DNA of 64,000 bases. It comes from an uncultured Clostridia bacterium. GTDB lineage: Bacteria; Bacillota; Clostridia; Christensenellales; UBA1242. Where the stretch lies: positions 331-64,330 of the forward strand of contig CALWKK010000001.1 of the NCBI GenBank assembly GCA_944381245.1, read 5' to 3'. Of this stretch, positions 1 to 64,000 are shown one piece after another. A program made the position numbers and the translations under genes. The notes below the pieces were generated by a model, which saw nothing but the letters and a program-made list of their open reading frames with translations, did no database searches and was not told the DNA's origin. The stretch's first letter is position 1; each line of letters starts with the position of its first letter.

Positions 1-2116
1 CAATTCTTTTATCAATATTTTTTAATATAACACCTTTTTCTTTCCATTTTGTTTCAGGTATATTATTTACTGTTGTTTTGTAACAATTTCCTTTATTTGT
101 AAAAATTATAACTTTTGCAGTATTATATGTTTTAATAAGTTGAGTGTGTATATATTCTAATGTTGTTGAAGATGTAATATCTTTTTGTGCTAGATTAAAA
201 TTTTTTATTGGTATTGACTTTAAGTTTCCTTTTGCCGTGATACCGATCACCACTTCTGTCTCAAATACAACAGGTTGGTTTTTCACTCTAACTTTCACAT
301 CTGAGATTTTTATATTTTTATCTATTACACTTTTTCTTTGTGTTTTAAATTTTCTTTTTATTTCATTTAATTCATTTTTAACAACTGCTAGTTGTAATTT
401 CTTACTTTCATATATTTTTGTTAATTCAGCAATTTTTATTTTTAATTGTTCCAATTCTTCTTTTAATTTATTAACCTCTAAATTAACTAATCTAGCTAAA
501 CGCATATCTAAAATCGCTTGTGCTTGTTTTTCTGATAAATAAAATTTGGATTTTAATTTTAATTTCGCTTCACTCACCGATGCAGAAGATTTTATTATTT
601 TTATCACTTCATCAATATTTTTAATTGCAATCAATAATCCCTCTAAAATGTGGGCTCGTTCTTTAGCTTGATCTAACTCAAACTTTGTTCTTTTATATAT
701 TATTTCTCTCTGGTATTCTACATAATAAGATATTATCTCTAATAATCCCATTTGCTTTGGTTTTCCGTTTGCAATTGCAACCATGTTTATACCAAATGTA
801 ACTTGAAGCGGAGTTTGTTTAAAAAGCTGATCTAAAATATAATTTTCATCTGCTTCTTTTCTTAATCTTATTACTGCTCTCATTCCTTTTCTATCTGACT
901 CATCTCTTATTTCAACAATACCTGATAATGTGTTTTTATTTAATTCCCTTATCTCTGCTATCTTTTGTAATAAAGAAGCTTTATTTGTTTGATATGGAAT
1001 TTCTGTAATTATAATATATTTTTTATCACTCTTTTCTTCTATATGAGTTTTTGCTCTTATAATAATTTTTCCTTTACCAGTTCTGTAAGCTTGTTCAAGA
1101 TCTTCTCCTGTAATTATTATCCCACCAGTTGGAAAATCTGGTGCTTTTATAATTTTCATCATTTCTTCTAATGAAATTTTTGGATTTTCAATATATGCGA
1201 CAACACCTTCAATTACCTCAGCTAAATTGTGTGGGGGAATATTTGTCGCAACACCAACAGCAATTCCATATGCTCCATTTACAAGTAAGTTTGGAAATCT
1301 ACCTGGTAACATTGAAGGTTCTTTTAGTGTATCATCAAAATTATAAACCCATCTAACTGTGTTTTTGTCAAGATCCCTTAATAATTCCATTGCTAAAGGT
1401 GTCAATTTTGCTTCTGTGTATCTCATTGCAGCGGCGCTATCTCCATCTATGGACCCAAAATTTCCATGCCCTAAAACTAAAGGTTCCCTTAATAAATAAT
1501 CCTGTGCCATTCTAACCATTGCATCATAAACAGAACTATCTCCATGAGGATGATATTTTCCCATACAATCCCCAACAATTCTTGCTGATTTTCTAAATTG
1601 TTTATCAGGTTGCAGGCCCAATTCCATCATTGTGTATAAAATTCTTCTCTGAACTGGTTTTAATCCATCTTCAACTCTTGGTAAAGCTCTGTCTAAAACA
1701 ACGTGTTCTGTATATGGAATCATGGAATTATGAAGAACTTCTTCTAAAGAAGTCAAAATTATTCCACTTCCATCTGCTTGAGATAAATCTATTTTTATTT
1801 GTTCTGATTTACTTTTACAATTATTTTTTGAATAACTTAATATTTTATCTTTTTCAATTTCATCTAATATTTTTTCGCTTTGTTCGTTTTGCTCTAAATT
1901 ATCATCTAAATTGTCTATAATATCGCTCATTTTTTTTAACACCTTTTTTTCCATTAGTTTATTATTAGATTCATATTCATCTATTGAAATTTGACCAATT
2001 ATAATTTCATTATTTTCTTTTTCTTCGTTTTTTTTAACATATTCTAATTCGTCATAACACATTTGCCCTGGCAATTGTTCGTTTTCAAAAATAAACTCTT
2101 CATAATCGTCTTTCAT
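1..2116 (-). CDS. Type IIA DNA topoisomerase subunit A (ParC/GyrA family, ParC-like); C-terminal part cut by window edge
   Basis: Absent from the ORF track because the frame runs off the window. Manual minus-strand translation gives [40 protein letters not shown], the catalytic-Tyr motif [10 protein letters not shown] and [24 protein letters not shown]. The first C-terminal blade has no QRRGGKG GyrA box. Start is ATG at 2116 or the in-frame ATG at 1930. Confidence 0.8.
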
Positions 2117-2213
2117 TATGTTTAATATTTTATCATATTTAATTAAATTATTCAAATATTTTTTTTTGTTGAAAACATTTTACTTTTTATTATTTTTAAA
2201 GTAAAATCATTAG

Positions 2214-3077
2214 ATGATAAAAAAAGAAATTATATGTGATAGAAAAGATAAATTATTAAATTATATTACTGATAACTTTGGAATTACATATTCAACAGCT
2301 AATAAATTATTAAGAAAAAAGGATATAAGAATAAACGAAAAAAAAATTAATGAAAACATTGATGTTTTTCCTTTTCAAAAAATTACCATTTTCTTACCAG
2401 AAAATTTAAACAACAAACGAAAATATTTCGAAAAAGTTTATGAAGATGAAAATATATTAATAATAAACAAATACAAAAATATTGAGGTAACATCTCCAAA
2501 CAACATTTCTATTGATAAATTGTTAAATGAAACTGGAAAATATTTTGCATTAAATCGTTTAGATCGAAACACAGAAGGTTTAGTTATTTTTTGTAAAAAC
2601 AATTATGTGCATAAAACTCTTAAAAACGCAATGAAAAATAATGAAATTAGTAAGTTTTATCTTGCTGAAATAGTTGGAATACCTAATTTCGAAAAGAAAA
2701 ATTTTATTTCATATTTATGCAAAGATAAAGACAAAAGTGAAGTTAAAATTTTTGAAAAGCCGATAAAAAACTCTGTTAAAATAGAAACAAAAGTTTCAGT
2801 TTTAAAACAATCCCCAGGAAACACCTCCATCGTTCTTGTTGAAATTCATAATGGCAAAACTCATCAAATTCGTGCTCAACTTTCACACATTGGTCATGCT
2901 ATTGTTGGAGATGGTAAATATGGAAAAAATGCTGATAATAAGAAATATAAAGAAAAAACTCAAAAATTAACTGCCTACAAAATAAAATTTAATTTAAAAG
3001 ACATTAATTTAAAATATTTAAATGAAAAAAATTTTGAAATTAATCCATCATGGATAAAGGAGTGCCCTAATGAATAA
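2214..3077 (+). CDS. RluA-family 23S rRNA/tRNA pseudouridine synthase with N-terminal S4-like domain
   Basis: Motifs LNRLDRNTEGLVIF (HRLD-type catalytic Asp loop) and GKTHQIRAQLSHIGHAIVGDGKYG (GRTHQIR signature). Confidence 0.8.
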   Translation: MIKKEIICDRKDKLLNYITDNFGITYSTANKLLRKKDIRINEKKINENIDVFPFQKITIFLPENLNNKRKYFEKVYEDENILIINKYKNIEVTSPNNISIDKLLNETGKYFALNRLDRNTEGLVIFCKNNYVHKTLKNAMKNNEISKFYLAEIVGIPNFEKKNFISYLCKDKDKSEVKIFEKPIKNSVKIETKVSVLKQSPGNTSIVLVEIHNGKTHQIRAQLSHIGHAIVGDGKYGKNADNKKYKEKTQKLTAYKIKFNLKDINLKYLNEKNFEINPSWIKECPNE

Positions 3078-3855
3078 AAATAAAGTAGTTTTGATAACAG
3101 GAGTTTCTTCTGGAATTGGTTTGGAACTTGCAAAATTATTTATCAAAAATAATTATATTGTTTATGGTGTTTCTAGAAAAACATTTGATATGGAAAAACT
3201 TAATCATATTTGTTGCGATGTTTCAAATTATGAAAATTGCAAAAATACTATTGATACTATAATAAAAAAAGAAGGAAAAATTGATATCTTAATCAATAAT
3301 GCCGGAATGGGAATATCAGGTTCCATAGAAAACACAAGCGAAAGCGATGCAAAAAAAATATTTGATATAAATTTTTTTGGATGCTTCTATATGTGTAAAT
3401 TTGTTTTGCCTTATATAAAGGAAACGAAAGGAAGAATTGTCAATGTTTCTTCTGTTGCAAGTAAATTTTTTATTCCTTTTCAAGGATTTTATTCTGCAAC
3501 TAAGGCATCAATTGATGCAATCTCATCAGCAATGCGTGCTGAAACTAGACCATTTGGAATAAAAATAATAAATGTTTTACCAGGAGATACCAAAACATCT
3601 TTTACAAAAAATCGAGTTAAACAATTTGATGGAGATTATAATGAAAGATATATTAAATCAATAACAAAAATGGAAAAAGATGAACAAAATGGTATGACTA
3701 GTTCCTTTGTCGCGAAAAAAATATACAAAATTTCAACAAAAAAACATCCACCTTCAACTCAAGTTATAGGAATACAATATAAATTATTATTGTTTTTGGG
3801 TAAAATACTTCCAACAAAATTAATTGAATTTATAATATCAAAAATGTACGCATAG
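3070..3855 (+). CDS. Short-chain dehydrogenase/reductase (SDR) family oxidoreductase
   Basis: TGVSSGIG cofactor loop, NNAG, catalytic YSATK (YxxxK). Overlaps the upstream gene by 8 nt. Confidence 0.8.
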   Translation: MNKNKVVLITGVSSGIGLELAKLFIKNNYIVYGVSRKTFDMEKLNHICCDVSNYENCKNTIDTIIKKEGKIDILINNAGMGISGSIENTSESDAKKIFDINFFGCFYMCKFVLPYIKETKGRIVNVSSVASKFFIPFQGFYSATKASIDAISSAMRAETRPFGIKIINVLPGDTKTSFTKNRVKQFDGDYNERYIKSITKMEKDEQNGMTSSFVAKKIYKISTKKHPPSTQVIGIQYKLLLFLGKILPTKLIEFIISKMYA

Positions 3856-3904
3856 TAATTAACAAAATAATTTTAACTTTCATATATAAGCCTAAAGGTT
3901 TGTT

Positions 3905-4402
3905 ATGGAAATTATTGAAAATATTTCTAAAAAAGAATATCCTCAGGTTAAAAATTATTGTAAAAATTCTTATTACAGTGGAATTTTGCAAAATCTTTTT
4001 GCCGGTTCTGAAGGTGAAATAATAACATTTCTACAATTGCAATATCACGCCAACATAATAAAAAATTTTCACCCAAAAATAGCCGATTTATTAAATGAAA
4101 TTTCCTTAACAGATTTAAAGCATCAACAATTGCTTTCAAATGCTATACAAATGACCTATGGCAATCCTATTTACGCTAATTCTCAAGCAAAATGGATTGG
4201 TGGAAGACAAATTGACTATTTAAAAGATACAAAACAAATTATTTTAACAAATATAGAATTAAAAGAAAAAGCCATTATAGATTATAAAATGGCCATATCA
4301 AAAATAGAAAATATACAAATAAAACTTTTACTAAATTCAATACTTAACGATGAAGAAAATCATAGATTAATATTAAAGAAATTATTAAAATCACTTAATT
4401 AA
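3905..4402 (+). CDS. Ferritin-like four-helix-bundle protein (CotJC/manganese-catalase-like)
   Basis: AGSEGEIITFLQLQY resembles the GELAAALRYLNQ helix of CotJC. Later DLKH, EKAIIDY and DEENH motifs sit at positions expected for di-metal ligands. Confidence 0.45.
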   Translation: MEIIENISKKEYPQVKNYCKNSYYSGILQNLFAGSEGEIITFLQLQYHANIIKNFHPKIADLLNEISLTDLKHQQLLSNAIQMTYGNPIYANSQAKWIGGRQIDYLKDTKQIILTNIELKEKAIIDYKMAISKIENIQIKLLLNSILNDEENHRLILKKLLKSLN

Positions 4403-5595
4403 ATATTCCAATAATTAACAATTTGTTCAAGTTTATCAAAAAATTTTGTCGATTTAACCTCATTCATTGCATAAACATTATCTTTAAACAAAGTTTTATC
4501 TTTATACATTACTTTAATTTCACCCAACTGTTGTTCTTTTTTTATAGGAGCTTCAATTTTGTTTGGTAAAGTTATTTTAACATCTATATCTTTATATTCT
4601 TCATTTGTCAAAGGTAAAGCAAATTTTTTGATTGAAAATGTTTGCACTTCTTTTTCAACACCTTTATCAACACTAACATTGTCATGTTGCGCATATGCTT
4701 CCAAAATATTATATAATTTGTATTCTTCAAATCCCTTATTTAATAATCTTTCTGCTTCTTCGAACATTGGTCCACAATTAAGCACAACACATATTAATCT
4801 CATATCATCTCGTTTCGCAGATGCAACAAAGCACCTATAAGCATTGTCAGTAAATCCTGTTTTTACCCCCTCACAACCTTCCATATTCCATAATAATTTA
4901 TTTTTGCTTTGTAATGATTTTGTTTTTACTTCTTGGTTACCATTTATTTTTACATTTTTAGTTCCAACAATTTCTCTAAATGTTTCATTTTTCATAGCTT
5001 CTGCTGTTATAATAGCCAAATCATATGCAGATGTATAATGATTTTTTTCATCTAATCCATGTGGATTAGCAAAATTTGTGTTTTTTAGTCCAAGATTTTC
5101 CACCTCTTCATTCATTAGTTCAACAAATTTTTCTGGACTTCCAGCTATTCTACAAGCAATTGCAACAGCAGCATCATTACCTGAAGGTAACATTAATCCG
5201 TAAAGCAATTCTCTCATGGTCTTTTCTTCATCTTTCCTCAAATATAAACTCGTTCCTTCAATACCTACACTTCTATCATCAACCTTAAATTTTTCATCTA
5301 AATCAATACAATTTTTTATAGCAACATAAGCTGTCATAATTTTTGTTGTTGACGCCATTGCTCTTTGTTCATTGCAATTTTTTTGATACAAAACTCTTCC
5401 ACTACTTGCTTCAATAACTACCATTGATTTTGCATGTGTTGCCGTTTCTTCTTTTGAATTTAATACTTCAATATTATTTCCATCAGCTTTAACAACATTA
5501 ATATTTAACATAGTATTTGTTATAATTAATATTACAAAAATCAACACTAAAATTCCATTAATAAATGTTTTGTTTATATTTAATTTAGTTTTCAT
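4399..5595 (-). CDS. Serine-type D-alanyl-D-alanine carboxypeptidase (PBP5/DacB/DacF-like)
   Basis: SxxK (ASTTKIMT), SxN (SGND) and KTG (KTGFT) motifs plus an N-terminal signal/anchor. Track ORF extends to 5631, but the ATG at 5595 follows AAGGAAAA and is the likelier start. Confidence 0.85.
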   Translation of the reverse strand: MKTKLNINKTFINGILVLIFVILIITNTMLNINVVKADGNNIEVLNSKEETATHAKSMVVIEASSGRVLYQKNCNEQRAMASTTKIMTAYVAIKNCIDLDEKFKVDDRSVGIEGTSLYLRKDEEKTMRELLYGLMLPSGNDAAVAIACRIAGSPEKFVELMNEEVENLGLKNTNFANPHGLDEKNHYTSAYDLAIITAEAMKNETFREIVGTKNVKINGNQEVKTKSLQSKNKLLWNMEGCEGVKTGFTDNAYRCFVASAKRDDMRLICVVLNCGPMFEEAERLLNKGFEEYKLYNILEAYAQHDNVSVDKGVEKEVQTFSIKKFALPLTNEEYKDIDVKITLPNKIEAPIKKEQQLGEIKVMYKDKTLFKDNVYAMNEVKSTKFFDKLEQIVNYWNI

Positions 5596-5995
5596 CTTTG
5601 TTTTCCTTTTTTTTAGACATATATTTTGCAACTTTTTCGGAAGTTTTTGCTAACAATTCAAATATTTTTTCATAATTATCTGAAACAGTGGTTGAAATAT
5701 ATTTAATTTCTGTTTTTGTTGAAACAATAAAACCAATAGGTGAAATTGATATACCTCCACCACTTCCTCCTGCCATTGGATAATGAGTTGCAACTCTTCT
5801 AGTTGATAAATCTGAATATTCACCACCACCAACAACAAAACCAATATTAACCTTTGAAACAGGAATTATCGATGTTCCATCTTCTAAATTTTTCACTTCT
5901 CCAAATATTGTTTTTGTTGTTGAAATTGATTCTAAAGAAGATAATGTTTTTTCAATTAAATTATCTAAAGAACTAGTTTTTTCATAAATTTTCAT
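5585..5995 (-). CDS. ytfJ: Sporulation protein YtfJ (GerW family)
   Basis: Size and Gly-rich core VVGGGEYS...PMAGGSGGGISISPIGFIV are typical of Spore_YtfJ. RBS AGAGG lies upstream. Confidence 0.75.
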   Translation of the reverse strand: MKIYEKTSSLDNLIEKTLSSLESISTTKTIFGEVKNLEDGTSIIPVSKVNIGFVVGGGEYSDLSTRRVATHYPMAGGSGGGISISPIGFIVSTKTEIKYISTTVSDNYEKIFELLAKTSEKVAKYMSKKKENKDEN

Positions 5996-6056
5996 TTTAA
6001 CCTCTTTTTGTTATTTTGTGCTCAGATTTTATTTTTATTAAAAATTTTTTTAAGTT

Positions 6057-6599
6057 TTATTCATTTTTATTTCTAAATAATGATACAAAAAAACTGTATA
6101 ATATATCATAAATAGATAAAGCCATAATTGCATTTATTGCTAAAGATAATTTCGTGTCATTGTAAACTATGTTGTCTTTTAAAATTAAACTTGCAGTTGG
6201 TTGATAATTTTTTATTTTTGATATTAAAAAAAGAATAATATTGTTTAAACTAGAAGAAAAAACAGCAGCCTTAAACGGTTCATCTAATCCTAATTTTGAA
6301 TATATTAAGATGCTTTTTATTTTTATTTTGTTGCTCACTTCATTTTTAAAAAATTTTATAAATCTTATTTCTTTTTCTCCAACTTCAACATTTACTTCAT
6401 TCTTTTTCTTTTTAGTTATTAAAAGTATATCTTTATTTTTTCTTTTTAATTTAGCTATAATTAAATATAAAAATAAAATTTTAATTGATAGCGCTCCAGT
6501 ATTAGAAATAGCATCATAAGATAATTTAATCTTAAAATTAAAAGGTATAATTAATAATAAAATAAAAACAACTAAAAAAACCAGGTATAAACTTTCCAT
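6057..6599 (-). CDS. DUF2953/YtfI-like membrane protein
   Basis: N-terminal TM followed by a K-rich beta-rich body. It sits immediately upstream of ytfJ, as in the Bacillus ytfI-ytfJ pair. Confidence 0.5.
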   Translation of the reverse strand: MESLYLVFLVVFILLLIIPFNFKIKLSYDAISNTGALSIKILFLYLIIAKLKRKNKDILLITKKKKNEVNVEVGEKEIRFIKFFKNEVSNKIKIKSILIYSKLGLDEPFKAAVFSSSLNNIILFLISKIKNYQPTASLILKDNIVYNDTKLSLAINAIMALSIYDILYSFFVSLFRNKNE

Positions 6600-6634
6600 G
6601 TTTATATCTTTCCATAAATTTACAATTTTATAAG

Positions 6635-7693
6635 CTAACTTAATGGTATTGTAGCTTTTGCTGTGAGAGCCAAATCAGCTAACCCTATTCCTTCTTTTAA
6701 CATATAATATGCTGCACTTCCTATCATTGCTGCATTGTCTGTACATAATTTTAATTCTGGAAAATATACTTTGATATTATTTTTTAAACATTCTTTTTGT
6801 AATTCGCTTTTTAATTTAGAATTTGCCGAAACTCCTCCAGCAACAACTAATTTATTGCTATTTTCATGTTTACAAGCTTTTATAGTTTTTTCAACTAATT
6901 GCTCAATCACTTCATTTTGAAAGCTTGCGCAAATATCTGCTACGTTTATTTGTTGTTTTCTTTGTTTTGCATTATTAACATAATTTATAACTGATGTTTT
7001 AATTCCACTAAAACTAAAATTCATTGTTCCTTGCATTGGTATATGAGTTAAAAATTTTACATTAGCCTTTCCTGTTTTAGAAATACTATCAATATTTGGT
7101 CCCCCTGGATAAGATAATCCTAAAATTCTTGCAACCTTATCAAAGGCTTCTCCAACTGCATCATCAACTGTTGTTCCTATCATTTTTTGATTATTGTAAT
7201 CTTCTATTTTTAATATGGCTGTGTGTCCACCACTAACCATTAGACAAACAAATGGTGGTGTTAGGGTTTTATAAGTTAAATAATTACCTGCAATGTGCCC
7301 TTTTATGTGATTAACGGCAATAAGTGGAATATCCAAAGAAAAAGCTAGCGCTTTTGCAAAATTTATCCCAACCAACAAGGCTCCAACTAATCCTGCCCCA
7401 TATGTTACTGCAATAGCATCAATATCTTTTTCTGTTAAATTTGCTTCTTTTAAAGCTTGCAAATAAACATTTGAAATTGCTAAAATATGATTTCTGGATG
7501 CAATTTCTGGGACAACACCACCGAATCTTTTGTGAATTTCAATCTGAGAAGAAACAATATTTGAAAGTATTGTTCTTCCATTTTCAATAATTGCAACACT
7601 AGTTTCATCACAAGATGTTTCAATAGCTAATATTCTGACAATATCTTTATTTTTCAATTCTTTGTATTTTTCAATCATTCTTTCGTAATACAT
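6635..7693 (-). CDS. tsaD: tRNA N6-adenosine threonylcarbamoyltransferase TsaD
   Basis: ILAIETSCDETSVAI, GGVVPEIASRNH, metal-binding HIKGH and MVSGGHT. Confidence 0.95.
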   Translation of the reverse strand: MYYERMIEKYKELKNKDIVRILAIETSCDETSVAIIENGRTILSNIVSSQIEIHKRFGGVVPEIASRNHILAISNVYLQALKEANLTEKDIDAIAVTYGAGLVGALLVGINFAKALAFSLDIPLIAVNHIKGHIAGNYLTYKTLTPPFVCLMVSGGHTAILKIEDYNNQKMIGTTVDDAVGEAFDKVARILGLSYPGGPNIDSISKTGKANVKFLTHIPMQGTMNFSFSGIKTSVINYVNNAKQRKQQINVADICASFQNEVIEQLVEKTIKACKHENSNKLVVAGGVSANSKLKSELQKECLKNNIKVYFPELKLCTDNAAMIGSAAYYMLKEGIGLADLALTAKATIPLS

Positions 7694-7694
7694 T

Positions 7695-8672
7695 TTACAC
7701 CTGTAACGCTGTTATTGCCGAAACTATTATAATATCTCTAACGCAACAACCTCTTGACAAATCATTAATTGGTTTATTCAAATTTTGCAAAATTGGGCCT
7801 ATGGCATTATTGTTTCCAAAATATTGAATTGCTTTGTAACAAATATTGCCTGAATTTAAATCAGGAAATATTAAAACATTTGCATCTCCCTTTATTTTTA
7901 ATTTTGAATTTTTTGTTTTTGCAATTTCAGGACAAATAGCAGCATCTAATTGCATTTCACCATCTACTAAATAATTTGAATTTGCCATAATTGCCGTTGC
8001 AGTTTTTACTTTTTCTAAATTTTTACCTTCAGCAGAACCTTTTGTTGAATATGAGAGAAACGCAACTTTTGCTTTTTGATTAGAAAATTTTTCAAAACTA
8101 TTAGCCGTTTGTTTTGCTATTTGCGCCAAAGTTTCTGCGTTTGGCTCCACATTTAATCCCACATCAGCTCCAAAAATAACTTCTCTATTTCGAAAAATTT
8201 TATTTTTACCATAAAAAATCATAAAAGAAGAAACTATCTCGTCTTGCTTTTTTGCCTTAATGATTTGTAATGCTGGTCTTATAACTTTAGAAGATGGTGA
8301 TTCTGCTCCAGCGACCATTCCATCAGCTATTCCATATTCAACTAACATTGTTCCAAAATACAACGGATCCAATAATAAAGTTTCTGCTTCTTTTTTTGAC
8401 AATCCTTTATTTTTCCGTTTTTCTAAAAAACATTCTAATAATTTTTCATATATTCCAGATGTCTTAGGATTTATTATTGTTATTCCTTTTAATTTATCTT
8501 TATATCTTAAAACTAATGAGCTTTCATCTCCTAAAATAATTGCTTTGACTATTTTCTTCTTATTTAAATATTTCACAGCATTCATCGTTCTATCGCTAAA
8601 TGAAGCTTCAGGGAAAACTATAGTTACATATTTCTTTTTTGCTTTTTTTAAAATTGTTTTTTCATTAAACAT
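7695..8672 (-). CDS. pta: Phosphate acetyltransferase (short Pta type)
   Basis: IVFPEASF N-terminus and C-terminal NDLSRGCCVRDIIIVSAITALQ are typical of about 330-aa Pta. Phosphate butyryltransferase cannot be fully excluded. Confidence 0.8.
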   Translation of the reverse strand: MFNEKTILKKAKKKYVTIVFPEASFSDRTMNAVKYLNKKKIVKAIILGDESSLVLRYKDKLKGITIINPKTSGIYEKLLECFLEKRKNKGLSKKEAETLLLDPLYFGTMLVEYGIADGMVAGAESPSSKVIRPALQIIKAKKQDEIVSSFMIFYGKNKIFRNREVIFGADVGLNVEPNAETLAQIAKQTANSFEKFSNQKAKVAFLSYSTKGSAEGKNLEKVKTATAIMANSNYLVDGEMQLDAAICPEIAKTKNSKLKIKGDANVLIFPDLNSGNICYKAIQYFGNNNAIGPILQNLNKPINDLSRGCCVRDIIIVSAITALQV

Positions 8673-8724
8673 TTTTTACCTCGTAATTCATACATTTATT
8701 ATTTAAAGCGTAAAAATATTTTAA

Positions 8725-9765
8725 ATGAATAAAAAAAAATTGTCAATTAATATAATTAACAAAAAATTAAATATCCTAATAATTAAATTAAAAAATTTAA
8801 ATAAATCAAAATTTTTTTTGTTTTTATTTTCTTTAATTATTATATTTGCCCTAGTTGTTGAACCAAAAAAATATATGGAAGTTGCGCTAAACGGAATTTT
8901 AGTTTGGGCAACAAATATATTACCATCATTATTCCCATTTATGATTTTTACAAAACTTTTAACCTCAACTGGATATGTTGAATCAGCATCAAAAATATTT
9001 AATAAACCTATGAAAAAATATTATAATTGTCCAGGTATATCTTCATATATTTTTTTAATGAGCATTCTTTCGGGATATCCTTTGGGAGCAAAAATAACAG
9101 CAGATTTATACGAAAATGGTTCAATTAATAGAACTCAGGCACACAGAATAACAACTTTCACTTCAAATTCGGGGCCGATGTTTATTGTCGGAACAGTTGG
9201 TGTTGGAATGCTTATAAGTCCTTTTGCTGGATATATTATTTATATTTCTCATGTCTTTGCTTCTTTAATTAATGGATTACTATTTAAAAAATATAATACA
9301 ATAGAAATTATTAAAGATAATCTTAACTTGAAAAAAACTATAAATTCTAAAGATATATCTGAAAATATGATGAATGGAATAAGCTCTATTCTTCTAATAG
9401 GTGGATATATTACTATATTTTTTATAATCACTGAAGTGTTTTTTTCTCTTGGACTATTTATTCCATTTATCAAGTTATTAGAATTTTTAAATATTGATGG
9501 TGATTTAACGCAAGGATTTATTACTGGCATTTTTGAAATAACAAAAGGTTGTTTATTAATTTCAAACTCATCAGTTAGTTTAGCTGTTAAAACTAGTTTA
9601 TGTTGTATGATAATTTCTTTTGGTGGACTTGCGATTTCTTTTCAAGCTTTCGCATTTTTAAATAAATTTAAAATTTCAAAAAAGTTTTATTATTTACAAA
9701 AAATTTCCCATTCTATTATTTCATTAATTATTTGTTTAATATTATGTTCTTTGTTTTTTAATTAA
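8725..9765 (+). CDS. ylbJ: Sporulation integral membrane protein YlbJ (nucleoside-recognition-domain membrane protein)
   Basis: ILPSLFPFMIFTKLL, SGYPLGAK and SNSGPMFIVGTVG match the YlbJ family pattern. N-terminal K/N-rich extension makes the start uncertain. Confidence 0.7.
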   Translation: MNKKKLSINIINKKLNILIIKLKNLNKSKFFLFLFSLIIIFALVVEPKKYMEVALNGILVWATNILPSLFPFMIFTKLLTSTGYVESASKIFNKPMKKYYNCPGISSYIFLMSILSGYPLGAKITADLYENGSINRTQAHRITTFTSNSGPMFIVGTVGVGMLISPFAGYIIYISHVFASLINGLLFKKYNTIEIIKDNLNLKKTINSKDISENMMNGISSILLIGGYITIFFIITEVFFSLGLFIPFIKLLEFLNIDGDLTQGFITGIFEITKGCLLISNSSVSLAVKTSLCCMIISFGGLAISFQAFAFLNKFKISKKFYYLQKISHSIISLIICLILCSLFFN

Positions 9766-10100
9766 AATGCATTTTCAATATGTATAACTTTATCTTCTAA
9801 TATTTCAATAACATCAAAGCGTATCTTTGAATCTACATTTTTCATCATTTTTAAATAAGTTAATGCAACCTTTCTTATTTTATTTTGTTTATATAAATTT
9901 ACTGCTTCTCTTGGATATCCGTAAAAATTACTACTTCGTGTTTTAACTTCAACAAAAACAGTAATATCTTTTTGTTTGGCAATTATATCAATTTCACCAA
10001 TATCAACTTTATAATTTGATTCCAATATTTGATATTTTTTTTTAATTAGATATTGTTTTGCAATTTGTTCACCTTTAAATCCCAAAATTTTATTATTCAT
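9762..10100 (-). CDS. YraN family (UPF0102) endonuclease-like protein
   Basis: GEQIAKQYL...GEIDIIAK...VFVEVKTR pattern. Confidence 0.8.
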   Translation of the reverse strand: MNNKILGFKGEQIAKQYLIKKKYQILESNYKVDIGEIDIIAKQKDITVFVEVKTRSSNFYGYPREAVNLYKQNKIRKVALTYLKMMKNVDSKIRFDVIEILEDKVIHIENAF

Positions 10101-10933
10101 TATATTGTTATCTTACCTATTCGTCCTTTTCTAAAATCATCTATAATAGTTTTTGCAGTTCTTTCGTAATCAATTTCACCACCTTTAATAAGCAGCTTTC
10201 TTGTTTCACCAATTTTTTCTAATATTTCAAGTGGTTTTTTTTCTTTATTTGATAATTTATATCGACTTAAAAGTTCATTTGGATATTCTTTTAATAAAAT
10301 TTCTATTAGTAAAATTGCCAATTCTTCAATTGATATGATTTCATCTTTAATTGATCCAATAAAGGCTAATCTGTATGCTAAATCTTCGTTATTTAAATTA
10401 GGCCATAATGTTCCTGGTGTGTCAAGAATTTCATAATTATTTAATAATCTAACCCATTGCTTACTTTTTGTCACCCCTGGTTTATTTCCAGTTAAAGCTT
10501 TACTATTTCCACATAAATTGTTAACCAAAGTTGATTTCCCAGAATTAGGAACTCCAATCACCATTGCTTTAACAAAATATTTAATTCCTTTGTTTTTATA
10601 CTTTTGTATGATGTCATTACACAAAATATTTAATTCTTTTTCAACACTTTTTAGTGCTCCAGAACTGGTGCTATTAAGTTCCAATGCTCTTTGATTATCT
10701 TTCAATAAGATTGCTTTAATTTTTTTTATTTTATTTTGATCCGCCAAATCAATTTTATTAAAAACATATAAAATAGGCTTTTTCCCTATTATTTTTACAA
10801 ATTCAGGATTAATACAGGCTAATGGAGCTCTAGCATCTAAAACATATATTAAAACATCTATTTTTTTTACTTCTTCTTCCATCATACGTAAAGTTTTTTG
10901 CATATGCCCTGGAAACCAATTTATTTTTTGCAT
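10100..10933 (-). CDS. rbgA: Ribosome biogenesis GTPase A (YlqF/RbgA), circularly permuted GTPase
   Basis: INWFPGHMQKT N-terminus, NKIDLA (G4) preceding GVPNSGKST (G1) and DTPG (G3). Confidence 0.9.
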   Translation of the reverse strand: MQKINWFPGHMQKTLRMMEEEVKKIDVLIYVLDARAPLACINPEFVKIIGKKPILYVFNKIDLADQNKIKKIKAILLKDNQRALELNSTSSGALKSVEKELNILCNDIIQKYKNKGIKYFVKAMVIGVPNSGKSTLVNNLCGNSKALTGNKPGVTKSKQWVRLLNNYEILDTPGTLWPNLNNEDLAYRLAFIGSIKDEIISIEELAILLIEILLKEYPNELLSRYKLSNKEKKPLEILEKIGETRKLLIKGGEIDYERTAKTIIDDFRKGRIGKITI

Positions 10934-11595
10934 TTAGTTATTAAGTCCTCCCTAAGTAATTTAGTTTGCTCAACAGCTTTTTTCTCTCGCCATTTTTTTA
11001 TTTCTTCATGATTTCCGCTTAGTAAAACCTCTGGAACACTGTATCCTTCAAAAGTTCTTGGTCTTGTGTATTGTGGATATTCTAAAAGCCCTTTTGAAAA
11101 GCTTTCCTCTTCCAAAGAACTTTTTGAAATAACGCCTTCAATGTTTCTTACAACTGAATCTATGATCACAAGTGCAGGAATTTCTCCTCCAGTTAAAATA
11201 TAATCTCCTATAGAAATTTGAATAGGATTAAAAATATCTATTATGCGCTCATCAATCCCTTCATAATGACCACAAATTAAAATTAATTCCTTTTCATTAG
11301 ATAAATCTACGGCTAAAGTTTGATTATAAGTTTTTCCTTTTGGTGAAAGATATATAATTTTACTATTTTCAGTAAACACACTTTTTATTGCATCATATAA
11401 TGGCTGAATTGTCATTATCATTCCAGCCCCTCCCCCATAAGGTACATCGTCACATTTTTTATGTTTATCTTTAGAAAATTTTCTTATATCTATTATTTTA
11501 ATTTCAACTTTTTTTTCTTTTATTGCTCGTCCTAAAATACTATCAAAAACATTTAAAAACATATTTGGAAAAAGTGTCAAAACATAAATTTTCAT
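10921..11595 (-). CDS. trmD: tRNA (guanine37-N1)-methyltransferase TrmD
   Basis: VLTLFPNMF, DDVPYGGGAGMIM, GHYEGIDERI, SIGDYILTGGE. Confidence 0.95.
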   Translation of the reverse strand: MKIYVLTLFPNMFLNVFDSILGRAIKEKKVEIKIIDIRKFSKDKHKKCDDVPYGGGAGMIMTIQPLYDAIKSVFTENSKIIYLSPKGKTYNQTLAVDLSNEKELILICGHYEGIDERIIDIFNPIQISIGDYILTGGEIPALVIIDSVVRNIEGVISKSSLEEESFSKGLLEYPQYTRPRTFEGYSVPEVLLSGNHEEIKKWREKKAVEQTKLLREDLITKCKK

Positions 11596-11673
11596 AATTT
11601 AATTATAAAATATTTTTAATAATATAACAAACATTTACATCATATAAATATTAGGAAAGAATATGAGGTTAAA

Positions 11674-13251
11674 ATGAAAATAAAAAAATATTTATCAATT
11701 TGCTTATTTGTTTTATGTTTTATAAGTTTTGCAACCTTAATTATTGTTATATTTACTGGCTGTTCAAATGAAAACTTACAAATTAATAATTATAATATTA
11801 ATATATTATTTGATGATAATAACAAAAGTTTGAAATGTAATCAAACAATAAATTATGTTAATAACACAGACACAACATTAAATTTCATATGTTTTCATTT
11901 ATATCCAAATGCCTTTCGTGAAGATTCAGCATCTCCACCTGTTAGCTTAGCTAATCAATTTAAAGCTTATCCAAATGGAATTAGTTATGGATACGTAACT
12001 ATTAATCAAGTTAAAATAAATAACATAAAATCGGAAAATAATAATAGTTTTGAAAATTCAAATCCAACTTATAATGAAGTCGCTTCTTTAATTAATCAAA
12101 AAAAAATAAATAATAATGAATTTTTTATTGGGGGTGAAGACCAAAATATTTTATTTGTTGTTTTGCAAAATTCAATCTATCCAAGCGAAACTGTTAAAAT
12201 TGAAATAGATTTTCAAGTTAAAATGCCAAATGTAAATCATAGATTTGGGTATGGCAATAATACTGTTAACATTGCAAATTTTTATCCTATTGCTTGTGTT
12301 TTTAATAACGGGGATTTTGATAAATCTTTATATCATTACAATGGAGATCCTTTTTTTTCTGATCTGAGTAACTATAATATATCTTTAACTATACCAAAGG
12401 AATATGTAGTAGCAAACACTGGAGAGAAAACATCTGAATCAGAAAACGATGTCACAAAAACATATATTTTAGAAGCAAAAAATGTAAGAGATTTTGCAAT
12501 TGTTTTATCTAAAGATTTCAAACTAATTTCAGAAAAGGTTGGAGATACAAAAATTAATTATTATTATTTTTCAGATGCAAATTATTCTGAATCGTTAAAC
12601 ACTTCGATAAAAGCCTTAAAATTTTTTAATAAAACTATAGGTGAATATCCATATTCAACATTGTCTGTTGTTGAAGCTAATTTTGTTCATGGAGGAATGG
12701 AGTTTCCTAACTTAGTTTATATATCAAATGACATAACCGATAAAAATTTATATCAACAAGTTATAGTCCATGAAATAGCACATCAATGGTGGTATAACAT
12801 AGTTGGGAACAGTGCTTTTAGTTATGGTTGGCTTGATGAAGGATTAACTGAATATTCAACTGCTCTATTTTATGAAAATCATGATGAATATGAAATAAAA
12901 AAACAAAATATAATAAATAATGCATATTCAAGCTATTCTCTGTTTGTTCAGATTTATGAAAAAGTTTATGGTGAAGTTGATACATCAATGAATAGAGATT
13001 TAGATGAATATAATTCAGAGCAAGAATACGTTCATATGGCATATGTTAAAGGAATGCTTTTATTTGATTCACTTAGAGAAATCTTAGGTGAAAAAAAATT
13101 TATAAAGTGTTTACAAAATTATTTTGAAGAATATAAATTTAAAAATGTAACTCCAGATAATTTAATTGCATCTTTTGAAAAAACAACTAAAACTAATTTA
13201 AAAAGTTATTTTGATGCTTGGATAAATGGAAATGTTATTTTGTTAAAATAA
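11674..13251 (+). CDS. M1-family zinc metallopeptidase (aminopeptidase N-like), probable lipoprotein
   Basis: HEIAHQWWYN...WLDEGLTEY (HExxH-x18-E) and GMEFP exopeptidase-like motif. Signal peptide ends in FTGC. Confidence 0.8.
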   Translation: MKIKKYLSICLFVLCFISFATLIIVIFTGCSNENLQINNYNINILFDDNNKSLKCNQTINYVNNTDTTLNFICFHLYPNAFREDSASPPVSLANQFKAYPNGISYGYVTINQVKINNIKSENNNSFENSNPTYNEVASLINQKKINNNEFFIGGEDQNILFVVLQNSIYPSETVKIEIDFQVKMPNVNHRFGYGNNTVNIANFYPIACVFNNGDFDKSLYHYNGDPFFSDLSNYNISLTIPKEYVVANTGEKTSESENDVTKTYILEAKNVRDFAIVLSKDFKLISEKVGDTKINYYYFSDANYSESLNTSIKALKFFNKTIGEYPYSTLSVVEANFVHGGMEFPNLVYISNDITDKNLYQQVIVHEIAHQWWYNIVGNSAFSYGWLDEGLTEYSTALFYENHDEYEIKKQNIINNAYSSYSLFVQIYEKVYGEVDTSMNRDLDEYNSEQEYVHMAYVKGMLLFDSLREILGEKKFIKCLQNYFEEYKFKNVTPDNLIASFEKTTKTNLKSYFDAWINGNVILLK

Positions 13252-13273
13252 AAAAATATGATACAATTTTCAT

Positions 13274-14011
13274 ATGAATAAAAGTGTTATAATAACTGGT
13301 GCATCAAAAGGTATAGGAAAAGCAACAGCTGAAACTTTTGCGCAAAACGGATATAATGTTTTAATTGTTTATAATAGTTCCGAAGAAGATGCTTTTGATT
13401 TGAAAAATAATTTAAACATTTTATATCCAAATCAAATAATAACCATATTTAAATGTGACATTAAAAATATAGATGAATGCTTAGAAATGGCTAAATTTGC
13501 AATTTCGATTTTTGGCAAAATTGATGTTTTAGTTGCTAATGCAGGTGTTGCTCAACAAAAATTATTTATAGATTGCACTGACGATGATTTTAATTATATA
13601 ATAAATAATAACCTAAAAGGTGTTTATAATAGTATTAGAAGTGTTATTAATCATATGATCAATAATAAATCTGGACATATAATAACTATTTCTTCAATTT
13701 GGGGAATTTGTGGTGGTGCTAATGAAACAATATATTCTGCATCAAAAGCTGGTATAATAGGTCTATCAAAAGCTTTAGCAAATGAATTAGGGCCTTCTAA
13801 TATTTGTGTTAATTGTATTGCTCCTGGAGTAATTGATACCCAAATGAATAATAATTTAACAAAAAATGAAAAACAAGAAATTATTAATACAACCCCATTA
13901 AATCGATTAGGTGAACCAAAAGATATTGCTAAAACAGTTTTATTTTTGGCACAATCATCTTTTATAACTGGACAGACTATAATTGTTGATGGTGGTTTAA
14001 CTAATGTGTGA
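13274..14011 (+). CDS. SDR oxidoreductase, 3-oxoacyl-ACP reductase (FabG)-like
   Basis: TGASKGIGKA, NAG, YSASKAGIIGLSKALANELG, GQTIIVDGGL. Confidence 0.75.
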   Translation: MNKSVIITGASKGIGKATAETFAQNGYNVLIVYNSSEEDAFDLKNNLNILYPNQIITIFKCDIKNIDECLEMAKFAISIFGKIDVLVANAGVAQQKLFIDCTDDDFNYIINNNLKGVYNSIRSVINHMINNKSGHIITISSIWGICGGANETIYSASKAGIIGLSKALANELGPSNICVNCIAPGVIDTQMNNNLTKNEKQEIINTTPLNRLGEPKDIAKTVLFLAQSSFITGQTIIVDGGLTNV

Positions 14012-14687
14012 TTTTTTCATTAATTATATACGATAATATTTTTTTTACTGTATCTTCTATTGATAAGTCACTGTTATCAATAAAGATTGCGTTTTTTGCA
14101 ACTTTTAATGGTGAAATTTTTCTGTTTACATCATTTTCATCTCGAATTTTTATATCCTTTAAAACTTCAAAAAATTTACTTTCTGATAAATTAAGTTGTT
14201 TAAGTCTACGATATGCTCTTATTTCAGGTTTAGCTGTTAAAAAAAATTTATATTTTGCTTTAGGTAAAACAACGGTTCCTATATCTCTTCCTTCCATTAC
14301 CAAATTGTAATTTTTCGCTAATTTTCTCTGAATTTTTATAGCTAATTTTCTCACTTTAGGATATTTAGATACGATTGATGTTAATAAACTTATATTTTCA
14401 GTCCTAATTTTATTTAATAAATTAACTCCATTTACTTTATTAATTTGTATATAATTATTTTTTAATGGCTTAAAAGAAATATCTAAATTTATTTTCTTCA
14501 AATTTTTAGTAACTTGATTTTCATCTTCAAGATTTATTTTATTTTTGACCAAAAAATAAGTTATACTTCTGTAAATTGCACCTGTATCAAGATGATAAAT
14601 TCCCAATTTATTTGCAATTATTTTTGAAATTGTTCCTTTACCACTCCCAGCAGTTCCGTCTATTGCTATATTAAATTTCACTTTCAC
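14001..14687 (-). CDS. cmk: Cytidylate kinase
   Basis: IAIDGTAGSGKGT P-loop and LDTGAIYR. Confidence 0.9.
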   Translation of the reverse strand: MKVKFNIAIDGTAGSGKGTISKIIANKLGIYHLDTGAIYRSITYFLVKNKINLEDENQVTKNLKKINLDISFKPLKNNYIQINKVNGVNLLNKIRTENISLLTSIVSKYPKVRKLAIKIQRKLAKNYNLVMEGRDIGTVVLPKAKYKFFLTAKPEIRAYRRLKQLNLSESKFFEVLKDIKIRDENDVNRKISPLKVAKNAIFIDNSDLSIEDTVKKILSYIINEKITH

Positions 14688-14740
14688 CTCTGTTTTATTT
14701 ATTTGATATTTATCAAAAATTATGTTATCATTTTAAAGAT

Positions 14741-14816
14741 GCTGGTGTAGCACAGTTGGTAGTGCATTCGATTCGTAATCGAAAGGTCATGGGTTCGAAT
14801 CCCATCACCAGCTCCA
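14741..14816 (+). tRNA. tRNA-Thr (anticodon CGU), CCA encoded
   Basis: Manual cloverleaf: acceptor GCTGGTG/CACCAGC, D arm GCAC-AGTTGGTA-GTGC, anticodon arm TTCGA-TTCGTAA-TCGAA, T arm ATGGG-TTCGAAT-CCCAT, then T-CCA. Confidence 0.9.
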
Positions 14817-14833
14817 ATAAGTATAAAAATTTT

Positions 14834-15622
14834 TTATGAAATATTAAGCTGTTTATAACCAATAGAAACTTTTTTATTTTTTCTGTCTAAATTTAAAATT
14901 TTAAATTTATATTTTTTCCCAATTTTTAAAATTTCGTCTGGTGACAAAATTTTTTTATTTGAAATATTTGATATATGACATAAACACATAACTCCATCAA
15001 TTTCAACAAATGCACCGTATGGAACAATATTTTTAACAACTCCGTCAACTATTTTGTTTATAAAATTATTTCTCCAAAAAAACTCCTGTTTTTCCTGATT
15101 TATTTTTTCTTCTAATATTCTTATAGATGCATAAATTTGCTTTTTATCTACATTAATTTCTGTTGCAACACATTCAATTTTTTTATTTATATATTTTTTA
15201 TAAAAAATTTTGTCATTAATACATATTTCATTTTTAGGAATCATAATTGTGTAATCTCCCATTTCGCTAATTAATGCTCCATCTTTATTTATTTTACTCA
15301 CAATACAATAAAACACACAACCCAATTTAATGTTTCTAGCATTTTGCTTTTCTATTTCAAGATCAATTGCTTTTTTTTGTGACACAATCATGAGTCCGTC
15401 TTCATTCTTTCTTCCTGTTATATAAACTAAAAAACGATCTCCAATTTTAATATCTTTTAAATTGTCAACCTCTTCATTAGGAATTAAGGCATCAATTTTT
15501 CCTCCTAAATTAAATATAACACCATTTTCTTTTATAGATATAACAATACCTTCGGCAATTTTAGTTTTTCGATAATCTATAAATGTTTTATCAATTTCTT
15601 CTAGATTAAAATCTCTATTCAT
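14834..15622 (-). CDS. S1 RNA-binding domain protein (short ribosomal protein S1 homolog, YpfD-like)
   Basis: Three repeats of the S1 OB-fold pattern (G.V..I...G..F.LG....L.P; GDR..V.I; DGVVKNIVPYGAFVEIDGV.CLCHIS). Lies beside cmk as in Bacillus. Confidence 0.7.
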   Translation of the reverse strand: MNRDFNLEEIDKTFIDYRKTKIAEGIVISIKENGVIFNLGGKIDALIPNEEVDNLKDIKIGDRFLVYITGRKNEDGLMIVSQKKAIDLEIEKQNARNIKLGCVFYCIVSKINKDGALISEMGDYTIMIPKNEICINDKIFYKKYINKKIECVATEINVDKKQIYASIRILEEKINQEKQEFFWRNNFINKIVDGVVKNIVPYGAFVEIDGVMCLCHISNISNKKILSPDEILKIGKKYKFKILNLDRKNKKVSIGYKQLNIS

Positions 15623-15667
15623 TAATTTTCCCCCACAATAATATTATAAAAAATTAGGCAAAAAAGC

Positions 15668-15988
15668 CTAATTTTGTAGTTCTTCATAAAATTCAACAAG
15701 AACATTTTTCATTTCTTTATATAAAAATTTTATAGGTTTTATACTAGTTGCAACAAAATCAAAGCCAACTATTAATCCATTTAAAATTTTTAAGTTTTGT
15801 AATTCACATGCATTAACTATAGCTTCCAATATTATATAAGCATCTTCTCTTAATTCATTTTTTATTTTAGTTGAATAATCTATTTCACTCATCATATCAT
15901 TTGATATCTTTTTTATTTCATTAAAATATTTTAAACAATCAATTTGGTCAAATTTTTCTTCTTCATCTATATTTGTAATTTTTTCCAT
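15668..15988 (-). CDS. Hypothetical acidic 106-aa protein
   Basis: Intact ORF co-directional with neighbours. No motif recognised. Confidence 0.4.
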   Translation of the reverse strand: MEKITNIDEEEKFDQIDCLKYFNEIKKISNDMMSEIDYSTKIKNELREDAYIILEAIVNACELQNLKILNGLIVGFDFVATSIKPIKFLYKEMKNVLVEFYEELQN

Positions 15989-16109
15989 ATATTAACTCCT
16001 ACAAATTATAATATATCATAATCATAAAAAAAGTAAAAACTTTTAATTGTTGTTTTTATTTCTAATTTATGGTATTATATAAAAAAAATAAATATTAAAA
16101 GGATATTAT

Positions 16110-17681
16110 ATGATTCAAGCAGTTAATGTTACACTTCAATTTGGTGGAAGAGTTTTATTCAAGGATGTTAATTTAAAATTTACAAAAGGAAATTGTTATG
16201 GAATTATTGGTGCGAATGGCGCCGGCAAGTCTACATTTTTAAAAATTTTAACCGGAGAAATTGAACCAAACAAAGGTGAAGTTATTATTGACAAAAATGA
16301 AAGAATGTCAGTTTTAGAACAAAATCAAAATAAATTTGATGATAAAACAGTATTGGAAACTGTTTTATTAGGTCATAAAAGATTGGTTGAAATTCAAAAA
16401 TTAAAAGATGAATTATATTCAAAATCTAATTTTTCAGAAGAAGATGGTATACTTGCTGGTAATTTAGAAACTGAATTTGCTGAATTAGGTGGATGGGAAG
16501 CAGAAAGTGAAGCAAAAACTTTATTATCAGGAATTGGAATTCCTGAAAATTTATTTAATGTTTTAATGAAAGATATTGATCCAAAACAAAAAGTTAAAGT
16601 TCTTCTTGCTCAAGCATTATTTTTAAATCCTGACATATTAATACTCGATGAACCAACAAACAATTTAGATTTTAAAACAACAAGATGGTTGGAAAATTAT
16701 CTTTTAAACTTTGATAACATTGTCATTATTGTGTCTCACAATAGACATTTTTTAAATAAAGTTTGTACTCACACTTGTGATGTTGATTTTGGAAAAATTA
16801 ACATATATTTTGGAAATTATGATTTTTGGTATGAAACAAGTCAATTGATTGCAAAACAACTTAAAGAACAAAATAAAAAAGCAGAACAACGCGCTAAAGA
16901 ATTAAAGGACTTCATTGCGAGATTCGCAGCTAATGCTTCAAAATCCAAACAAGCAACATCAAGAAAAAAAGAATTAGAAAAATTAACACTTGAAGATTTC
17001 AAGCCGTCTTCAAGAAAATATCCATATATTAATTTTGAATATACTCAAGAAATTGGTAAAGAAATTTTAAGTGTTAAAAATTTAACTAAAAAAGGTTTTT
17101 TCAATAATTTATCTTTCACAGTCAACCGTGATGACAAAATAGCAATTTTAAGTTCCAATAGTTTAGCAGTCACATCTTTATTTAATATTTTATTTGGACT
17201 TGAAAAGCCTGATAATGGAAGCGTTACTTGGGGAAAAACTATTAAGCCTGTGTATTTACCACAAAACAATTCAAATTTCTTTGAAAATTGCAAATTAAAT
17301 TTAATTGATTGGTTAAGACAATTTTCTAAAGATCAAACAGAAACATATATTCGAAGCTGGTTAGGAAGAATGCTTTTTTCTGGTGAAGAAGCTTTAAAAG
17401 AAGTTAATGTTCTTTCTGGTGGTGAAAAAGTTAGATGTATGATGGCAAAATCAATGCTTGAAAACGGAAATGTTATAGTTTTAGATGAACCAACAAATCA
17501 TTTAGATTTAGAAAGTATAACGGCTTTAAATAAAGGAATGATTAATTACAAAGGTGTTATGATTTTCACCTCTCACGACCAAGAAATTGTTGAAACGGTT
17601 GCTAATCGAATTATAGATATAATTGATGAAAATAATATTGTCGATAAACAATGCACTTATGAAGAATATATTAACTTATAA
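16110..17681 (+). CDS. ABC-F family ATPase (translation-associated, two ABC domains, no TM)
   Basis: Two Walker A / signature / Walker B sets (GANGAGKST ... ILILDEPTNNLD; LSGGEKVRCM ... VIVLDEPTNHLD) separated by a charged linker. Confidence 0.9.
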   Translation: MIQAVNVTLQFGGRVLFKDVNLKFTKGNCYGIIGANGAGKSTFLKILTGEIEPNKGEVIIDKNERMSVLEQNQNKFDDKTVLETVLLGHKRLVEIQKLKDELYSKSNFSEEDGILAGNLETEFAELGGWEAESEAKTLLSGIGIPENLFNVLMKDIDPKQKVKVLLAQALFLNPDILILDEPTNNLDFKTTRWLENYLLNFDNIVIIVSHNRHFLNKVCTHTCDVDFGKINIYFGNYDFWYETSQLIAKQLKEQNKKAEQRAKELKDFIARFAANASKSKQATSRKKELEKLTLEDFKPSSRKYPYINFEYTQEIGKEILSVKNLTKKGFFNNLSFTVNRDDKIAILSSNSLAVTSLFNILFGLEKPDNGSVTWGKTIKPVYLPQNNSNFFENCKLNLIDWLRQFSKDQTETYIRSWLGRMLFSGEEALKEVNVLSGGEKVRCMMAKSMLENGNVIVLDEPTNHLDLESITALNKGMINYKGVMIFTSHDQEIVETVANRIIDIIDENNIVDKQCTYEEYINL

Positions 17682-17693
17682 ATAAAACATATT

Positions 17694-17724
17694 AAAAAAA
17701 ATCTGAAACTTTCAGATTTTTTTT
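17694..17724. terminator. Bidirectional intrinsic terminator between convergent ABC-F and ppdK
   Basis: A-run, ATCTGA hairpin arms (atctgaaactttcagat), then T-run. Symmetric, so it reads as hairpin plus U-tract on both strands. Confidence 0.7.
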
Positions 17725-17733
17725 ATTTAAAAA

Positions 17734-20367
17734 CTATTTCCTTGGATTTTTTATATTAGCTTGCGCTGCTGCTAGTCTTGCAATAGGAACTCTAAATGGT
17801 GAACATGAAACATAAGTTAACCCTGCATTATGACAGAACTCAACACTGCTTGGATCTCCTCCATGTTCACCACATATACCTAATTTAATATCTTTTCTCA
17901 CTGATTTACCTAAATCTGTTGCAATTTTAATAAGCTTGCCAACTCCGTTTTGATCTAATCTTGCAAAAGGATCACTTTCAAAAATTCTTCTTTCGTAATA
18001 TATATCTAAAAATTTTCCTGCATCATCACGGCTAAACCCATATGTCATTTGAGTTAAATCATTAGTTCCAAATGAGAAGAACTCTGCTGTTTTAGCTATT
18101 TCATCGGCTGTTAACGCAGCTCTTGGAATTTCTATCATTGTTCCTATTTTATAGGATAACTCAACGCCTTTTTCTTCAATAATTTCATCAGCAACTTTTT
18201 TTATTATATCTCTAACAAAATTAAACTCTTTGCTATCACAAGTTAATGGAATCATTATTTCAGGTATTACATCAAATTTACCTTCGGATTTAACTTTAAT
18301 CGCTGCTTCAATAACTGCTCTTGTTTGCATTTCTGCAATTTCTGGATAAGTTATATCCAATCTTAATCCTCTATGCCCCATCATCGGATTAACTTCATGC
18401 AAGCCTGCGACTGTATTTTTTAATTCTTCAAAACTTATATTCATTTCTTTTGCTAAAGCTTTAATTTCAGAATCTTCATGAGGTAAAAATTCATGTAAAG
18501 GTGGATCTAAGAAACGAATTGTAACTGGTTTTCCCTGCATTGCTTTATATAAACCTATAAAATCTTTTCTTTGCATTGGAAGTAATTTTTTTAATGCTTT
18601 TTTTCTTTCTTCAACTGTTCTAGAAACAATCATTTCTCTAACTGCTGGAATTCTATCTGCATCAAAGAACATGTGTTCTGTTCTGCATAATCCTATACCT
18701 TCAGCACCGAAATTAAATGCTGTTTTTGCATCATTTGGTGTGTCAGCATTAGTCCTTACTTTTAATACTCTATATTTATCTGCCCATGACATTATAGTTT
18801 CAAAGTCACCTGAAATTTTAGCATCAACAGTTTTTATGCATTCTCCATAAATGAGTCCAGTTGAACCATCAATTGATATTTCATCTCCCTCTTTATATAT
18901 TTTTCCGTTTAATTTAAATTTCTTATTCTCTTCATCAACAATTAAATCTTGACAACCAGCAACACAAGCTGTTCCCATTCCTCTAGCAACAACGGCTGCA
19001 TGAGATGTTCTTCCACCTCTTGCTGTTAAAATACCTTCACTTGCTGCCATTCCTTCAATATCTTCTGGAGATGTTTCTAATCTAACCAAAACAACTTTTT
19101 TCCCTTCATTATGCAATTGTATTGCTCTTTCAGCAGTGAAAGCAATAATACCACTTCCAGCCCCTGGAGAAGCAGGCAATCCTTTACCAATTTGTTTCGC
19201 TTTTTTTAATGCCTCAGAATCAAATTGAGGGTGTAAAAGCGCATCAAGTTGTCTAGGTTCTATTTTTAATAAAGCTTCTTTTTCTGATATCATTCCTTCG
19301 TTAACTAAATCAACAGCTATTTTTAATGATGCTTTTGCTGTTCTTTTTCCATTTCTTGTTTGTAACATATACAATTTACCATTTTCTATAGTAAATTCCA
19401 TATCTTGCATGTCTTTATAATGTTTTTCTAATTTGTTAGCAATTGTTACAAATTCATTATATAAAGCTTTGTTTTGTTGTTCTAAATCGGAAATTGGTTG
19501 AGGAGTTCTAACACCAGCAACAACATCTTCTCCTTGAGCATTCATTAAATATTCACCATATAATTTCTTCTCCCCAGTTGCAGGGTCTCTTGTGAAAGCA
19601 ACTCCAGTTCCACTCTTTTCTCCCATATTACCGAATACCATTGATTGAATATTAACAGCTGTTCCCCAAGAAGAAGGTATATCATTAACTCTTCTATAAT
19701 ATATTGCTCTTGGATTTTCCCATGACCTGAAAACTGCTTTAACAGCTTCTAAAAGTTGTTTTTTTGGATCCTCTGGAAAATCATATTTCATTTCTTTTTT
19801 AAATAAAGTTTTGAATTTTTGAACCATTTCTTTAAGATCATTTTCATCCAATTGAGTATCTAACTTAACCCCTTTTTCTTCTTTCATTTTGTCAATAATT
19901 TTTTCAAAGTTAGATTTATCAAATCCTAAAGCCACATCAGAAAACATTTGTATAAATCTTCTGTAACTATCATAAGCAAATCGTGTATTATTTGTTAATT
20001 TTGCTAATCCTTCAACAACTTCTGATGTTAAACCTAAATTTAATATTGTATCCATCATTCCAGGCATAGAAACTCTTGCGCCACTCCTAACCGAAACCAA
20101 AAGTGGATTGTCTTTATCTCCAAACTTTTTTCCAGTCATTTTTTCAATTTTGGTCAAACCATCCATAATTTGCTTTGTAACAACGTCAGACAAAATTTCT
20201 CCGTCTTCATAATATTTGCAACAAGCTTCTGTTGTTATTGTAAATCCTTGTGGAACTGGCATACCAATATTTGTCATTTCAGCTAAATTAGCACCTTTTC
20301 CCCCTAAAAGATTTCTCATGTTTGCATTCCCCTCAGAAAAGAGGTATACATATTTGTTCTTTGCCAT
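17734..20367 (-). CDS. ppdK: Pyruvate, phosphate dikinase
   Basis: 877 aa. LGGKGANLAEM, phosphohistidine loop GGRTSHAAVVARGMG, C-terminal GICGEHGGDP and FGTNDLTQ. Confidence 0.97.
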   Translation of the reverse strand: MAKNKYVYLFSEGNANMRNLLGGKGANLAEMTNIGMPVPQGFTITTEACCKYYEDGEILSDVVTKQIMDGLTKIEKMTGKKFGDKDNPLLVSVRSGARVSMPGMMDTILNLGLTSEVVEGLAKLTNNTRFAYDSYRRFIQMFSDVALGFDKSNFEKIIDKMKEEKGVKLDTQLDENDLKEMVQKFKTLFKKEMKYDFPEDPKKQLLEAVKAVFRSWENPRAIYYRRVNDIPSSWGTAVNIQSMVFGNMGEKSGTGVAFTRDPATGEKKLYGEYLMNAQGEDVVAGVRTPQPISDLEQQNKALYNEFVTIANKLEKHYKDMQDMEFTIENGKLYMLQTRNGKRTAKASLKIAVDLVNEGMISEKEALLKIEPRQLDALLHPQFDSEALKKAKQIGKGLPASPGAGSGIIAFTAERAIQLHNEGKKVVLVRLETSPEDIEGMAASEGILTARGGRTSHAAVVARGMGTACVAGCQDLIVDEENKKFKLNGKIYKEGDEISIDGSTGLIYGECIKTVDAKISGDFETIMSWADKYRVLKVRTNADTPNDAKTAFNFGAEGIGLCRTEHMFFDADRIPAVREMIVSRTVEERKKALKKLLPMQRKDFIGLYKAMQGKPVTIRFLDPPLHEFLPHEDSEIKALAKEMNISFEELKNTVAGLHEVNPMMGHRGLRLDITYPEIAEMQTRAVIEAAIKVKSEGKFDVIPEIMIPLTCDSKEFNFVRDIIKKVADEIIEEKGVELSYKIGTMIEIPRAALTADEIAKTAEFFSFGTNDLTQMTYGFSRDDAGKFLDIYYERRIFESDPFARLDQNGVGKLIKIATDLGKSVRKDIKLGICGEHGGDPSSVEFCHNAGLTYVSCSPFRVPIARLAAAQANIKNPRK

Positions 20368-20389
20368 ACTTTCTCCTTAAACTAAAAAT

Positions 20390-20411
20390 TTCCGATGAAC
20401 TTTCATCGGAA
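20390..20411 (-). terminator. Intrinsic terminator downstream of the 156-aa membrane protein gene
   Basis: ttccgatgaa / ttcatcggaa inverted repeat, followed on the minus strand by a T-run. Confidence 0.6.
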
Positions 20412-20448
20412 AAAATTTTACAATATTATATTTTTTTTTCAAAACATT

Positions 20449-20919
20449 TTATAAAAATTTATTTTTTTTATTTGTTTTTTTCTTAAAGTTAACTGCAATT
20501 ACACCACAAATTCCTCCAATAATCCCTCCGAATAATAAATCATTAACTAAAGTTTTGTTAAATTCAAAATTTCCATCTAAAATTGAAAAGACAATAAATG
20601 CTAAGATCGTATATAATAAACCAATTACAAGTCCATTAATTAAACCCATTTTATTTATATTTTTTAAAGCTATAAATGTTCCAACAAGTAAACTAAATCC
20701 TTTTATAACCTGATTAATTGGCTTTATCGCTGACGTTGGAACAGCTATGTATTTTATAAAAAATGCAAATATTAAAATTCCCACCAAAGAAACTGATAAA
20801 GCTGTTAATGTTCCTTTTAATATTGCTAACCAAGTTTTATTTTCTATTTCCTTATCATTTTCAATATTTTTTATTTTATTTTGTTTGAAATTTTTTATTT
20901 TAAGAGATTTAAATTTCAT
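20449..20919 (-). CDS. Small integral membrane protein (possibly TIGR04086-like)
   Basis: Four predicted TM helices and a Gly-rich last helix GGIIGGICGVIAV. Family assignment is tentative. Confidence 0.4.
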   Translation of the reverse strand: MKFKSLKIKNFKQNKIKNIENDKEIENKTWLAILKGTLTALSVSLVGILIFAFFIKYIAVPTSAIKPINQVIKGFSLLVGTFIALKNINKMGLINGLVIGLLYTILAFIVFSILDGNFEFNKTLVNDLLFGGIIGGICGVIAVNFKKKTNKKNKFL

Positions 20920-20980
20920 TTTTACCTCCGTTTATCATAATATGTATATTAAAAAAACTGTTATCATAGAACAGTTTTTC

Positions 20981-22066
20981 TTAATTGATAATTATTTTCT
21001 TTAAGATATTTAATGAATCATTTAAATTTTCACTTGTTGCTAATTTTTGTTTTAACTCAGAATTACATCTTATACCATTTGTATACCACAACATATGTTT
21101 TCTCATATATTTAATTAAAAAATTTTCTGAATAATATTTTCTTAATATTGAAATATGTTTTTTTGCATTTATATAATTTATGTATTTTTCATTTTTTTTC
21201 AAATTTTCTAAATCATTTTCAGTTAAAACATCTTTAAAAAAATCATCTTTTAAAATAAAATTTTCAATAGGTTGTTTTTTTATTCCATTTATGTATTCAT
21301 TTAATTCCTTGAAAATAACTGGATTGCCAAAACTCGCTCTCCCAACCATAACACCTTCAACACCTGTATCCAACATTTTTTTTAATGATTCAATATCAGT
21401 AATATCACCACTTCCAATAACTGGAATATTAACTGCATTAACAATTTCTTTCATTAAAGAATAATCAACAATTCCTGAGTAACCCTGATTTGCAAATCTT
21501 GCATGAACACTTATTGCTTTTGCTCCTGCTTTTTCACACATTTTAGCAAATTCCACTGCATTATTTTTCCTATATCCTTTTCTAAATTTAACTGTTATAA
21601 TTTTGTCTGATTCTTCAACGCATCTTTCAATTATTTGTTTAGCAATGTCAATATTATCCATAAGCGCACTTCCTTCACCATTTTTTACAATCTTCGGCGC
21701 TGGACATCCCATATTAATATCAATTATATTAAACTTTTTTAACAAATCCAGTTGACAAGCTTTAACCATAAATTTCGGATCAGATCCGAAGATTTGAACG
21801 GCTTTTATTTTTTCAATATCTTCTGTAAATAGTAACCACGAAGATTTATTTTTTGCTATTTCAGGATTTTGTTTTACAAATTCAGGATTTAATGGTGTTG
21901 TTAAAGCCTTTCCCTCTCCATAAATTAATCCTTTTGCACTGACCATTTCTGTATAAGAAATATCAGCACCATAATATTTGGCAAGTGCTCTAAATCCAAC
22001 ATCATTAACACCTGCCATCGGTGCTAAAAGAATCTTTGAATTTAATTTAAGGTTTCCAATTTCCAT
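20981..22066 (-). CDS. dusB: tRNA dihydrouridine synthase (DusB-like)
   Basis: LAPMAGVNDVGFR and DINMGCPAPKIVKNGEGSALM with the catalytic Cys. Confidence 0.9.
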   Translation of the reverse strand: MEIGNLKLNSKILLAPMAGVNDVGFRALAKYYGADISYTEMVSAKGLIYGEGKALTTPLNPEFVKQNPEIAKNKSSWLLFTEDIEKIKAVQIFGSDPKFMVKACQLDLLKKFNIIDINMGCPAPKIVKNGEGSALMDNIDIAKQIIERCVEESDKIITVKFRKGYRKNNAVEFAKMCEKAGAKAISVHARFANQGYSGIVDYSLMKEIVNAVNIPVIGSGDITDIESLKKMLDTGVEGVMVGRASFGNPVIFKELNEYINGIKKQPIENFILKDDFFKDVLTENDLENLKKNEKYINYINAKKHISILRKYYSENFLIKYMRKHMLWYTNGIRCNSELKQKLATSENLNDSLNILKKIIIN

Positions 22067-22102
22067 AAAAATATTTTATATGAATTTAAAGTTAAATCAA
22101 AA

Positions 22103-22375
22103 TTATTTTAACTTATCATTTAACTTTTTTGAACTTTTAAACGAAGCAACAACTTTTTGATTTATAGTTAATTCTTCTAAAGTTTGTGGATTTATTCCTT
22201 TTCGTTCTTGACGAATTCGTGGTTCAAATTTTCCAAAACCACTTATTTTAACGTCACCACCCCTTTTTAAAACTTCAGCAATTAATTCAGTTATTGCATT
22301 TAAGCAATTAATACAATCTTTTTTTGAAAGTTTTGCTCTTTTAGAAATAAAATCGGTTAATTCATCTTTATTCAT
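22103..22375 (-). CDS. hup: HU family DNA-binding protein
   Basis: 90 aa. MNKDELTDFI...GFGKFEPR.R.ER.G.NPQT arm motif. Confidence 0.9.
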   Translation of the reverse strand: MNKDELTDFISKRAKLSKKDCINCLNAITELIAEVLKRGGDVKISGFGKFEPRIRQERKGINPQTLEELTINQKVVASFKSSKKLNDKLK

Positions 22376-22401
22376 ATAAATATTATTTCCATTTTTCTAA
22401 T

Positions 22402-24045
22402 TTATAAATTATCTAAATTCTTTTTTTTATGATTTTCTTTAAATTGAATTATTTTATTTCCAAAAGGTATTTTTAAAATTTCATCATATGTAAATATTGG
22501 AAATATTATACTGATAATTAAAAATACAATTCCTGATATACTAAAAGATATTAATATAGATAAAAATTCAGGTAAGACAAAATTTAATAAAAAGTATAAA
22601 TTTATAGCCAAAGTAACCATAATAATTGAATTAATTAGCATAAACAATAATTCTTTTATTTTTATATAAAGGAAATCAATATTCTTTATTGCTATTAAAT
22701 TTAGTCCCGATGCTATACTAAAACAAAATATTGATCCCAATGCAGCACCATATATTCCCAAAGAAGATGAAACAAAAATATATGTCAAAAATATTTTTAC
22801 TACTCCACCAAGTGTTAAATTTACTAAAGCTGTTAAGCTTTTATTTTTAGCTTGTAATATTGCTGTTGTAATTTGTAACATTGAAATATAAAAAATATTT
22901 ATACTTGTAATTTTAAGCAAAGAAGATCCTAAAGTTAATAATTCGCCACTCGTTGTTGAAGGATATAGAAGTGACATAATTTGATTTGAAAAAAAGAAAT
23001 AAATTAAAATACAAGGTAATGAAATAAAAAAATTAAATTTAAAAATTGAGTTTAAATAATTAGTCTTTTCACCTTTTTCTTTATCATAGGAAAGTGCTGG
23101 TATTAAATTTGTTGCTAAAGCTAAAGAAACTATTGTTGGAAAATTTATTAATGAATTTACCATTCCAGAATAAACTCCAAACATTTGAGTTGACATTGAG
23201 CTTGTTAAGCCATTTTTAATTAATAAATTTACAATCAAAAAACTATCTATTGCTAAAATAAATGGTAAAATCATAGAATTTAATGTTATTGGAAACGATA
23301 ATTTTAATAATATAAAAAAATCTCTCTTAAAATTTATATTTTCTTTATCAAATTCTTTTCTATTCTTTTTTTTATTTTTTAAATAAGTAATAAATATATA
23401 AAAAAACGCAAAAACTTCACTTATTGCAACTCCTAATAATGCTCCTAAAACACCATAACTTGGCCCATAAGATATTAAAACTGAAGATAAAACTAATCCA
23501 ATAATTAATTTTAAAATTTGTTCAATTATTTGAGATAAAGCTGTCGGAATCATATTCTGATATCCTTGAAAGTATCCCCTAAAACAAGTTAAAACACTTG
23601 CAAAAATAATAGCCAAAGCAACTCCAAAATAACCTATTGAAGCGCTTTGATTTCCTTGCAAATTAGCTATTTGATTATTAAATATTAAAAATATTATAGA
23701 TACAGTACTCGACGATATTAATAAAATAAAAAAAGCATATTTTAAAAAGTTTTTAGCTCTTTTATATTCACTATTAGCTCTGCATTCAGCAACTAATTTT
23801 GATAAAGCAACTGGAATTCCACCACTAATAAAAATTAAAAAAAGAGAATATATAGGAAATATTAATTGATACAATCCTATTCCCTCTGGCCCTAAAATAT
23901 TTGATAAAGGAATACGATAAAATGCTCCTATTAATTTACAAAACAACCCCCCAACCAAAAGTATGATTGTTCCTTTAGCAAATTTACTACGATTTATAAC
24001 TTCTTGCATATTAATATTTTTTGAAATAAATTTTTTAATATACAA
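22402..24045 (-). CDS. MOP-superfamily flippase (MurJ/SpoVB-like polysaccharide biosynthesis protein)
   Basis: About 14 TM. N-terminus KGTIILLVGGLFCKLIGAFYRIPLSNILGPEGIGLYQLIFPIY is typical of SpoVB/MurJ-like proteins. Start may be the internal ATG at 24009. Confidence 0.75.
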   Translation of the reverse strand: MYIKKFISKNINMQEVINRSKFAKGTIILLVGGLFCKLIGAFYRIPLSNILGPEGIGLYQLIFPIYSLFLIFISGGIPVALSKLVAECRANSEYKRAKNFLKYAFFILLISSSTVSIIFLIFNNQIANLQGNQSASIGYFGVALAIIFASVLTCFRGYFQGYQNMIPTALSQIIEQILKLIIGLVLSSVLISYGPSYGVLGALLGVAISEVFAFFYIFITYLKNKKKNRKEFDKENINFKRDFFILLKLSFPITLNSMILPFILAIDSFLIVNLLIKNGLTSSMSTQMFGVYSGMVNSLINFPTIVSLALATNLIPALSYDKEKGEKTNYLNSIFKFNFFISLPCILIYFFFSNQIMSLLYPSTTSGELLTLGSSLLKITSINIFYISMLQITTAILQAKNKSLTALVNLTLGGVVKIFLTYIFVSSSLGIYGAALGSIFCFSIASGLNLIAIKNIDFLYIKIKELLFMLINSIIMVTLAINLYFLLNFVLPEFLSILISFSISGIVFLIISIIFPIFTYDEILKIPFGNKIIQFKENHKKKNLDNL

Positions 24046-24062
24046 TATTTTTTAATATATTA

Positions 24063-24138
24063 TGGTGGGCAGTAAGGGACTCGAACCCCTGACTTCCTCC
24101 ACGTCAAAGAGACACTCTACCAGCTGAGTTAACTGCCC
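24063..24138 (-). tRNA. tRNA-Val (anticodon GAC), CCA encoded
   Basis: Manual cloverleaf on the minus strand: GGGCAGT/ACTGCCC acceptor, ACTC-AGCTGGTA-GAGT D arm, anticodon loop TTGACGT, T arm AGGGG-TTCGAGT-CCCTT, then A-CCA. Confidence 0.85.
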
Positions 24139-24190
24139 ATTTTTTATATTTTACCATAAGAATTAATAATTTCAAAATTTTTTTAAATTA

Positions 24191-24925
24191 TTAAATAAAT
24201 TTTAAAAAATCTTTTGGATTTAAACTTGCTTTTCCAACTAAAATACCATTAATGCATTTTAATTCTTTTATTTCCTTGTAATTATTAAAGTTTATACTTC
24301 CTCCGTAAACAATTTTGATTTTTTCAGCATAATCTTTTGAATATAATATTTCTATTGTCCTTTTTATAACTTTAACTGCAAATTCAATTTCTTTGACAGT
24401 TGATACATTTCCCGTTCCTATAGATTTAACAGGTTCGTATGCAAAAATTATATTTTTTAATTTCTTTTCATCAATATCTTTTAAACATTTCTTTAATTGA
24501 TTAAATAAAAATTTTTTTATTTTTCTTTTGTTATTTTGTTTTAAATTTTCACCAACACATAAAATAATTTTTAAATTATTTTTTAATGCAATTTTAATTT
24601 TTTTATTAATTAAATTGTCATCTTCAAAATATAATATTCTTCTTTCGCTATGCCCCAACAAAACACCTTTTATGTTAAAATTTTTAATCATAGAACATGA
24701 TATTTCCCCCGTAAAATTGCCTAATTCATTTTCATTTATATTTTGTGCATAAATTTTTACATTTTTACTTTTTAAACTTTTATTTTGATATAAAGATGTA
24801 TAAGGAACACAAAAAATTATTTGATTATTTTTACTTTTAAAATTTTTCAAAAATATATTAAAATAATCAAAAATTTCGATATCTGTTAAATTCATTTTAA
24901 AATTAGCTATTAAAATTTTTCTCAT
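24191..24925 (-). CDS. tpiA: Triosephosphate isomerase
   Basis: IANFKMN, LLGHSERR, AYEPVKSIGTG, YGGS. Confidence 0.9.
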   Translation of the reverse strand: MRKILIANFKMNLTDIEIFDYFNIFLKNFKSKNNQIIFCVPYTSLYQNKSLKSKNVKIYAQNINENELGNFTGEISCSMIKNFNIKGVLLGHSERRILYFEDDNLINKKIKIALKNNLKIILCVGENLKQNNKRKIKKFLFNQLKKCLKDIDEKKLKNIIFAYEPVKSIGTGNVSTVKEIEFAVKVIKRTIEILYSKDYAEKIKIVYGGSINFNNYKEIKELKCINGILVGKASLNPKDFLKFI

Positions 24926-24927
24926 AA

Positions 24928-26112
24928 TTAAATATCGCTTAAAGCTTCTAATCCAGGTAAATCTCCTCCTTCCAAGAGAGCCAAAGTCGCTCCACCTCCA
25001 GTTGACAAGTGACTTATAGTATCTTCTAATTGCAATGATTTTATTGCAGCAATGCTATCTCCACCACCAACTATAGTTAACCCTTTATTTTTGGAAACAG
25101 CTTTTGCAATTTCACTTGTTCCATTTGAAAAATTCGAAAACTCAAAAACTCCCATTGGACCATTCCAAATTATAGTTTTCGAATCTTGAATATATTTTTT
25201 ATATAATTTTATTGTCTTTGGCCCAATATCTAACCCCATAACTTCAGAAGGAATTTTATTAATATTATAATATTTGGCTTTCGCTTTTGGGCTGTATATT
25301 TCACTTGCCGCTATATCTATAGGTAAAATAACATTTTTATTTAATTTAACAGCTTCATCTAAAATATTTTTAGCAATTTCAATATTTTCTTCATCAATTA
25401 TAGATTTACCAATATTAATACCTTTAGATTTTAAAAATGTGAAAGCCATTGCTCCACCAATTAAAACATTGTCTGCTTTTTTTAACAAATTTTTAACAAC
25501 ACCAATTTTATCTGAAACTTTAACTCCACCTAAAATAGCAGTAAATGGTCTTTCTGGATTTTCTGTTGCATTTTCAATTGTTTTTATTTCTTTTTCCATT
25601 AGGAATCCCATTGCATTATTTGTTAATAACTTTGGCAATCTGTATATTGAAGCATGTTTTCTGTGAATTGTTCCAAAAGCATCATTAACATATACATCAG
25701 CCATATTTGCTAATTTTCTTGCAAAATACAAATCATTTAATTCTTCTTCTTTGTGAAATCTTAAATTTTCGATAACTAAAATTTCACCATCTTTCAATTT
25801 TTTTGCTTTTTCTGTTGCATCTGGACCAACAACATCAACGGCAAAATAAATTTTGTTAAATAAATATCTTATTAACTGTTGAGCAACAGGAAACATAGAA
25901 TATTTTTGATTAAATTCGCCATTTGGTCTGCCTAAATGCGATGCTAATATTATTCTTCCTCCATTTTTTAAAATATATTTTATAGTTGGTAATTCTTCGT
26001 ATATTTTAGTATCATCAGTTATATTTCCATATTCATCTAAAGGCACATTTAAATCAGCTCTCAAAAAAACTGATTTACCTTTTAGTTCTAAATCTGTTAA
26101 ACTTCTTTTCAT
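24928..26112 (-). CDS. pgk: Phosphoglycerate kinase
   Basis: RADLNVPL, ILASHLGRP, GGAMAFTF, STGGGATLALLEG. Confidence 0.97.
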   Translation of the reverse strand: MKRSLTDLELKGKSVFLRADLNVPLDEYGNITDDTKIYEELPTIKYILKNGGRIILASHLGRPNGEFNQKYSMFPVAQQLIRYLFNKIYFAVDVVGPDATEKAKKLKDGEILVIENLRFHKEEELNDLYFARKLANMADVYVNDAFGTIHRKHASIYRLPKLLTNNAMGFLMEKEIKTIENATENPERPFTAILGGVKVSDKIGVVKNLLKKADNVLIGGAMAFTFLKSKGINIGKSIIDEENIEIAKNILDEAVKLNKNVILPIDIAASEIYSPKAKAKYYNINKIPSEVMGLDIGPKTIKLYKKYIQDSKTIIWNGPMGVFEFSNFSNGTSEIAKAVSKNKGLTIVGGGDSIAAIKSLQLEDTISHLSTGGGATLALLEGGDLPGLEALSDI

Positions 26113-26175
26113 ATTACCCCCACGATATTAGTTTAGCATTAAGTTAAAAATTTATCAAATAAATATTGAATTTAT

Positions 26176-26204
26176 TTGCTTATTGTTTATCATAAGAGTA
26201 TAAT
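26176..26204 (+). promoter_or_regulatory. Sigma-A-type promoter for the alpha-oxoamine synthase gene
   Basis: TTGCTT (26176-26181), 17-nt spacer, TATAAT (26199-26204). TAAGGAG RBS lies 7 nt before the ATG at 26230. Confidence 0.55.
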
Positions 26205-26229
26205 TTTATAGTTTATTAAGGAGAAAAAA

Positions 26230-27408
26230 ATGGATTTATTTAAAAAATGTTATGATTATAAATTGGTTGATGAATTAAAAGCAAACGATCTATATCCATA
26301 TTTTCATTATTTAACTTCAGGACAAGACACAATTGTAAATATGGAAGGTAAAAGAACAATTATGATTGGGTCAAATAATTATTTAGGCTTAACATCAAAC
26401 AAAGATGTTATCAAAGCTGGAATAGAAGCATTAGAAAAATATGGTTCAGGATGTTCTGGATCACGATTTTTAAATGGAACTTTGGATTTACATATTAAAT
26501 TGGAAAAAGAGTTAGCTGAATTTTTAAATAAAGAAGCTTGCGTAACTTTTTCAACTGGTTTTCAGTCTAATTTGGGAATAATAAGTGCAATTGCCGGCAG
26601 AAATGATGTTGTAGTTAGTGATAAAGAAAATCATGCAAGTATATATGATAGTTGTAAGCTTTCATATGCTAAATTATTAAGATATGAACATAATAATATG
26701 GAAGATTTAGAAAAACAATTAAAATCAATTGGAAGCGACAAGGGAATTTTAATTGTTACTGATGGTGTTTTTTCTATGAGTGGTGAAATTTGTAATTTAC
26801 CTGAAATCGTTAGATTGGCGAAAAAATATGGAGCAAGAGTTATGGTTGATGATGCTCATGCTTTAGGAGTAATTGGAAAAGGTGGAAGAGGAACAGCTTC
26901 TCATTTTAATTTAGAAAATGAAGTTGATATTATCATGGGCACATTTAGTAAATCCTTAGCTAGTTTAGGTGGTTTTGTTGCCTGTTCAAAAGAAGTTGCT
27001 AATTATATCAAACACAATTCTAGACCTTTTATCTTCAGTGCCAGTATGACACCTGCTTGCGTTGCTTGTGCTACAAAAGCATTGGAAATCTTAAAAAATG
27101 AGCCTGAAAGAGTTGAAAAATTAAATAAATTAGGAGATTATTTTAGAGAAGGTTTGAAAAAAAGAAACATAAAATTTATTGATGGTAAAGCTCCTATTGT
27201 TGCGATTTGGACTTATTCAGACACTAATTCATTTAAAGCATGTAAAATGTTGTTAGAACAAGGTGTTTATGTTAATCCAGTTATTTCTCCAGCTGTTCCA
27301 GTTGGTCAAAGCATTTTGAGAACTTCTTTTACTGCAACTCACACAACAGAACAATTAGATGAAGCATTGGATAAAATAAAAATAGTTTTAGATGAGTTAT
27401 TAAAATAA
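26230..27408 (+). CDS. PLP-dependent alpha-oxoamine synthase, serine palmitoyltransferase-like (BioF/Kbl/SPT family)
   Basis: GSNNYLGL, KYGSGCSGSRFLNGT, DDAHALG, PLP-lysine motif GTFSKSLASLGGF, RPFIFSAS. Confidence 0.85.
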   Translation: MDLFKKCYDYKLVDELKANDLYPYFHYLTSGQDTIVNMEGKRTIMIGSNNYLGLTSNKDVIKAGIEALEKYGSGCSGSRFLNGTLDLHIKLEKELAEFLNKEACVTFSTGFQSNLGIISAIAGRNDVVVSDKENHASIYDSCKLSYAKLLRYEHNNMEDLEKQLKSIGSDKGILIVTDGVFSMSGEICNLPEIVRLAKKYGARVMVDDAHALGVIGKGGRGTASHFNLENEVDIIMGTFSKSLASLGGFVACSKEVANYIKHNSRPFIFSASMTPACVACATKALEILKNEPERVEKLNKLGDYFREGLKKRNIKFIDGKAPIVAIWTYSDTNSFKACKMLLEQGVYVNPVISPAVPVGQSILRTSFTATHTTEQLDEALDKIKIVLDELLK

Positions 27409-27433
27409 AAAAAAAAAAAATTTTTTCTTTTTT

Positions 27434-28639
27434 TTATAACAATCTCTTAGCTGAAAAAATATATTCAAAATCATTTGGCAATTCATTTAAAATATCTTCT
27501 ATTAAATGTCTTCCAAATATTGCATTTATTATTCCATTGGCTCCACAACTTAAAAAATATAAAATGTTTGGATCCTCATTACTTTTTCCTATGACACCTA
27601 AATTATTTGTTGTTGAAGCAAAAAGTCCGCAAAATTTATAGTCAATTTGTATTTTATCTTTTAAAAAAGGAAACATTTTTTTTAATTGATTTTCTAATGC
27701 TTTATATTTTTTTAATGCTAATTTTTCATTTATTGGTTTTTTAATATTATATTTTGTATCTTCTCCACCAAATATGATTCTATTATCTGGTAATAATCTA
27801 AGATAGTGATAAGGATCTTTAAAATCTTGTATTAAACATTTATCATACCAATCAAAGTTATCAATAGGATTTGTCACAATACTATAAGAAATAAACTTTT
27901 CGCTTAAATTTTTTTGCGGAGTTAACGTTTCATTAAAACCGGTTGATATTATGATTTTTTTGCATGTAATTTTGTTGCCAAAATTCGTTTTTGCAATAAT
28001 TTTATCATCTTCTTTATATATTGAATCAATTTCAGTGTTTTCAAAAATCTTGCTTTGGTTATAAGAAGTTTCAATCATTTGTTTACAAAATAGATAAGGA
28101 TTAAACTCTGCCCCACCATTTTTGCAAAATATTCCTGCCTTTATTTTAAAAGGAAAAGGATTATTTTCTTCATCAATAAATTTAACCTCAAATCCATTCT
28201 CTTCCCTAAATTTATATTCGTTTTTAAATTTTTTAACTTTCAATATTTGATCAGTAAATACTAAAGTGCTTTTTAAAGAAAATTCACAAAAGTTTCCATT
28301 TTTTTTTATAAATTCACATATTTCTTTAATAGATTTTAAACCCATTTTATATATTTTGATTATTTCTTCGTTAGTTAATTCATTGCTTAAATCTTCTGCG
28401 AAATCATCTAATTGATATTCTAAGAGCGCAGTTGCTGAAGATGTACAATTATATCCAAGTCTACTTTTATCAACAAGAACAACATCATGATTTTCAGATA
28501 AATAATTATTTAATATTATTCCATTTATTCCTCCTCCTATTATCAAAATTTCGCATTTAATATCTTTATTCAAATAAGGAAAATTCTTTATTTTATTTTT
28601 AGCTTTACAAAAATATGGTTCACCTTTAACATATTCCAA
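27434..28639 (-). CDS. FAD-dependent oxidoreductase (DAO / glycine-D-amino-acid oxidase-like)
   Basis: N-terminal Rossmann ILIIGGGINGIILN...VVLVDK; overall length and C-terminal GANG pattern fit the DAO family. Confidence 0.7.
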   Translation of the reverse strand: MEYVKGEPYFCKAKNKIKNFPYLNKDIKCEILIIGGGINGIILNNYLSENHDVVLVDKSRLGYNCTSSATALLEYQLDDFAEDLSNELTNEEIIKIYKMGLKSIKEICEFIKKNGNFCEFSLKSTLVFTDQILKVKKFKNEYKFREENGFEVKFIDEENNPFPFKIKAGIFCKNGGAEFNPYLFCKQMIETSYNQSKIFENTEIDSIYKEDDKIIAKTNFGNKITCKKIIISTGFNETLTPQKNLSEKFISYSIVTNPIDNFDWYDKCLIQDFKDPYHYLRLLPDNRIIFGGEDTKYNIKKPINEKLALKKYKALENQLKKMFPFLKDKIQIDYKFCGLFASTTNNLGVIGKSNEDPNILYFLSCGANGIINAIFGRHLIEDILNELPNDFEYIFSAKRLL

Positions 28640-28690
28640 TTTAACAACTCTTTATTTAGTGTAGCCATATTTTATAAATATAAACTATAA

Positions 28691-28715
28691 AAAAAATTGC
28701 AAATTGCAATTTTTT
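28691..28715 (-). terminator. Hairpin/terminator at the gltX stop
   Basis: aaaaaattgca-aat-tgcaatttttt is a perfect 11-bp inverted repeat with flanking A/T runs. The stem is AT-rich with only 2 G:C pairs. Confidence 0.45.
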
Positions 28716-30369
28716 ATTTAGTTAAATAATCAATTAAATTTTTTATTCTTTTTTTAACTTCCTCTTCTTTTATATATTGACTAATTTCGTAAATATCTGG
28801 AGAATCTTTTTTACCTGTTAAAGCAATTCTAATAAACGTTGTTACATCAACTATTGATCCATTATAATTTTTCGGATTGTTTTTGTATTCTTTTATTTTA
28901 ACACAATAATTATATTTATTTGCAATATTTTTTATTTTTTCAAACCATACTGATTGTTCGTCATTTTGATTATATGATTCAATATAATCTTTTAATATTT
29001 CAAGAACATAAGGAAAATTTAAAAATTCATTATTAATATTTAATTTTTGCAAAAAATTTAAATCATATAAGTAATCAAAATTTTTTTCAATCTCATTCCA
29101 TTTAGCAATATCCATTCTGTTTTTATGCCATATTGGTATTGAAGATTTAAACTTATTTTCATCTTTAATAATAAATTGATATAGATTATTAGAATATAAT
29201 TTTGACCAATTTAATATTCCTTGAAAAACTTCTTCATCAGTCATATTTTTTATTATGCGTTTTGAGACATTTAATAATTTGTTTAAATCAAATAAAGCAC
29301 CACTTTTTGACATTTCATTTAAATTTATGTCAAAATCCTTATAAGATAATTCAGGATTTTTTTCTCTCCACAATTCAAATCTAGAATTAATTAAGTTTAA
29401 CAAATACTCTTTGACTGCAATAATTGGAAATCCTTGTTCAAAGTAAAAACCAACTCTTGCTTCTGGATCTTTTCTTTTTGATAACTTTCTTTTTGAATCA
29501 CCCTCTAATTTCAAAATTGGACAAACATGAGCATACTGTGGAGCCTTAAATCCTAATGTTTTAAACATTTGCAAGTGCAATGGTAACGATGGGATCCATT
29601 CGTCTGCTCTAATTACGTGAGTCGTGCGCATTAAATGATCATCAATTACATGTGCAAAATGGTATGTTGGAAGTCCATCACCCTTTATGATAACGACATC
29701 AATTTCGTTATCTTCCATGTTTATTTCACCTCTTATAATATCTTTAACAGTAACTCTTTTTATTCCATTATTATCAGCTTTTAACCTTATAACAAAACTT
29801 TCTCCATTTTCTATTTTTTTTATTGCCTCATTAACAGTTAGATTTCTGCAAACTGCATATTTTCCACCATATCCAATCAGACTTTCTCCAACTTTGTTTT
29901 GATTCTCTCTAATTTTTTCTAATTCATCCTTTGTACAAAAACAAGGATAAGCTTTACCTTGTTCTATTAGATATTTAGCATATGTTTGATATATTTCTTT
30001 TCTGTCTGATTGTCTATATGGACCATATTCTCCAAAATCTTCAGTTTCATTAATTGGACCCTCATCAAAATTTATATCAAAATTATGTAATGTATTTATT
30101 ATTTCAGTTACACCATTCGATAGAATTCTAGATTGATCAGTATCTTCAATTCTTAAAAAGAATGTCCCATTTTGTTTATGAGCAAAACTTTGATTAATTA
30201 ATGATATATACAACCCACCTAGATGCATATATCCTGTTGGACTTGGGGCAAAACGAGTTACAACATTATTTTTTTTGCTTCTTTCTGAATATAAATTTTC
30301 ATAATATTCAACATTTTTATTAATATTTGGAAAAATAGCTTCAGCTAATTTTTTATAATTATTTTCCAT
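28714..30369 (-). CDS. gltX: Glutamate--tRNA ligase (long, about 550-aa form)
   Basis: RFAPSPTGYMHLGG (HIGH) and KLSKRK (KMSKS). Confidence 0.9.
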   Translation of the reverse strand: MENNYKKLAEAIFPNINKNVEYYENLYSERSKKNNVVTRFAPSPTGYMHLGGLYISLINQSFAHKQNGTFFLRIEDTDQSRILSNGVTEIINTLHNFDINFDEGPINETEDFGEYGPYRQSDRKEIYQTYAKYLIEQGKAYPCFCTKDELEKIRENQNKVGESLIGYGGKYAVCRNLTVNEAIKKIENGESFVIRLKADNNGIKRVTVKDIIRGEINMEDNEIDVVIIKGDGLPTYHFAHVIDDHLMRTTHVIRADEWIPSLPLHLQMFKTLGFKAPQYAHVCPILKLEGDSKRKLSKRKDPEARVGFYFEQGFPIIAVKEYLLNLINSRFELWREKNPELSYKDFDINLNEMSKSGALFDLNKLLNVSKRIIKNMTDEEVFQGILNWSKLYSNNLYQFIIKDENKFKSSIPIWHKNRMDIAKWNEIEKNFDYLYDLNFLQKLNINNEFLNFPYVLEILKDYIESYNQNDEQSVWFEKIKNIANKYNYCVKIKEYKNNPKNYNGSIVDVTTFIRIALTGKKDSPDIYEISQYIKEEEVKKRIKNLIDYLTK

Positions 30370-30458
30370 ACAATCTCCTAGTTTGTTTTAGCAAAATAAC
30401 AATAATTTGTCAATCTTTATTGATATATATAAAAAAAATTAAAGAAATTCTTTAATTT

Positions 30459-32255
30459 TTAATTTAGAATTGCTTTAATTCTTCTTACTCCCGATGAACT
30501 ACTTTCTTCTTTTGTAATTTTAAATATTCCTAATTCTTTAGTGTTATTTACATGTGGTCCTCCACATATTTCTTTACTCACGTTTCCTATCGTATACACC
30601 GTAACTTTGTCTCCATATTTATTTTCAAAAATTCCAACAGCACCGCTATTCTTTGCATCTTCTAATTTCATTTCTTCACACACAACATTTATCGAAGCTT
30701 TTATATTTTTGTTAACTTCATTTTCAATTTTTAAAATTTCTTCATCTGTCAATTTCCTATTGAAATTAAAATCAAATCTAAGTCTTTCAGCAGTTATATT
30801 AGAGCCACATTGGTGAATTGATTCATCATTCAAAACTTTTTTTAATGCAGAAAGTAATAAATGAGTTGCCGTGTGAAGTTTAGTTGTTTCAATATTTTTT
30901 TCTGCCAATCCACCTTTAAATGCTCCTGCGCTTGCAGTTCTACTTAATTCTTGATGATTTTCAAAAGCTTTTTTAAAACCATTTATATCAACTTCAAAAC
31001 CTTGTTCTTTAGCTAATTCACAAGTTAATTCAACAGGAAATCCAAAAGTATCAAATAATCTAAAAGCTTTTTGTCCAGCTATTGTTTTATTTTTAGGTGT
31101 ATATGTTTTTAAATTATTAATTAATTTTTCAAATTCTTTGATTCCTAGATCTAAAGTTTTTTGAAACTTGTTTATTTCATTAATAATTTCTTCTTCTATT
31201 AATTTTTGTTTTATTTTTAAATTAGGATAAGCTTCTTCATACACATTTACAAAATTATTGATTAAATCATATATCAATTTAATATTACCACCTAAATTTA
31301 TTATATATCTATATGCTCGTCTTAATAATCTTCTTAAAACATATCCAGCTCCAGTGTTGCTCGGTTTTATTCCTTTAACATCTCCAATTAACATTATTGA
31401 TGTTCTTATATGATCACATATTATTCTCATAGCCCTTTTGGTTTCTTCATCACTTTGATAACGTTTATTACAATTCTTTTCTATTGAGTTTATTGAATCA
31501 ATAAATAAATCAGTTAGATAACAATCTGTTATTCCATTTAAAAAAGCTAAATTTCTTTCGAATCCAAATCCCGTGTCTACATTCTTTTGTTTTAATTCTT
31601 TATAATTATTTTCATATTGAACATATTGCATATAGACATCATTACCAATTTCAACATATCTTCCACAACTACAATTTATGTCACATGTTTCACAACATTT
31701 TTTATCATGTTTAGGATAAAACCATTCATTATCAGGCCCACATGGTGTCCCACTTGTTCCCTCCAAATTCCACCAATTATCTTTCAAATAATATATATTT
31801 TCTTTTTTTATACCTTGTTCTTCTAATAACTTTCCTGTTTCAAGATCCCTTGGAATTTTTTCATTTCCTGCAAAAACTGTTGCGCAAATTTTATTTCCAT
31901 CTAATCCAAAAACATCTGTCAATAATTCATATGACCATTTAACTTTTTCTTTCTTAAAATAATCTCCTAAGCTCCAGTTTCCCATCATTTCAAAAAATGT
32001 TAAATGTGTTTCATCTCCGATATTATCAATATCAACAGTTCTAACACATCCTTGAACATTACACAATCTTTTCCCTTTTTCATGTTCCTTAATTCCTAAT
32101 AAATATGGCATTAGAGATTGCATACCTGCAACATTGAACATAACTCCTGTTTCACCATCACCTATCAAAGAAACAGCACCTATATCACAATGTCCTTTAC
32201 TTTTATAAAAATCTAACCATTTTTTCCTTAATTCATTACTACTTATTTTCACCAT
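30459..32255 (-). CDS. alaS: Alanine--tRNA ligase, short form (catalytic, tRNA-recognition and editing domains; no C-Ala domain)
   Basis: FFEMMGNWSLGDYFK, DTGFGFER, editing-site HTATHLL and CGGPHV. Ends at 598 aa right after the editing core. Confidence 0.85.
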   Translation of the reverse strand: MVKISSNELRKKWLDFYKSKGHCDIGAVSLIGDGETGVMFNVAGMQSLMPYLLGIKEHEKGKRLCNVQGCVRTVDIDNIGDETHLTFFEMMGNWSLGDYFKKEKVKWSYELLTDVFGLDGNKICATVFAGNEKIPRDLETGKLLEEQGIKKENIYYLKDNWWNLEGTSGTPCGPDNEWFYPKHDKKCCETCDINCSCGRYVEIGNDVYMQYVQYENNYKELKQKNVDTGFGFERNLAFLNGITDCYLTDLFIDSINSIEKNCNKRYQSDEETKRAMRIICDHIRTSIMLIGDVKGIKPSNTGAGYVLRRLLRRAYRYIINLGGNIKLIYDLINNFVNVYEEAYPNLKIKQKLIEEEIINEINKFQKTLDLGIKEFEKLINNLKTYTPKNKTIAGQKAFRLFDTFGFPVELTCELAKEQGFEVDINGFKKAFENHQELSRTASAGAFKGGLAEKNIETTKLHTATHLLLSALKKVLNDESIHQCGSNITAERLRFDFNFNRKLTDEEILKIENEVNKNIKASINVVCEEMKLEDAKNSGAVGIFENKYGDKVTVYTIGNVSKEICGGPHVNNTKELGIFKITKEESSSSGVRRIKAILN

Positions 32256-32268
32256 TGTACCCTCTTAT

Positions 32269-32979
32269 TTAATCTCTGTGTGCAAAAACCAATACAAATC
32301 TTAGTAAATTTAATATTGACATAACCAATGCAGCAACATAAGTCAATCCAGCTGCTCTTAAAACTTTTTTACAACCAACTAACTCATTAGAATCTAAAAT
32401 TTTTGTGTTTTCCAGTATAGCTAAAGCCCTGTTTGAAGCATTATATTCAACAGGCAATGTAACCAAATTTAACAAAACAGCAACTCCAAAAAATCCGATT
32501 CCACTCCATAAAAATATATCTCCAACAAGTCCATTAAACCATACAAAATTAAAAAGAAGTCCTATAATAACCATAGGCCAAAGTAGTGAGGAAACAATAT
32601 TTGAAAATTTAACAACACCGTTTCGAATTTTTGCTGGAAAATAATTTTTATTATGTTGCAAAGCATGCCCGACTTCATGCAATGCAATTCCTATTGCAGC
32701 TATTGAATTTGAATTTGCAACATCATTTGATAATGAAACTATATTTGTTGCTGGATTATAATTATCTGATAATTGACCATTTATTGTTTTTATTTTAACT
32801 TTTTCTAAACTTGCACCATCCAAAACTTTTCTAGCAGCATCAATTGCTATAATTTCACTTTTTGCTTTAACATTACTATATTGTCTATATGCAGACATAA
32901 CTTTTGATTGCGCAATAATTGCAAATATTATTCCTGGAATTAATATAACACCCATCAAAATATATTCCCAATATAACAT
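32269..32979 (-). CDS. YugP-like membrane zinc metallopeptidase (Zn_peptidase_2), paralog 1
   Basis: N-terminal TM, HEVGHALQH, and two C-terminal TM helices with E..AS.RA. Confidence 0.75.
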   Translation of the reverse strand: MLYWEYILMGVILIPGIIFAIIAQSKVMSAYRQYSNVKAKSEIIAIDAARKVLDGASLEKVKIKTINGQLSDNYNPATNIVSLSNDVANSNSIAAIGIALHEVGHALQHNKNYFPAKIRNGVVKFSNIVSSLLWPMVIIGLLFNFVWFNGLVGDIFLWSGIGFFGVAVLLNLVTLPVEYNASNRALAILENTKILDSNELVGCKKVLRAAGLTYVAALVMSILNLLRFVLVFAHRD

Positions 32980-32989
32980 TTAAATCTCC

Positions 32990-33700
32990 TTAAAATAATT
33001 TTGTTTTTTTTGTTAAAAAAGTCCACCACAAAATTGATCTTAAAAAATCTCCAACATAAGTTAACAATGCTACTTTTAATAAATCTTTAGCCATTTTTAA
33101 CTCATTATTATCCATAATATGATTATCTTTTAATAATTTTAAACCTTTTTTTGATGCATCTTTTTCAAGTGGTATTGTTATTAATTTTAATAACACTGAT
33201 AAAACAAAAATTAATATAGCAACTCCAATCAAAGATATTCCTATATAATATAAATTAGGTAGTATAAAAAACAAAAACAAACCAATTATTGCAAAAGGAA
33301 ACATAAAATAGCCTATAATCTTAACAAATTTTGTTAAAGATTTATTTAATTTGAATTTCTTAGAATTTTCTAAATCTTGTTTAGCATGACCGAATTCATG
33401 GGCAACAACTGTTAGAGCCGCCACAGAAGAATAATCACATGTTGCATCCGATAAAACAACCATTTTTGATCTAGAACTATAACCATCGTTTAAATAGCCT
33501 TTTGTTCTCCCAACATTTATTTTACTGGAAAAATGGTTGTTGGTTAAATATAACGCAAACTCTCCACCAGTCATTTTAATACTGCATGGTATTTTGTTGT
33601 ATTTTTCAAATGTTTCTTGAAGTTGAGCACTTGAATAAGTTGCAATTGCCAACGCAAACAACAATATTAAGACTATAACACCTATTATTATAAAAATCAC
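32990..33700 (-). CDS. YugP-like membrane zinc metallopeptidase (Zn_peptidase_2), paralog 2
   Basis: Same architecture and identical length (236 aa) to its neighbour. HEFGHAKQD. Confidence 0.7.
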   Translation of the reverse strand: MIFIIIGVIVLILLFALAIATYSSAQLQETFEKYNKIPCSIKMTGGEFALYLTNNHFSSKINVGRTKGYLNDGYSSRSKMVVLSDATCDYSSVAALTVVAHEFGHAKQDLENSKKFKLNKSLTKFVKIIGYFMFPFAIIGLFLFFILPNLYYIGISLIGVAILIFVLSVLLKLITIPLEKDASKKGLKLLKDNHIMDNNELKMAKDLLKVALLTYVGDFLRSILWWTFLTKKTKLF

Positions 33701-33749
33701 TATATTATTATATATCTAAAGTTTAAAATTTACAATCGTTTTTTTATAA

Positions 33750-34061
33750 TTATATATGTTTTTTTATGATTTCTTCTATTTGATTTTTCTGTCTTAATCC
33801 AATTATTTTCTCAACTTCTTCGCCGTTTTTAAAAACGATCATTGTTGGCACACTCATTATTCCAAATTTCTTCGCCAAATCATAACTTTCATCAATGTCT
33901 ACTTTAACAATATTATATTCTCCGTTTGATTCTTCTTCAACTTTTTCCAATATTGGAGAAAGCATTTTACAAGGACCACACCATGTTGCAAAAAAATCAA
34001 CTAATGTTGGTTTGTTTTCCTTTATTATATTCTCAAATTCATTTTTGTTTATTATTTTCAT
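33750..34061 (-). CDS. trxA: Thioredoxin
   Basis: FATWCGPCK active site, 103 aa. Confidence 0.95.
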   Translation of the reverse strand: MKIINKNEFENIIKENKPTLVDFFATWCGPCKMLSPILEKVEEESNGEYNIVKVDIDESYDLAKKFGIMSVPTMIVFKNGEEVEKIIGLRQKNQIEEIIKKHI

Positions 34062-34429
34062 ATTTCCTCCTCACAATTTTTAATAATATATTTTATACTT
34101 GGCAATAAATTTATATACCTTTTTATTATTAATAAAGATAAATATCCAAATACGCAAGACGATAATAATATCATATATTGCAAAAGATTATTTTTAAGAA
34201 AAAAACTAAAACCAAATCCAAAAATAAAACAAATTAATGGAATTAAATTTATAAAAACTAAAAATTTGTTGTTAAATCTTTTTTTCTTTTCTAGCAAAAC
34301 TAATTCTCCTATCTTATATTTTTTTTTGGACTTTATAACCATTTCTCTTTCTTTGTTTTTTATAATTAATTTTTTGCCTATTGAATTTATTATTTCAAAT
34401 TTATTTTTTTCGTATTCGATATTTTCCAC
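34058..34429 (-). CDS. Small two-TM membrane protein (possibly RseC/MucC-like)
   Basis: Soluble N-terminal half followed by two TM helices. ATGA overlap with trxA. Family call is weak because the usual N-terminal Cys motif is absent. Confidence 0.3.
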   Translation of the reverse strand: MENIEYEKNKFEIINSIGKKLIIKNKEREMVIKSKKKYKIGELVLLEKKKRFNNKFLVFINLIPLICFIFGFGFSFFLKNNLLQYMILLSSCVFGYLSLLIIKRYINLLPSIKYIIKNCEEEI

Positions 34430-34472
34430 TTTTTCATTTTATCACATCAAAAATATACTTCAAAATATTTTT

Positions 34473-35156
34473 TTATTCCTTTATAAGATTATTAATTACA
34501 TAACCAGCTATTGTTGCACCACTTATAGCAACAACATAGCTCATGCTACCAACACAAGATAAGTTATCCTTATTTAATGGTTGATTTTCAATAAATAACA
34601 CATCTAATTTTTTTATATCATTTTCTTTTAACATTTTGCGAAATTTTCTTGCTAACCCATCATTATAAGTTTTATATACATCGCATATTTTTAAATTAGG
34701 AATTCCAATTCTATTTCCAACACCCATTGAAGAAATTATTTTTAAATTTTGTTTTTGAGCTTCCTTACATAATAAAATTTTATTTTTTAAATCATCGATA
34801 GCATCAATAACATAATCATATTTTTTATTAAAAACTTCATTTATAATTTTTTCTTCAAATTTTTTATTTATTATTTCAACTCTACATTTAGAATTTATTT
34901 GCAATATTCTTTCTTTCATCACTTCGACTTTATCTAGTCCTATTGTTTGTTCTGTTGCTATTATTTGTCGATTTATATTACTTTCTTCTATTTTATCAAA
35001 ATCAACAAGTGTAAAATTTTCAACACCTGTTCTTGCTAGCATTTCACAAACATATCCACCAACTCCACCTATACCAACAACTAAAATATGGGCATTAGTT
35101 AATATGTCCATATTTTTTTCTCCCAATAAAATTTTACTTCTAATAAATTTTTTCAT
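34473..35156 (-). CDS. tcdA: tRNA threonylcarbamoyladenosine dehydratase (TcdA/CsdL, ThiF family)
   Basis: ILVVGIGGVGGYVCEMLARTGV..FTLVDFD.IEESNINRQ. Confidence 0.8.
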   Translation of the reverse strand: MKKFIRSKILLGEKNMDILTNAHILVVGIGGVGGYVCEMLARTGVENFTLVDFDKIEESNINRQIIATEQTIGLDKVEVMKERILQINSKCRVEIINKKFEEKIINEVFNKKYDYVIDAIDDLKNKILLCKEAQKQNLKIISSMGVGNRIGIPNLKICDVYKTYNDGLARKFRKMLKENDIKKLDVLFIENQPLNKDNLSCVGSMSYVVAISGATIAGYVINNLIKE

Positions 35157-36463
35157 TACAAAACATACTTCTTTAAATCATATTTTTTTCTCTTATCTGC
35201 AAAAGCTCTTTGAACATATGCTTTATCTATTTTTATCTCCATCATTGGATGTTGTCCAGTTGCATTAAATGAAATATCTTCTAAAACTTTTTCAATTATT
35301 GAATGTAATCTTCTTGCCCCTATATTTTCGCTCGTTTCATTTTCCGTTTCTGCCATTTCTGAAATCTCTATTAAAGCATCATCTGTGAAATTAATGTCAA
35401 CATTATCAATCTTTAAAAGCTCTGCATATTGCGTTATTACAGATGTTTTTGTTTCTGTTAATATTTTATAAAAATCTTCTTTTGTCAAATTTTTTAATTC
35501 AACTTTAATTGGAAATCTACCTTGTAATTCAGGTATCATATCCTCAATTTTTGAAACATGAAATGCTCCCGATGCTATAAATAAAATATAATCTGTTTTT
35601 ATATTACCATATTTAGTGTTAACCGTTGATCCCTCAACAATTGGTAAAATATCTCTTTGAACTCCTTCCCTTGAAACATCAGGACCGTTTGAAGTTGCAC
35701 TTTTCCCTATAATTTTATCCATTTCATCTATAAAAACAATTCCGTTTTCTTCAGCTCTTTTTATTGCTTCAGAATTAACACTGTCTAAATCTATCATTTT
35801 CTCACTTTCTTCAGCAATTAATAATTCTTTTGCTTCAATCAACTTCATTTTTCTTCTTTTTTTCTTTTGAGGGAAAATACCTCCCATAATACTTCCTATA
35901 TTAATTTCTGCAACTCCACCACTTAAATCAATAGGTTTAGGCGTATCTTTAACTTCTATTTCAATTGTTTCGTTATCAAATTCTCCTTTATTATATCTAT
36001 TTTGAATTTGTTCTTTTGTTATTTCTATTTCATTATTATTTTTTGCTGACTCATTTTTTAATAATATGCTAATTAGTATGTTGTCAACAATTTCTTTTGC
36101 TTTCTTTTCAACTTCATGTTGTTTTTCGTCTTTTACCATTCTTACAGATGTTTCAACTAAATCTCTAATCATACTTTCAACATCTCTACCAACATAGCCA
36201 ACTTCGGTGTATTTAGTTGCTTCAATTTTTATAAATGGAGCTTTAACTAACTTTGCTAATCTTCTTGCAATTTCAGTTTTACCAACTCCTGTTGGTCCTT
36301 TCATAATAATATTTTTTGGCGTTATCTCTTCCTTCATTTCTTTTGGAAGTTTACTTCTTCTATATCTATTTCTTAAAGCTATTGCAACTGCTTTTTTTGC
36401 TTCATCTTGTCCAATTATATATTGATTTAATTCATCAACTATTTGTTTTGGTGTTAAATTCAT
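35156..36463 (-). CDS. hslU: ATP-dependent protease ATPase subunit HslU
   Basis: LTPKQIVDELNQYIIGQ, GPTGVGKTEIARRLA, FIDEMDKI. Start placed at the ATG at 36463, preceded by AAGGAGT; the track ORF extends to 36490. Confidence 0.95.
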   Translation of the reverse strand: MNLTPKQIVDELNQYIIGQDEAKKAVAIALRNRYRRSKLPKEMKEEITPKNIIMKGPTGVGKTEIARRLAKLVKAPFIKIEATKYTEVGYVGRDVESMIRDLVETSVRMVKDEKQHEVEKKAKEIVDNILISILLKNESAKNNNEIEITKEQIQNRYNKGEFDNETIEIEVKDTPKPIDLSGGVAEINIGSIMGGIFPQKKKRRKMKLIEAKELLIAEESEKMIDLDSVNSEAIKRAEENGIVFIDEMDKIIGKSATSNGPDVSREGVQRDILPIVEGSTVNTKYGNIKTDYILFIASGAFHVSKIEDMIPELQGRFPIKVELKNLTKEDFYKILTETKTSVITQYAELLKIDNVDINFTDDALIEISEMAETENETSENIGARRLHSIIEKVLEDISFNATGQHPMMEIKIDKAYVQRAFADKRKKYDLKKYVL

Positions 36464-36476
36464 ATTATTTACTCCT

Positions 36477-37010
36477 TTATATTTCCTCAATAGTCAAATG
36501 CGAATTTGTGAAAACGCATATTTTCCCAGCAATTTCCAAAGCTTTTTTTGCTATTTCTTTAGCTGTTAAATTGGTGTTCTCTATTAAAGCTTTTGCCGCC
36601 GCCAATGCATAATTACCACCAGACCCAATTGCACAAACGCCGTCAGCCGGCTCTATAACATCTCCCATTCCAGATATTATTAAAACTTGATCTTTATCTG
36701 CGACTATCATCATTGCTTCAAGTTTTCTTAAAACTTTATCTCCCCTCCAAAGTTGTGCAAGCTCTACTGCACTTCTCATTAAATTGCCAGAATATTTATT
36801 TAACATTTCTTCAAATCTTTCACATAAGCTGAAAGCGTCTGCAACCGATCCTGCAAATCCCACTATCACTTTATCATTAAATATTCTTCTAACTTTTACA
36901 GCATTATCTTTAAAAATTACACTGTTTTGCATTGTTACTTGCCCATCTCCTGCTATTGCTGTTTTTCCATCTTTTTTAACTGCACAAATTGTTGTTCCCC
37001 TAAGTTCCAT
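36477..37010 (-). CDS. hslV: ATP-dependent protease subunit HslV
   Basis: [11 protein letters not shown]...[29 protein letters not shown]. Confidence 0.95.
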
Positions 37011-37062
37011 TATTTTCCTCCATTCACAATTCTACTATATATTTAATTTTATTTCAAATTTT

Positions 37063-39093
37063 TTATTCATTATCATTATTATCTTTTTTCGTTATTACGT
37101 CTGCTTCATTTTTGTTTTTTAACGGATTTACAAAAGAATAATATTTACACTTAGTGCAAGCATAGTAAATTTTACCTGCCCTGCTTCTTTTTATTGCAAT
37201 TTCTCCTTCTTTACATTCTGGACAAGGACCTATTAATTTTGGTTGATATTTCTGTTGATTATTATCCATTTTCATAATATTATTACAATTTGGAAAATTG
37301 CTGCATCCTAAAAATTTTCCATATTTTCCTTCTCTAACAACCATCATTGAACCACATTTATCACAAACAATATCCGTTTTTTCTGGTTCAATTTTTATTT
37401 TTTCATAATTGCTTCCAGCTTTAGACAGTAAATTTGAAAAACTATTCCAAAAACTTCTTGCAACAGCTTGCCACTCATTACCTTTTTCAGCTATTAAATC
37501 TAATTTAGTCTCCATGTCTGCCGTGAATTTAACATTAATAACTTGATTAAAATTTTTAGCTAAATATTGATCTACAACTTTACCTAATTCTGTCGGATAT
37601 AATGATTTTCCTTCATGTGAAATATATCCTCTACTATCTAAAGTTGTTATTGTCATAGTGTATGTCGCTGGTCTTCCAATTCCTTTTTCTTCCATTTCCT
37701 TAACCAAACTTGCTTCTGTAAACCTTGCTGGAGGTTTGGTAAATTTTTGTTCTAAATTTAAAGCATTTAAATCTAATTCTTCTCCTTCTTTCATTACTGG
37801 CAATTTCGAAGGATCATCTTCTTTTTCTGTGTATGCTCTATAAACAACGGTGTATCCCATAAATTCAACCGTTTTCCCCGTTGCTTTAAATCCATATTCA
37901 CCAGCACTTATATCAATATTAACATTATTATAAATTGCATCTGACATTTGACTAGCTAAAAATCTTTCATAAATTAATTTATATAATCTAAAATTATCAT
38001 TTGACAACGAACTCATAACACTAGCAGGTGTTCTTTCTATAGATATTGGTCGAATCGCTTCATGTGCATCTTGCGCCGTTTCTTTTGATTTATAAATATT
38101 AGGTTTTGATGGAACAAATTCATTTCCATATTGTTTATTGATATAGTCCAAGGCTTGATTTTGGGCTTCTTGTGAAACTCTAGTGCTGTCTGATCTTATG
38201 TATGTTATTAATGCAACTTTTCCTTCACCTTCTATTTCAACACCCTCATATAATTGTTGAGCACAAAAAGAAGTTTTTTTCAAATTCATTCCTAATTTAT
38301 TTAAAGCATCTTGTTGCATAGTACTAGTTGTAAAAGGAGCCGGAGCATGAGATTTTGTTTGAGTTTTCTTTACTTTATTTACAAAATATTTCTCTCCATT
38401 TAATTCTTTTTTTATTTGTTCTGCTTCTTCAGAATTTTTTACTTTAAATTTTTTACCATTTTTAGATTGAAGACTTGCTTTAAATTTATTTTCATTATTT
38501 TCTTTTTTCTTTAAATCTGCTGTTATATTCCAATATTCTTCTGGTTTAAAATTTTCAATTTCTTTTTCTCTTTCAACAACCAGCTTAAGAGCAACTGATT
38601 GGACTCTTCCAGCACTTAATCTTGGCTTTATTCTTTTACATATGATTGGAGATAATTTATAACCAACTATTCTATCCAAAATTCTTCGTGTTTGCTGTGC
38701 ATTAACTAAATTCATGTCTATTGGTCTTGGGTGCTTTAAAGCTTCTGTTACGGCATTTTTAGAAATTTCGTTAAAAACGATTCGACAATTTGAATTAGGA
38801 TCAATACCTAAAATATAAGTTATATGCCATGCTATTGCTTCTCCTTCTCTATCGGGGTCGGTTGCAATTAACACTTGTTCTGCTTTCTTTGCTTTTTTCT
38901 TTAACTCTTCTATTAATTCAATTTTATCTGTCATTATTTCGTATTTAGGAGTTATCGTTTTTAAATCAACAGCAAAAGTTTTTACAGGTAAATCTCTGAT
39001 ATGACCTTTTGTTGCAAAAACATCATAACCACTTCCTAAATATTTTTTTAATGTTTCTTTTTTCCCTGGTCCTTCTATTATTACAAGTTTCAT
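37063..39093 (-). CDS. topA: DNA topoisomerase I
   Basis: KLVIIEGPGK Toprim start, ATDPDREGEAI, ITYIRSDS (catalytic Tyr) and C-terminal Cys4 zinc ribbons. Start is the ATG at 39093 after GGGGAGT; the track ORF extends to 39123. Confidence 0.95.
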   Translation of the reverse strand: MKLVIIEGPGKKETLKKYLGSGYDVFATKGHIRDLPVKTFAVDLKTITPKYEIMTDKIELIEELKKKAKKAEQVLIATDPDREGEAIAWHITYILGIDPNSNCRIVFNEISKNAVTEALKHPRPIDMNLVNAQQTRRILDRIVGYKLSPIICKRIKPRLSAGRVQSVALKLVVEREKEIENFKPEEYWNITADLKKKENNENKFKASLQSKNGKKFKVKNSEEAEQIKKELNGEKYFVNKVKKTQTKSHAPAPFTTSTMQQDALNKLGMNLKKTSFCAQQLYEGVEIEGEGKVALITYIRSDSTRVSQEAQNQALDYINKQYGNEFVPSKPNIYKSKETAQDAHEAIRPISIERTPASVMSSLSNDNFRLYKLIYERFLASQMSDAIYNNVNIDISAGEYGFKATGKTVEFMGYTVVYRAYTEKEDDPSKLPVMKEGEELDLNALNLEQKFTKPPARFTEASLVKEMEEKGIGRPATYTMTITTLDSRGYISHEGKSLYPTELGKVVDQYLAKNFNQVINVKFTADMETKLDLIAEKGNEWQAVARSFWNSFSNLLSKAGSNYEKIKIEPEKTDIVCDKCGSMMVVREGKYGKFLGCSNFPNCNNIMKMDNNQQKYQPKLIGPCPECKEGEIAIKRSRAGKIYYACTKCKYYSFVNPLKNKNEADVITKKDNNDNE

Positions 39094-39098
39094 TTTTT

Positions 39099-40247
39099 TT
39101 ACTCCCCAATTAATATATAACAATTTCCTGGTATTTGTTTTATAATTCCTTTTATTTCAAGTATTGTTAAAATAGAGTTTAATTTTTTTGTTTCATAATC
39201 GCTTTTCTCTAACAAATCTTCAAAAGTTGTTTCACCATTATATAATATATCTATAATTTTTTGTTCTTCAAAATTTAATTGTCTTGTAATTTTATTTGGA
39301 GATTTTACAACTTTTTCCTTAAAAACACAAACAATATCTTCATAGTCAAGAACACAAGCTCCTTGAGCACTTCTTATTAGTCGATTTGTTCCTTTACTCA
39401 TACTACTATTTATATTTCCCGGAACAGCAAAAACTTCACGACCTAAATTAAGGGCAAATTCTTTTGTATGTAGGGCTCCACTTTTTTCTCCTGCCTCAGT
39501 TATTAAAACACCCAAACTAATTCCTGCAATGATTCTATTTCTTAATGGAAATGTATACAATGTTGGTTTCATAGAAGGTTGGTATTCTGATACTAACAAT
39601 CCTTCATTTATTATTCTCTTAGCAAGATTAATGTTAAAAGACGGAAAAATATTTTCGAATCCTCCACCTAAGATAGCAATTGTTTTTCCGTTGTTATTTA
39701 ATGCAACCGTGTGTGCAACACTATCAACCCCCGATGCAAGACCACTTACAATTGTAAATCCGTTTTCACATAATCCTTTAGTAAATTTTTCTGTAACAAT
39801 TTTTCCATATGGAGTTGGAGTTCTAGTTCCTACAATACCTATACAACTGCTTTTTATTAAATTTATATCTCCTAAACAATATAATGTTTGTGGTGGATAT
39901 TCCAAATCTAAAAGTTTTATAGGGTATTCATCTGAATAAGGTGTTAATACTTTTATTCCTTCATTATTTAATTTTTGGATAAAATTTTCAATTTGATTAT
40001 TTAAATAACATTTTTTCATCTCTGCAACAGTTTTATGATACTTAAAGTTATATCCTTTAACTTGAGATTCCTGTTTCATTGATTTAACAAACAGATTATT
40101 AATGTCATTCTCTAATTCATTGAAATTTGTTATTATCTCACTTGGCTCTTTAACTAAACTTAAAATTTCATGAATTTTTTGCGGCATTAAATCAAACATA
40201 CTCAAAAATATTAAAGCTTTTTCATTATTATTATATTTAAAATCCAT
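39099..40247 (-). CDS. dprA: DNA-processing protein DprA
   Basis: GIVGTRTPTPYG, VSGLASGVDSVAH, AGEKSGALHT. Confidence 0.9.
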   Translation of the reverse strand: MDFKYNNNEKALIFLSMFDLMPQKIHEILSLVKEPSEIITNFNELENDINNLFVKSMKQESQVKGYNFKYHKTVAEMKKCYLNNQIENFIQKLNNEGIKVLTPYSDEYPIKLLDLEYPPQTLYCLGDINLIKSSCIGIVGTRTPTPYGKIVTEKFTKGLCENGFTIVSGLASGVDSVAHTVALNNNGKTIAILGGGFENIFPSFNINLAKRIINEGLLVSEYQPSMKPTLYTFPLRNRIIAGISLGVLITEAGEKSGALHTKEFALNLGREVFAVPGNINSSMSKGTNRLIRSAQGACVLDYEDIVCVFKEKVVKSPNKITRQLNFEEQKIIDILYNGETTFEDLLEKSDYETKKLNSILTILEIKGIIKQIPGNCYILIGE

Positions 40248-40355
40248 CTTATACCTGATAGAAGAATATCACATTATATTAATAAATAAAAATTTTTTTT
40301 TAACATTTTGCTTTACTTAATAATATATTTTTTATTATGACAAATACTAATAATT

Positions 40356-42620
40356 ATGAAAAAGGCAAAAAAAATTAGCTTGACTATTGCTATAAGTGTT
40401 ATATCAATATTTTTAATTATTGGTTTATTAACTTTTATTTTATTTTTATCTTTTTCAAGCAATTCCCATTTTGAGAAAAATAAGCTTATTAATACTAATT
40501 TAAAAATTGATGTTTATGATAGTAAAAATAATTTAATTTCTGATAAAAATATGTTTAATAATCAATATGTTAAATTAGAAAATATAAATCAAGAAACAAT
40601 TGATGCTTTTATTTCAATTGAAGATAAAAATTTTTATAATCATAATGGTATCAATATAAAAAGAATAGGCGGCGCTCTGATTAAAAATATTTTAAATGGT
40701 AAAACAATTCAAGGAGCATCAACAATTTCTCAACAATTAATAAAAAATACACATTTAACAAGTGAAAAAACATATTCAAGAAAACTTAAAGAAATTATAT
40801 TGGCCTTGCAAATGGAAAAATCACTGTCCAAAGATGAAATATTAGAAAATTACTTAAACGTTATTTATTTTGGAAATAATATTTATGGAATTGAAAATGC
40901 ATCACAATTTTATTTTTCCAAGTCAACAAATGAACTTAATTTAGAAGAGAGTGCACTTCTTGCTGGTATTATAAAATCTCCGGCCAATTATTGTCCTATT
41001 AACAATACTGAAAATTGTTTAAAAAGAAGAAACTTAGTTTTAAGTGAAATGCAAAAAGACGGAAAAATAACAATTGAACAAAAAAACAGCGCTATAAAAA
41101 ATCCAATAAAACTTATTATAAATGAAAATTTTGATCATGGTCAAAATTCATATTCGCAATGCGCTATTGAAGAAGCAAGTAAAATTTTAAAAATTCCTGC
41201 AAAACAAATTGCTCTTGCTGAATATAAAATTTACACCCACTTTAATTTAGAAAAACAAAAAGCTTTAATTGAATCAGTTAATAATCAAGAATTGTCATTT
41301 GATCAAGCTGGAATTTCAATAAACAACAAAACTCGAGGTGTTGAAGCTTTTTATGCAAAGAGCGCTTATTCCGTTTTAAAAACCAAACGACAACCTGGTT
41401 CGACTATTAAACCTATTTTAGTTTATGGTCCAGCAATAAACGAAAATATATTAAGCCCAGCAACTAAAATATTAGATGAAGAAATTAATATAAATGGATA
41501 TTCTCCAAATAATTATTCAAAAAATTATAGTGGATATGTTAGTGTTAGAGAAGCAATAAGCAAATCAATTAATATACCTGCAGTCAAAACTTTATCTTAT
41601 GTTGGAATTCCAAAAGCAAAGAGATATTGTGAAAGACTCGGTATTAAATTTGATGAAAATGATAATGGATATGCACTTGCTCTTGGAGGTATGACTTTTG
41701 GTACAGACTTAAAAACTTTAACTGGTGCTTACACAATTTTTGCAAATAACGGAAACTTTATTCCAGCTTCTTTTATAACAAAAATAACAGACAAAAATGG
41801 CAAAGTTTTATATACTCCATTAAACATTGAAGACCAAGTTTTAAGAGAAGACTCAAATTTTTTAACTTTATCAACACTGCAAACTTGCGCAAAGGAAGGA
41901 ACTGCGAAAAAATTAAGCTCTCTACCTTATATGGTAGCAGCCAAAACTGGAACCGTTGGAAATAATATTAATAATTCTGATGCTTATAGCATAGCTTTAA
42001 CACAAAATGATACAGTTGGAATATGGATTGGAGATTTAAAAAATAATAATATTGGAAATTTAACTGGAGGTAATCAACCAACTGCCATTATTAAAACATA
42101 CTTTAATAAAATTTACAAAACAAACACTCCTAAAGATTTTGATATGCCTTCAAGCGTACAAAAAGTTGAAATTGACTCTATCGAATTAGAAAAAAATAAT
42201 ATCATATTAAAAGCAAATGATTACATACCAAAAAGATATATTGTTGAAGAAATTTTCTCGAGATTTAATTTGCCAAAAGAAAAATCAACTAATTTTTTAA
42301 AATTAAATCCTGCTCAATTATCTGGAAAAGTTGAAAATTCAAATTATATATTAGAATTTGAAGCTGAAAATTTTTTAACGTATGAATTGTATAGAGTTGA
42401 TGAACCAAACGATGTTTTAATAAAAACATTTGGTGGACAAGATGGTAAAATAACATTTACGATTCCTAAAACATCAAATAAAACTAAATTTTACATAATT
42501 TCAAAAATAAAAAATTACGCTACAAATCAAGAAATTTCAAGTGAAAAATCTAATTTAATAGAATTTATTAATACCAATTCATCACAAACTAAAACACAAA
42601 AATCAAAATGGTATGTTTAG
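40356..42620 (+). CDS. Class A penicillin-binding protein (PBP1A family glycosyltransferase/transpeptidase)
   Basis: GT51 motifs EDKNFYNHNGIN, GASTISQQL and RKLKE. Transpeptidase motifs GSTIKP (SxxK), SKN and KTGT. N-terminal TM anchor. Confidence 0.9.
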   Translation: MKKAKKISLTIAISVISIFLIIGLLTFILFLSFSSNSHFEKNKLINTNLKIDVYDSKNNLISDKNMFNNQYVKLENINQETIDAFISIEDKNFYNHNGINIKRIGGALIKNILNGKTIQGASTISQQLIKNTHLTSEKTYSRKLKEIILALQMEKSLSKDEILENYLNVIYFGNNIYGIENASQFYFSKSTNELNLEESALLAGIIKSPANYCPINNTENCLKRRNLVLSEMQKDGKITIEQKNSAIKNPIKLIINENFDHGQNSYSQCAIEEASKILKIPAKQIALAEYKIYTHFNLEKQKALIESVNNQELSFDQAGISINNKTRGVEAFYAKSAYSVLKTKRQPGSTIKPILVYGPAINENILSPATKILDEEININGYSPNNYSKNYSGYVSVREAISKSINIPAVKTLSYVGIPKAKRYCERLGIKFDENDNGYALALGGMTFGTDLKTLTGAYTIFANNGNFIPASFITKITDKNGKVLYTPLNIEDQVLREDSNFLTLSTLQTCAKEGTAKKLSSLPYMVAAKTGTVGNNINNSDAYSIALTQNDTVGIWIGDLKNNNIGNLTGGNQPTAIIKTYFNKIYKTNTPKDFDMPSSVQKVEIDSIELEKNNIILKANDYIPKRYIVEEIFSRFNLPKEKSTNFLKLNPAQLSGKVENSNYILEFEAENFLTYELYRVDEPNDVLIKTFGGQDGKITFTIPKTSNKTKFYIISKIKNYATNQEISSEKSNLIEFINTNSSQTKTQKSKWYV

Positions 42621-42629
42621 TTAATAAAT

Positions 42630-42971
42630 TTATGAATAAAGCAAACTTGCAACTTTTGAATATGCCCTAATCAATCCACCTGCACCTAATTTAATTCCTC
42701 CAAAATATCTTACAACAACTATTAAAGTGTTATTTTCTCCCTTTTTATTTATTACATTCAAAATTGGCTTACCTGCAGTCCCACTTGGTTCCCCATCGTC
42801 AAAAGCTTTTTCATAATTGTTGTTATCAAAAAATTTATATGCAAAACAAATATGTGTTGCCTTTTTATGCCTAATTTTTATATTTAATAATATTTTATTT
42901 ATTTCATCTAAACTTTTAACACTAAATTTTTCTCCGATGAATTTTGATTTTTTTATTACTATTTCCACCAT
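42630..42971 (-). CDS. IMPACT/YigZ-family N-terminal domain protein (UPF0029), short
   Basis: KKSKFIG, ATHICFAY, DDGEPSGTAGKPIL, VVVRYFGGIKLGAGGLIRAY. The C-terminal DUF1949-like half is missing. Confidence 0.8.
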   Translation of the reverse strand: MVEIVIKKSKFIGEKFSVKSLDEINKILLNIKIRHKKATHICFAYKFFDNNNYEKAFDDGEPSGTAGKPILNVINKKGENNTLIVVVRYFGGIKLGAGGLIRAYSKVASLLYS

Positions 42972-43029
42972 AATCTATTTTATATAATTAATTTTCCTAA
43001 ATCTTTTATAATACTAAAAATAAATAAAA

Positions 43030-44295
43030 TTAATTATTTAATATTATTTTAACTATGTTTTTTTTACCTTTTTTTAACAAAGCATAGCCGTCATTAAAGT
43101 CTTCATTTTTTAAAATTTGATTTGGATCTTTTATAAGATTATTATTCATAATTATTCCACCTTGGTTAACCAATCTCCTACCATCAGAAAAACTATTTAT
43201 TAATCCACTTTTTAAAGCAATTTCCAAAACTCTTACACCTTTTTCAATATCTTCTTTTGTCAAATTAAATGAAGGAGCATCTTCAATATTGCCTCCATCA
43301 CCAAAAAACGCTTCTGAAATTTTCATTGCATCTTTAGCATCTACTTCACCATGTATTAATTTTGTTATTTCATAAGCCATAAGTTTTTTTGCTTCTCTTA
43401 TATCTTTTTTTGCAAGTTCTTCTATTTCTGATATTTCATAATTTGTGAAAAGTTTTAATAATTTCACAACATCTCTATCATCAACATTTATAAAATATTG
43501 ATAAAATTCATATGGCGATGTTTTATCTTTTGATATCCAAAGAGCTCCTTTTGCTGTTTTCCCCATTTTTTTGTTGTTTGCATCTGTCAATAAAGGACTC
43601 GTTAAAGCTTGAAAATCTTCAGGATCTTTATTTTCAATAAAATTAAGTTTTCTTCCAAGTTCTGCTCCAGCAACTATATTCCCCCATTGATCACTTCCAC
43701 CTATTTGCAATTTACAATTATAATGTCTGTTTAAATATACAAAATCATATGCTTGAATTAACATATATCCCATTTCTAAAAATGTTAATCCACCTGCCTT
43801 AAGTCTACTTGAACATGCCTCCGAAGCTAACATATGATTAACATTAAAATGTTGCCCAATATTTCTCATGAAATCAACATAATCATATCCTCTTATCCAT
43901 TCTGCATTATTAACAATAATAGCTGGATTATTTCCATCAAGCTCAACAGCCTTTCCAATCATCTCTTTTAATTTTTGGTAATTTTTTTGAACAAAATCTC
44001 CATCTATCATTGCTCGCATATCATTTCTACCACTAGGATCTCCTATCATAGCTGTAGCTCCACCTAAAAGAACAATAACCTTATGGCCAGCTTGTTGAAA
44101 TTTTTTAAGCATTAATAACGAAAAAAAATGTCCAATATGTAAACTATCAGCAGTTGGATCATATCCACTGTAAACCGTTATAGGATCCCCGTTACACAAT
44201 TGTCTAATTTTTTCCTCATTTGTCATTTGATAAACAAATCCTCTTTCTTTCAAATGTTCAAATAGATTTTCCCTACTAATTTTAACTTCTTTCAT
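43030..44295 (-). CDS. tyrS: Tyrosine--tRNA ligase
   Basis: YSGYDPTADSLHIGH, KMGKT, C-terminal S4-like domain. Confidence 0.95.
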   Translation of the reverse strand: MKEVKISRENLFEHLKERGFVYQMTNEEKIRQLCNGDPITVYSGYDPTADSLHIGHFFSLLMLKKFQQAGHKVIVLLGGATAMIGDPSGRNDMRAMIDGDFVQKNYQKLKEMIGKAVELDGNNPAIIVNNAEWIRGYDYVDFMRNIGQHFNVNHMLASEACSSRLKAGGLTFLEMGYMLIQAYDFVYLNRHYNCKLQIGGSDQWGNIVAGAELGRKLNFIENKDPEDFQALTSPLLTDANNKKMGKTAKGALWISKDKTSPYEFYQYFINVDDRDVVKLLKLFTNYEISEIEELAKKDIREAKKLMAYEITKLIHGEVDAKDAMKISEAFFGDGGNIEDAPSFNLTKEDIEKGVRVLEIALKSGLINSFSDGRRLVNQGGIIMNNNLIKDPNQILKNEDFNDGYALLKKGKKNIVKIILNN

Positions 44296-44368
44296 TCAAA
44301 CTCCTAATTTTTAAAATAAACTAAAATAATTTTTTTGTCAAATTAAATTGTGATATTATAATAATACA

Positions 44369-44992
44369 ATGAGAGAAATAACAAATATAGTTAAATCTGG
44401 GAAGGAATCCTATTCAATATTTTTAGATGGATGTTTTTTTTGTAAACTTCAAGCCGAAACTATTTTAAAAAATAAAATTAAAGTTGGGAATTTTATTAAC
44501 AGTGAAGATTTGATTAATATTCAAGCTGAAGATGAAAAAATAACTGCCTTTAATAAATCTTTGTCATATTTGAAAAATATAAAAACAACAAAACAAGTTG
44601 AAGATTTTTTGTTTTCAAAGGGTTATACTAATAAAACAGTTGAATACTGCATAAAAAAGTTAAACGAATATAATTATCTTAATGATAAAGAGTTTGCTAA
44701 AATTTATATTAAATCTTATTCAAAGAAAAAAGGAAAAAGATTATTAGAATATGAATTGAAAACAAAAGGAATTAATCAAGAAATTATTAATGAATTATTT
44801 AATGATTATAAAAATAATAAAGAAGATATTTTGTTTATTGCTCAGAAATACTTAAACAATAAACAAAAAGATTTAAAAACAATAAAAAAACTTATTCAAC
44901 ATTTGTTCAGCAAAGGATTCACATATGACGAAATTAATCCTATAATAAATAATTTATATAATATTGGAGAAATAGATGAAAATTGGGACTGA
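44369..44992 (+). CDS. recX: Recombination regulator RecX
   Basis: Three-repeat helical pattern, including YLNDKEFAKIYIKSY and L.YEL..KGI. Confidence 0.75.
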   Translation: MREITNIVKSGKESYSIFLDGCFFCKLQAETILKNKIKVGNFINSEDLINIQAEDEKITAFNKSLSYLKNIKTTKQVEDFLFSKGYTNKTVEYCIKKLNEYNYLNDKEFAKIYIKSYSKKKGKRLLEYELKTKGINQEIINELFNDYKNNKEDILFIAQKYLNNKQKDLKTIKKLIQHLFSKGFTYDEINPIINNLYNIGEIDENWD

Positions 44993-45320
44993 TGTATTAG
45001 AAATAAATAGAATTAAAACAGATGAAAAATTTTTGGAAAAATTTTTAAATAAGCAAGAAATTGAATATATAAATAATTTTAATAAATCAAAAGAACGAAT
45101 TGCTGGATTTTTTTGTTGTAAAGAAGCAGTTTTTAAAGCATTAGATATGAAAATTTTTAAACCACATGATATTATTATATCTCATCATAAAAATGGAAAG
45201 CCTTATATAACTTTGACTGGAAACTCCTTAAAACATTTTAAAAACCAAAATTATAAAAATATTGATATTTCTATTAGTCATTCGAAAACTATTGCACAAG
45301 CTGTATGTATTATACATTAG
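44976..45320 (+). CDS. acpS: Holo-[acyl-carrier-protein] synthase
   Basis: IGTDVLEINRI, CKEAVFKAL, SISHS. Confidence 0.9.
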   Translation: MKIGTDVLEINRIKTDEKFLEKFLNKQEIEYINNFNKSKERIAGFFCCKEAVFKALDMKIFKPHDIIISHHKNGKPYITLTGNSLKHFKNQNYKNIDISISHSKTIAQAVCIIH

Positions 45321-46014
45321 AATTTTTTTTCGATTTTTTCTTTTTATTTTTTGATGATTTTACTTTTATTTCATCAACAATTTTATTTTCTTCTATTACT
45401 ATTTTATTTTTTTCTGGCATCAATGCATTAAGTACTTTTTCTTGTTGTTTATAGTTTTCATTAATTTGATTTAAATCGTTTTCAATAGTTATAAATTGTG
45501 TGCTATTCCCAACTTTTATAGAATCCTTAGTTTTCCCATTCCTTAACAATTCAACAGCTTTTTCAATCTTTTTTACTGGCTTGGACAAATTTGTATAAGT
45601 GAAATATAAAAATAACGCATAAGCTAACACAACCACACCCATCCAAATATATCTAGAAGTTGCATCATAAATTCCCAAGCCATCTCTTATTGCAGTTACA
45701 ATTTGCGTTTGCTCTCTAATATGTATGGTGAAAAAAAATAAAATTAAAAATACAAAAGTTACTGTTGGGGGTATAGTTGAAAAAAATATTTGTCTGTTTA
45801 AGGGTTGTTTTCTTATAAATCTAACAAAAACTATAAATCCTGAAATATTAGCTAAAATAAAAAGTATAATTCCAACATAGGTTCCCCAAGTTAATTCAAA
45901 CCTTAATCCCCCTGAGTTGTACTTTATTGAATTTAAAACATCTCCGAAGAAAAAAAGCAATCCTATATTAGTTATAATTGCAATAATTAACCAAATTTTT
46001 GTTGACGTTCTCAT
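45310..46014 (-). CDS. Hypothetical 4-TM membrane protein with HAMP-like linker and K-rich tail
   Basis: Four TM helices, then LSKPVKKIEKAVELLRNG (HAMP-like start) and a coiled-coil segment. No output domain. Confidence 0.4.
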   Translation of the reverse strand: MRTSTKIWLIIAIITNIGLLFFFGDVLNSIKYNSGGLRFELTWGTYVGIILFILANISGFIVFVRFIRKQPLNRQIFFSTIPPTVTFVFLILFFFTIHIREQTQIVTAIRDGLGIYDATSRYIWMGVVVLAYALFLYFTYTNLSKPVKKIEKAVELLRNGKTKDSIKVGNSTQFITIENDLNQINENYKQQEKVLNALMPEKNKIVIEENKIVDEIKVKSSKNKKKKSKKNSNV

Positions 46015-46113
46015 AAATGTATATTGTGTAACAATTTATTATTTATTCTTTATTTATAAATATTGTTGAATATATTAACCTTAATTACAAATAATATTTT
46101 TGAGGTGAAAAAA

Positions 46114-46584
46114 ATGGAAAATAATGAAAATGAAAAAAATGTTAAAATAGAAACTCAATCTTCAAATGAATTGTTATTAACATCAATTTATCAAAATGTT
46201 CAAACTGCTCTTCAGTCTCTAGATAATATTATGTCAAGCGTTAAATGCGATGCACTAGCATCAGAAATTTCAAGACAAGAAGCCGAATACAATATTATAT
46301 CTGAAGAATGTGAAATTATTGCTAAAGCCGAAGGAATAAATATTAAAGATAACAATATGTTTGAAAAAATAAGATTATGGAGTTCAATTAAAATGTCAAC
46401 TTTAACAGATAAATCAACAACTCATATTGCAGAAATGTTGTTACTTGGAACTTTCATGGGAACCCTTACTTGTATAAAAGATCAAGCTGAGCATTCGCAA
46501 GCTGATGAAGAAATTTTAAATTTATCAAAAAAATTATTAAATTTACAAGAAGAAAATATTGAAAAATTTAAAACTTATTTATGA
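46114..46584 (+). CDS. Hypothetical helical protein
   Basis: Start chosen at the ATG at 46114, 7 nt after GAGGTG (track ORF begins at 46063). No motif recognised. Confidence 0.4.
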   Translation: MENNENEKNVKIETQSSNELLLTSIYQNVQTALQSLDNIMSSVKCDALASEISRQEAEYNIISEECEIIAKAEGINIKDNNMFEKIRLWSSIKMSTLTDKSTTHIAEMLLLGTFMGTLTCIKDQAEHSQADEEILNLSKKLLNLQEENIEKFKTYL

Positions 46585-47133
46585 TTTTTTTTTAAATTCC
46601 TCTCTAACTCTTCCAATGCAAAAAGAATTGCTTGGAAGATTTTTTGTTACTGTTGTACCAGCTGCAATAAAACAACCATCTTCAATAACACAAGGAGCAA
46701 CAATATTACAATTACAGCCTATAAAAACATCATTCCCAATTTTACTTTCCTGTTTAATCTTCCCATTGTAATTTGCAAACACAACGCCACAACCTATATT
46801 AACTCTTTCTCCAATTATTGCATCTCCAACATACGCTAAATGGGCACATTTTGTATCATCATTAATTTTTGAATTTTTAATTTCAACAAAATTTCCAATT
46901 CTGCAATTATTCCCTATAATACTGTTATTTCTGATATGAGCATATGGACCTATATTAACATCTTGTCCAATTTGACTATTTATAATATAACTTGATAAAA
47001 TTTTAGTATTTTTTCTTATAATAGAGTTTTCTATATAACATTCCCCAACAATTTTAACATTATCTTCAATTAAAACATCGCCAACCAGTTTAGCATTTTT
47101 ATCTATTTCACAATTTTTTGAAATTTTTATCAT
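46579..47133 (-). CDS. Left-handed beta-helix acetyltransferase equivalent to the GlmU C-terminal domain only
   Basis: Collinear with GlmU residues about 270-450: IGPYAHIR, GNFVEIKNS, KCAHLAYVGDAIIGERVNIGCGVVFANYNGKIK, VFIGCNCNIVAP, IAAGTTVTKN. No nucleotidyltransferase domain. Confidence 0.75.
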   Translation of the reverse strand: MIKISKNCEIDKNAKLVGDVLIEDNVKIVGECYIENSIIRKNTKILSSYIINSQIGQDVNIGPYAHIRNNSIIGNNCRIGNFVEIKNSKINDDTKCAHLAYVGDAIIGERVNIGCGVVFANYNGKIKQESKIGNDVFIGCNCNIVAPCVIEDGCFIAAGTTVTKNLPSNSFCIGRVREEFKKKS

Positions 47134-47168
47134 AATATTATTTATTCAAAATTCTAAATTTTGTTACT

Positions 47169-48332
47169 TTAAAAAAAATCTGTTATTATTTTATTTGCAA
47201 TTAATATTCCTTTTTCTGTTAAACTTAAATTATTTTTTTCAATTTTTATTAAATTTAATTTTAAATATTTATCGATTAAATTTTTGTTTGTTTCAATTAA
47301 ATCATAATACTTTTCTTTGAATTTTACAAGATTTAAACCTTTTTTCAATCTTAATGATAACATAATGATTTCTTCAATTTCTTCTTGTAAACTTATTTTT
47401 TCTTCGTTTATAATATTATTAATATCCTGCTTAATAAAACAGTTCCAAAAATTTATATATTTCTGAATATTTTCAATATTTGCTTTTCTTGTGTTGTTTA
47501 AAAATGAGTGAGCTGAAACTCCAAATCCTATATATTCCTGTTCTCTCTCCCAATATACTAAATTATGCTTTGACTCATATCCATTTTTTGAAAAATTTGA
47601 TATTTCATATTGAAAAAATTTTTTTCTTCGTAAATATTTAATACTAAATTTATATAACTTTATTTGTTTTTTTTCATTTTCTTTCATAATCTTACTAGCT
47701 TTTGTATTTTCTTCAATTTGCAACATGTAACATGAAAAATGGTCAACATATTTATAACATTTGTTTATGATTTTTTTAATATCCCAAAGACTTTGATATG
47801 GTAATCCTATTATAAAATCAACGGAAATATTTCTTATTCCAATTTTTTTTATAGCTTTTAAACAATTTAAAACTTGTTTCTTATATTTTTTTGCTTCTTC
47901 TAAAGAAGATATTCTCCCGACTTTTAATAAAGATTTTTTATTAAAAGATTGCACCCCTAAACTAATTCTATTAATACCTATTTTTTTATATGCTTCTAAC
48001 TTTTGTTGATTTATAGAATTTGGGTTACACTCAACAGTTATTTCAATATCTGATGAAAATTTATATATTTTTTTTAATAAAAACATTACATTTTTTATAT
48101 ATTTAACATCTACACATGAAGGCGTTCCACCTCCAAAATAAAGCGTTTTTAATTCAAAATTTTTATATGGTTTACTTCTGTATAATATTTCATTTTTTAA
48201 TGCTTTAAAATAAGAATTTTTAGTTATATTATTAGAAACTATTGAACAAAAATTGCAATAGTAACATTTACTATCACAAAATGGAATGTGAATATATATA
48301 GAAATTTGTTTATTATCATTATTAATTTTCAT
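47169..48332 (-). CDS. hemW: Radical SAM heme chaperone HemW (HemN-like)
   Basis: [16 protein letters not shown] (CxxxCxxC), GGGTPS. Downstream of lepA, as is conserved in Bacillota. Confidence 0.85.
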
Positions 48333-50127
48333 CTAATTTTAAAATACTCATAAAAGCTTCACTTGGAAGTTCAACAGAACCAATTTGCCTCATTTTTTTC
48401 TTTCCTGCTTTTTGTTTTTCCAAAAGTTTTCTTTTTCTTGAAATATCTCCTCCATAACATTTAGCTAAAACATCTTTTCTCATAGCTTTAACAGTTTCTC
48501 TTGCAATCACCTTATTCCCTATTGATGCTTGAATCGGAATTTCAAATAATTGTCTTGGGATTATATTTTTTAATTTTTCTGCTATAGCTCTACCTTTTGA
48601 ATATGCTTTATCTCTATGAACTATCAAACTTAATGCATCACATACTTCACCATTTAACATTATATCTAATTTGACTAGATCACTCTCTTCAAATCCTATA
48701 AATTCATAATCTAAACTTGCATAACCTCTTGTTCTTGATTTTAGACTGTCAAAAAAATCATAAATCATCTCATTTAATGGCAATTTGTAATCTAATCTAA
48801 CTCGATTCTTATCCATATATTGCAAATCAAGATAAACACCTCTTTTATCTTGACATAATTCCATTATTGCTCCAACATATTCAGGTGGTGTCAAAATATG
48901 AGTTTTGACAACAGGTTCTTCAATTTTTAATATTTCAGTTGGTTTTGGTAAAAGTGAAGGATTAGAAATAGAAATAACTTCACCATTGTTTTTAAAAACA
49001 TTATAAGCAACCCCTGGTGCTGTTGTTATTAAATCTAAATTAAATTCTCTTTCTAGTCTTTCTGTTATTATTTCCATATGTAAAAGTCCCAAAAATCCAC
49101 ATCTAAAGCCAAAACCTAAAGCCGTTGAATTCTCTGCTGTAAAAACTAAAGATGCATCATTTAGTTTTAATTTTTCAAGGGCATCTTTTAAATCAGCATA
49201 TCTTGAGCCATCAACCAAAAATATTCCACTAAAAACAACTGGTTGAACTGCTTTGTACCCCGGGAGAGGCAATTTCGTTGGATTTTCAAAATCAGTTATT
49301 GTATCTCCGACTTTCGTTTCAGAAACATTTTTTATGCTCGCACATATATATCCAACATCACCGGATAATAAAACATCTGTTTGTTGCATTCTAGGATTAA
49401 AAAATCCAACTTCTGTTACTTCAAAAACTTTTTTTGTTTCCATCATTTGGATTTTACTTCCAACCGATACTTTACCATCAAATATTCTTACTAAACATAT
49501 TGCACCTTTAAAATTATCATAAAAACTATCAAAAATTAATGCTTTTAAGGGCGCCTTTTCATCACCTTTTGGTGCTGGAACTTTTTCGACAATCATATCT
49601 AAAACATCAGATATATTTATTCCTTCCTTGGCTGAAATTGCTGGAGCATCACTTGCGTCTAATCCTATGACATCTTCTATTTCTTTTCTAGTTTTTTCAA
49701 TGTCAGCACTTGGCAAATCAATTTTATTTATTACTGGTAAAATTTCCAAATTATTGTCTAATGCCAAATAACAGTTAGCTAAAGTTTGCGCCTCAACTCC
49801 CTGTGCTGCATCAACTATTAAAATTGCTCCTTCACACGCTGCAAGAGATCTAGAAACTTCATAAGTAAAATCTACATGCCCAGGAGTGTCAATTAAATTT
49901 AATATATATTGTTCTCCATTTTTTATGTACTTCATTCTTGTTGGTGTTAATTTTATTGTTATTCCTCTTTCTCTTTCAAGTTCCATACTATCTAATAGTT
50001 GATTTTCCATTTCGCGCTTAGGCACTGTTTGAGTTTCTTCCAAAAGTCTATCTGCAAGAGTACTCTTACCATGATCAATATGAGCAACTATAGAAAAGTT
50101 GCGTATTTTATTTATTCTTGAATCCAT
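48322..50127 (-). CDS. lepA: Elongation factor 4 (LepA)
   Basis: [30 protein letters not shown]-terminal LepA domain. Start is the ATG at 50127; the track ORF extends to 50163. Confidence 0.95.
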
Positions 50128-50237
50128 AATTATTATTATAAAATAATTATTTTTAATGAGCAAGTTTTTTTAAGATTAAAAATTGTTTTTGTAAATAAAA
50201 TATTTATGATAGAATATATAATATTGTGAGGATTAAA

Positions 50238-50963
50238 ATGGATTTATTTAAAACATGGTTAGTTGAAAAATATATTGCACATAGAGGATTTCATGATAGC
50301 GAGTCCCCTGAAAACTCAATAACAGCTTTTAAAAAAGCAATTGAAAATGGTTATGTAATAGAACTTGATGTTCAAGAAATTTCAGATGGAACAATTATTG
50401 TTTTTCATGATGCTTCTCTATCTAGAATGACTGGACAAGATGGTTATGTTAGATATTTAACCAAAGCCGACTTAAAACATTGCTATTTAAATAATACAAA
50501 AGAAACGATTCCTACTTTTGAAGAAGTATTAAATGTAATAAAAGGGCAAACTCCTATAATTATTGAGATAAAAAACAATTCAAAGCCTGGAAAACTAGAA
50601 ACTAAATTAGTTGAATTGTTAAAAAATTATAAAGGCGATTTTGCAATTATGTCTTTCAATCCATATGTTTTAAAATGGTTTAAGGACAATCATCCAAATA
50701 TAATAAGAGGTCAACTATCTTCATTCTTTAAATCTGAAAAACTTGCTTTTTTAAAAAAATTAATTTTAAAGAGAATGATATTAAATAAAGTCTCAAACCC
50801 AAATTTTATAGCTTATAACGCTCAAAATTTACCAAATCGTTTTGTTAGAAAATATAAAACTTTACCATTGCTTGCATGGACAATAAGATCACAAGAAGAA
50901 TATATGAAAATTGTTAAACATTGTGATAACATAATTTTTGAAGGATTCCAACCAAAAATATAA
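50238..50963 (+). CDS. Glycerophosphodiester phosphodiesterase family protein
   Basis: IAHRGF...PENSITAF...IELDVQ...VFHD. ATG at 50238 is preceded by GAGGA; the track ORF begins at GTG 50226. Confidence 0.8.
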   Translation: MDLFKTWLVEKYIAHRGFHDSESPENSITAFKKAIENGYVIELDVQEISDGTIIVFHDASLSRMTGQDGYVRYLTKADLKHCYLNNTKETIPTFEEVLNVIKGQTPIIIEIKNNSKPGKLETKLVELLKNYKGDFAIMSFNPYVLKWFKDNHPNIIRGQLSSFFKSEKLAFLKKLILKRMILNKVSNPNFIAYNAQNLPNRFVRKYKTLPLLAWTIRSQEEYMKIVKHCDNIIFEGFQPKI

Positions 50964-50969
50964 TCGTAA

Positions 50970-52223
50970 CTATTTTTTAACGATTATATTTTTTTCTTTA
51001 CCATTTTTTGACGGTATATAAAATCTTTGATCTTTTATTTCATCAGGTAAATATTGCTGTTTAACAAATCCACCAAAGTCATGTGGATATTTATACTCAA
51101 TTTTTTTTGTATCATTTAAAGATTTGTTATTTCTTAAATGATAAGGAACTTGGGCTTGCGAAAAATGGTCAACAGCTTTTTCAGCTTTACTCATCGCTAG
51201 ATATACTGAATTTGATTTTTCTGCTGTGCAAGCATATATTATTGCATGTGATAAAGGTAACATACCTTCTGGCAACCCAATATTTTTTAAAGAATATAAA
51301 GCACAGTTAGCAAGAAGCAGCGCATTACTATCTGCCATTCCTATATCTTCAGAACAATGAGCTATTAATCTTCTTGCTATTATCAAGGGATCACATCCAG
51401 CTTTTATTAATCTTTGGCAATAAAATAAAGCAGCATCAGGATCACTTCCTCTTATACTTTTACAAAAAGCACTTAAATTATCATAAAATTTACTCTCATC
51501 AAGCCATAATGTTTTTTTCTGTATACAATCTTCGGCAATTTCTTTAGTAATATTAACTATACCTAATTTATCTGGATTTGTAGTTAAAAATGCCATTTCT
51601 AACCCATTTAACGCACTTCTTAAATCTCCACCAGATATTTCAGCAAAATAATTTAATGCTTCATCTTTTATGTTGATATTATATTGTCCCAAGCCTTCAT
51701 TGCAAACCAATGCTCTTTTTAAAGCTTTTATTATTTGCTCTTTATCTAATGACTTAAATTCAAAAATCATACATCTAGATAATATAGCTGGAGTTAAACT
51801 AAAATATGGATTTTCGGTTGTTGTTCCAATTAATATTAATGTTCCATCTTCAATTGCTGGCAAAATACTATCACTTTGGGCTTTACTCCATCTGTGACAT
51901 TCATCTAATAACAAATATGTTTGTTTGGAAAACAAATTTCTTTCATTTCTTGCATCTTCTATTATTTTTTTTACATCACCGACACCACTTGAAACTGCAT
52001 TTAATTTTTTAAAAACACCATTCCCTTGATTTGCTATAATATTTGCCAAAGTAGTTTTTCCAGTTCCTGGAGGTCCAAAAAAAATAACACTACTTAACAT
52101 TCCTGTTTCAATTGCTCTTCTCAAAAATGAACCTTTTTTTGTTATATGTTCTTGTCCAACAAAATCTTCAAATGTTTTAGGTCTCAACCTTTCTGCTAGT
52201 GGCACTCTTTTATTTTCTATCAT
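50970..52223 (-). CDS. rarA: Replication-associated recombination protein A (RarA/MgsA AAA+ ATPase)
   Basis: PLAERLRPKTFEDFVGQEH, GPPGTGKTT, LLDECHRW, GATTENP-like TTTENPYF, YKYPHDF. Confidence 0.95.
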   Translation of the reverse strand: MIENKRVPLAERLRPKTFEDFVGQEHITKKGSFLRRAIETGMLSSVIFFGPPGTGKTTLANIIANQGNGVFKKLNAVSSGVGDVKKIIEDARNERNLFSKQTYLLLDECHRWSKAQSDSILPAIEDGTLILIGTTTENPYFSLTPAILSRCMIFEFKSLDKEQIIKALKRALVCNEGLGQYNINIKDEALNYFAEISGGDLRSALNGLEMAFLTTNPDKLGIVNITKEIAEDCIQKKTLWLDESKFYDNLSAFCKSIRGSDPDAALFYCQRLIKAGCDPLIIARRLIAHCSEDIGMADSNALLLANCALYSLKNIGLPEGMLPLSHAIIYACTAEKSNSVYLAMSKAEKAVDHFSQAQVPYHLRNNKSLNDTKKIEYKYPHDFGGFVKQQYLPDEIKDQRFYIPSKNGKEKNIIVKK

Positions 52224-52252
52224 ATTTTTATTATATCATACAAAAATAAAAA

Positions 52253-53683
52253 TTAATAACTTATCAAAGCATTTTTTTCAAGTATATCTAAATTTATCGT
52301 TGTCACATTTAATAATTGCATTCCACTAAAATTTGTTAGCTTTTCCTCTTGTTTTTTAATATAAAAATTTTTTTTACTATTTTTATAATATAATATCAAT
52401 TTATAATTAATACTTATTTTAGGAGAAAAACTTATTATATTTTTTTTAAACACAATTCCAAATAAATTTTCAACTAAATAAGAATATAAATCCTGATAAG
52501 ATTTAATCTTTGCAAAAATTTTATAATCTGAGGTTAAGATTTCAGATAGTTTTATTTTATTAAATATTATTTTTTCTTGTTTTAAAAAATTATATCTGTA
52601 AATTTCCTGCAAAATTGATTTTGGTAACTTATTATTAAAAAAATTGTTAAAATAATCATTTTTTATATAAATTTTTTTATCAAATAACTGCGAAATATTA
52701 ATTTTTTCTTTTATTAAATAATTTTTGTAATTTTCAAAATCATTTTTAGTCATAAAAAATGTATTTGTGTTTGCATTACATTTTAAAACAATTTTTATAA
52801 ACGGGATTCCTTTATTATTAATAGGAAATACATTTTTAATTTCCGAATTCGTGTAATAATTTAATGTTTTATTATCAGAAAATAATATTTTTAAATATTT
52901 TTTATTTCTTTCAATATTATAAAAATGTGATTTTAATTTTATATAAATATAAATAAATCCAGTTTTTTTTGAATTAAAACAATATGAAATACAATTATTT
53001 AAATTAATTTGAATATTTTCTGTGATAAACCTTCTACAGCTCACATCTTTTAAATTAGTGTAATAATCTTCCTCTATTAAATCTATTTTTTCGTTATAGG
53101 CACTGTTATAATTATAATTTAATTTGTTTAATTCTTGATATAAATTTAAATTAATATCTTGAATATAAATATTTTTAAAATTACTAATTTGCTTGTTTTT
53201 TTGATCTTCTAAAATAAGAATTGGTTCAAAATCAATATATTTTTTAATTTCTTCTATTGCAAAAATATATTTATCTAAATCTTTTTTTATTTTTTCATAA
53301 TTAAATATTAAAATTCTCTTATTGTTAAATAAACCAGCATTCTCTAATATTTTAAAATTTGGATAAAGATTAAATTGGACAACATTTGCATCTAATTTAC
53401 GATATAATTTATCTATTAATAATTTTTTCTTTAAAGAAATTTTATAATATTGTTTGTTATATAAATTTTTGAAATAAAAAGACTTACTTTGAATATTTTT
53501 TTTATTTTTTTTCAAATATAATATTTTAACTTTTTTTATTATAAATGTTTTTTTTTCTTTTTTTATTTCACAACAAACCTTTTTATTTTTCTTATAAAAA
53601 AAAATTATATCGTTTATTATTTTTTTTACAAAAACGAAAATAAACAAAGTTATTAATGTAAAAATCACAATTAAATTAATCAT
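52253..53683 (-). CDS. Hypothetical N-terminally anchored 476-aa protein, extreme K/N/I/Y/F composition
   Basis: Long uninterrupted ORF in an even more AT-rich stretch than its neighbours, with one N-terminal TM helix. No recognisable motif and no obvious SD. Confidence 0.5.
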   Translation of the reverse strand: MINLIVIFTLITLFIFVFVKKIINDIIFFYKKNKKVCCEIKKEKKTFIIKKVKILYLKKNKKNIQSKSFYFKNLYNKQYYKISLKKKLLIDKLYRKLDANVVQFNLYPNFKILENAGLFNNKRILIFNYEKIKKDLDKYIFAIEEIKKYIDFEPILILEDQKNKQISNFKNIYIQDINLNLYQELNKLNYNYNSAYNEKIDLIEEDYYTNLKDVSCRRFITENIQINLNNCISYCFNSKKTGFIYIYIKLKSHFYNIERNKKYLKILFSDNKTLNYYTNSEIKNVFPINNKGIPFIKIVLKCNANTNTFFMTKNDFENYKNYLIKEKINISQLFDKKIYIKNDYFNNFFNNKLPKSILQEIYRYNFLKQEKIIFNKIKLSEILTSDYKIFAKIKSYQDLYSYLVENLFGIVFKKNIISFSPKISINYKLILYYKNSKKNFYIKKQEEKLTNFSGMQLLNVTTINLDILEKNALISY

Positions 53684-53717
53684 ATAAAATGATTGACAAA
53701 AATATGTAATTTAAAAC

Positions 53718-53810
53718 TTATTCTTTATCTTTTTCATTTGTTTTATTTTTAACAAACGGCTTTAAAAATATTGAAATAAATTTTGGAACCTTAAAACAAA
53801 ATATTTTCAT
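53718..53810 (-). CDS. Candidate 30-aa micro-ORF (MKIFCFKVPKFISIFLKPFVKNKTNEKDKE)
   Basis: Below the track's size cutoff. ATG is preceded by AGAGGT at optimal spacing. It ends 34 nt upstream of the 476-aa gene on the same strand. Confidence 0.3.
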   Translation of the reverse strand: MKIFCFKVPKFISIFLKPFVKNKTNEKDKE

Positions 53811-53924
53811 CTGCAACCTCTATTATCATATGTTATGAAATTTTTAAAAAATTTGTTACGAACTATTTTTCCTGTTTTTTTATACAATGAAATAGCAATT
53901 AAATTGCTAAAATGAGAGTGATAT

Positions 53925-54770
53925 ATGAAAGACCAAAGAAAAGAAATATTGAAATTTGAAAATGTGTGTTTAACTTATCATACTAAAGATGACGAAATAC
54001 TTGCTTTAAAAGATGTTAATTTTTCAGTTTATGAAAAAGAGTTTATAGCTATCGTTGGTCCGAGTGGATGTGGCAAAACAACATTATTAAGCTTAATTTC
54101 TGGAATACTTAAGCCTAGTTCTGGAAAAATCATTTTTGATGGAAAAAATATAAATGATTCAAAAAAAATAAATAAAAAAAATAAAGAACTAAATACTGAA
54201 ATTGGTTATATGTTTCAAAGAGATCATCTCTTCGATTGGAGAACAATTTGGAAAAATGTAATTATTGGATTAGAGATTCAAGGTAAAAAAAATGATAAAG
54301 AAATTATATCTAAGTTAAATAATTTATTAAATAAATATGGTCTTGAATCTTTTAAAAACAAAAAACCAACTCAACTTTCAGGTGGAATGAGACAAAGAGT
54401 TGCCTTAATTAGAACACTGGCTTTAAATCCTAAATTATTATTACTTGACGAGCCTTTTTCTGCCTTAGATTTTCAAACAAGACTTAGTGTTTGTGACAGT
54501 GTTTCAGAAATAATAAAAAATGAACAGAAAACAGCTATTTTAGTTACTCACGATATTGCCGAAGCTGTCAGTATGGCAGATCGAATTATTATTCTTTCTA
54601 ATAGACCAGGTTATGTAAAAAAAATTATAAGTGTTGATTTACAACATTTAGGCCCTCCAATAAAAAGACGAGAAAGTGAAAAAGCAAGAATTTTATTTGA
54701 TGAAATTTGGAAGGATCTTATTCAATATAATAACGAAAATCCTTTAAATACAATTGGAGATGATAAATGA
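53925..54770 (+). CDS. ABC transporter ATP-binding protein (NitT/TauT-type)
   Basis: GPSGCGKTT, LSGGMRQRVALIRTL, LLLLDEPFSALD, VTHD. Confidence 0.9.
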   Translation: MKDQRKEILKFENVCLTYHTKDDEILALKDVNFSVYEKEFIAIVGPSGCGKTTLLSLISGILKPSSGKIIFDGKNINDSKKINKKNKELNTEIGYMFQRDHLFDWRTIWKNVIIGLEIQGKKNDKEIISKLNNLLNKYGLESFKNKKPTQLSGGMRQRVALIRTLALNPKLLLLDEPFSALDFQTRLSVCDSVSEIIKNEQKTAILVTHDIAEAVSMADRIIILSNRPGYVKKIISVDLQHLGPPIKRRESEKARILFDEIWKDLIQYNNENPLNTIGDDK

Positions 54771-55612
54771 AAAATAAAATTCAAAATCTATTTACTAAAT
54801 TTTTTAAGAAAAAAAATAAAAATTTAAATTATTCCAAAGAACATAAAATATATGTAAAAAAAATTACTGTAGAAAAATGGACTATAAGATTAATTCAAGT
54901 TTTTATTTTAATTTCAATTTTTGTGCTTTGGGAATTACTAACTATGTATAATGTTTTAGATGCTTTCTTTATAAGTTCGCCTTCCAGAATGATTAACACA
55001 GTTGTTAGTTTATATGAATCTGGAGAATTATTTTTGCATATCGGAACAACTCTTTATGAAACTATAGTCGGATTTTTATTAGCAACTTTTATTGGATATT
55101 TAATTGCTGTAATTTTATGGTGGAATGAAAAACTTAGAAAAATATTTGATCCTTATATTGTTGTCTTAAATAGCTTACCAAAAATAGCTTTAGGGCCCCT
55201 TATCATTATTTGGTTTGGAGCTGGAACTAGCGCTATTATTGTAATGTGTATATTAATTTGCGTTATAATAACAACTTTGAGCATTTTGGGATCGTTTTTA
55301 TCTTGCGATAAAGATAAAATTCTTTTAATGAAATCTATGAATGCAAAAAAATATCAAATATTTTTCAAATTAATAGTTCCACATTCAATGCCTGATTTTA
55401 TTTCAGTTTTAAAAATAAATGTTGGCATGAGTTGGGTTGGAACTATTATGGGCGAATATTTAGTTAGTAAAGCAGGTCTAGGTTATTTAATAGTTTACGG
55501 TGGAACTGTGTTTAAATTAGATTTAGTTATGACTAGCACGGTTATTCTCTGTTTGCTTGCTGGCGGAATGTACTTTATTGTTAGCAGAATTGAAGCCAGA
55601 TTTAAAAGATAA
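54767..55612 (+). CDS. ABC transporter permease (NitT/TauT-type, BPD_transp_1)
   Basis: Six TM helices. ATGA-coupled to the ATPase gene. Confidence 0.85.
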   Translation: MKNKIQNLFTKFFKKKNKNLNYSKEHKIYVKKITVEKWTIRLIQVFILISIFVLWELLTMYNVLDAFFISSPSRMINTVVSLYESGELFLHIGTTLYETIVGFLLATFIGYLIAVILWWNEKLRKIFDPYIVVLNSLPKIALGPLIIIWFGAGTSAIIVMCILICVIITTLSILGSFLSCDKDKILLMKSMNAKKYQIFFKLIVPHSMPDFISVLKINVGMSWVGTIMGEYLVSKAGLGYLIVYGGTVFKLDLVMTSTVILCLLAGGMYFIVSRIEARFKR

Positions 55613-56686
55613 ATTTTGATAGTACATCATGATTAATCCTAATCCTCCTATTAAAGGATAAGTATACTTAATAATTTTATCAAAACCAAGCAAACTTATT
55701 GAGTAAAAAATTAAGATAGATAAAATAATAGGAAGAATTTTTGTCTTTCTATTATTTTCTTTGTTTTTTATTCTGTTATAAACTTGCACAAAAGAATATT
55801 GCGTTGATATGAGTGTTGTTATTATACTAAACAAAATAATCAATGAAAACATAATTCCAACTGGATAACTTATTAAAAAAGATAGATATACTAGTGGCAT
55901 ATCAATATAAATTATCATACGATCATTGGCTAATATTGATATTATAATTAAAAAAATTAAAATAATTAATATAAATGAAGAAACCAATGCTGTCAATTTT
56001 ATATATTTTTTATTAATTTTAAATCCTGTGTCAAATAAAACTTTGTTTGATGTTGCTAAATTACAACAAACATAACTTATAGTGCTAAAAAAAAGCATTA
56101 TTAAATTGTTAAAATCAGTTGAAAAAGCTGGTGGCGATAATGTTGAAATAGTAAAACCCTTTAAGCAAATATATATAATTCCTAATAATATACAAGGGAC
56201 TATTATAAAATTAAAGTTAGATAAAGATTTAATACCAAGAAAAACCATTAAGCTTGAGAAAGTTACTATTAATACACTCCATATAGGGAAATTCACACCA
56301 AACAAACTTTGGTTTAATAAATTGTTTATTCCAGCAATCATTGATGAGCCAATAATTGAAAATATTATTAATGATATTATATTAAATATTAAAAAAATTT
56401 TACTTTTTCTAATAAAATCCAAATTATATTTATATTTTCCAAAGTTTAAAAAAGTTTTTATTCCAAAATAAAATAATATAAAAATAGGTATTAAAAATAC
56501 TAAACTAATAAAACCATATTGTGCAAAAAAAACAACAATTTCCTGTCCTGATGCTAGTCCAACACCAACAATTGTTCCAACAATTAACATTGAATATTTA
56601 AAAATTTCGTAAAACTTTTTCACAATATAATTTATTAATAAATTTTTAACTATATACTTAAATAATTTTTGAAAATAAATACACAC
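55523..56686 (-). CDS. YkvI-family membrane transporter-like protein
   Basis: IVGTIVGVGLASGQEIVVFF N-terminal signature and about 11 TM helices. Track start at 56686 is GTG; GTG 56623 or ATG 56590 are more plausible starts. Confidence 0.65.
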   Translation of the reverse strand: MCIYFQKLFKYIVKNLLINYIVKKFYEIFKYSMLIVGTIVGVGLASGQEIVVFFAQYGFISLVFLIPIFILFYFGIKTFLNFGKYKYNLDFIRKSKIFLIFNIISLIIFSIIGSSMIAGINNLLNQSLFGVNFPIWSVLIVTFSSLMVFLGIKSLSNFNFIIVPCILLGIIYICLKGFTISTLSPPAFSTDFNNLIMLFFSTISYVCCNLATSNKVLFDTGFKINKKYIKLTALVSSFILIILIFLIIISILANDRMIIYIDMPLVYLSFLISYPVGIMFSLIILFSIITTLISTQYSFVQVYNRIKNKENNRKTKILPIILSILIFYSISLLGFDKIIKYTYPLIGGLGLIMMYYQNLSFKSGFNSANNKVHSASKQTENNRASHN

Positions 56687-56693
56687 TATTGTT

Positions 56694-57332
56694 ATGAGTT
56701 CAAAAATAATTTATTATGTCGTTTTAGTTTTTATATTTGCAGGGCTTTTTGTTTGTATTATTCCTGTTCCATTTTATAACGTAGGATACGATAGTTTAAG
56801 CGAAGAAGAAAAAAAGTTATATAATGATGCATATGAAATTGAAAACAATCCCTACAAAGATGTTCAAGATTATAATGAAGTTATAAACTCAATAGGGAAT
56901 GTAGTTAATTTAGATTGGTTTGATGTTGTTAATAATTTTTTCACAAAATATACTCTAACTGCTAAGGTTATTGATGTAAATACAAAAAAATCTTATTATG
57001 TCAAACGTGTTGGAGGATATAACCATGCCGATGTTCAACCAATTGATGCCGAAAATACGGCTATAATGAAAAGTCTTTACAACGGTGAGTGGAGTTGGAC
57101 AAGAAGACCTGTTTGGGTTGAAATAAATGGAACTTATATTGCTGGTTCTATTAACGGAATGCCTCATGGCTATACACTAATTGAAGGAAATAATATGGAT
57201 GGTCATACCTGCATACATTTTCTTAATAGTATGACCCATGGCACAAAAAGAGTTGATGAGGCGCATCAAAATGCTATTGCCACTGCTTATGAAAGAAGAA
57301 ACGAATTGAAATCATTATTATTAAATAATTAA
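56694..57332 (+). CDS. Membrane-anchored extracytoplasmic protein, possible divergent YkuD-like (L,D-transpeptidase-fold) domain
   Basis: N-terminal TM. The core NGMPHG-x11-GHTCIHF resembles the HG...(S/T)xGC(I/V)R YkuD signature; the call is tentative. Confidence 0.3.
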   Translation: MSSKIIYYVVLVFIFAGLFVCIIPVPFYNVGYDSLSEEEKKLYNDAYEIENNPYKDVQDYNEVINSIGNVVNLDWFDVVNNFFTKYTLTAKVIDVNTKKSYYVKRVGGYNHADVQPIDAENTAIMKSLYNGEWSWTRRPVWVEINGTYIAGSINGMPHGYTLIEGNNMDGHTCIHFLNSMTHGTKRVDEAHQNAIATAYERRNELKSLLLNN

Positions 57333-58330
57333 TTATAAATATCAATAATTGTTTTTAAGTTCTTATTTTCTATAATTTTTCCTGCTGCTAAAATAGGAAT
57401 AATTTCGCTGTCCTCAAAAACATTAATTTTCATTTTTAAAATTTTATTTAAATGATTTGAAAATCCTTTTAAACTTGTTATTTCCCCAAAAACATATATT
57501 CCATTTTCAACAATTTCATTAACCATTTCTGGTTCGCACATATTAATGGTCGTTTGAATAGCTGGTAATATGGTATTTAAATAATTTTGTATAACAAAAT
57601 ATATTTCCATACTTGAAATTTCTATATTTTTATTCTCTCTATTATTTTTGTCAAAAATTTCTATTTTTGCTTTTCTTTCGTCTCCGTCTATAAAAGTTAT
57701 TAACTTTTTTCTAATATCTTTTACTTTATCAATATTTATATTAATTTTATGCTTCTTTTTTATATAATTTTGAATATCTGTATCCATCAAGTTTGTTCCA
57801 ACATTAAGATGTCCACCTTTTATTACAAAATTATCTTTTACGCAAGCAATGTCTGTTGTTTCTTCTCCTAAATAAACTATTAATAAATTTTTTTTCAACT
57901 TTATCTTTTCATTGATGTATTTTTCAAAAAATACAACTCTTGGTATACATTTATATTTTTTTATCCCACTTTTTTTTGCAAGTTTTTTTAAATTAGCTAA
58001 AAATTGTTTTGAATTTCCACAATTAGTAATAAATAATGCATTTGGCTTTAATGTTAATCTTTTATTCTTTACTTTCCCTAAAAAAGTCTTTAACATTATT
58101 GTTGAATACTCCAAATTTTTTACATCACCACCTAATATTGGATTGAATATATGACTATTACTAGAATTAATTTTTTCATAATTTATATCAGATCCAACAC
58201 TATTTAAATAATATTGATCATCAACTTTACTTATACATATTAAATTTGGCTCTTTTAAAACAATTCCTTCTTTATTTTTATAAATAATCGTATTCCCATC
58301 AAATAAATCAATAATTAAATCAATTTTCAT
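57329..58330 (-). CDS. MreB-homologous actin-fold protein with degenerate nucleotide-binding loops
   Basis: Collinear with MreB over the full length (GIVLKEPNLICI; IFNPILGGDVKNLEYSTIMLKTF; NVGTNLMDTDIQNYIKKKHKINI). Phosphate-1 is DLFDGNT (vs DLGTANT), phosphate-2 is YLGEETTD (vs DIGGGTTE) and the adenosine loop is VFGEIT (vs LTGGGA). Confidence 0.7.
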   Translation of the reverse strand: MKIDLIIDLFDGNTIIYKNKEGIVLKEPNLICISKVDDQYYLNSVGSDINYEKINSSNSHIFNPILGGDVKNLEYSTIMLKTFLGKVKNKRLTLKPNALFITNCGNSKQFLANLKKLAKKSGIKKYKCIPRVVFFEKYINEKIKLKKNLLIVYLGEETTDIACVKDNFVIKGGHLNVGTNLMDTDIQNYIKKKHKININIDKVKDIRKKLITFIDGDERKAKIEIFDKNNRENKNIEISSMEIYFVIQNYLNTILPAIQTTINMCEPEMVNEIVENGIYVFGEITSLKGFSNHLNKILKMKINVFEDSEIIPILAAGKIIENKNLKTIIDIYN

Positions 58331-58332
58331 TT

Positions 58333-59517
58333 TTAGAAATTAATTGTTAATTCAACAATTTTTCCTCCTCTATTTATTTTATAAACAGCATTTTGTGCAT
58401 ACAATAATTTCATTCTGGCATATAAGAACGTGTTTGAATCCCAAATTTCATATTCTTCTGTTCCATCTAATGTTTCTAATTCAACACCTATTATAATATC
58501 GCCTGCTTGTAAACCATTTATTAAACATTCTTCATTAACAGAAACAACATAAAATCCTTCTTCATTAAATCCAATAGGATTTGTTGAAACAGAATCAATC
58601 GCACTGTCTATACCTGATACTCCGAGCATTGCTTCACTTGTCGTTTCTCCATTTGTTAAATAATTTTCAACAACAATATCAATCATAATAATTGCAGGAT
58701 AAATTGAAACTGCAAAAAACAAAGAATTTGCATCATCATCTCCTAATGTATTTAATCCGATAACATAACCATCCATATCTATTAATGCGCCACCACTATT
58801 CCCATGATTAATAGCTGCATCGTGCTGGATTAAATGCTCATATAAATTTCCATCTGAAATTGCTTCTCTTAAAATTGTGGAAGATATAGTTCCTGTTGTT
58901 GCTGAAGCATGATATGACTTTTGATTTCCAACAGTAATAACAGGTTCTAATAATGATATTTTATCTACTTCAGAACAATATACGCTTCTATCTTTTAACT
59001 TTGCTGCTGGTAAATCAGCAAATTGCTCACAAACTATTATTGCCATATCAACTTTATTATTGCTCCATAAAATTTTTGCAGGATAAGTTGTCTTTCCTCC
59101 GTCTTGACTTACATAACATTTATAATATGTTTTTGTAATTGTTGTCATTGTTGTTTCTGTTACAACATCTGTCAAAACATCGCTTATAACATGGTAATTA
59201 GTTAAAATAAAACCACCTGAATGAACAATAAATCCACTTCCATAACTTGTTAATGTTTCACTAACATTTGTATTTCCAGATCTAATTGTTTCAACAACTC
59301 GATTAATACAAATTGTAAAAGATATATTTATATATTTTTCAGCAATCTGACTTGCTGTTAAATTCTCTGTTATATCTATTTCTTCGTTTTCTGTATACTT
59401 AGATGCATCATAAATAATTTTGTTATCATTATCTATGAATGTGTAAGGATTTGTGCAAGATGAAAAAGTAAAAATACAACATACTATTAATATTAGCAAA
59501 CTAATTGTTTTTTTCAT
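58333..59517 (-). CDS. Trypsin-like serine protease (S1C, HtrA/DegP-like) with C-terminal PDZ-like domain; probable lipoprotein
   Basis: Signal peptide ending FSSC. Catalytic His (ILTNYHVI), Asp (VDMAIIV) and Ser (GNSGGALID). GLQAGDIIIGVE PDZ motif. Confidence 0.85.
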   Translation of the reverse strand: MKKTISLLILIVCCIFTFSSCTNPYTFIDNDNKIIYDASKYTENEEIDITENLTASQIAEKYINISFTICINRVVETIRSGNTNVSETLTSYGSGFIVHSGGFILTNYHVISDVLTDVVTETTMTTITKTYYKCYVSQDGGKTTYPAKILWSNNKVDMAIIVCEQFADLPAAKLKDRSVYCSEVDKISLLEPVITVGNQKSYHASATTGTISSTILREAISDGNLYEHLIQHDAAINHGNSGGALIDMDGYVIGLNTLGDDDANSLFFAVSIYPAIIMIDIVVENYLTNGETTSEAMLGVSGIDSAIDSVSTNPIGFNEEGFYVVSVNEECLINGLQAGDIIIGVELETLDGTEEYEIWDSNTFLYARMKLLYAQNAVYKINRGGKIVELTINF

Positions 59518-61031
59518 TAAATTACCTCAATAAATTTTGTAAAAACTTTTTTGAAGCTTTTATTAACTTTCATTGCTTCTTTTATTTCAAAATCTGCATC
59601 TTTATTAACAATAGTTTTAACAATAATTGAATCCCCTAAAATATCACATGACAAATCATCAACTGCTCCACTTTTACTTGCATCTAACGCAGAAGCTAAC
59701 TTAATCAAAACACCAACTTTTTTGACAGCATCAGCGTCTTCTTCCGAAACAATTGATGAATATTTTATCCAATCTGATAAATTAAAGTTATCTAAATCTT
59801 GCAATATACAAGAAAAAGATGCTAATAAAATATCTTTTTGAGAAACTCCGTAAATTTTTGAATTTAGTACAACATCGAAACAATTTCTTATAAAGTTATC
59901 GTAATTTATTCTTTTTCCACAATCATATAAATATCCTGCTATTCTCAATGGTTTTATATAATTTCTTGGTAATTTATGAATAACTTTTAATTGTTTGAAA
60001 ACATTTATACTAAGCTCATAAACTTTTGAGTTATTTGAGTTAATATTTGAGAAAAATGCATTTATATTTTCCAAACTGTATACAAACATTTCACTTAAAG
60101 GTTTATTGCAAATTTCAGGAACAACAGTTGTACTAATATATCCTTCCAGCATAGTTTCAGAACTTATAGTAACGTGATTTATTTTTAAATTTTCAATAAA
60201 CATTTTAGCTAATATTGTTCCAGCAAATATTTTATCAACACTTTCAGAGCTAATCCCCTTTATTTTTTTTGTTTTATCAACGCCAACATTTTCTATCAAA
60301 GAAAAAACTTTATTAAAAGCATCTGATGTTAAAACATAATTATTTTCTAAATTTAATGGATATTTAGTTACAAGACGGGCAATTTTCCCTAAAGCCAACA
60401 TTGTTTGACCACTTGTTAAAACTTCAGTTTCTTCATCAATTAAATCTATAAAATTAATATCGTTAAAATATGATGTAAAAACTTCTCTAATTTCAGCAAT
60501 CTTTGATTCAATGCTTTCATTTTCTTCCAAAATTTTTAAAGCATTATTAATTCCAAAAGGTATAATGTTATAATTAAGAATATTTCTTCTGTTATATTGA
60601 ATAAAGTAACATGAAGTTTCTCCAACATAAAAATAATAACCCTTTTGAACGCTGCTTGAATTAACAGCTCCAATAAAAGTGTTTTTTAATTCATCTTCTT
60701 GAGATAATATATTTAATGAAAATCCACAAGTATTATAAATTTCTTCAGTTATGCTTTTAATGTTTTTTGCATTATTTAGTGAACTTTTTGAAATCATAAA
60801 AACATCAGTAATAGAAGCATTATCACATATGCGTCTATACATTTTTAATATTTTCATTAATTGCTTGATAAGTACAGGCCTTATAATCCCATGTTCTTCT
60901 ATATCATTTATTAAGAGAACATTATCAGAAAAAACATCAATAATGTTATAATATAAATTATTTTTTGTCTCCAATAATGTTAAAGTAATTTCATTATTAT
61001 TTATATATATTATCGCTTTTTTATTCAACAT
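59517..61031 (-). CDS. Ppx/GppA-family plus HD-domain homolog with degenerate catalytic motifs
   Basis: Collinear with about 500-aa Ppx/GppA-HD proteins (ILSQEDELKNTFIGAV; IIPFGINNAL). DxGSNS is YINNNE, DIGGGS is YVGETS, and the HD-domain LHDIG/HHKHS positions read LYDCG/FIRNC. Confidence 0.6.
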   Translation of the reverse strand: MLNKKAIIYINNNEITLTLLETKNNLYYNIIDVFSDNVLLINDIEEHGIIRPVLIKQLMKILKMYRRICDNASITDVFMISKSSLNNAKNIKSITEEIYNTCGFSLNILSQEDELKNTFIGAVNSSSVQKGYYFYVGETSCYFIQYNRRNILNYNIIPFGINNALKILEENESIESKIAEIREVFTSYFNDINFIDLIDEETEVLTSGQTMLALGKIARLVTKYPLNLENNYVLTSDAFNKVFSLIENVGVDKTKKIKGISSESVDKIFAGTILAKMFIENLKINHVTISSETMLEGYISTTVVPEICNKPLSEMFVYSLENINAFFSNINSNNSKVYELSINVFKQLKVIHKLPRNYIKPLRIAGYLYDCGKRINYDNFIRNCFDVVLNSKIYGVSQKDILLASFSCILQDLDNFNLSDWIKYSSIVSEEDADAVKKVGVLIKLASALDASKSGAVDDLSCDILGDSIIVKTIVNKDADFEIKEAMKVNKSFKKVFTKFIEVI

Positions 61032-61042
61032 AATTCCCCTAT

Positions 61043-61213
61043 TTATTCTTTAATTTCTATTGCATTAACTGGACACATACTTTCACAAGAATGACATTTA
61101 ATACATTTTTCATAATTAATTTCAGCTTTCCCATCTTTTCCCCAAGATATAGCATTAACAGGACAAATATTTATACAAGTCCCACAAGCAATACATTTGT
61201 TTTTATTAACCAT
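61043..61213 (-). CDS. 2x[4Fe-4S] ferredoxin, 56 aa
   Basis: Below the track's size cutoff. Manual translation is MVNKNKCIACGTCINICPVNAISWGKDGKAEINYEKCIKCHSCESMCPVNAIEIKE, with two CxxCxxCxxxCP motifs. GAGGAA RBS lies 6 nt upstream. Confidence 0.85.
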   Translation of the reverse strand: MVNKNKCIACGTCINICPVNAISWGKDGKAEINYEKCIKCHSCESMCPVNAIEIKE

Positions 61214-61219
61214 AAAAAT

Positions 61220-61239
61220 TTCCTCACTTTCTTGAGGAA
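61220..61239 (-). promoter_or_regulatory. 5'-UTR hairpin that pairs the ferredoxin Shine-Dalgarno sequence
   Basis: ttcctca-ctttct-tgaggaa: 7-bp stem and 6-nt loop. On the mRNA the 3' arm UGAGGAA is the RBS and is followed by AUUUUUAUG. Confidence 0.35.
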
Positions 61240-61282
61240 TTTTATCATAATAAAAAAAAATTGTAAAGCAAATATTAAATTA

Positions 61283-61651
61283 TTAATTTTTTTGTGTAAA
61301 TAAACAGCAAATTTCATAAACTGCAATTAAAATTAGATAAGACCCGAATAACATTTTTAAAACATTGCTATCAATTAAGTTTGCCAAAAAAGCAAATCCA
61401 ATAGAAGCACAAATTCCAGGAATAACAATCCAAAAAATTCCTTTCATTTCCACCATATGATTTTTAAAATGAATTATCAAAGCAATTAAAGCCATGGGTA
61501 AAAAAGCTAATAAATTAATGCCTTGAGCCACTTTTTGCTCTATAGATAAAAAAATTGTCAACAAAGGGATCAGCAAAGTTCCTCCTCCCATACCCATTCC
61601 ACCAACAATTCCTCCAATTATACCAAATAAAATAAGTAAAAAAATTTGCAT
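61283..61651 (-). CDS. TauE/SafE (DUF81) family half-size 4-TM protein, downstream half
   Basis: GIVGGMGMGGGTLLIPLL signature and 4 TM helices. Has its own AGGGG RBS and ATG. Confidence 0.75.
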   Translation of the reverse strand: MQIFLLILFGIIGGIVGGMGMGGGTLLIPLLTIFLSIEQKVAQGINLLAFLPMALIALIIHFKNHMVEMKGIFWIVIPGICASIGFAFLANLIDSNVLKMLFGSYLILIAVYEICCLFTQKN

Positions 61652-61661
61652 AGTAACCCCT

Positions 61662-62024
61662 TTAAATTAACATTTTAATTCCGGCAGCTAAAACAATGAC
61701 AGTAAAAATAATTCTAACTATTTTTGCATTTAGTTTTTGTAACAAGAAAGCACCAATTATTCCACCTAAAACAAAACCAGATCCAACAAAGCCAAACAAC
61801 TGCCAATCTATAGAAATTTTAAAAAGATAAACTATTAAAGAAAATATAGCAATAGGGAACATAACTGCTAAAGCAGTTGAATGAGATTTTTTATTGTCAA
61901 TTTTTAAAATTTTTTCTAAAAGCGGAACACAAATCATTCCTCCTCCCCCACCAAAAAATCCATTAGCGAAGCCTATTAATAATCCACTTAAAATTAAAAT
62001 AATTTTGCTTTTAATTTTTTTCAT
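61662..62024 (-). CDS. TauE/SafE (DUF81) family half-size 4-TM protein, upstream half
   Basis: GFANGFFGGGGGMICVPLL signature and 4 TM helices. Clean TAA stop 10 nt before the next ATG. Confidence 0.75.
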   Translation of the reverse strand: MKKIKSKIILILSGLLIGFANGFFGGGGGMICVPLLEKILKIDNKKSHSTALAVMFPIAIFSLIVYLFKISIDWQLFGFVGSGFVLGGIIGAFLLQKLNAKIVRIIFTVIVLAAGIKMLI

Positions 62025-62127
62025 AAATATATTATTTTTTATTTTTTAAAATTTATTTAATTTGCTTTGATTTTTTTTGTAATATTTGTATACTAACATG
62101 TGAAAAATATTTAAAAGGAATTAGAAA

Positions 62128-64000
62128 ATGATTTTTAAAAAATATAAATTAATTGGAATTGTTTTAATGATTATTTTAATGTTTTTTTCAATTCCAGCAT
62201 TAAGTTTAATTGAAAAAGTATATGCTGAAGAAAAATTAACAATAGAAACATTAATTAAGAACTATGGAAATTCAACTTCGAATAGTCAAGAAATAACAAA
62301 TTCTTTAACATCTTTTGCAACCGATTTTGGCGATTCAAAAGGATATGCAACAAAAGAAGGTTGGACAACCCCATCATACACCGGAGCAACATTAGCTGAT
62401 TCAAATCCTGGAGATTTTACAAGTGAAACAATATTTAACTATGATGGCAATAATGTATCATTAAGTTCTATAGGTACAGATGGGACAGAAAACAACAAAT
62501 TTGCTTTATTAATCAATTTAAGCGATGAAGGAATAACAGGCATTGAAAGCCCTGACATCACAATACCAGCCAAAAGTTATTATGTATTAACTTTTAATGT
62601 AAAAATAGCAGAACTTTCTGGAACGAAGATAGGTATAAATGCAAAAATAATAAATAAAAGCACTGATGAAATAACTTCAATGACATCAATAACTTCAGAA
62701 ACAGAAGATTATAAAACATATGCATTTTTAATACAAGGAAATGAGAATATATCAACAAATATTAGATTACAAATTTTATTTGGAAATGCTGCAGAAAACG
62801 CAACTGGCGACGCAACAGTTTCAAAACAGAAAGGTTATGGAGCTATTGATACAATAAGATTATTTGGGGTTACAAGATCACAATTTGAGGATTTAGAAGA
62901 AGATAAAAGTGCAAAAACCGTAATTTTAACAAGTTATAATTCAAGTTATGAAAATATTTTAAACGGATTTTTTAATATAACAGATAATAATAATTGGGAT
63001 ATAAATAATATAACAAAACTTTCAGATTTAAAACCACTTTATTGGGAAAAAACAGGAACAAGTAACACCGATTTTGGAATAATAAACACAAATGAAACTT
63101 TATTTAATGAACATTTAACAAAACTTGGGATAACAGCAATTAATCCAGGCAATCCTGACGGAAGAGAAACATCAACGAACTACAATAATATATTAATGTT
63201 AAGTAATAAAGAAGCAGGAAAACAATCAATAAAAAGTTCAACAATAACATTAGAAAAAAATTCTTTATATTTATTAACCTTTAAATTCAACACCCCTGCT
63301 AATACAGAACAAACAAATAAGTTAAGTTTTTATATATTAAATAGTGCAAATAAAGAAATATATAAACAAGAAAATATAGTTTCATATGACGAATATAATG
63401 GAACGAATAATGAATGGAAAACATACCGAGTTATAATAAAAACAAATTCAGAAAGTGAACAAAAAATTAATTTTGTAATTTCTTTTGGGACTGATGAAAA
63501 CAATTCAACTGGATACGCATATGTTGATGAAATACAATTAAGCAAAAGAACAACAAATGACTATATATTTGAAAATACAGAAGAAAACAAATATATATTA
63601 AAAACAGAAGAAGGAGAAGAAACAAGGTATTTAGCTGTTGGCGACGTAAGTTTAGATGATATAAAACAATTAGACACAACAAAAGAGATTAACAACGAGA
63701 TAACTTATTATGAGTTTGTATTAAATACAACCAACGAAGATAACGGAACATCAAACGATGAAACAAACACAAATAATAACAATGGAAGTCTAGCATGGTA
63801 TATAATCCCATCAGTATTATTTGGAGTAGCATTAATATTAGGAGTAATATTGTATTATGCTAGAAAAATAAAAATAAAATTACCACAAAAGAAAGAGAAA
63901 AACGAGTATGACCGAAAACAAACTTTAGAAAAACAAATTAAAGAAAAAGAAATAATAAAAAAGAAAGAAGAAAAAAATAAAAAAATAGAAAAAGAAATTA
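62128..64000 (+). CDS. Large type-I membrane/surface protein with two CBM-like jelly-roll modules; 3' end beyond window
   Basis: Absent from the track because there is no stop in the window. Manual translation from the ATG at 62128 (AAGGAA RBS) is stop-free to 64000. It contains a signal peptide (..VYA-EE), two modules ending GYGAIDTIRLFGV and GYAYVDEIQLSKR, an N/T-rich linker, a TM helix (WYIIPSVLFGVALILGVILYY) and a K/E-rich tail. Confidence 0.8.
   Translation, partial: MIFKKYKLIGIVLMIILMFFSIPALSLIEKVYAEEKLTIETLIKNYGNSTSNSQEITNSLTSFATDFGDSKGYATKEGWTTPSYTGATLADSNPGDFTSETIFNYDGNNVSLSSIGTDGTENNKFALLINLSDEGITGIESPDITIPAKSYYVLTFNVKIAELSGTKIGINAKIINKSTDEITSMTSITSETEDYKTYAFLIQGNENISTNIRLQILFGNAAENATGDATVSKQKGYGAIDTIRLFGVTRSQFEDLEEDKSAKTVILTSYNSSYENILNGFFNITDNNNWDINNITKLSDLKPLYWEKTGTSNTDFGIINTNETLFNEHLTKLGITAINPGNPDGRETSTNYNNILMLSNKEAGKQSIKSSTITLEKNSLYLLTFKFNTPANTEQTNKLSFYILNSANKEIYKQENIVSYDEYNGTNNEWKTYRVIIKTNSESEQKINFVISFGTDENNSTGYAYVDEIQLSKRTTNDYIFENTEENKYILKTEEGEETRYLAVGDVSLDDIKQLDTTKEINNEITYYEFVLNTTNEDNGTSNDETNTNNNNGSLAWYIIPSVLFGVALILGVILYYARKIKIKLPQKKEKNEYDRKQTLEKQIKEKEIIKKKEEKNKKIEKEI

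Follow-up and report, generated by a model that had tools for sequence, protein, structure and literature searches.

A probable remnant of the ancestral mreB locus with degenerate MreB and Ppx/GppA homologs in a reduced, AT-rich gut Clostridia genome

Polymers of MreB normally depend strictly on nucleotide. TsaB (YeaZ), the inactive paralog of TsaD, is an ancient and universal protein with a defined partner. In Bacillus subtilis, mreB stands in a locus with the gene order folC ... maf-radC-mreB-mreC-mreD-minC-minD-spoIVFA-spoIVFB-rplU-ysxB-rpmA. MreB3 of Spiroplasma is a natural MreB without the catalytic E...T-X-[D/E] motif, which 95.8% of non-Spiroplasma MreBs retain; its Pi release is very slow, and filaments are still formed (PMC9597168).

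The locus described here lies in a 64,000-nucleotide stretch of DNA (the window; about 25% GC) from an uncultured Clostridia bacterium. The host is a genome-reduced, Christensenellales-type gut Clostridia with a small, very AT-rich genome (25% GC). The features of the locus are as follows.

61662..62024, minus strand: gene for the C-terminal half of a TauE/SafE (TSUP) transporter (PF01925, 82.5 bits, model positions 123-237)
61283..61651, minus strand: gene for the N-terminal half of a TauE/SafE transporter (PF01925, 62.6 bits, model positions 1-106)
61220..61239, minus strand: predicted terminator-like stem-loop of 7 pairs between tauE and fdx
61043..61213, minus strand: fdx, clostridial-type 2x[4Fe-4S] ferredoxin of 56 aa (two CxxCxxCxxxCP motifs; Fer4, 66.7 bits)
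59517..61031, minus strand: ppxL, four-domain protein of the Ppx/GppA fold, its phosphate loops degenerate and its C-terminal half conserved (Pfam, 65.5 bits)
58333..59517, minus strand: htrA, HtrA/DegP-type serine protease, predicted to be a lipoprotein; catalytic triad intact, C-terminus divergent and PDZ-like (Trypsin_2, 81.1 bits)
57329..58330, minus strand: mreBL, actin-fold protein and probable positional ortholog of mreB (MreB_Mbl, Pfam, 134.5 bits)
56694..57332, plus strand: convergent gene for a 212-aa protein with no assigned family and no significant family or PDB match

The four minus-strand genes from fdx to mreBL are separated by spacers of 11, -1 (a TAATG overlap), and 2 nt, exactly as an earlier note on this DNA had read them, and no terminator-like site was found within the cluster. 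The families proposed in that note were recovered for all four products (MreB_Mbl, Ppx-GppA, Trypsin_2, and two Fer4 motifs, with the scores listed above). The ferredoxin carries its cluster motifs, CIACGTCINICP and CIKCHSCESMCP, within about 55 residues and scores 54.7 against the NCBIfam model FdxA_fam, below the cut-off of 65. Upstream, the N-half tauE gene lies 10 nt after the C-half gene and 69 nt ahead of fdx, and the 3' arm of the intervening stem-loop holds the fdx Shine-Dalgarno sequence GAGGA. Transcription of the cluster would start upstream of fdx. Since no Shine-Dalgarno sequence precedes mreBL in the window clade, we propose that translation of MreBL depends on coupling to htrA. 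The stop of the convergent gene overlaps that of mreBL by 4 nt. This gene falls outside the conserved block, with counterparts in only three related loci (L001, L007, and L029), and its former YkuD-like label was not borne out: there was no YkuD match in Pfam (E ≤ 10) or NCBIfam (E ≤ 0.1), and a PDB sequence search with its product gave no relevant match.

Gene order was compared across 80 species loci, with presence counted over the informative ones (65 or 74). The order tauE-tauE-fdx-ppxL-[htrA]-mreBL recurs in Christensenellales-type MAGs, so the adjacency is conserved in relatives and not fortuitous. The tauE pair lies upstream of fdx in 64 of the 74 related loci with enough upstream sequence, fdx lies upstream of ppxL in 65/74, and 60 of the 65 informative species loci contain MreBL. 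The combination of four parts that had been put forward as a module does not hold, however, as HtrA occurs in only 27/65 loci and both ferredoxin and TauE are missing from the most distant members. Nor is the arrangement fixed. A zinc-ribbon gene and maf stand between PpxL and MreBL in L084, and two lineages (the L031/33-36 clade and L054) have PpxL but no MreBL at the locus. MreBL is dispensable at this locus, having been deleted in these two related lineages.

The flanking genes point to the identity of the locus. Downstream of mreBL we found minD in 49 loci, an M50 peptidase gene in 28, and rplU-prp-rpmA in 7. In L086 the order is ppxL-mreBL-minD-minE-M23-M50-DUF4132 ... rplU-prp-rpmA, and in L084 it is folC-folP-folBK-ppxL-DZR-maf-mreBL ... 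lepA ... hemN. Loci of the relatives thus resemble that of B. subtilis in having maf or folC upstream and, after the MreB-like gene, minD, minE, M23 and M50 peptidase genes, and rplU-prp-rpmA; they differ from it in the Ppx/GppA-like gene upstream and in the HtrA gene inserted in part of the order. No mreC, mreD, minC, or radC was seen at loci with annotated neighbors. The window clade has further lost minD, minE, and the M50 peptidase gene from this locus, and at the window locus itself the maf, mreCD, min, and spoIVFAB flanks are all absent; lepA-hemN is nearby, as in L084. Because the context in relatives matches the B. subtilis neighborhood, MreBL is probably the positional ortholog of mreB and not an extra MreB paralog, as the earlier note had supposed. 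We consider it fairly likely that the cluster is a remnant of the ancestral locus for cell shape and division of Firmicutes, remodeled and eroding, with an inactive Ppx.

MreBL reaches the gathering score of PF06723 (134.5 bits against 27) and PpxL that of PF02541 (65.5 bits against 27), while PpxL domain III scores 20.1, under its Pfam threshold of 27.3. Scores of MreBL orthologs against NF010539 (cut-off 293) run from 291.8 in L039 through 225.6 in L078, 190.3 in P0209, and 185.9 in L005 to 123.2 in the window, and those of PpxL against the exopolyphosphatase model TIGR03706 (cut-off 307) from 289.1 in L084 and 285.5 in L078 through 178.2 in L039 to 99.2. The decay is graded, with relatives just under the NCBIfam MreB and exopolyphosphatase cut-offs and the window copies lowest among those tested.

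Replacement of the nucleotide loops of MreB, first noticed from the letters, was confirmed by HMMER and family alignments: DLGTANT reads DLFDGNT, DIGGGTTE reads YLGEETTD, and TGGGALL reads FGEITSL. The replaced positions, in MreB and Ppx alike, have high posterior probability in HMMER alignments to solved structures. Four of these loop positions are Gly in 55 to 58 of 67 relatives, and the window sequence is the only one (n = 67) with F or E at them (Phe, Glu, Glu, and Glu). The window has Arg in place of the catalytic Glu of DEP, the column of this residue (C. crescentus MreB E140) holds Glu in 0/67 sequences, and T-T-D alone is kept of the E...T-X-[D/E] motif. Canonical ligands were not found at shifted positions, the alignment with L005 MreBL having four indel columns and none in a loop. 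The predicted structure is nevertheless a complete actin fold (AF2 pLDDT 85.3; Foldseek TM 0.81 to 0.84 to B. subtilis Mbl/MreB models and C. crescentus MreB).

PpxL, found in at least 534 species genomes, is collinear with Ppx/GppA phosphatases over its whole length, as previously claimed, and is predicted to fold like them (AF2 pLDDT 88.4; Foldseek TM 0.80 to H. pylori PPX/GppA 6pc1 over 491 aligned columns). HMMER alignments to solved structures and family alignments upheld the loss of its phosphate loops, DIGSNS reading YINNNE and DIGGGSTE reading YVGETSCY. The P2-loop Glu (position of H. pylori E143) is Glu in 0/83 family members and is missing even from near-canonical ones reading EIGGGSTK; the remaining phosphate loops were lost stepwise toward reduced genomes. 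A Glu-rich catalytic-base segment (QEDELK; E112/E114) is the sole catalytic or metal-ligand element retained. The argument once drawn from the metal-binding His residues of the HD domain carries little weight, since the first of these residues is missing even from H. pylori PPX/GppA, an active enzyme. Per-domain conservation is highest in domains III and IV. Judged by its motifs, the PpxL family is probably inactive, which, with its conserved C-terminal domains, points to a non-enzymatic role of the Ppx/GppA fold.

The protease shows all three triad motifs (TNYHVIS, VDMAII, and GNSGGAL), catalytic H/D/S residues that are invariant in 34/34 orthologs, and a predicted lipobox, FSSC. It aligns end to end with the NCBIfam HtrA model (123 bits, model positions 3-357 of 357). 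For its reported PDZ domain, Pfam gave no match (E ≤ 0.1), but residues 84-392 align to the chain of the PDZ-bearing M. tuberculosis HtrA1, so that the C-terminus is covered through residue 392.

We read the cluster not as a new four-part machine but as two enzymes becoming non-enzymes, with folds and open reading frames kept. Under the remnant reading, a Ppx/GppA-family gene found across Christensenellales, ppxL, sits upstream of mreB, with the gene for an HtrA-type lipoprotein protease between them in part of the order. MreC and MreD would then have been lost as partners at the locus, joined in the window clade by MinD, MinE, and the M50 peptidase. After this loss, MreBL may have come under relaxed selection and given up nucleotide binding, as its sequence alone suggests, and what persists would be either a structural protein in low demand that needs no nucleotide or a relic awaiting deletion. 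PpxL would be a non-catalytic binding or scaffold protein acting through its C-terminal half. A second canonical mreB, or mreC, mreD, rodA, pbp2, and ppk, may be encoded elsewhere in the source genome.

It is possible, though doubtful, that the genes instead form a dedicated module, in which PpxL and MreBL are a pseudo-enzyme scaffold or regulator pair co-expressed with the exported HtrA, and perhaps with ferredoxin and TauE, for a Christensenellales-specific task in the envelope, in division, or in sporulation. The module might, for instance, control a PDZ-protease checkpoint beside a SpoIVFB-like M50 peptidase, and in L013, L017, L024, L027, and L032 HtrA does lie upstream of both minD and the gene for the M50 peptidase. 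The ppxL-mreBL adjacency persists as PpxL identity falls from 72% to 35%, gene junctions overlap or span 2 nt, both folds are confidently predicted, and the MreBL frame is held open by selection (see below). Such tight, conserved adjacency (60/65) could reflect a real functional partnership. However, HtrA is lacking from 38/65 loci, the two PpxL lineages without MreBL and the intervening genes of L084 do not fit, and the rates of PpxL and MreBL are uncoupled in the window lineage; operon structure inherited from the mreB locus explains the adjacency equally well. A bolder version, which we think unlikely, is an undescribed Christensenellales pair of a hydrolysis-deficient MreB and a dead Ppx/GppA-fold protein acting jointly at the old mreB locus, with the window MreBL as the first nucleotide-free bacterial actin-fold protein, co-translated with an exported HtrA. 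PpxL might then, for example, sense polyphosphate or (p)ppGpp and gate a slow filament like that of MreB3 in division or sporulation.

MreBL evolves fast in the window lineage only. Its mean identity to outgroups is 26.6%, compared with 35.4 to 38.6% in sister lineages, while PpxL (42.2% versus 41.7 to 44.1%) and HtrA (34.6% versus 32.5 to 35.9%) are not accelerated there. The window copy also retains the fewest family-conserved columns of any member (26/41). Together with the replacement of all three nucleotide loops, the missing Shine-Dalgarno sequence, and the deletions in related lineages, this acceleration would be expected of a functionless pseudogene in the making, drifting neutrally and not yet interrupted. 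We regard that as very unlikely, because when neutral drift of MreBL was simulated to the observed divergence, 0/300 open reading frames stayed open (mean, 11 to 17 stops), which argues that selection maintains the frame. The gene has only 4 indel columns against a relative of 39% identity, and its predicted actin fold is complete (pLDDT 85). Considering the selected frame and the confident fold, MreBL may serve a new and specific function, not a residual one.

That AT pressure removed GGN glycine codons and left functionally meaningless loop changes agrees with the GC content of the window and with low glycine in MreBL (5.1% versus 6.0 to 10.1% in orthologs) and PpxL (3.6%), but it is extremely improbable, since Gly loops are intact in HslU (GPTGVGKT at residue 65), RarA (GPPGTGKT at 50), and Pgk (two GGG runs), as the earlier note had argued, PpxL and HtrA are not accelerated, all three MreB loops retain GG in L001 (27% GC), and Phe and Glu stand where most relatives have Gly.

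A single gut order thus holds a graded MreB series, from near-canonical through catalytic-Glu-less to one with all Gly loops replaced, which could reveal functions of MreB that survive without ATP. In reconstructions from reduced Christensenellales MAGs, MreBL and PpxL are unfit for inferring "rod shape" or "polyphosphate degradation."

PpxL has the same four-domain fold as PPX/GppA of H. pylori (6pc0/6pc1) and Aquifex aeolicus (1t6c). Unlike in those phosphatases, P1 (DIGSNS) and P2 (DxGGGS(T/L)E) are replaced and the C-terminal domains are the best-conserved part of the family. Both PpxL and MreBL resemble TsaB in that an ASKHA fold outlives its nucleotide chemistry and presumably serves in binding; they differ from it in that their erosion is recent and graded along one bacterial order, and any partner of theirs is hypothetical. 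As in Spiroplasma MreB3, the equivalent catalytic Glu is absent from the MreBL family, and the predicted structure of the window MreBL matches MreB3 (PDB 7e1c/7e1g) with TM 0.80 to 0.83. MreB3, however, has glycine-rich nucleotide loops and binds AMPPNP, whereas the window MreBL has F, E, E, and E there. MreB3 is also part of a five-paralog motility system in a wall-less bacterium, whereas the host of MreBL has genes for peptidoglycan enzymes and carries mreBL at what is probably the ancestral locus.

The four-gene cluster is, on balance, probably an mreB locus that has been remodelled and is eroding, in a Christensenellales bacterium with a reduced genome. Its minus-strand open reading frames lie exactly where an earlier note had placed them, with the same spacers (11 nt, a TAATG overlap, and 2 nt), and their family assignments were borne out by Pfam and NCBIfam. 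The cluster and the genes next to it are as follows:

61283-61651 and 61662-62024, two half-size TauE/SafE genes, immediately upstream of fdx
61043-61213, minus strand, ferredoxin (fdx), 56 aa
59517-61031, minus strand, Ppx/GppA-like protein (PpxL), 504 aa
58333-59517, minus strand, HtrA-like protein, 394 aa
57329-58330, minus strand, MreB-like protein (MreBL), 333 aa
56694-57332, plus strand, convergent 212-aa gene whose stop overlaps the MreBL stop by 4 nt

The genes fdx (GAGGA), ppxL (AGGGGA), and htrA (GAGGT) each follow a Shine-Dalgarno-like sequence, and none was found upstream of mreBL in the window clade (58331 to 58370 in the window and the equivalent positions in L004 to L007 and L049). 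Translation of mreBL is probably achieved via coupling to htrA. A GAGGAGG inside htrA, 35 to 40 nt upstream of mreBL, is conserved in the window clade; other clades carry AGGAG 6 to 9 nt ahead of the mreBL start codon. Transcription of the cluster probably starts upstream of fdx. A scan found no terminator-like site within the cluster, the sole one being a hairpin just upstream of fdx (61220 to 61239). This hairpin, with a 7-bp stem (TTCCTCAAGAAAGTGAGGAA) and a T-run after it, separates tauE from fdx and holds the fdx Shine-Dalgarno in its 3' arm; it could terminate transcription of tauE or gate the translation of fdx. A promoter scan was uninformative (40 sites versus 45 ± 6.4 in shuffles), and an Rfam search returned two tRNAs and nothing else. 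The TauE/SafE (TSUP) transporter is encoded by two separate half-genes 10 nt apart (61283 to 62024), with the first gene aligned to the C-terminal and the second to the N-terminal half of the Pfam model; the split pair upstream of fdx is kept in 64 of 74 related loci. The convergent gene, previously called YkuD-like, had no supporting profile or PDB match; its product carries a hydrophobic segment in the N-terminal part and the motif GHTCIHF, a loose echo of SxGCIR in YkuD, and the gene is present in only three related loci.

Replacement of the glycine loops in MreBL and PpxL, as claimed earlier, is real. HMMER alignments to solved structures, in which these positions were confidently aligned, located the following changes:

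MreB phosphate-1 loop: canonical DLGTANT, window DLFDGNT
MreB phosphate-2 loop: canonical DIGGGTTE, window YLGEETTD
MreB adenosine loop: canonical TGGGALL, window FGEITSL
MreB catalytic Glu (Caulobacter crescentus E140, in DEP): canonical E, window R
Ppx P1 loop: canonical DIGSNS, window YINNNE
Ppx P2 loop: canonical DIGGGSTE, window YVGETSCY

Despite this motif loss, both folds are predicted with confidence to be retained: the PpxL model (pLDDT 88.4) matched Helicobacter pylori PPX/GppA over all four domains (TM 0.80), and the MreBL model (pLDDT 85.3) matched MreB and Mbl structures (TM 0.81 to 0.84). The loops cited as intact controls in the window are indeed so (HslU GPTGVGKT, RarA GPPGTGKT, and the GGG runs of Pgk), and TsaD and PGK have strong Pfam scores. 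The HtrA-like protein is free of degeneracy; the His-Asp-Ser triad is complete and does not vary among 34/34 orthologues, and the lipobox reads FSSC. As to the PDZ domain attributed to this lipoprotein, the C terminus aligns to the PDZ-bearing Mycobacterium tuberculosis HtrA1 chain, but Pfam reported no PDZ.

Full-length PpxL relatives (35 to 72% identity) number in the hundreds and come from MAGs that bear the labels Clostridia, Firmicutes, or Christensenellales. With each GTDB species represented by a single genome, at least 534 genomes encode the family; the best 80 of these are titled Christensenellales, Christensenellaceae, Christensenella sp., Clostridia bacterium, or Firmicutes bacterium, with a few bearing other family labels. 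When the window proteins were searched by tblastn against these best 80 loci, the order tauE-tauE-fdx-ppxL-[htrA]-mreBL recurred; among loci with sufficient flanking sequence, MreBL was present in 60/65, HtrA in 27/65, fdx in 65/74, and TauE in 64/74. Given this recurring order and these counts, the adjacency is not fortuitous, and the synteny holds in relatives. A fixed four-gene module does not, since HtrA occurs in so few loci. In one clade (L031, L033, L034, L035, and L036), ABC transporter genes come directly after ppxL, together with a homologue of the 387-aa open reading frame at 55523 to 56686; in the window, these lie beyond mreBL. In L054, the genes after ppxL are rplU-prp-rpmA-yqfD. 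The flanks of these six loci yielded no detectable MreB-like sequence, and MreBL is thus dispensable in related lineages. The conserved C-terminal motifs of PpxL persist there, so PpxL function is independent of an adjacent MreBL. Together with the variable composition, this makes a genuine PpxL-HtrA-MreBL functional module unlikely, the recurring gene order notwithstanding. A literature search found no paper linking Ppx/GppA with MreB and none describing MreB in Christensenellales.

The eroding mreB locus that we favor is recognizable from its flanks in relatives. Downstream of mreBL, 49 loci have minD, 28 have a gene for an M50 peptidase, and 7 have rplU-prp-rpmA. L086 reads ppxL-mreBL-minD-minE-M23 peptidase-M50 peptidase-DUF4132 ... 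rplU-prp-rpmA, and L084 reads folC-folP-folBK-ppxL-zinc-ribbon protein-maf-mreBL ... lepA ... hemN. These arrangements match the Bacillus subtilis order, folC ... maf-radC-mreBCD-minCD-spoIVFA-spoIVFB-rplU-ysxB-rpmA, and its lepA-hemN-hrcA-grpE-dnaK run. Because of this match, the best reading of MreBL is as a positional mreB orthologue rather than the paralog first supposed. Second MreB-like matches downstream in L011 and L045 were set aside as probably part of an hrcA-grpE-dnaK-like run, judging by open reading frame sizes (~340, 182 to 218, and 600 to 608 aa). In the Christensenellaceae-type locus L084, maf and the gene for a protein of 483 aa that carries a double zinc ribbon at its N terminus (7984 to 9435) fill the slot held by htrA in other clades. 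Neither mreC nor mreD was found at the locus in relatives with annotated neighbors, and minD, minE, and the M50 gene are additionally gone from it in the window clade.

The window open reading frames scanned gave no match to the MreC, MreD, RodA, or PBP2 families; peptidoglycan enzymes encoded there are a class A PBP, an S11 carboxypeptidase, and a MurJ/SpoVB-like flippase, and sporulation protein YtfJ is also encoded. Elsewhere on the minus strand are a 476-aa frame without a Pfam match (52253 to 53683) in the most AT-rich stretch (17.6% GC, 52001 to 54000), two tandem 236-aa paralogues of the putative neutral zinc metallopeptidase family Zn_peptidase_2 (32269 to 33700), and an alanyl-tRNA synthetase frame of 598 aa (30459 to 32255) that terminates directly past the tRNA_SAD domain. 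Bacterial alanyl-tRNA synthetases are expected to be longer. Family UBA1242 has been described as having genomes of <1 Mb and sporulation genes, with RodA, MreB, and MrdA credited only to other reduced gut lineages (PMC12306168); the fit of the locus to this description is suggestive only.

The extreme degeneracy of MreBL is peculiar to the window lineage. Of 67 sequences, that of the window is alone in replacing the P1 Gly by Phe, the P2 glycines by Glu-Glu, and the adenosine Gly by Glu. Its close relatives share 44 to 92% identity among themselves and 27 to 39% with the window; because the closest is only 39% identical, synonymous sites are saturated. Mean identity to outgroups is 26.6% for window MreBL versus 35.4 to 38.6% for sister lineages, compared with 42.2% versus 41.7 to 44.1% for PpxL and 34.6% versus 32.5 to 35.9% for HtrA. 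The best full-length match among 1.84 billion representatives has 28 to 30% identity. A word-index search with window MreBL came back empty because the representative of its 90%-identity cluster is a fragment of 137 aa on a contig of 1,065 bp, not because the protein is absent. Window MreBL keeps 26 of 41 family-conserved columns, the family minimum (median, 0.925). The losses (7/11 in the nucleotide pocket versus 8/30 elsewhere; P = 0.064 by Fisher's test, the pocket windows having been set post hoc) are only suggestive of concentration in the pocket. That MreBL is a pseudogene in the making is quite improbable: neutral simulation from the L005 gene left an open frame in 0/300 runs (mean, 11 to 17 stops), and the window protein differs from this relative by only 4 indel columns, none in the loops, which also argues against ligands at shifted positions. 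The window mreBL is not under free drift. Pure compositional drift is hardly credible and, as previously argued, insufficient for the loop loss, since L001, at 27% GC, keeps all three MreB loops.

Under the eroding-locus reading, the window lineage would have lost the locus partners before MreBL gave up nucleotide binding, and MreBL may persist under weak constraint, as a structural protein or relic. NCBIfam scores drop continuously across relatives, with both window proteins at the end of the gradient: for MreB (NF010539, cutoff 293), L039 scores 291.8, L078 225.6, P0209 190.3, L005 185.9, and the window 123.2; for exopolyphosphatase (TIGR03706, cutoff 307), L084 scores 289.1, L078 285.5, L039 178.2, and the window 99.2. 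A magnetosome-like reading (MamK, MamE, MamO/TauE) was rejected as domain-level homology, with NCBIfam bits far under the cutoffs (MamE, 71 versus 800; MamO, 47 versus 800; MamK, 25 versus 400).

Christensenellaceae-type PpxL motifs are near canonical (DLGSN(S/T)ARL, AVAT.AVRRAKN, EEEA, and GVGGS), but the P2 loop reads EIGGGSTK, in contrast to D.GGGS(T/L)E in the Aquifex, Zymomonas, and H. pylori enzymes. The P2 Glu, which corresponds to the site of the E143A substitution in an H. pylori structure, is missing in 83/83 family members, and the remaining loops erode step by step as the window clade is approached. Conservation is highest in domains III and IV (mean top-residue frequency, 0.65 and 0.68, versus 0.52 in domains I and II). 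From these patterns, PpxL is probably an old, order-wide, noncatalytic Ppx/GppA-fold protein whose function would reside in its C-terminal half. The MreBL E140 column holds Glu in 0/67 sequences and most keep the Gly loops, which suggests a hydrolysis-deficient MreB family that probably still binds nucleotide. In lacking this Glu, it resembles Spiroplasma MreB3, the natural exception to an E...T-X-[D/E] motif found in 95.8% of MreBs outside Spiroplasma, which polymerises with very slow Pi release (PMC9597168).
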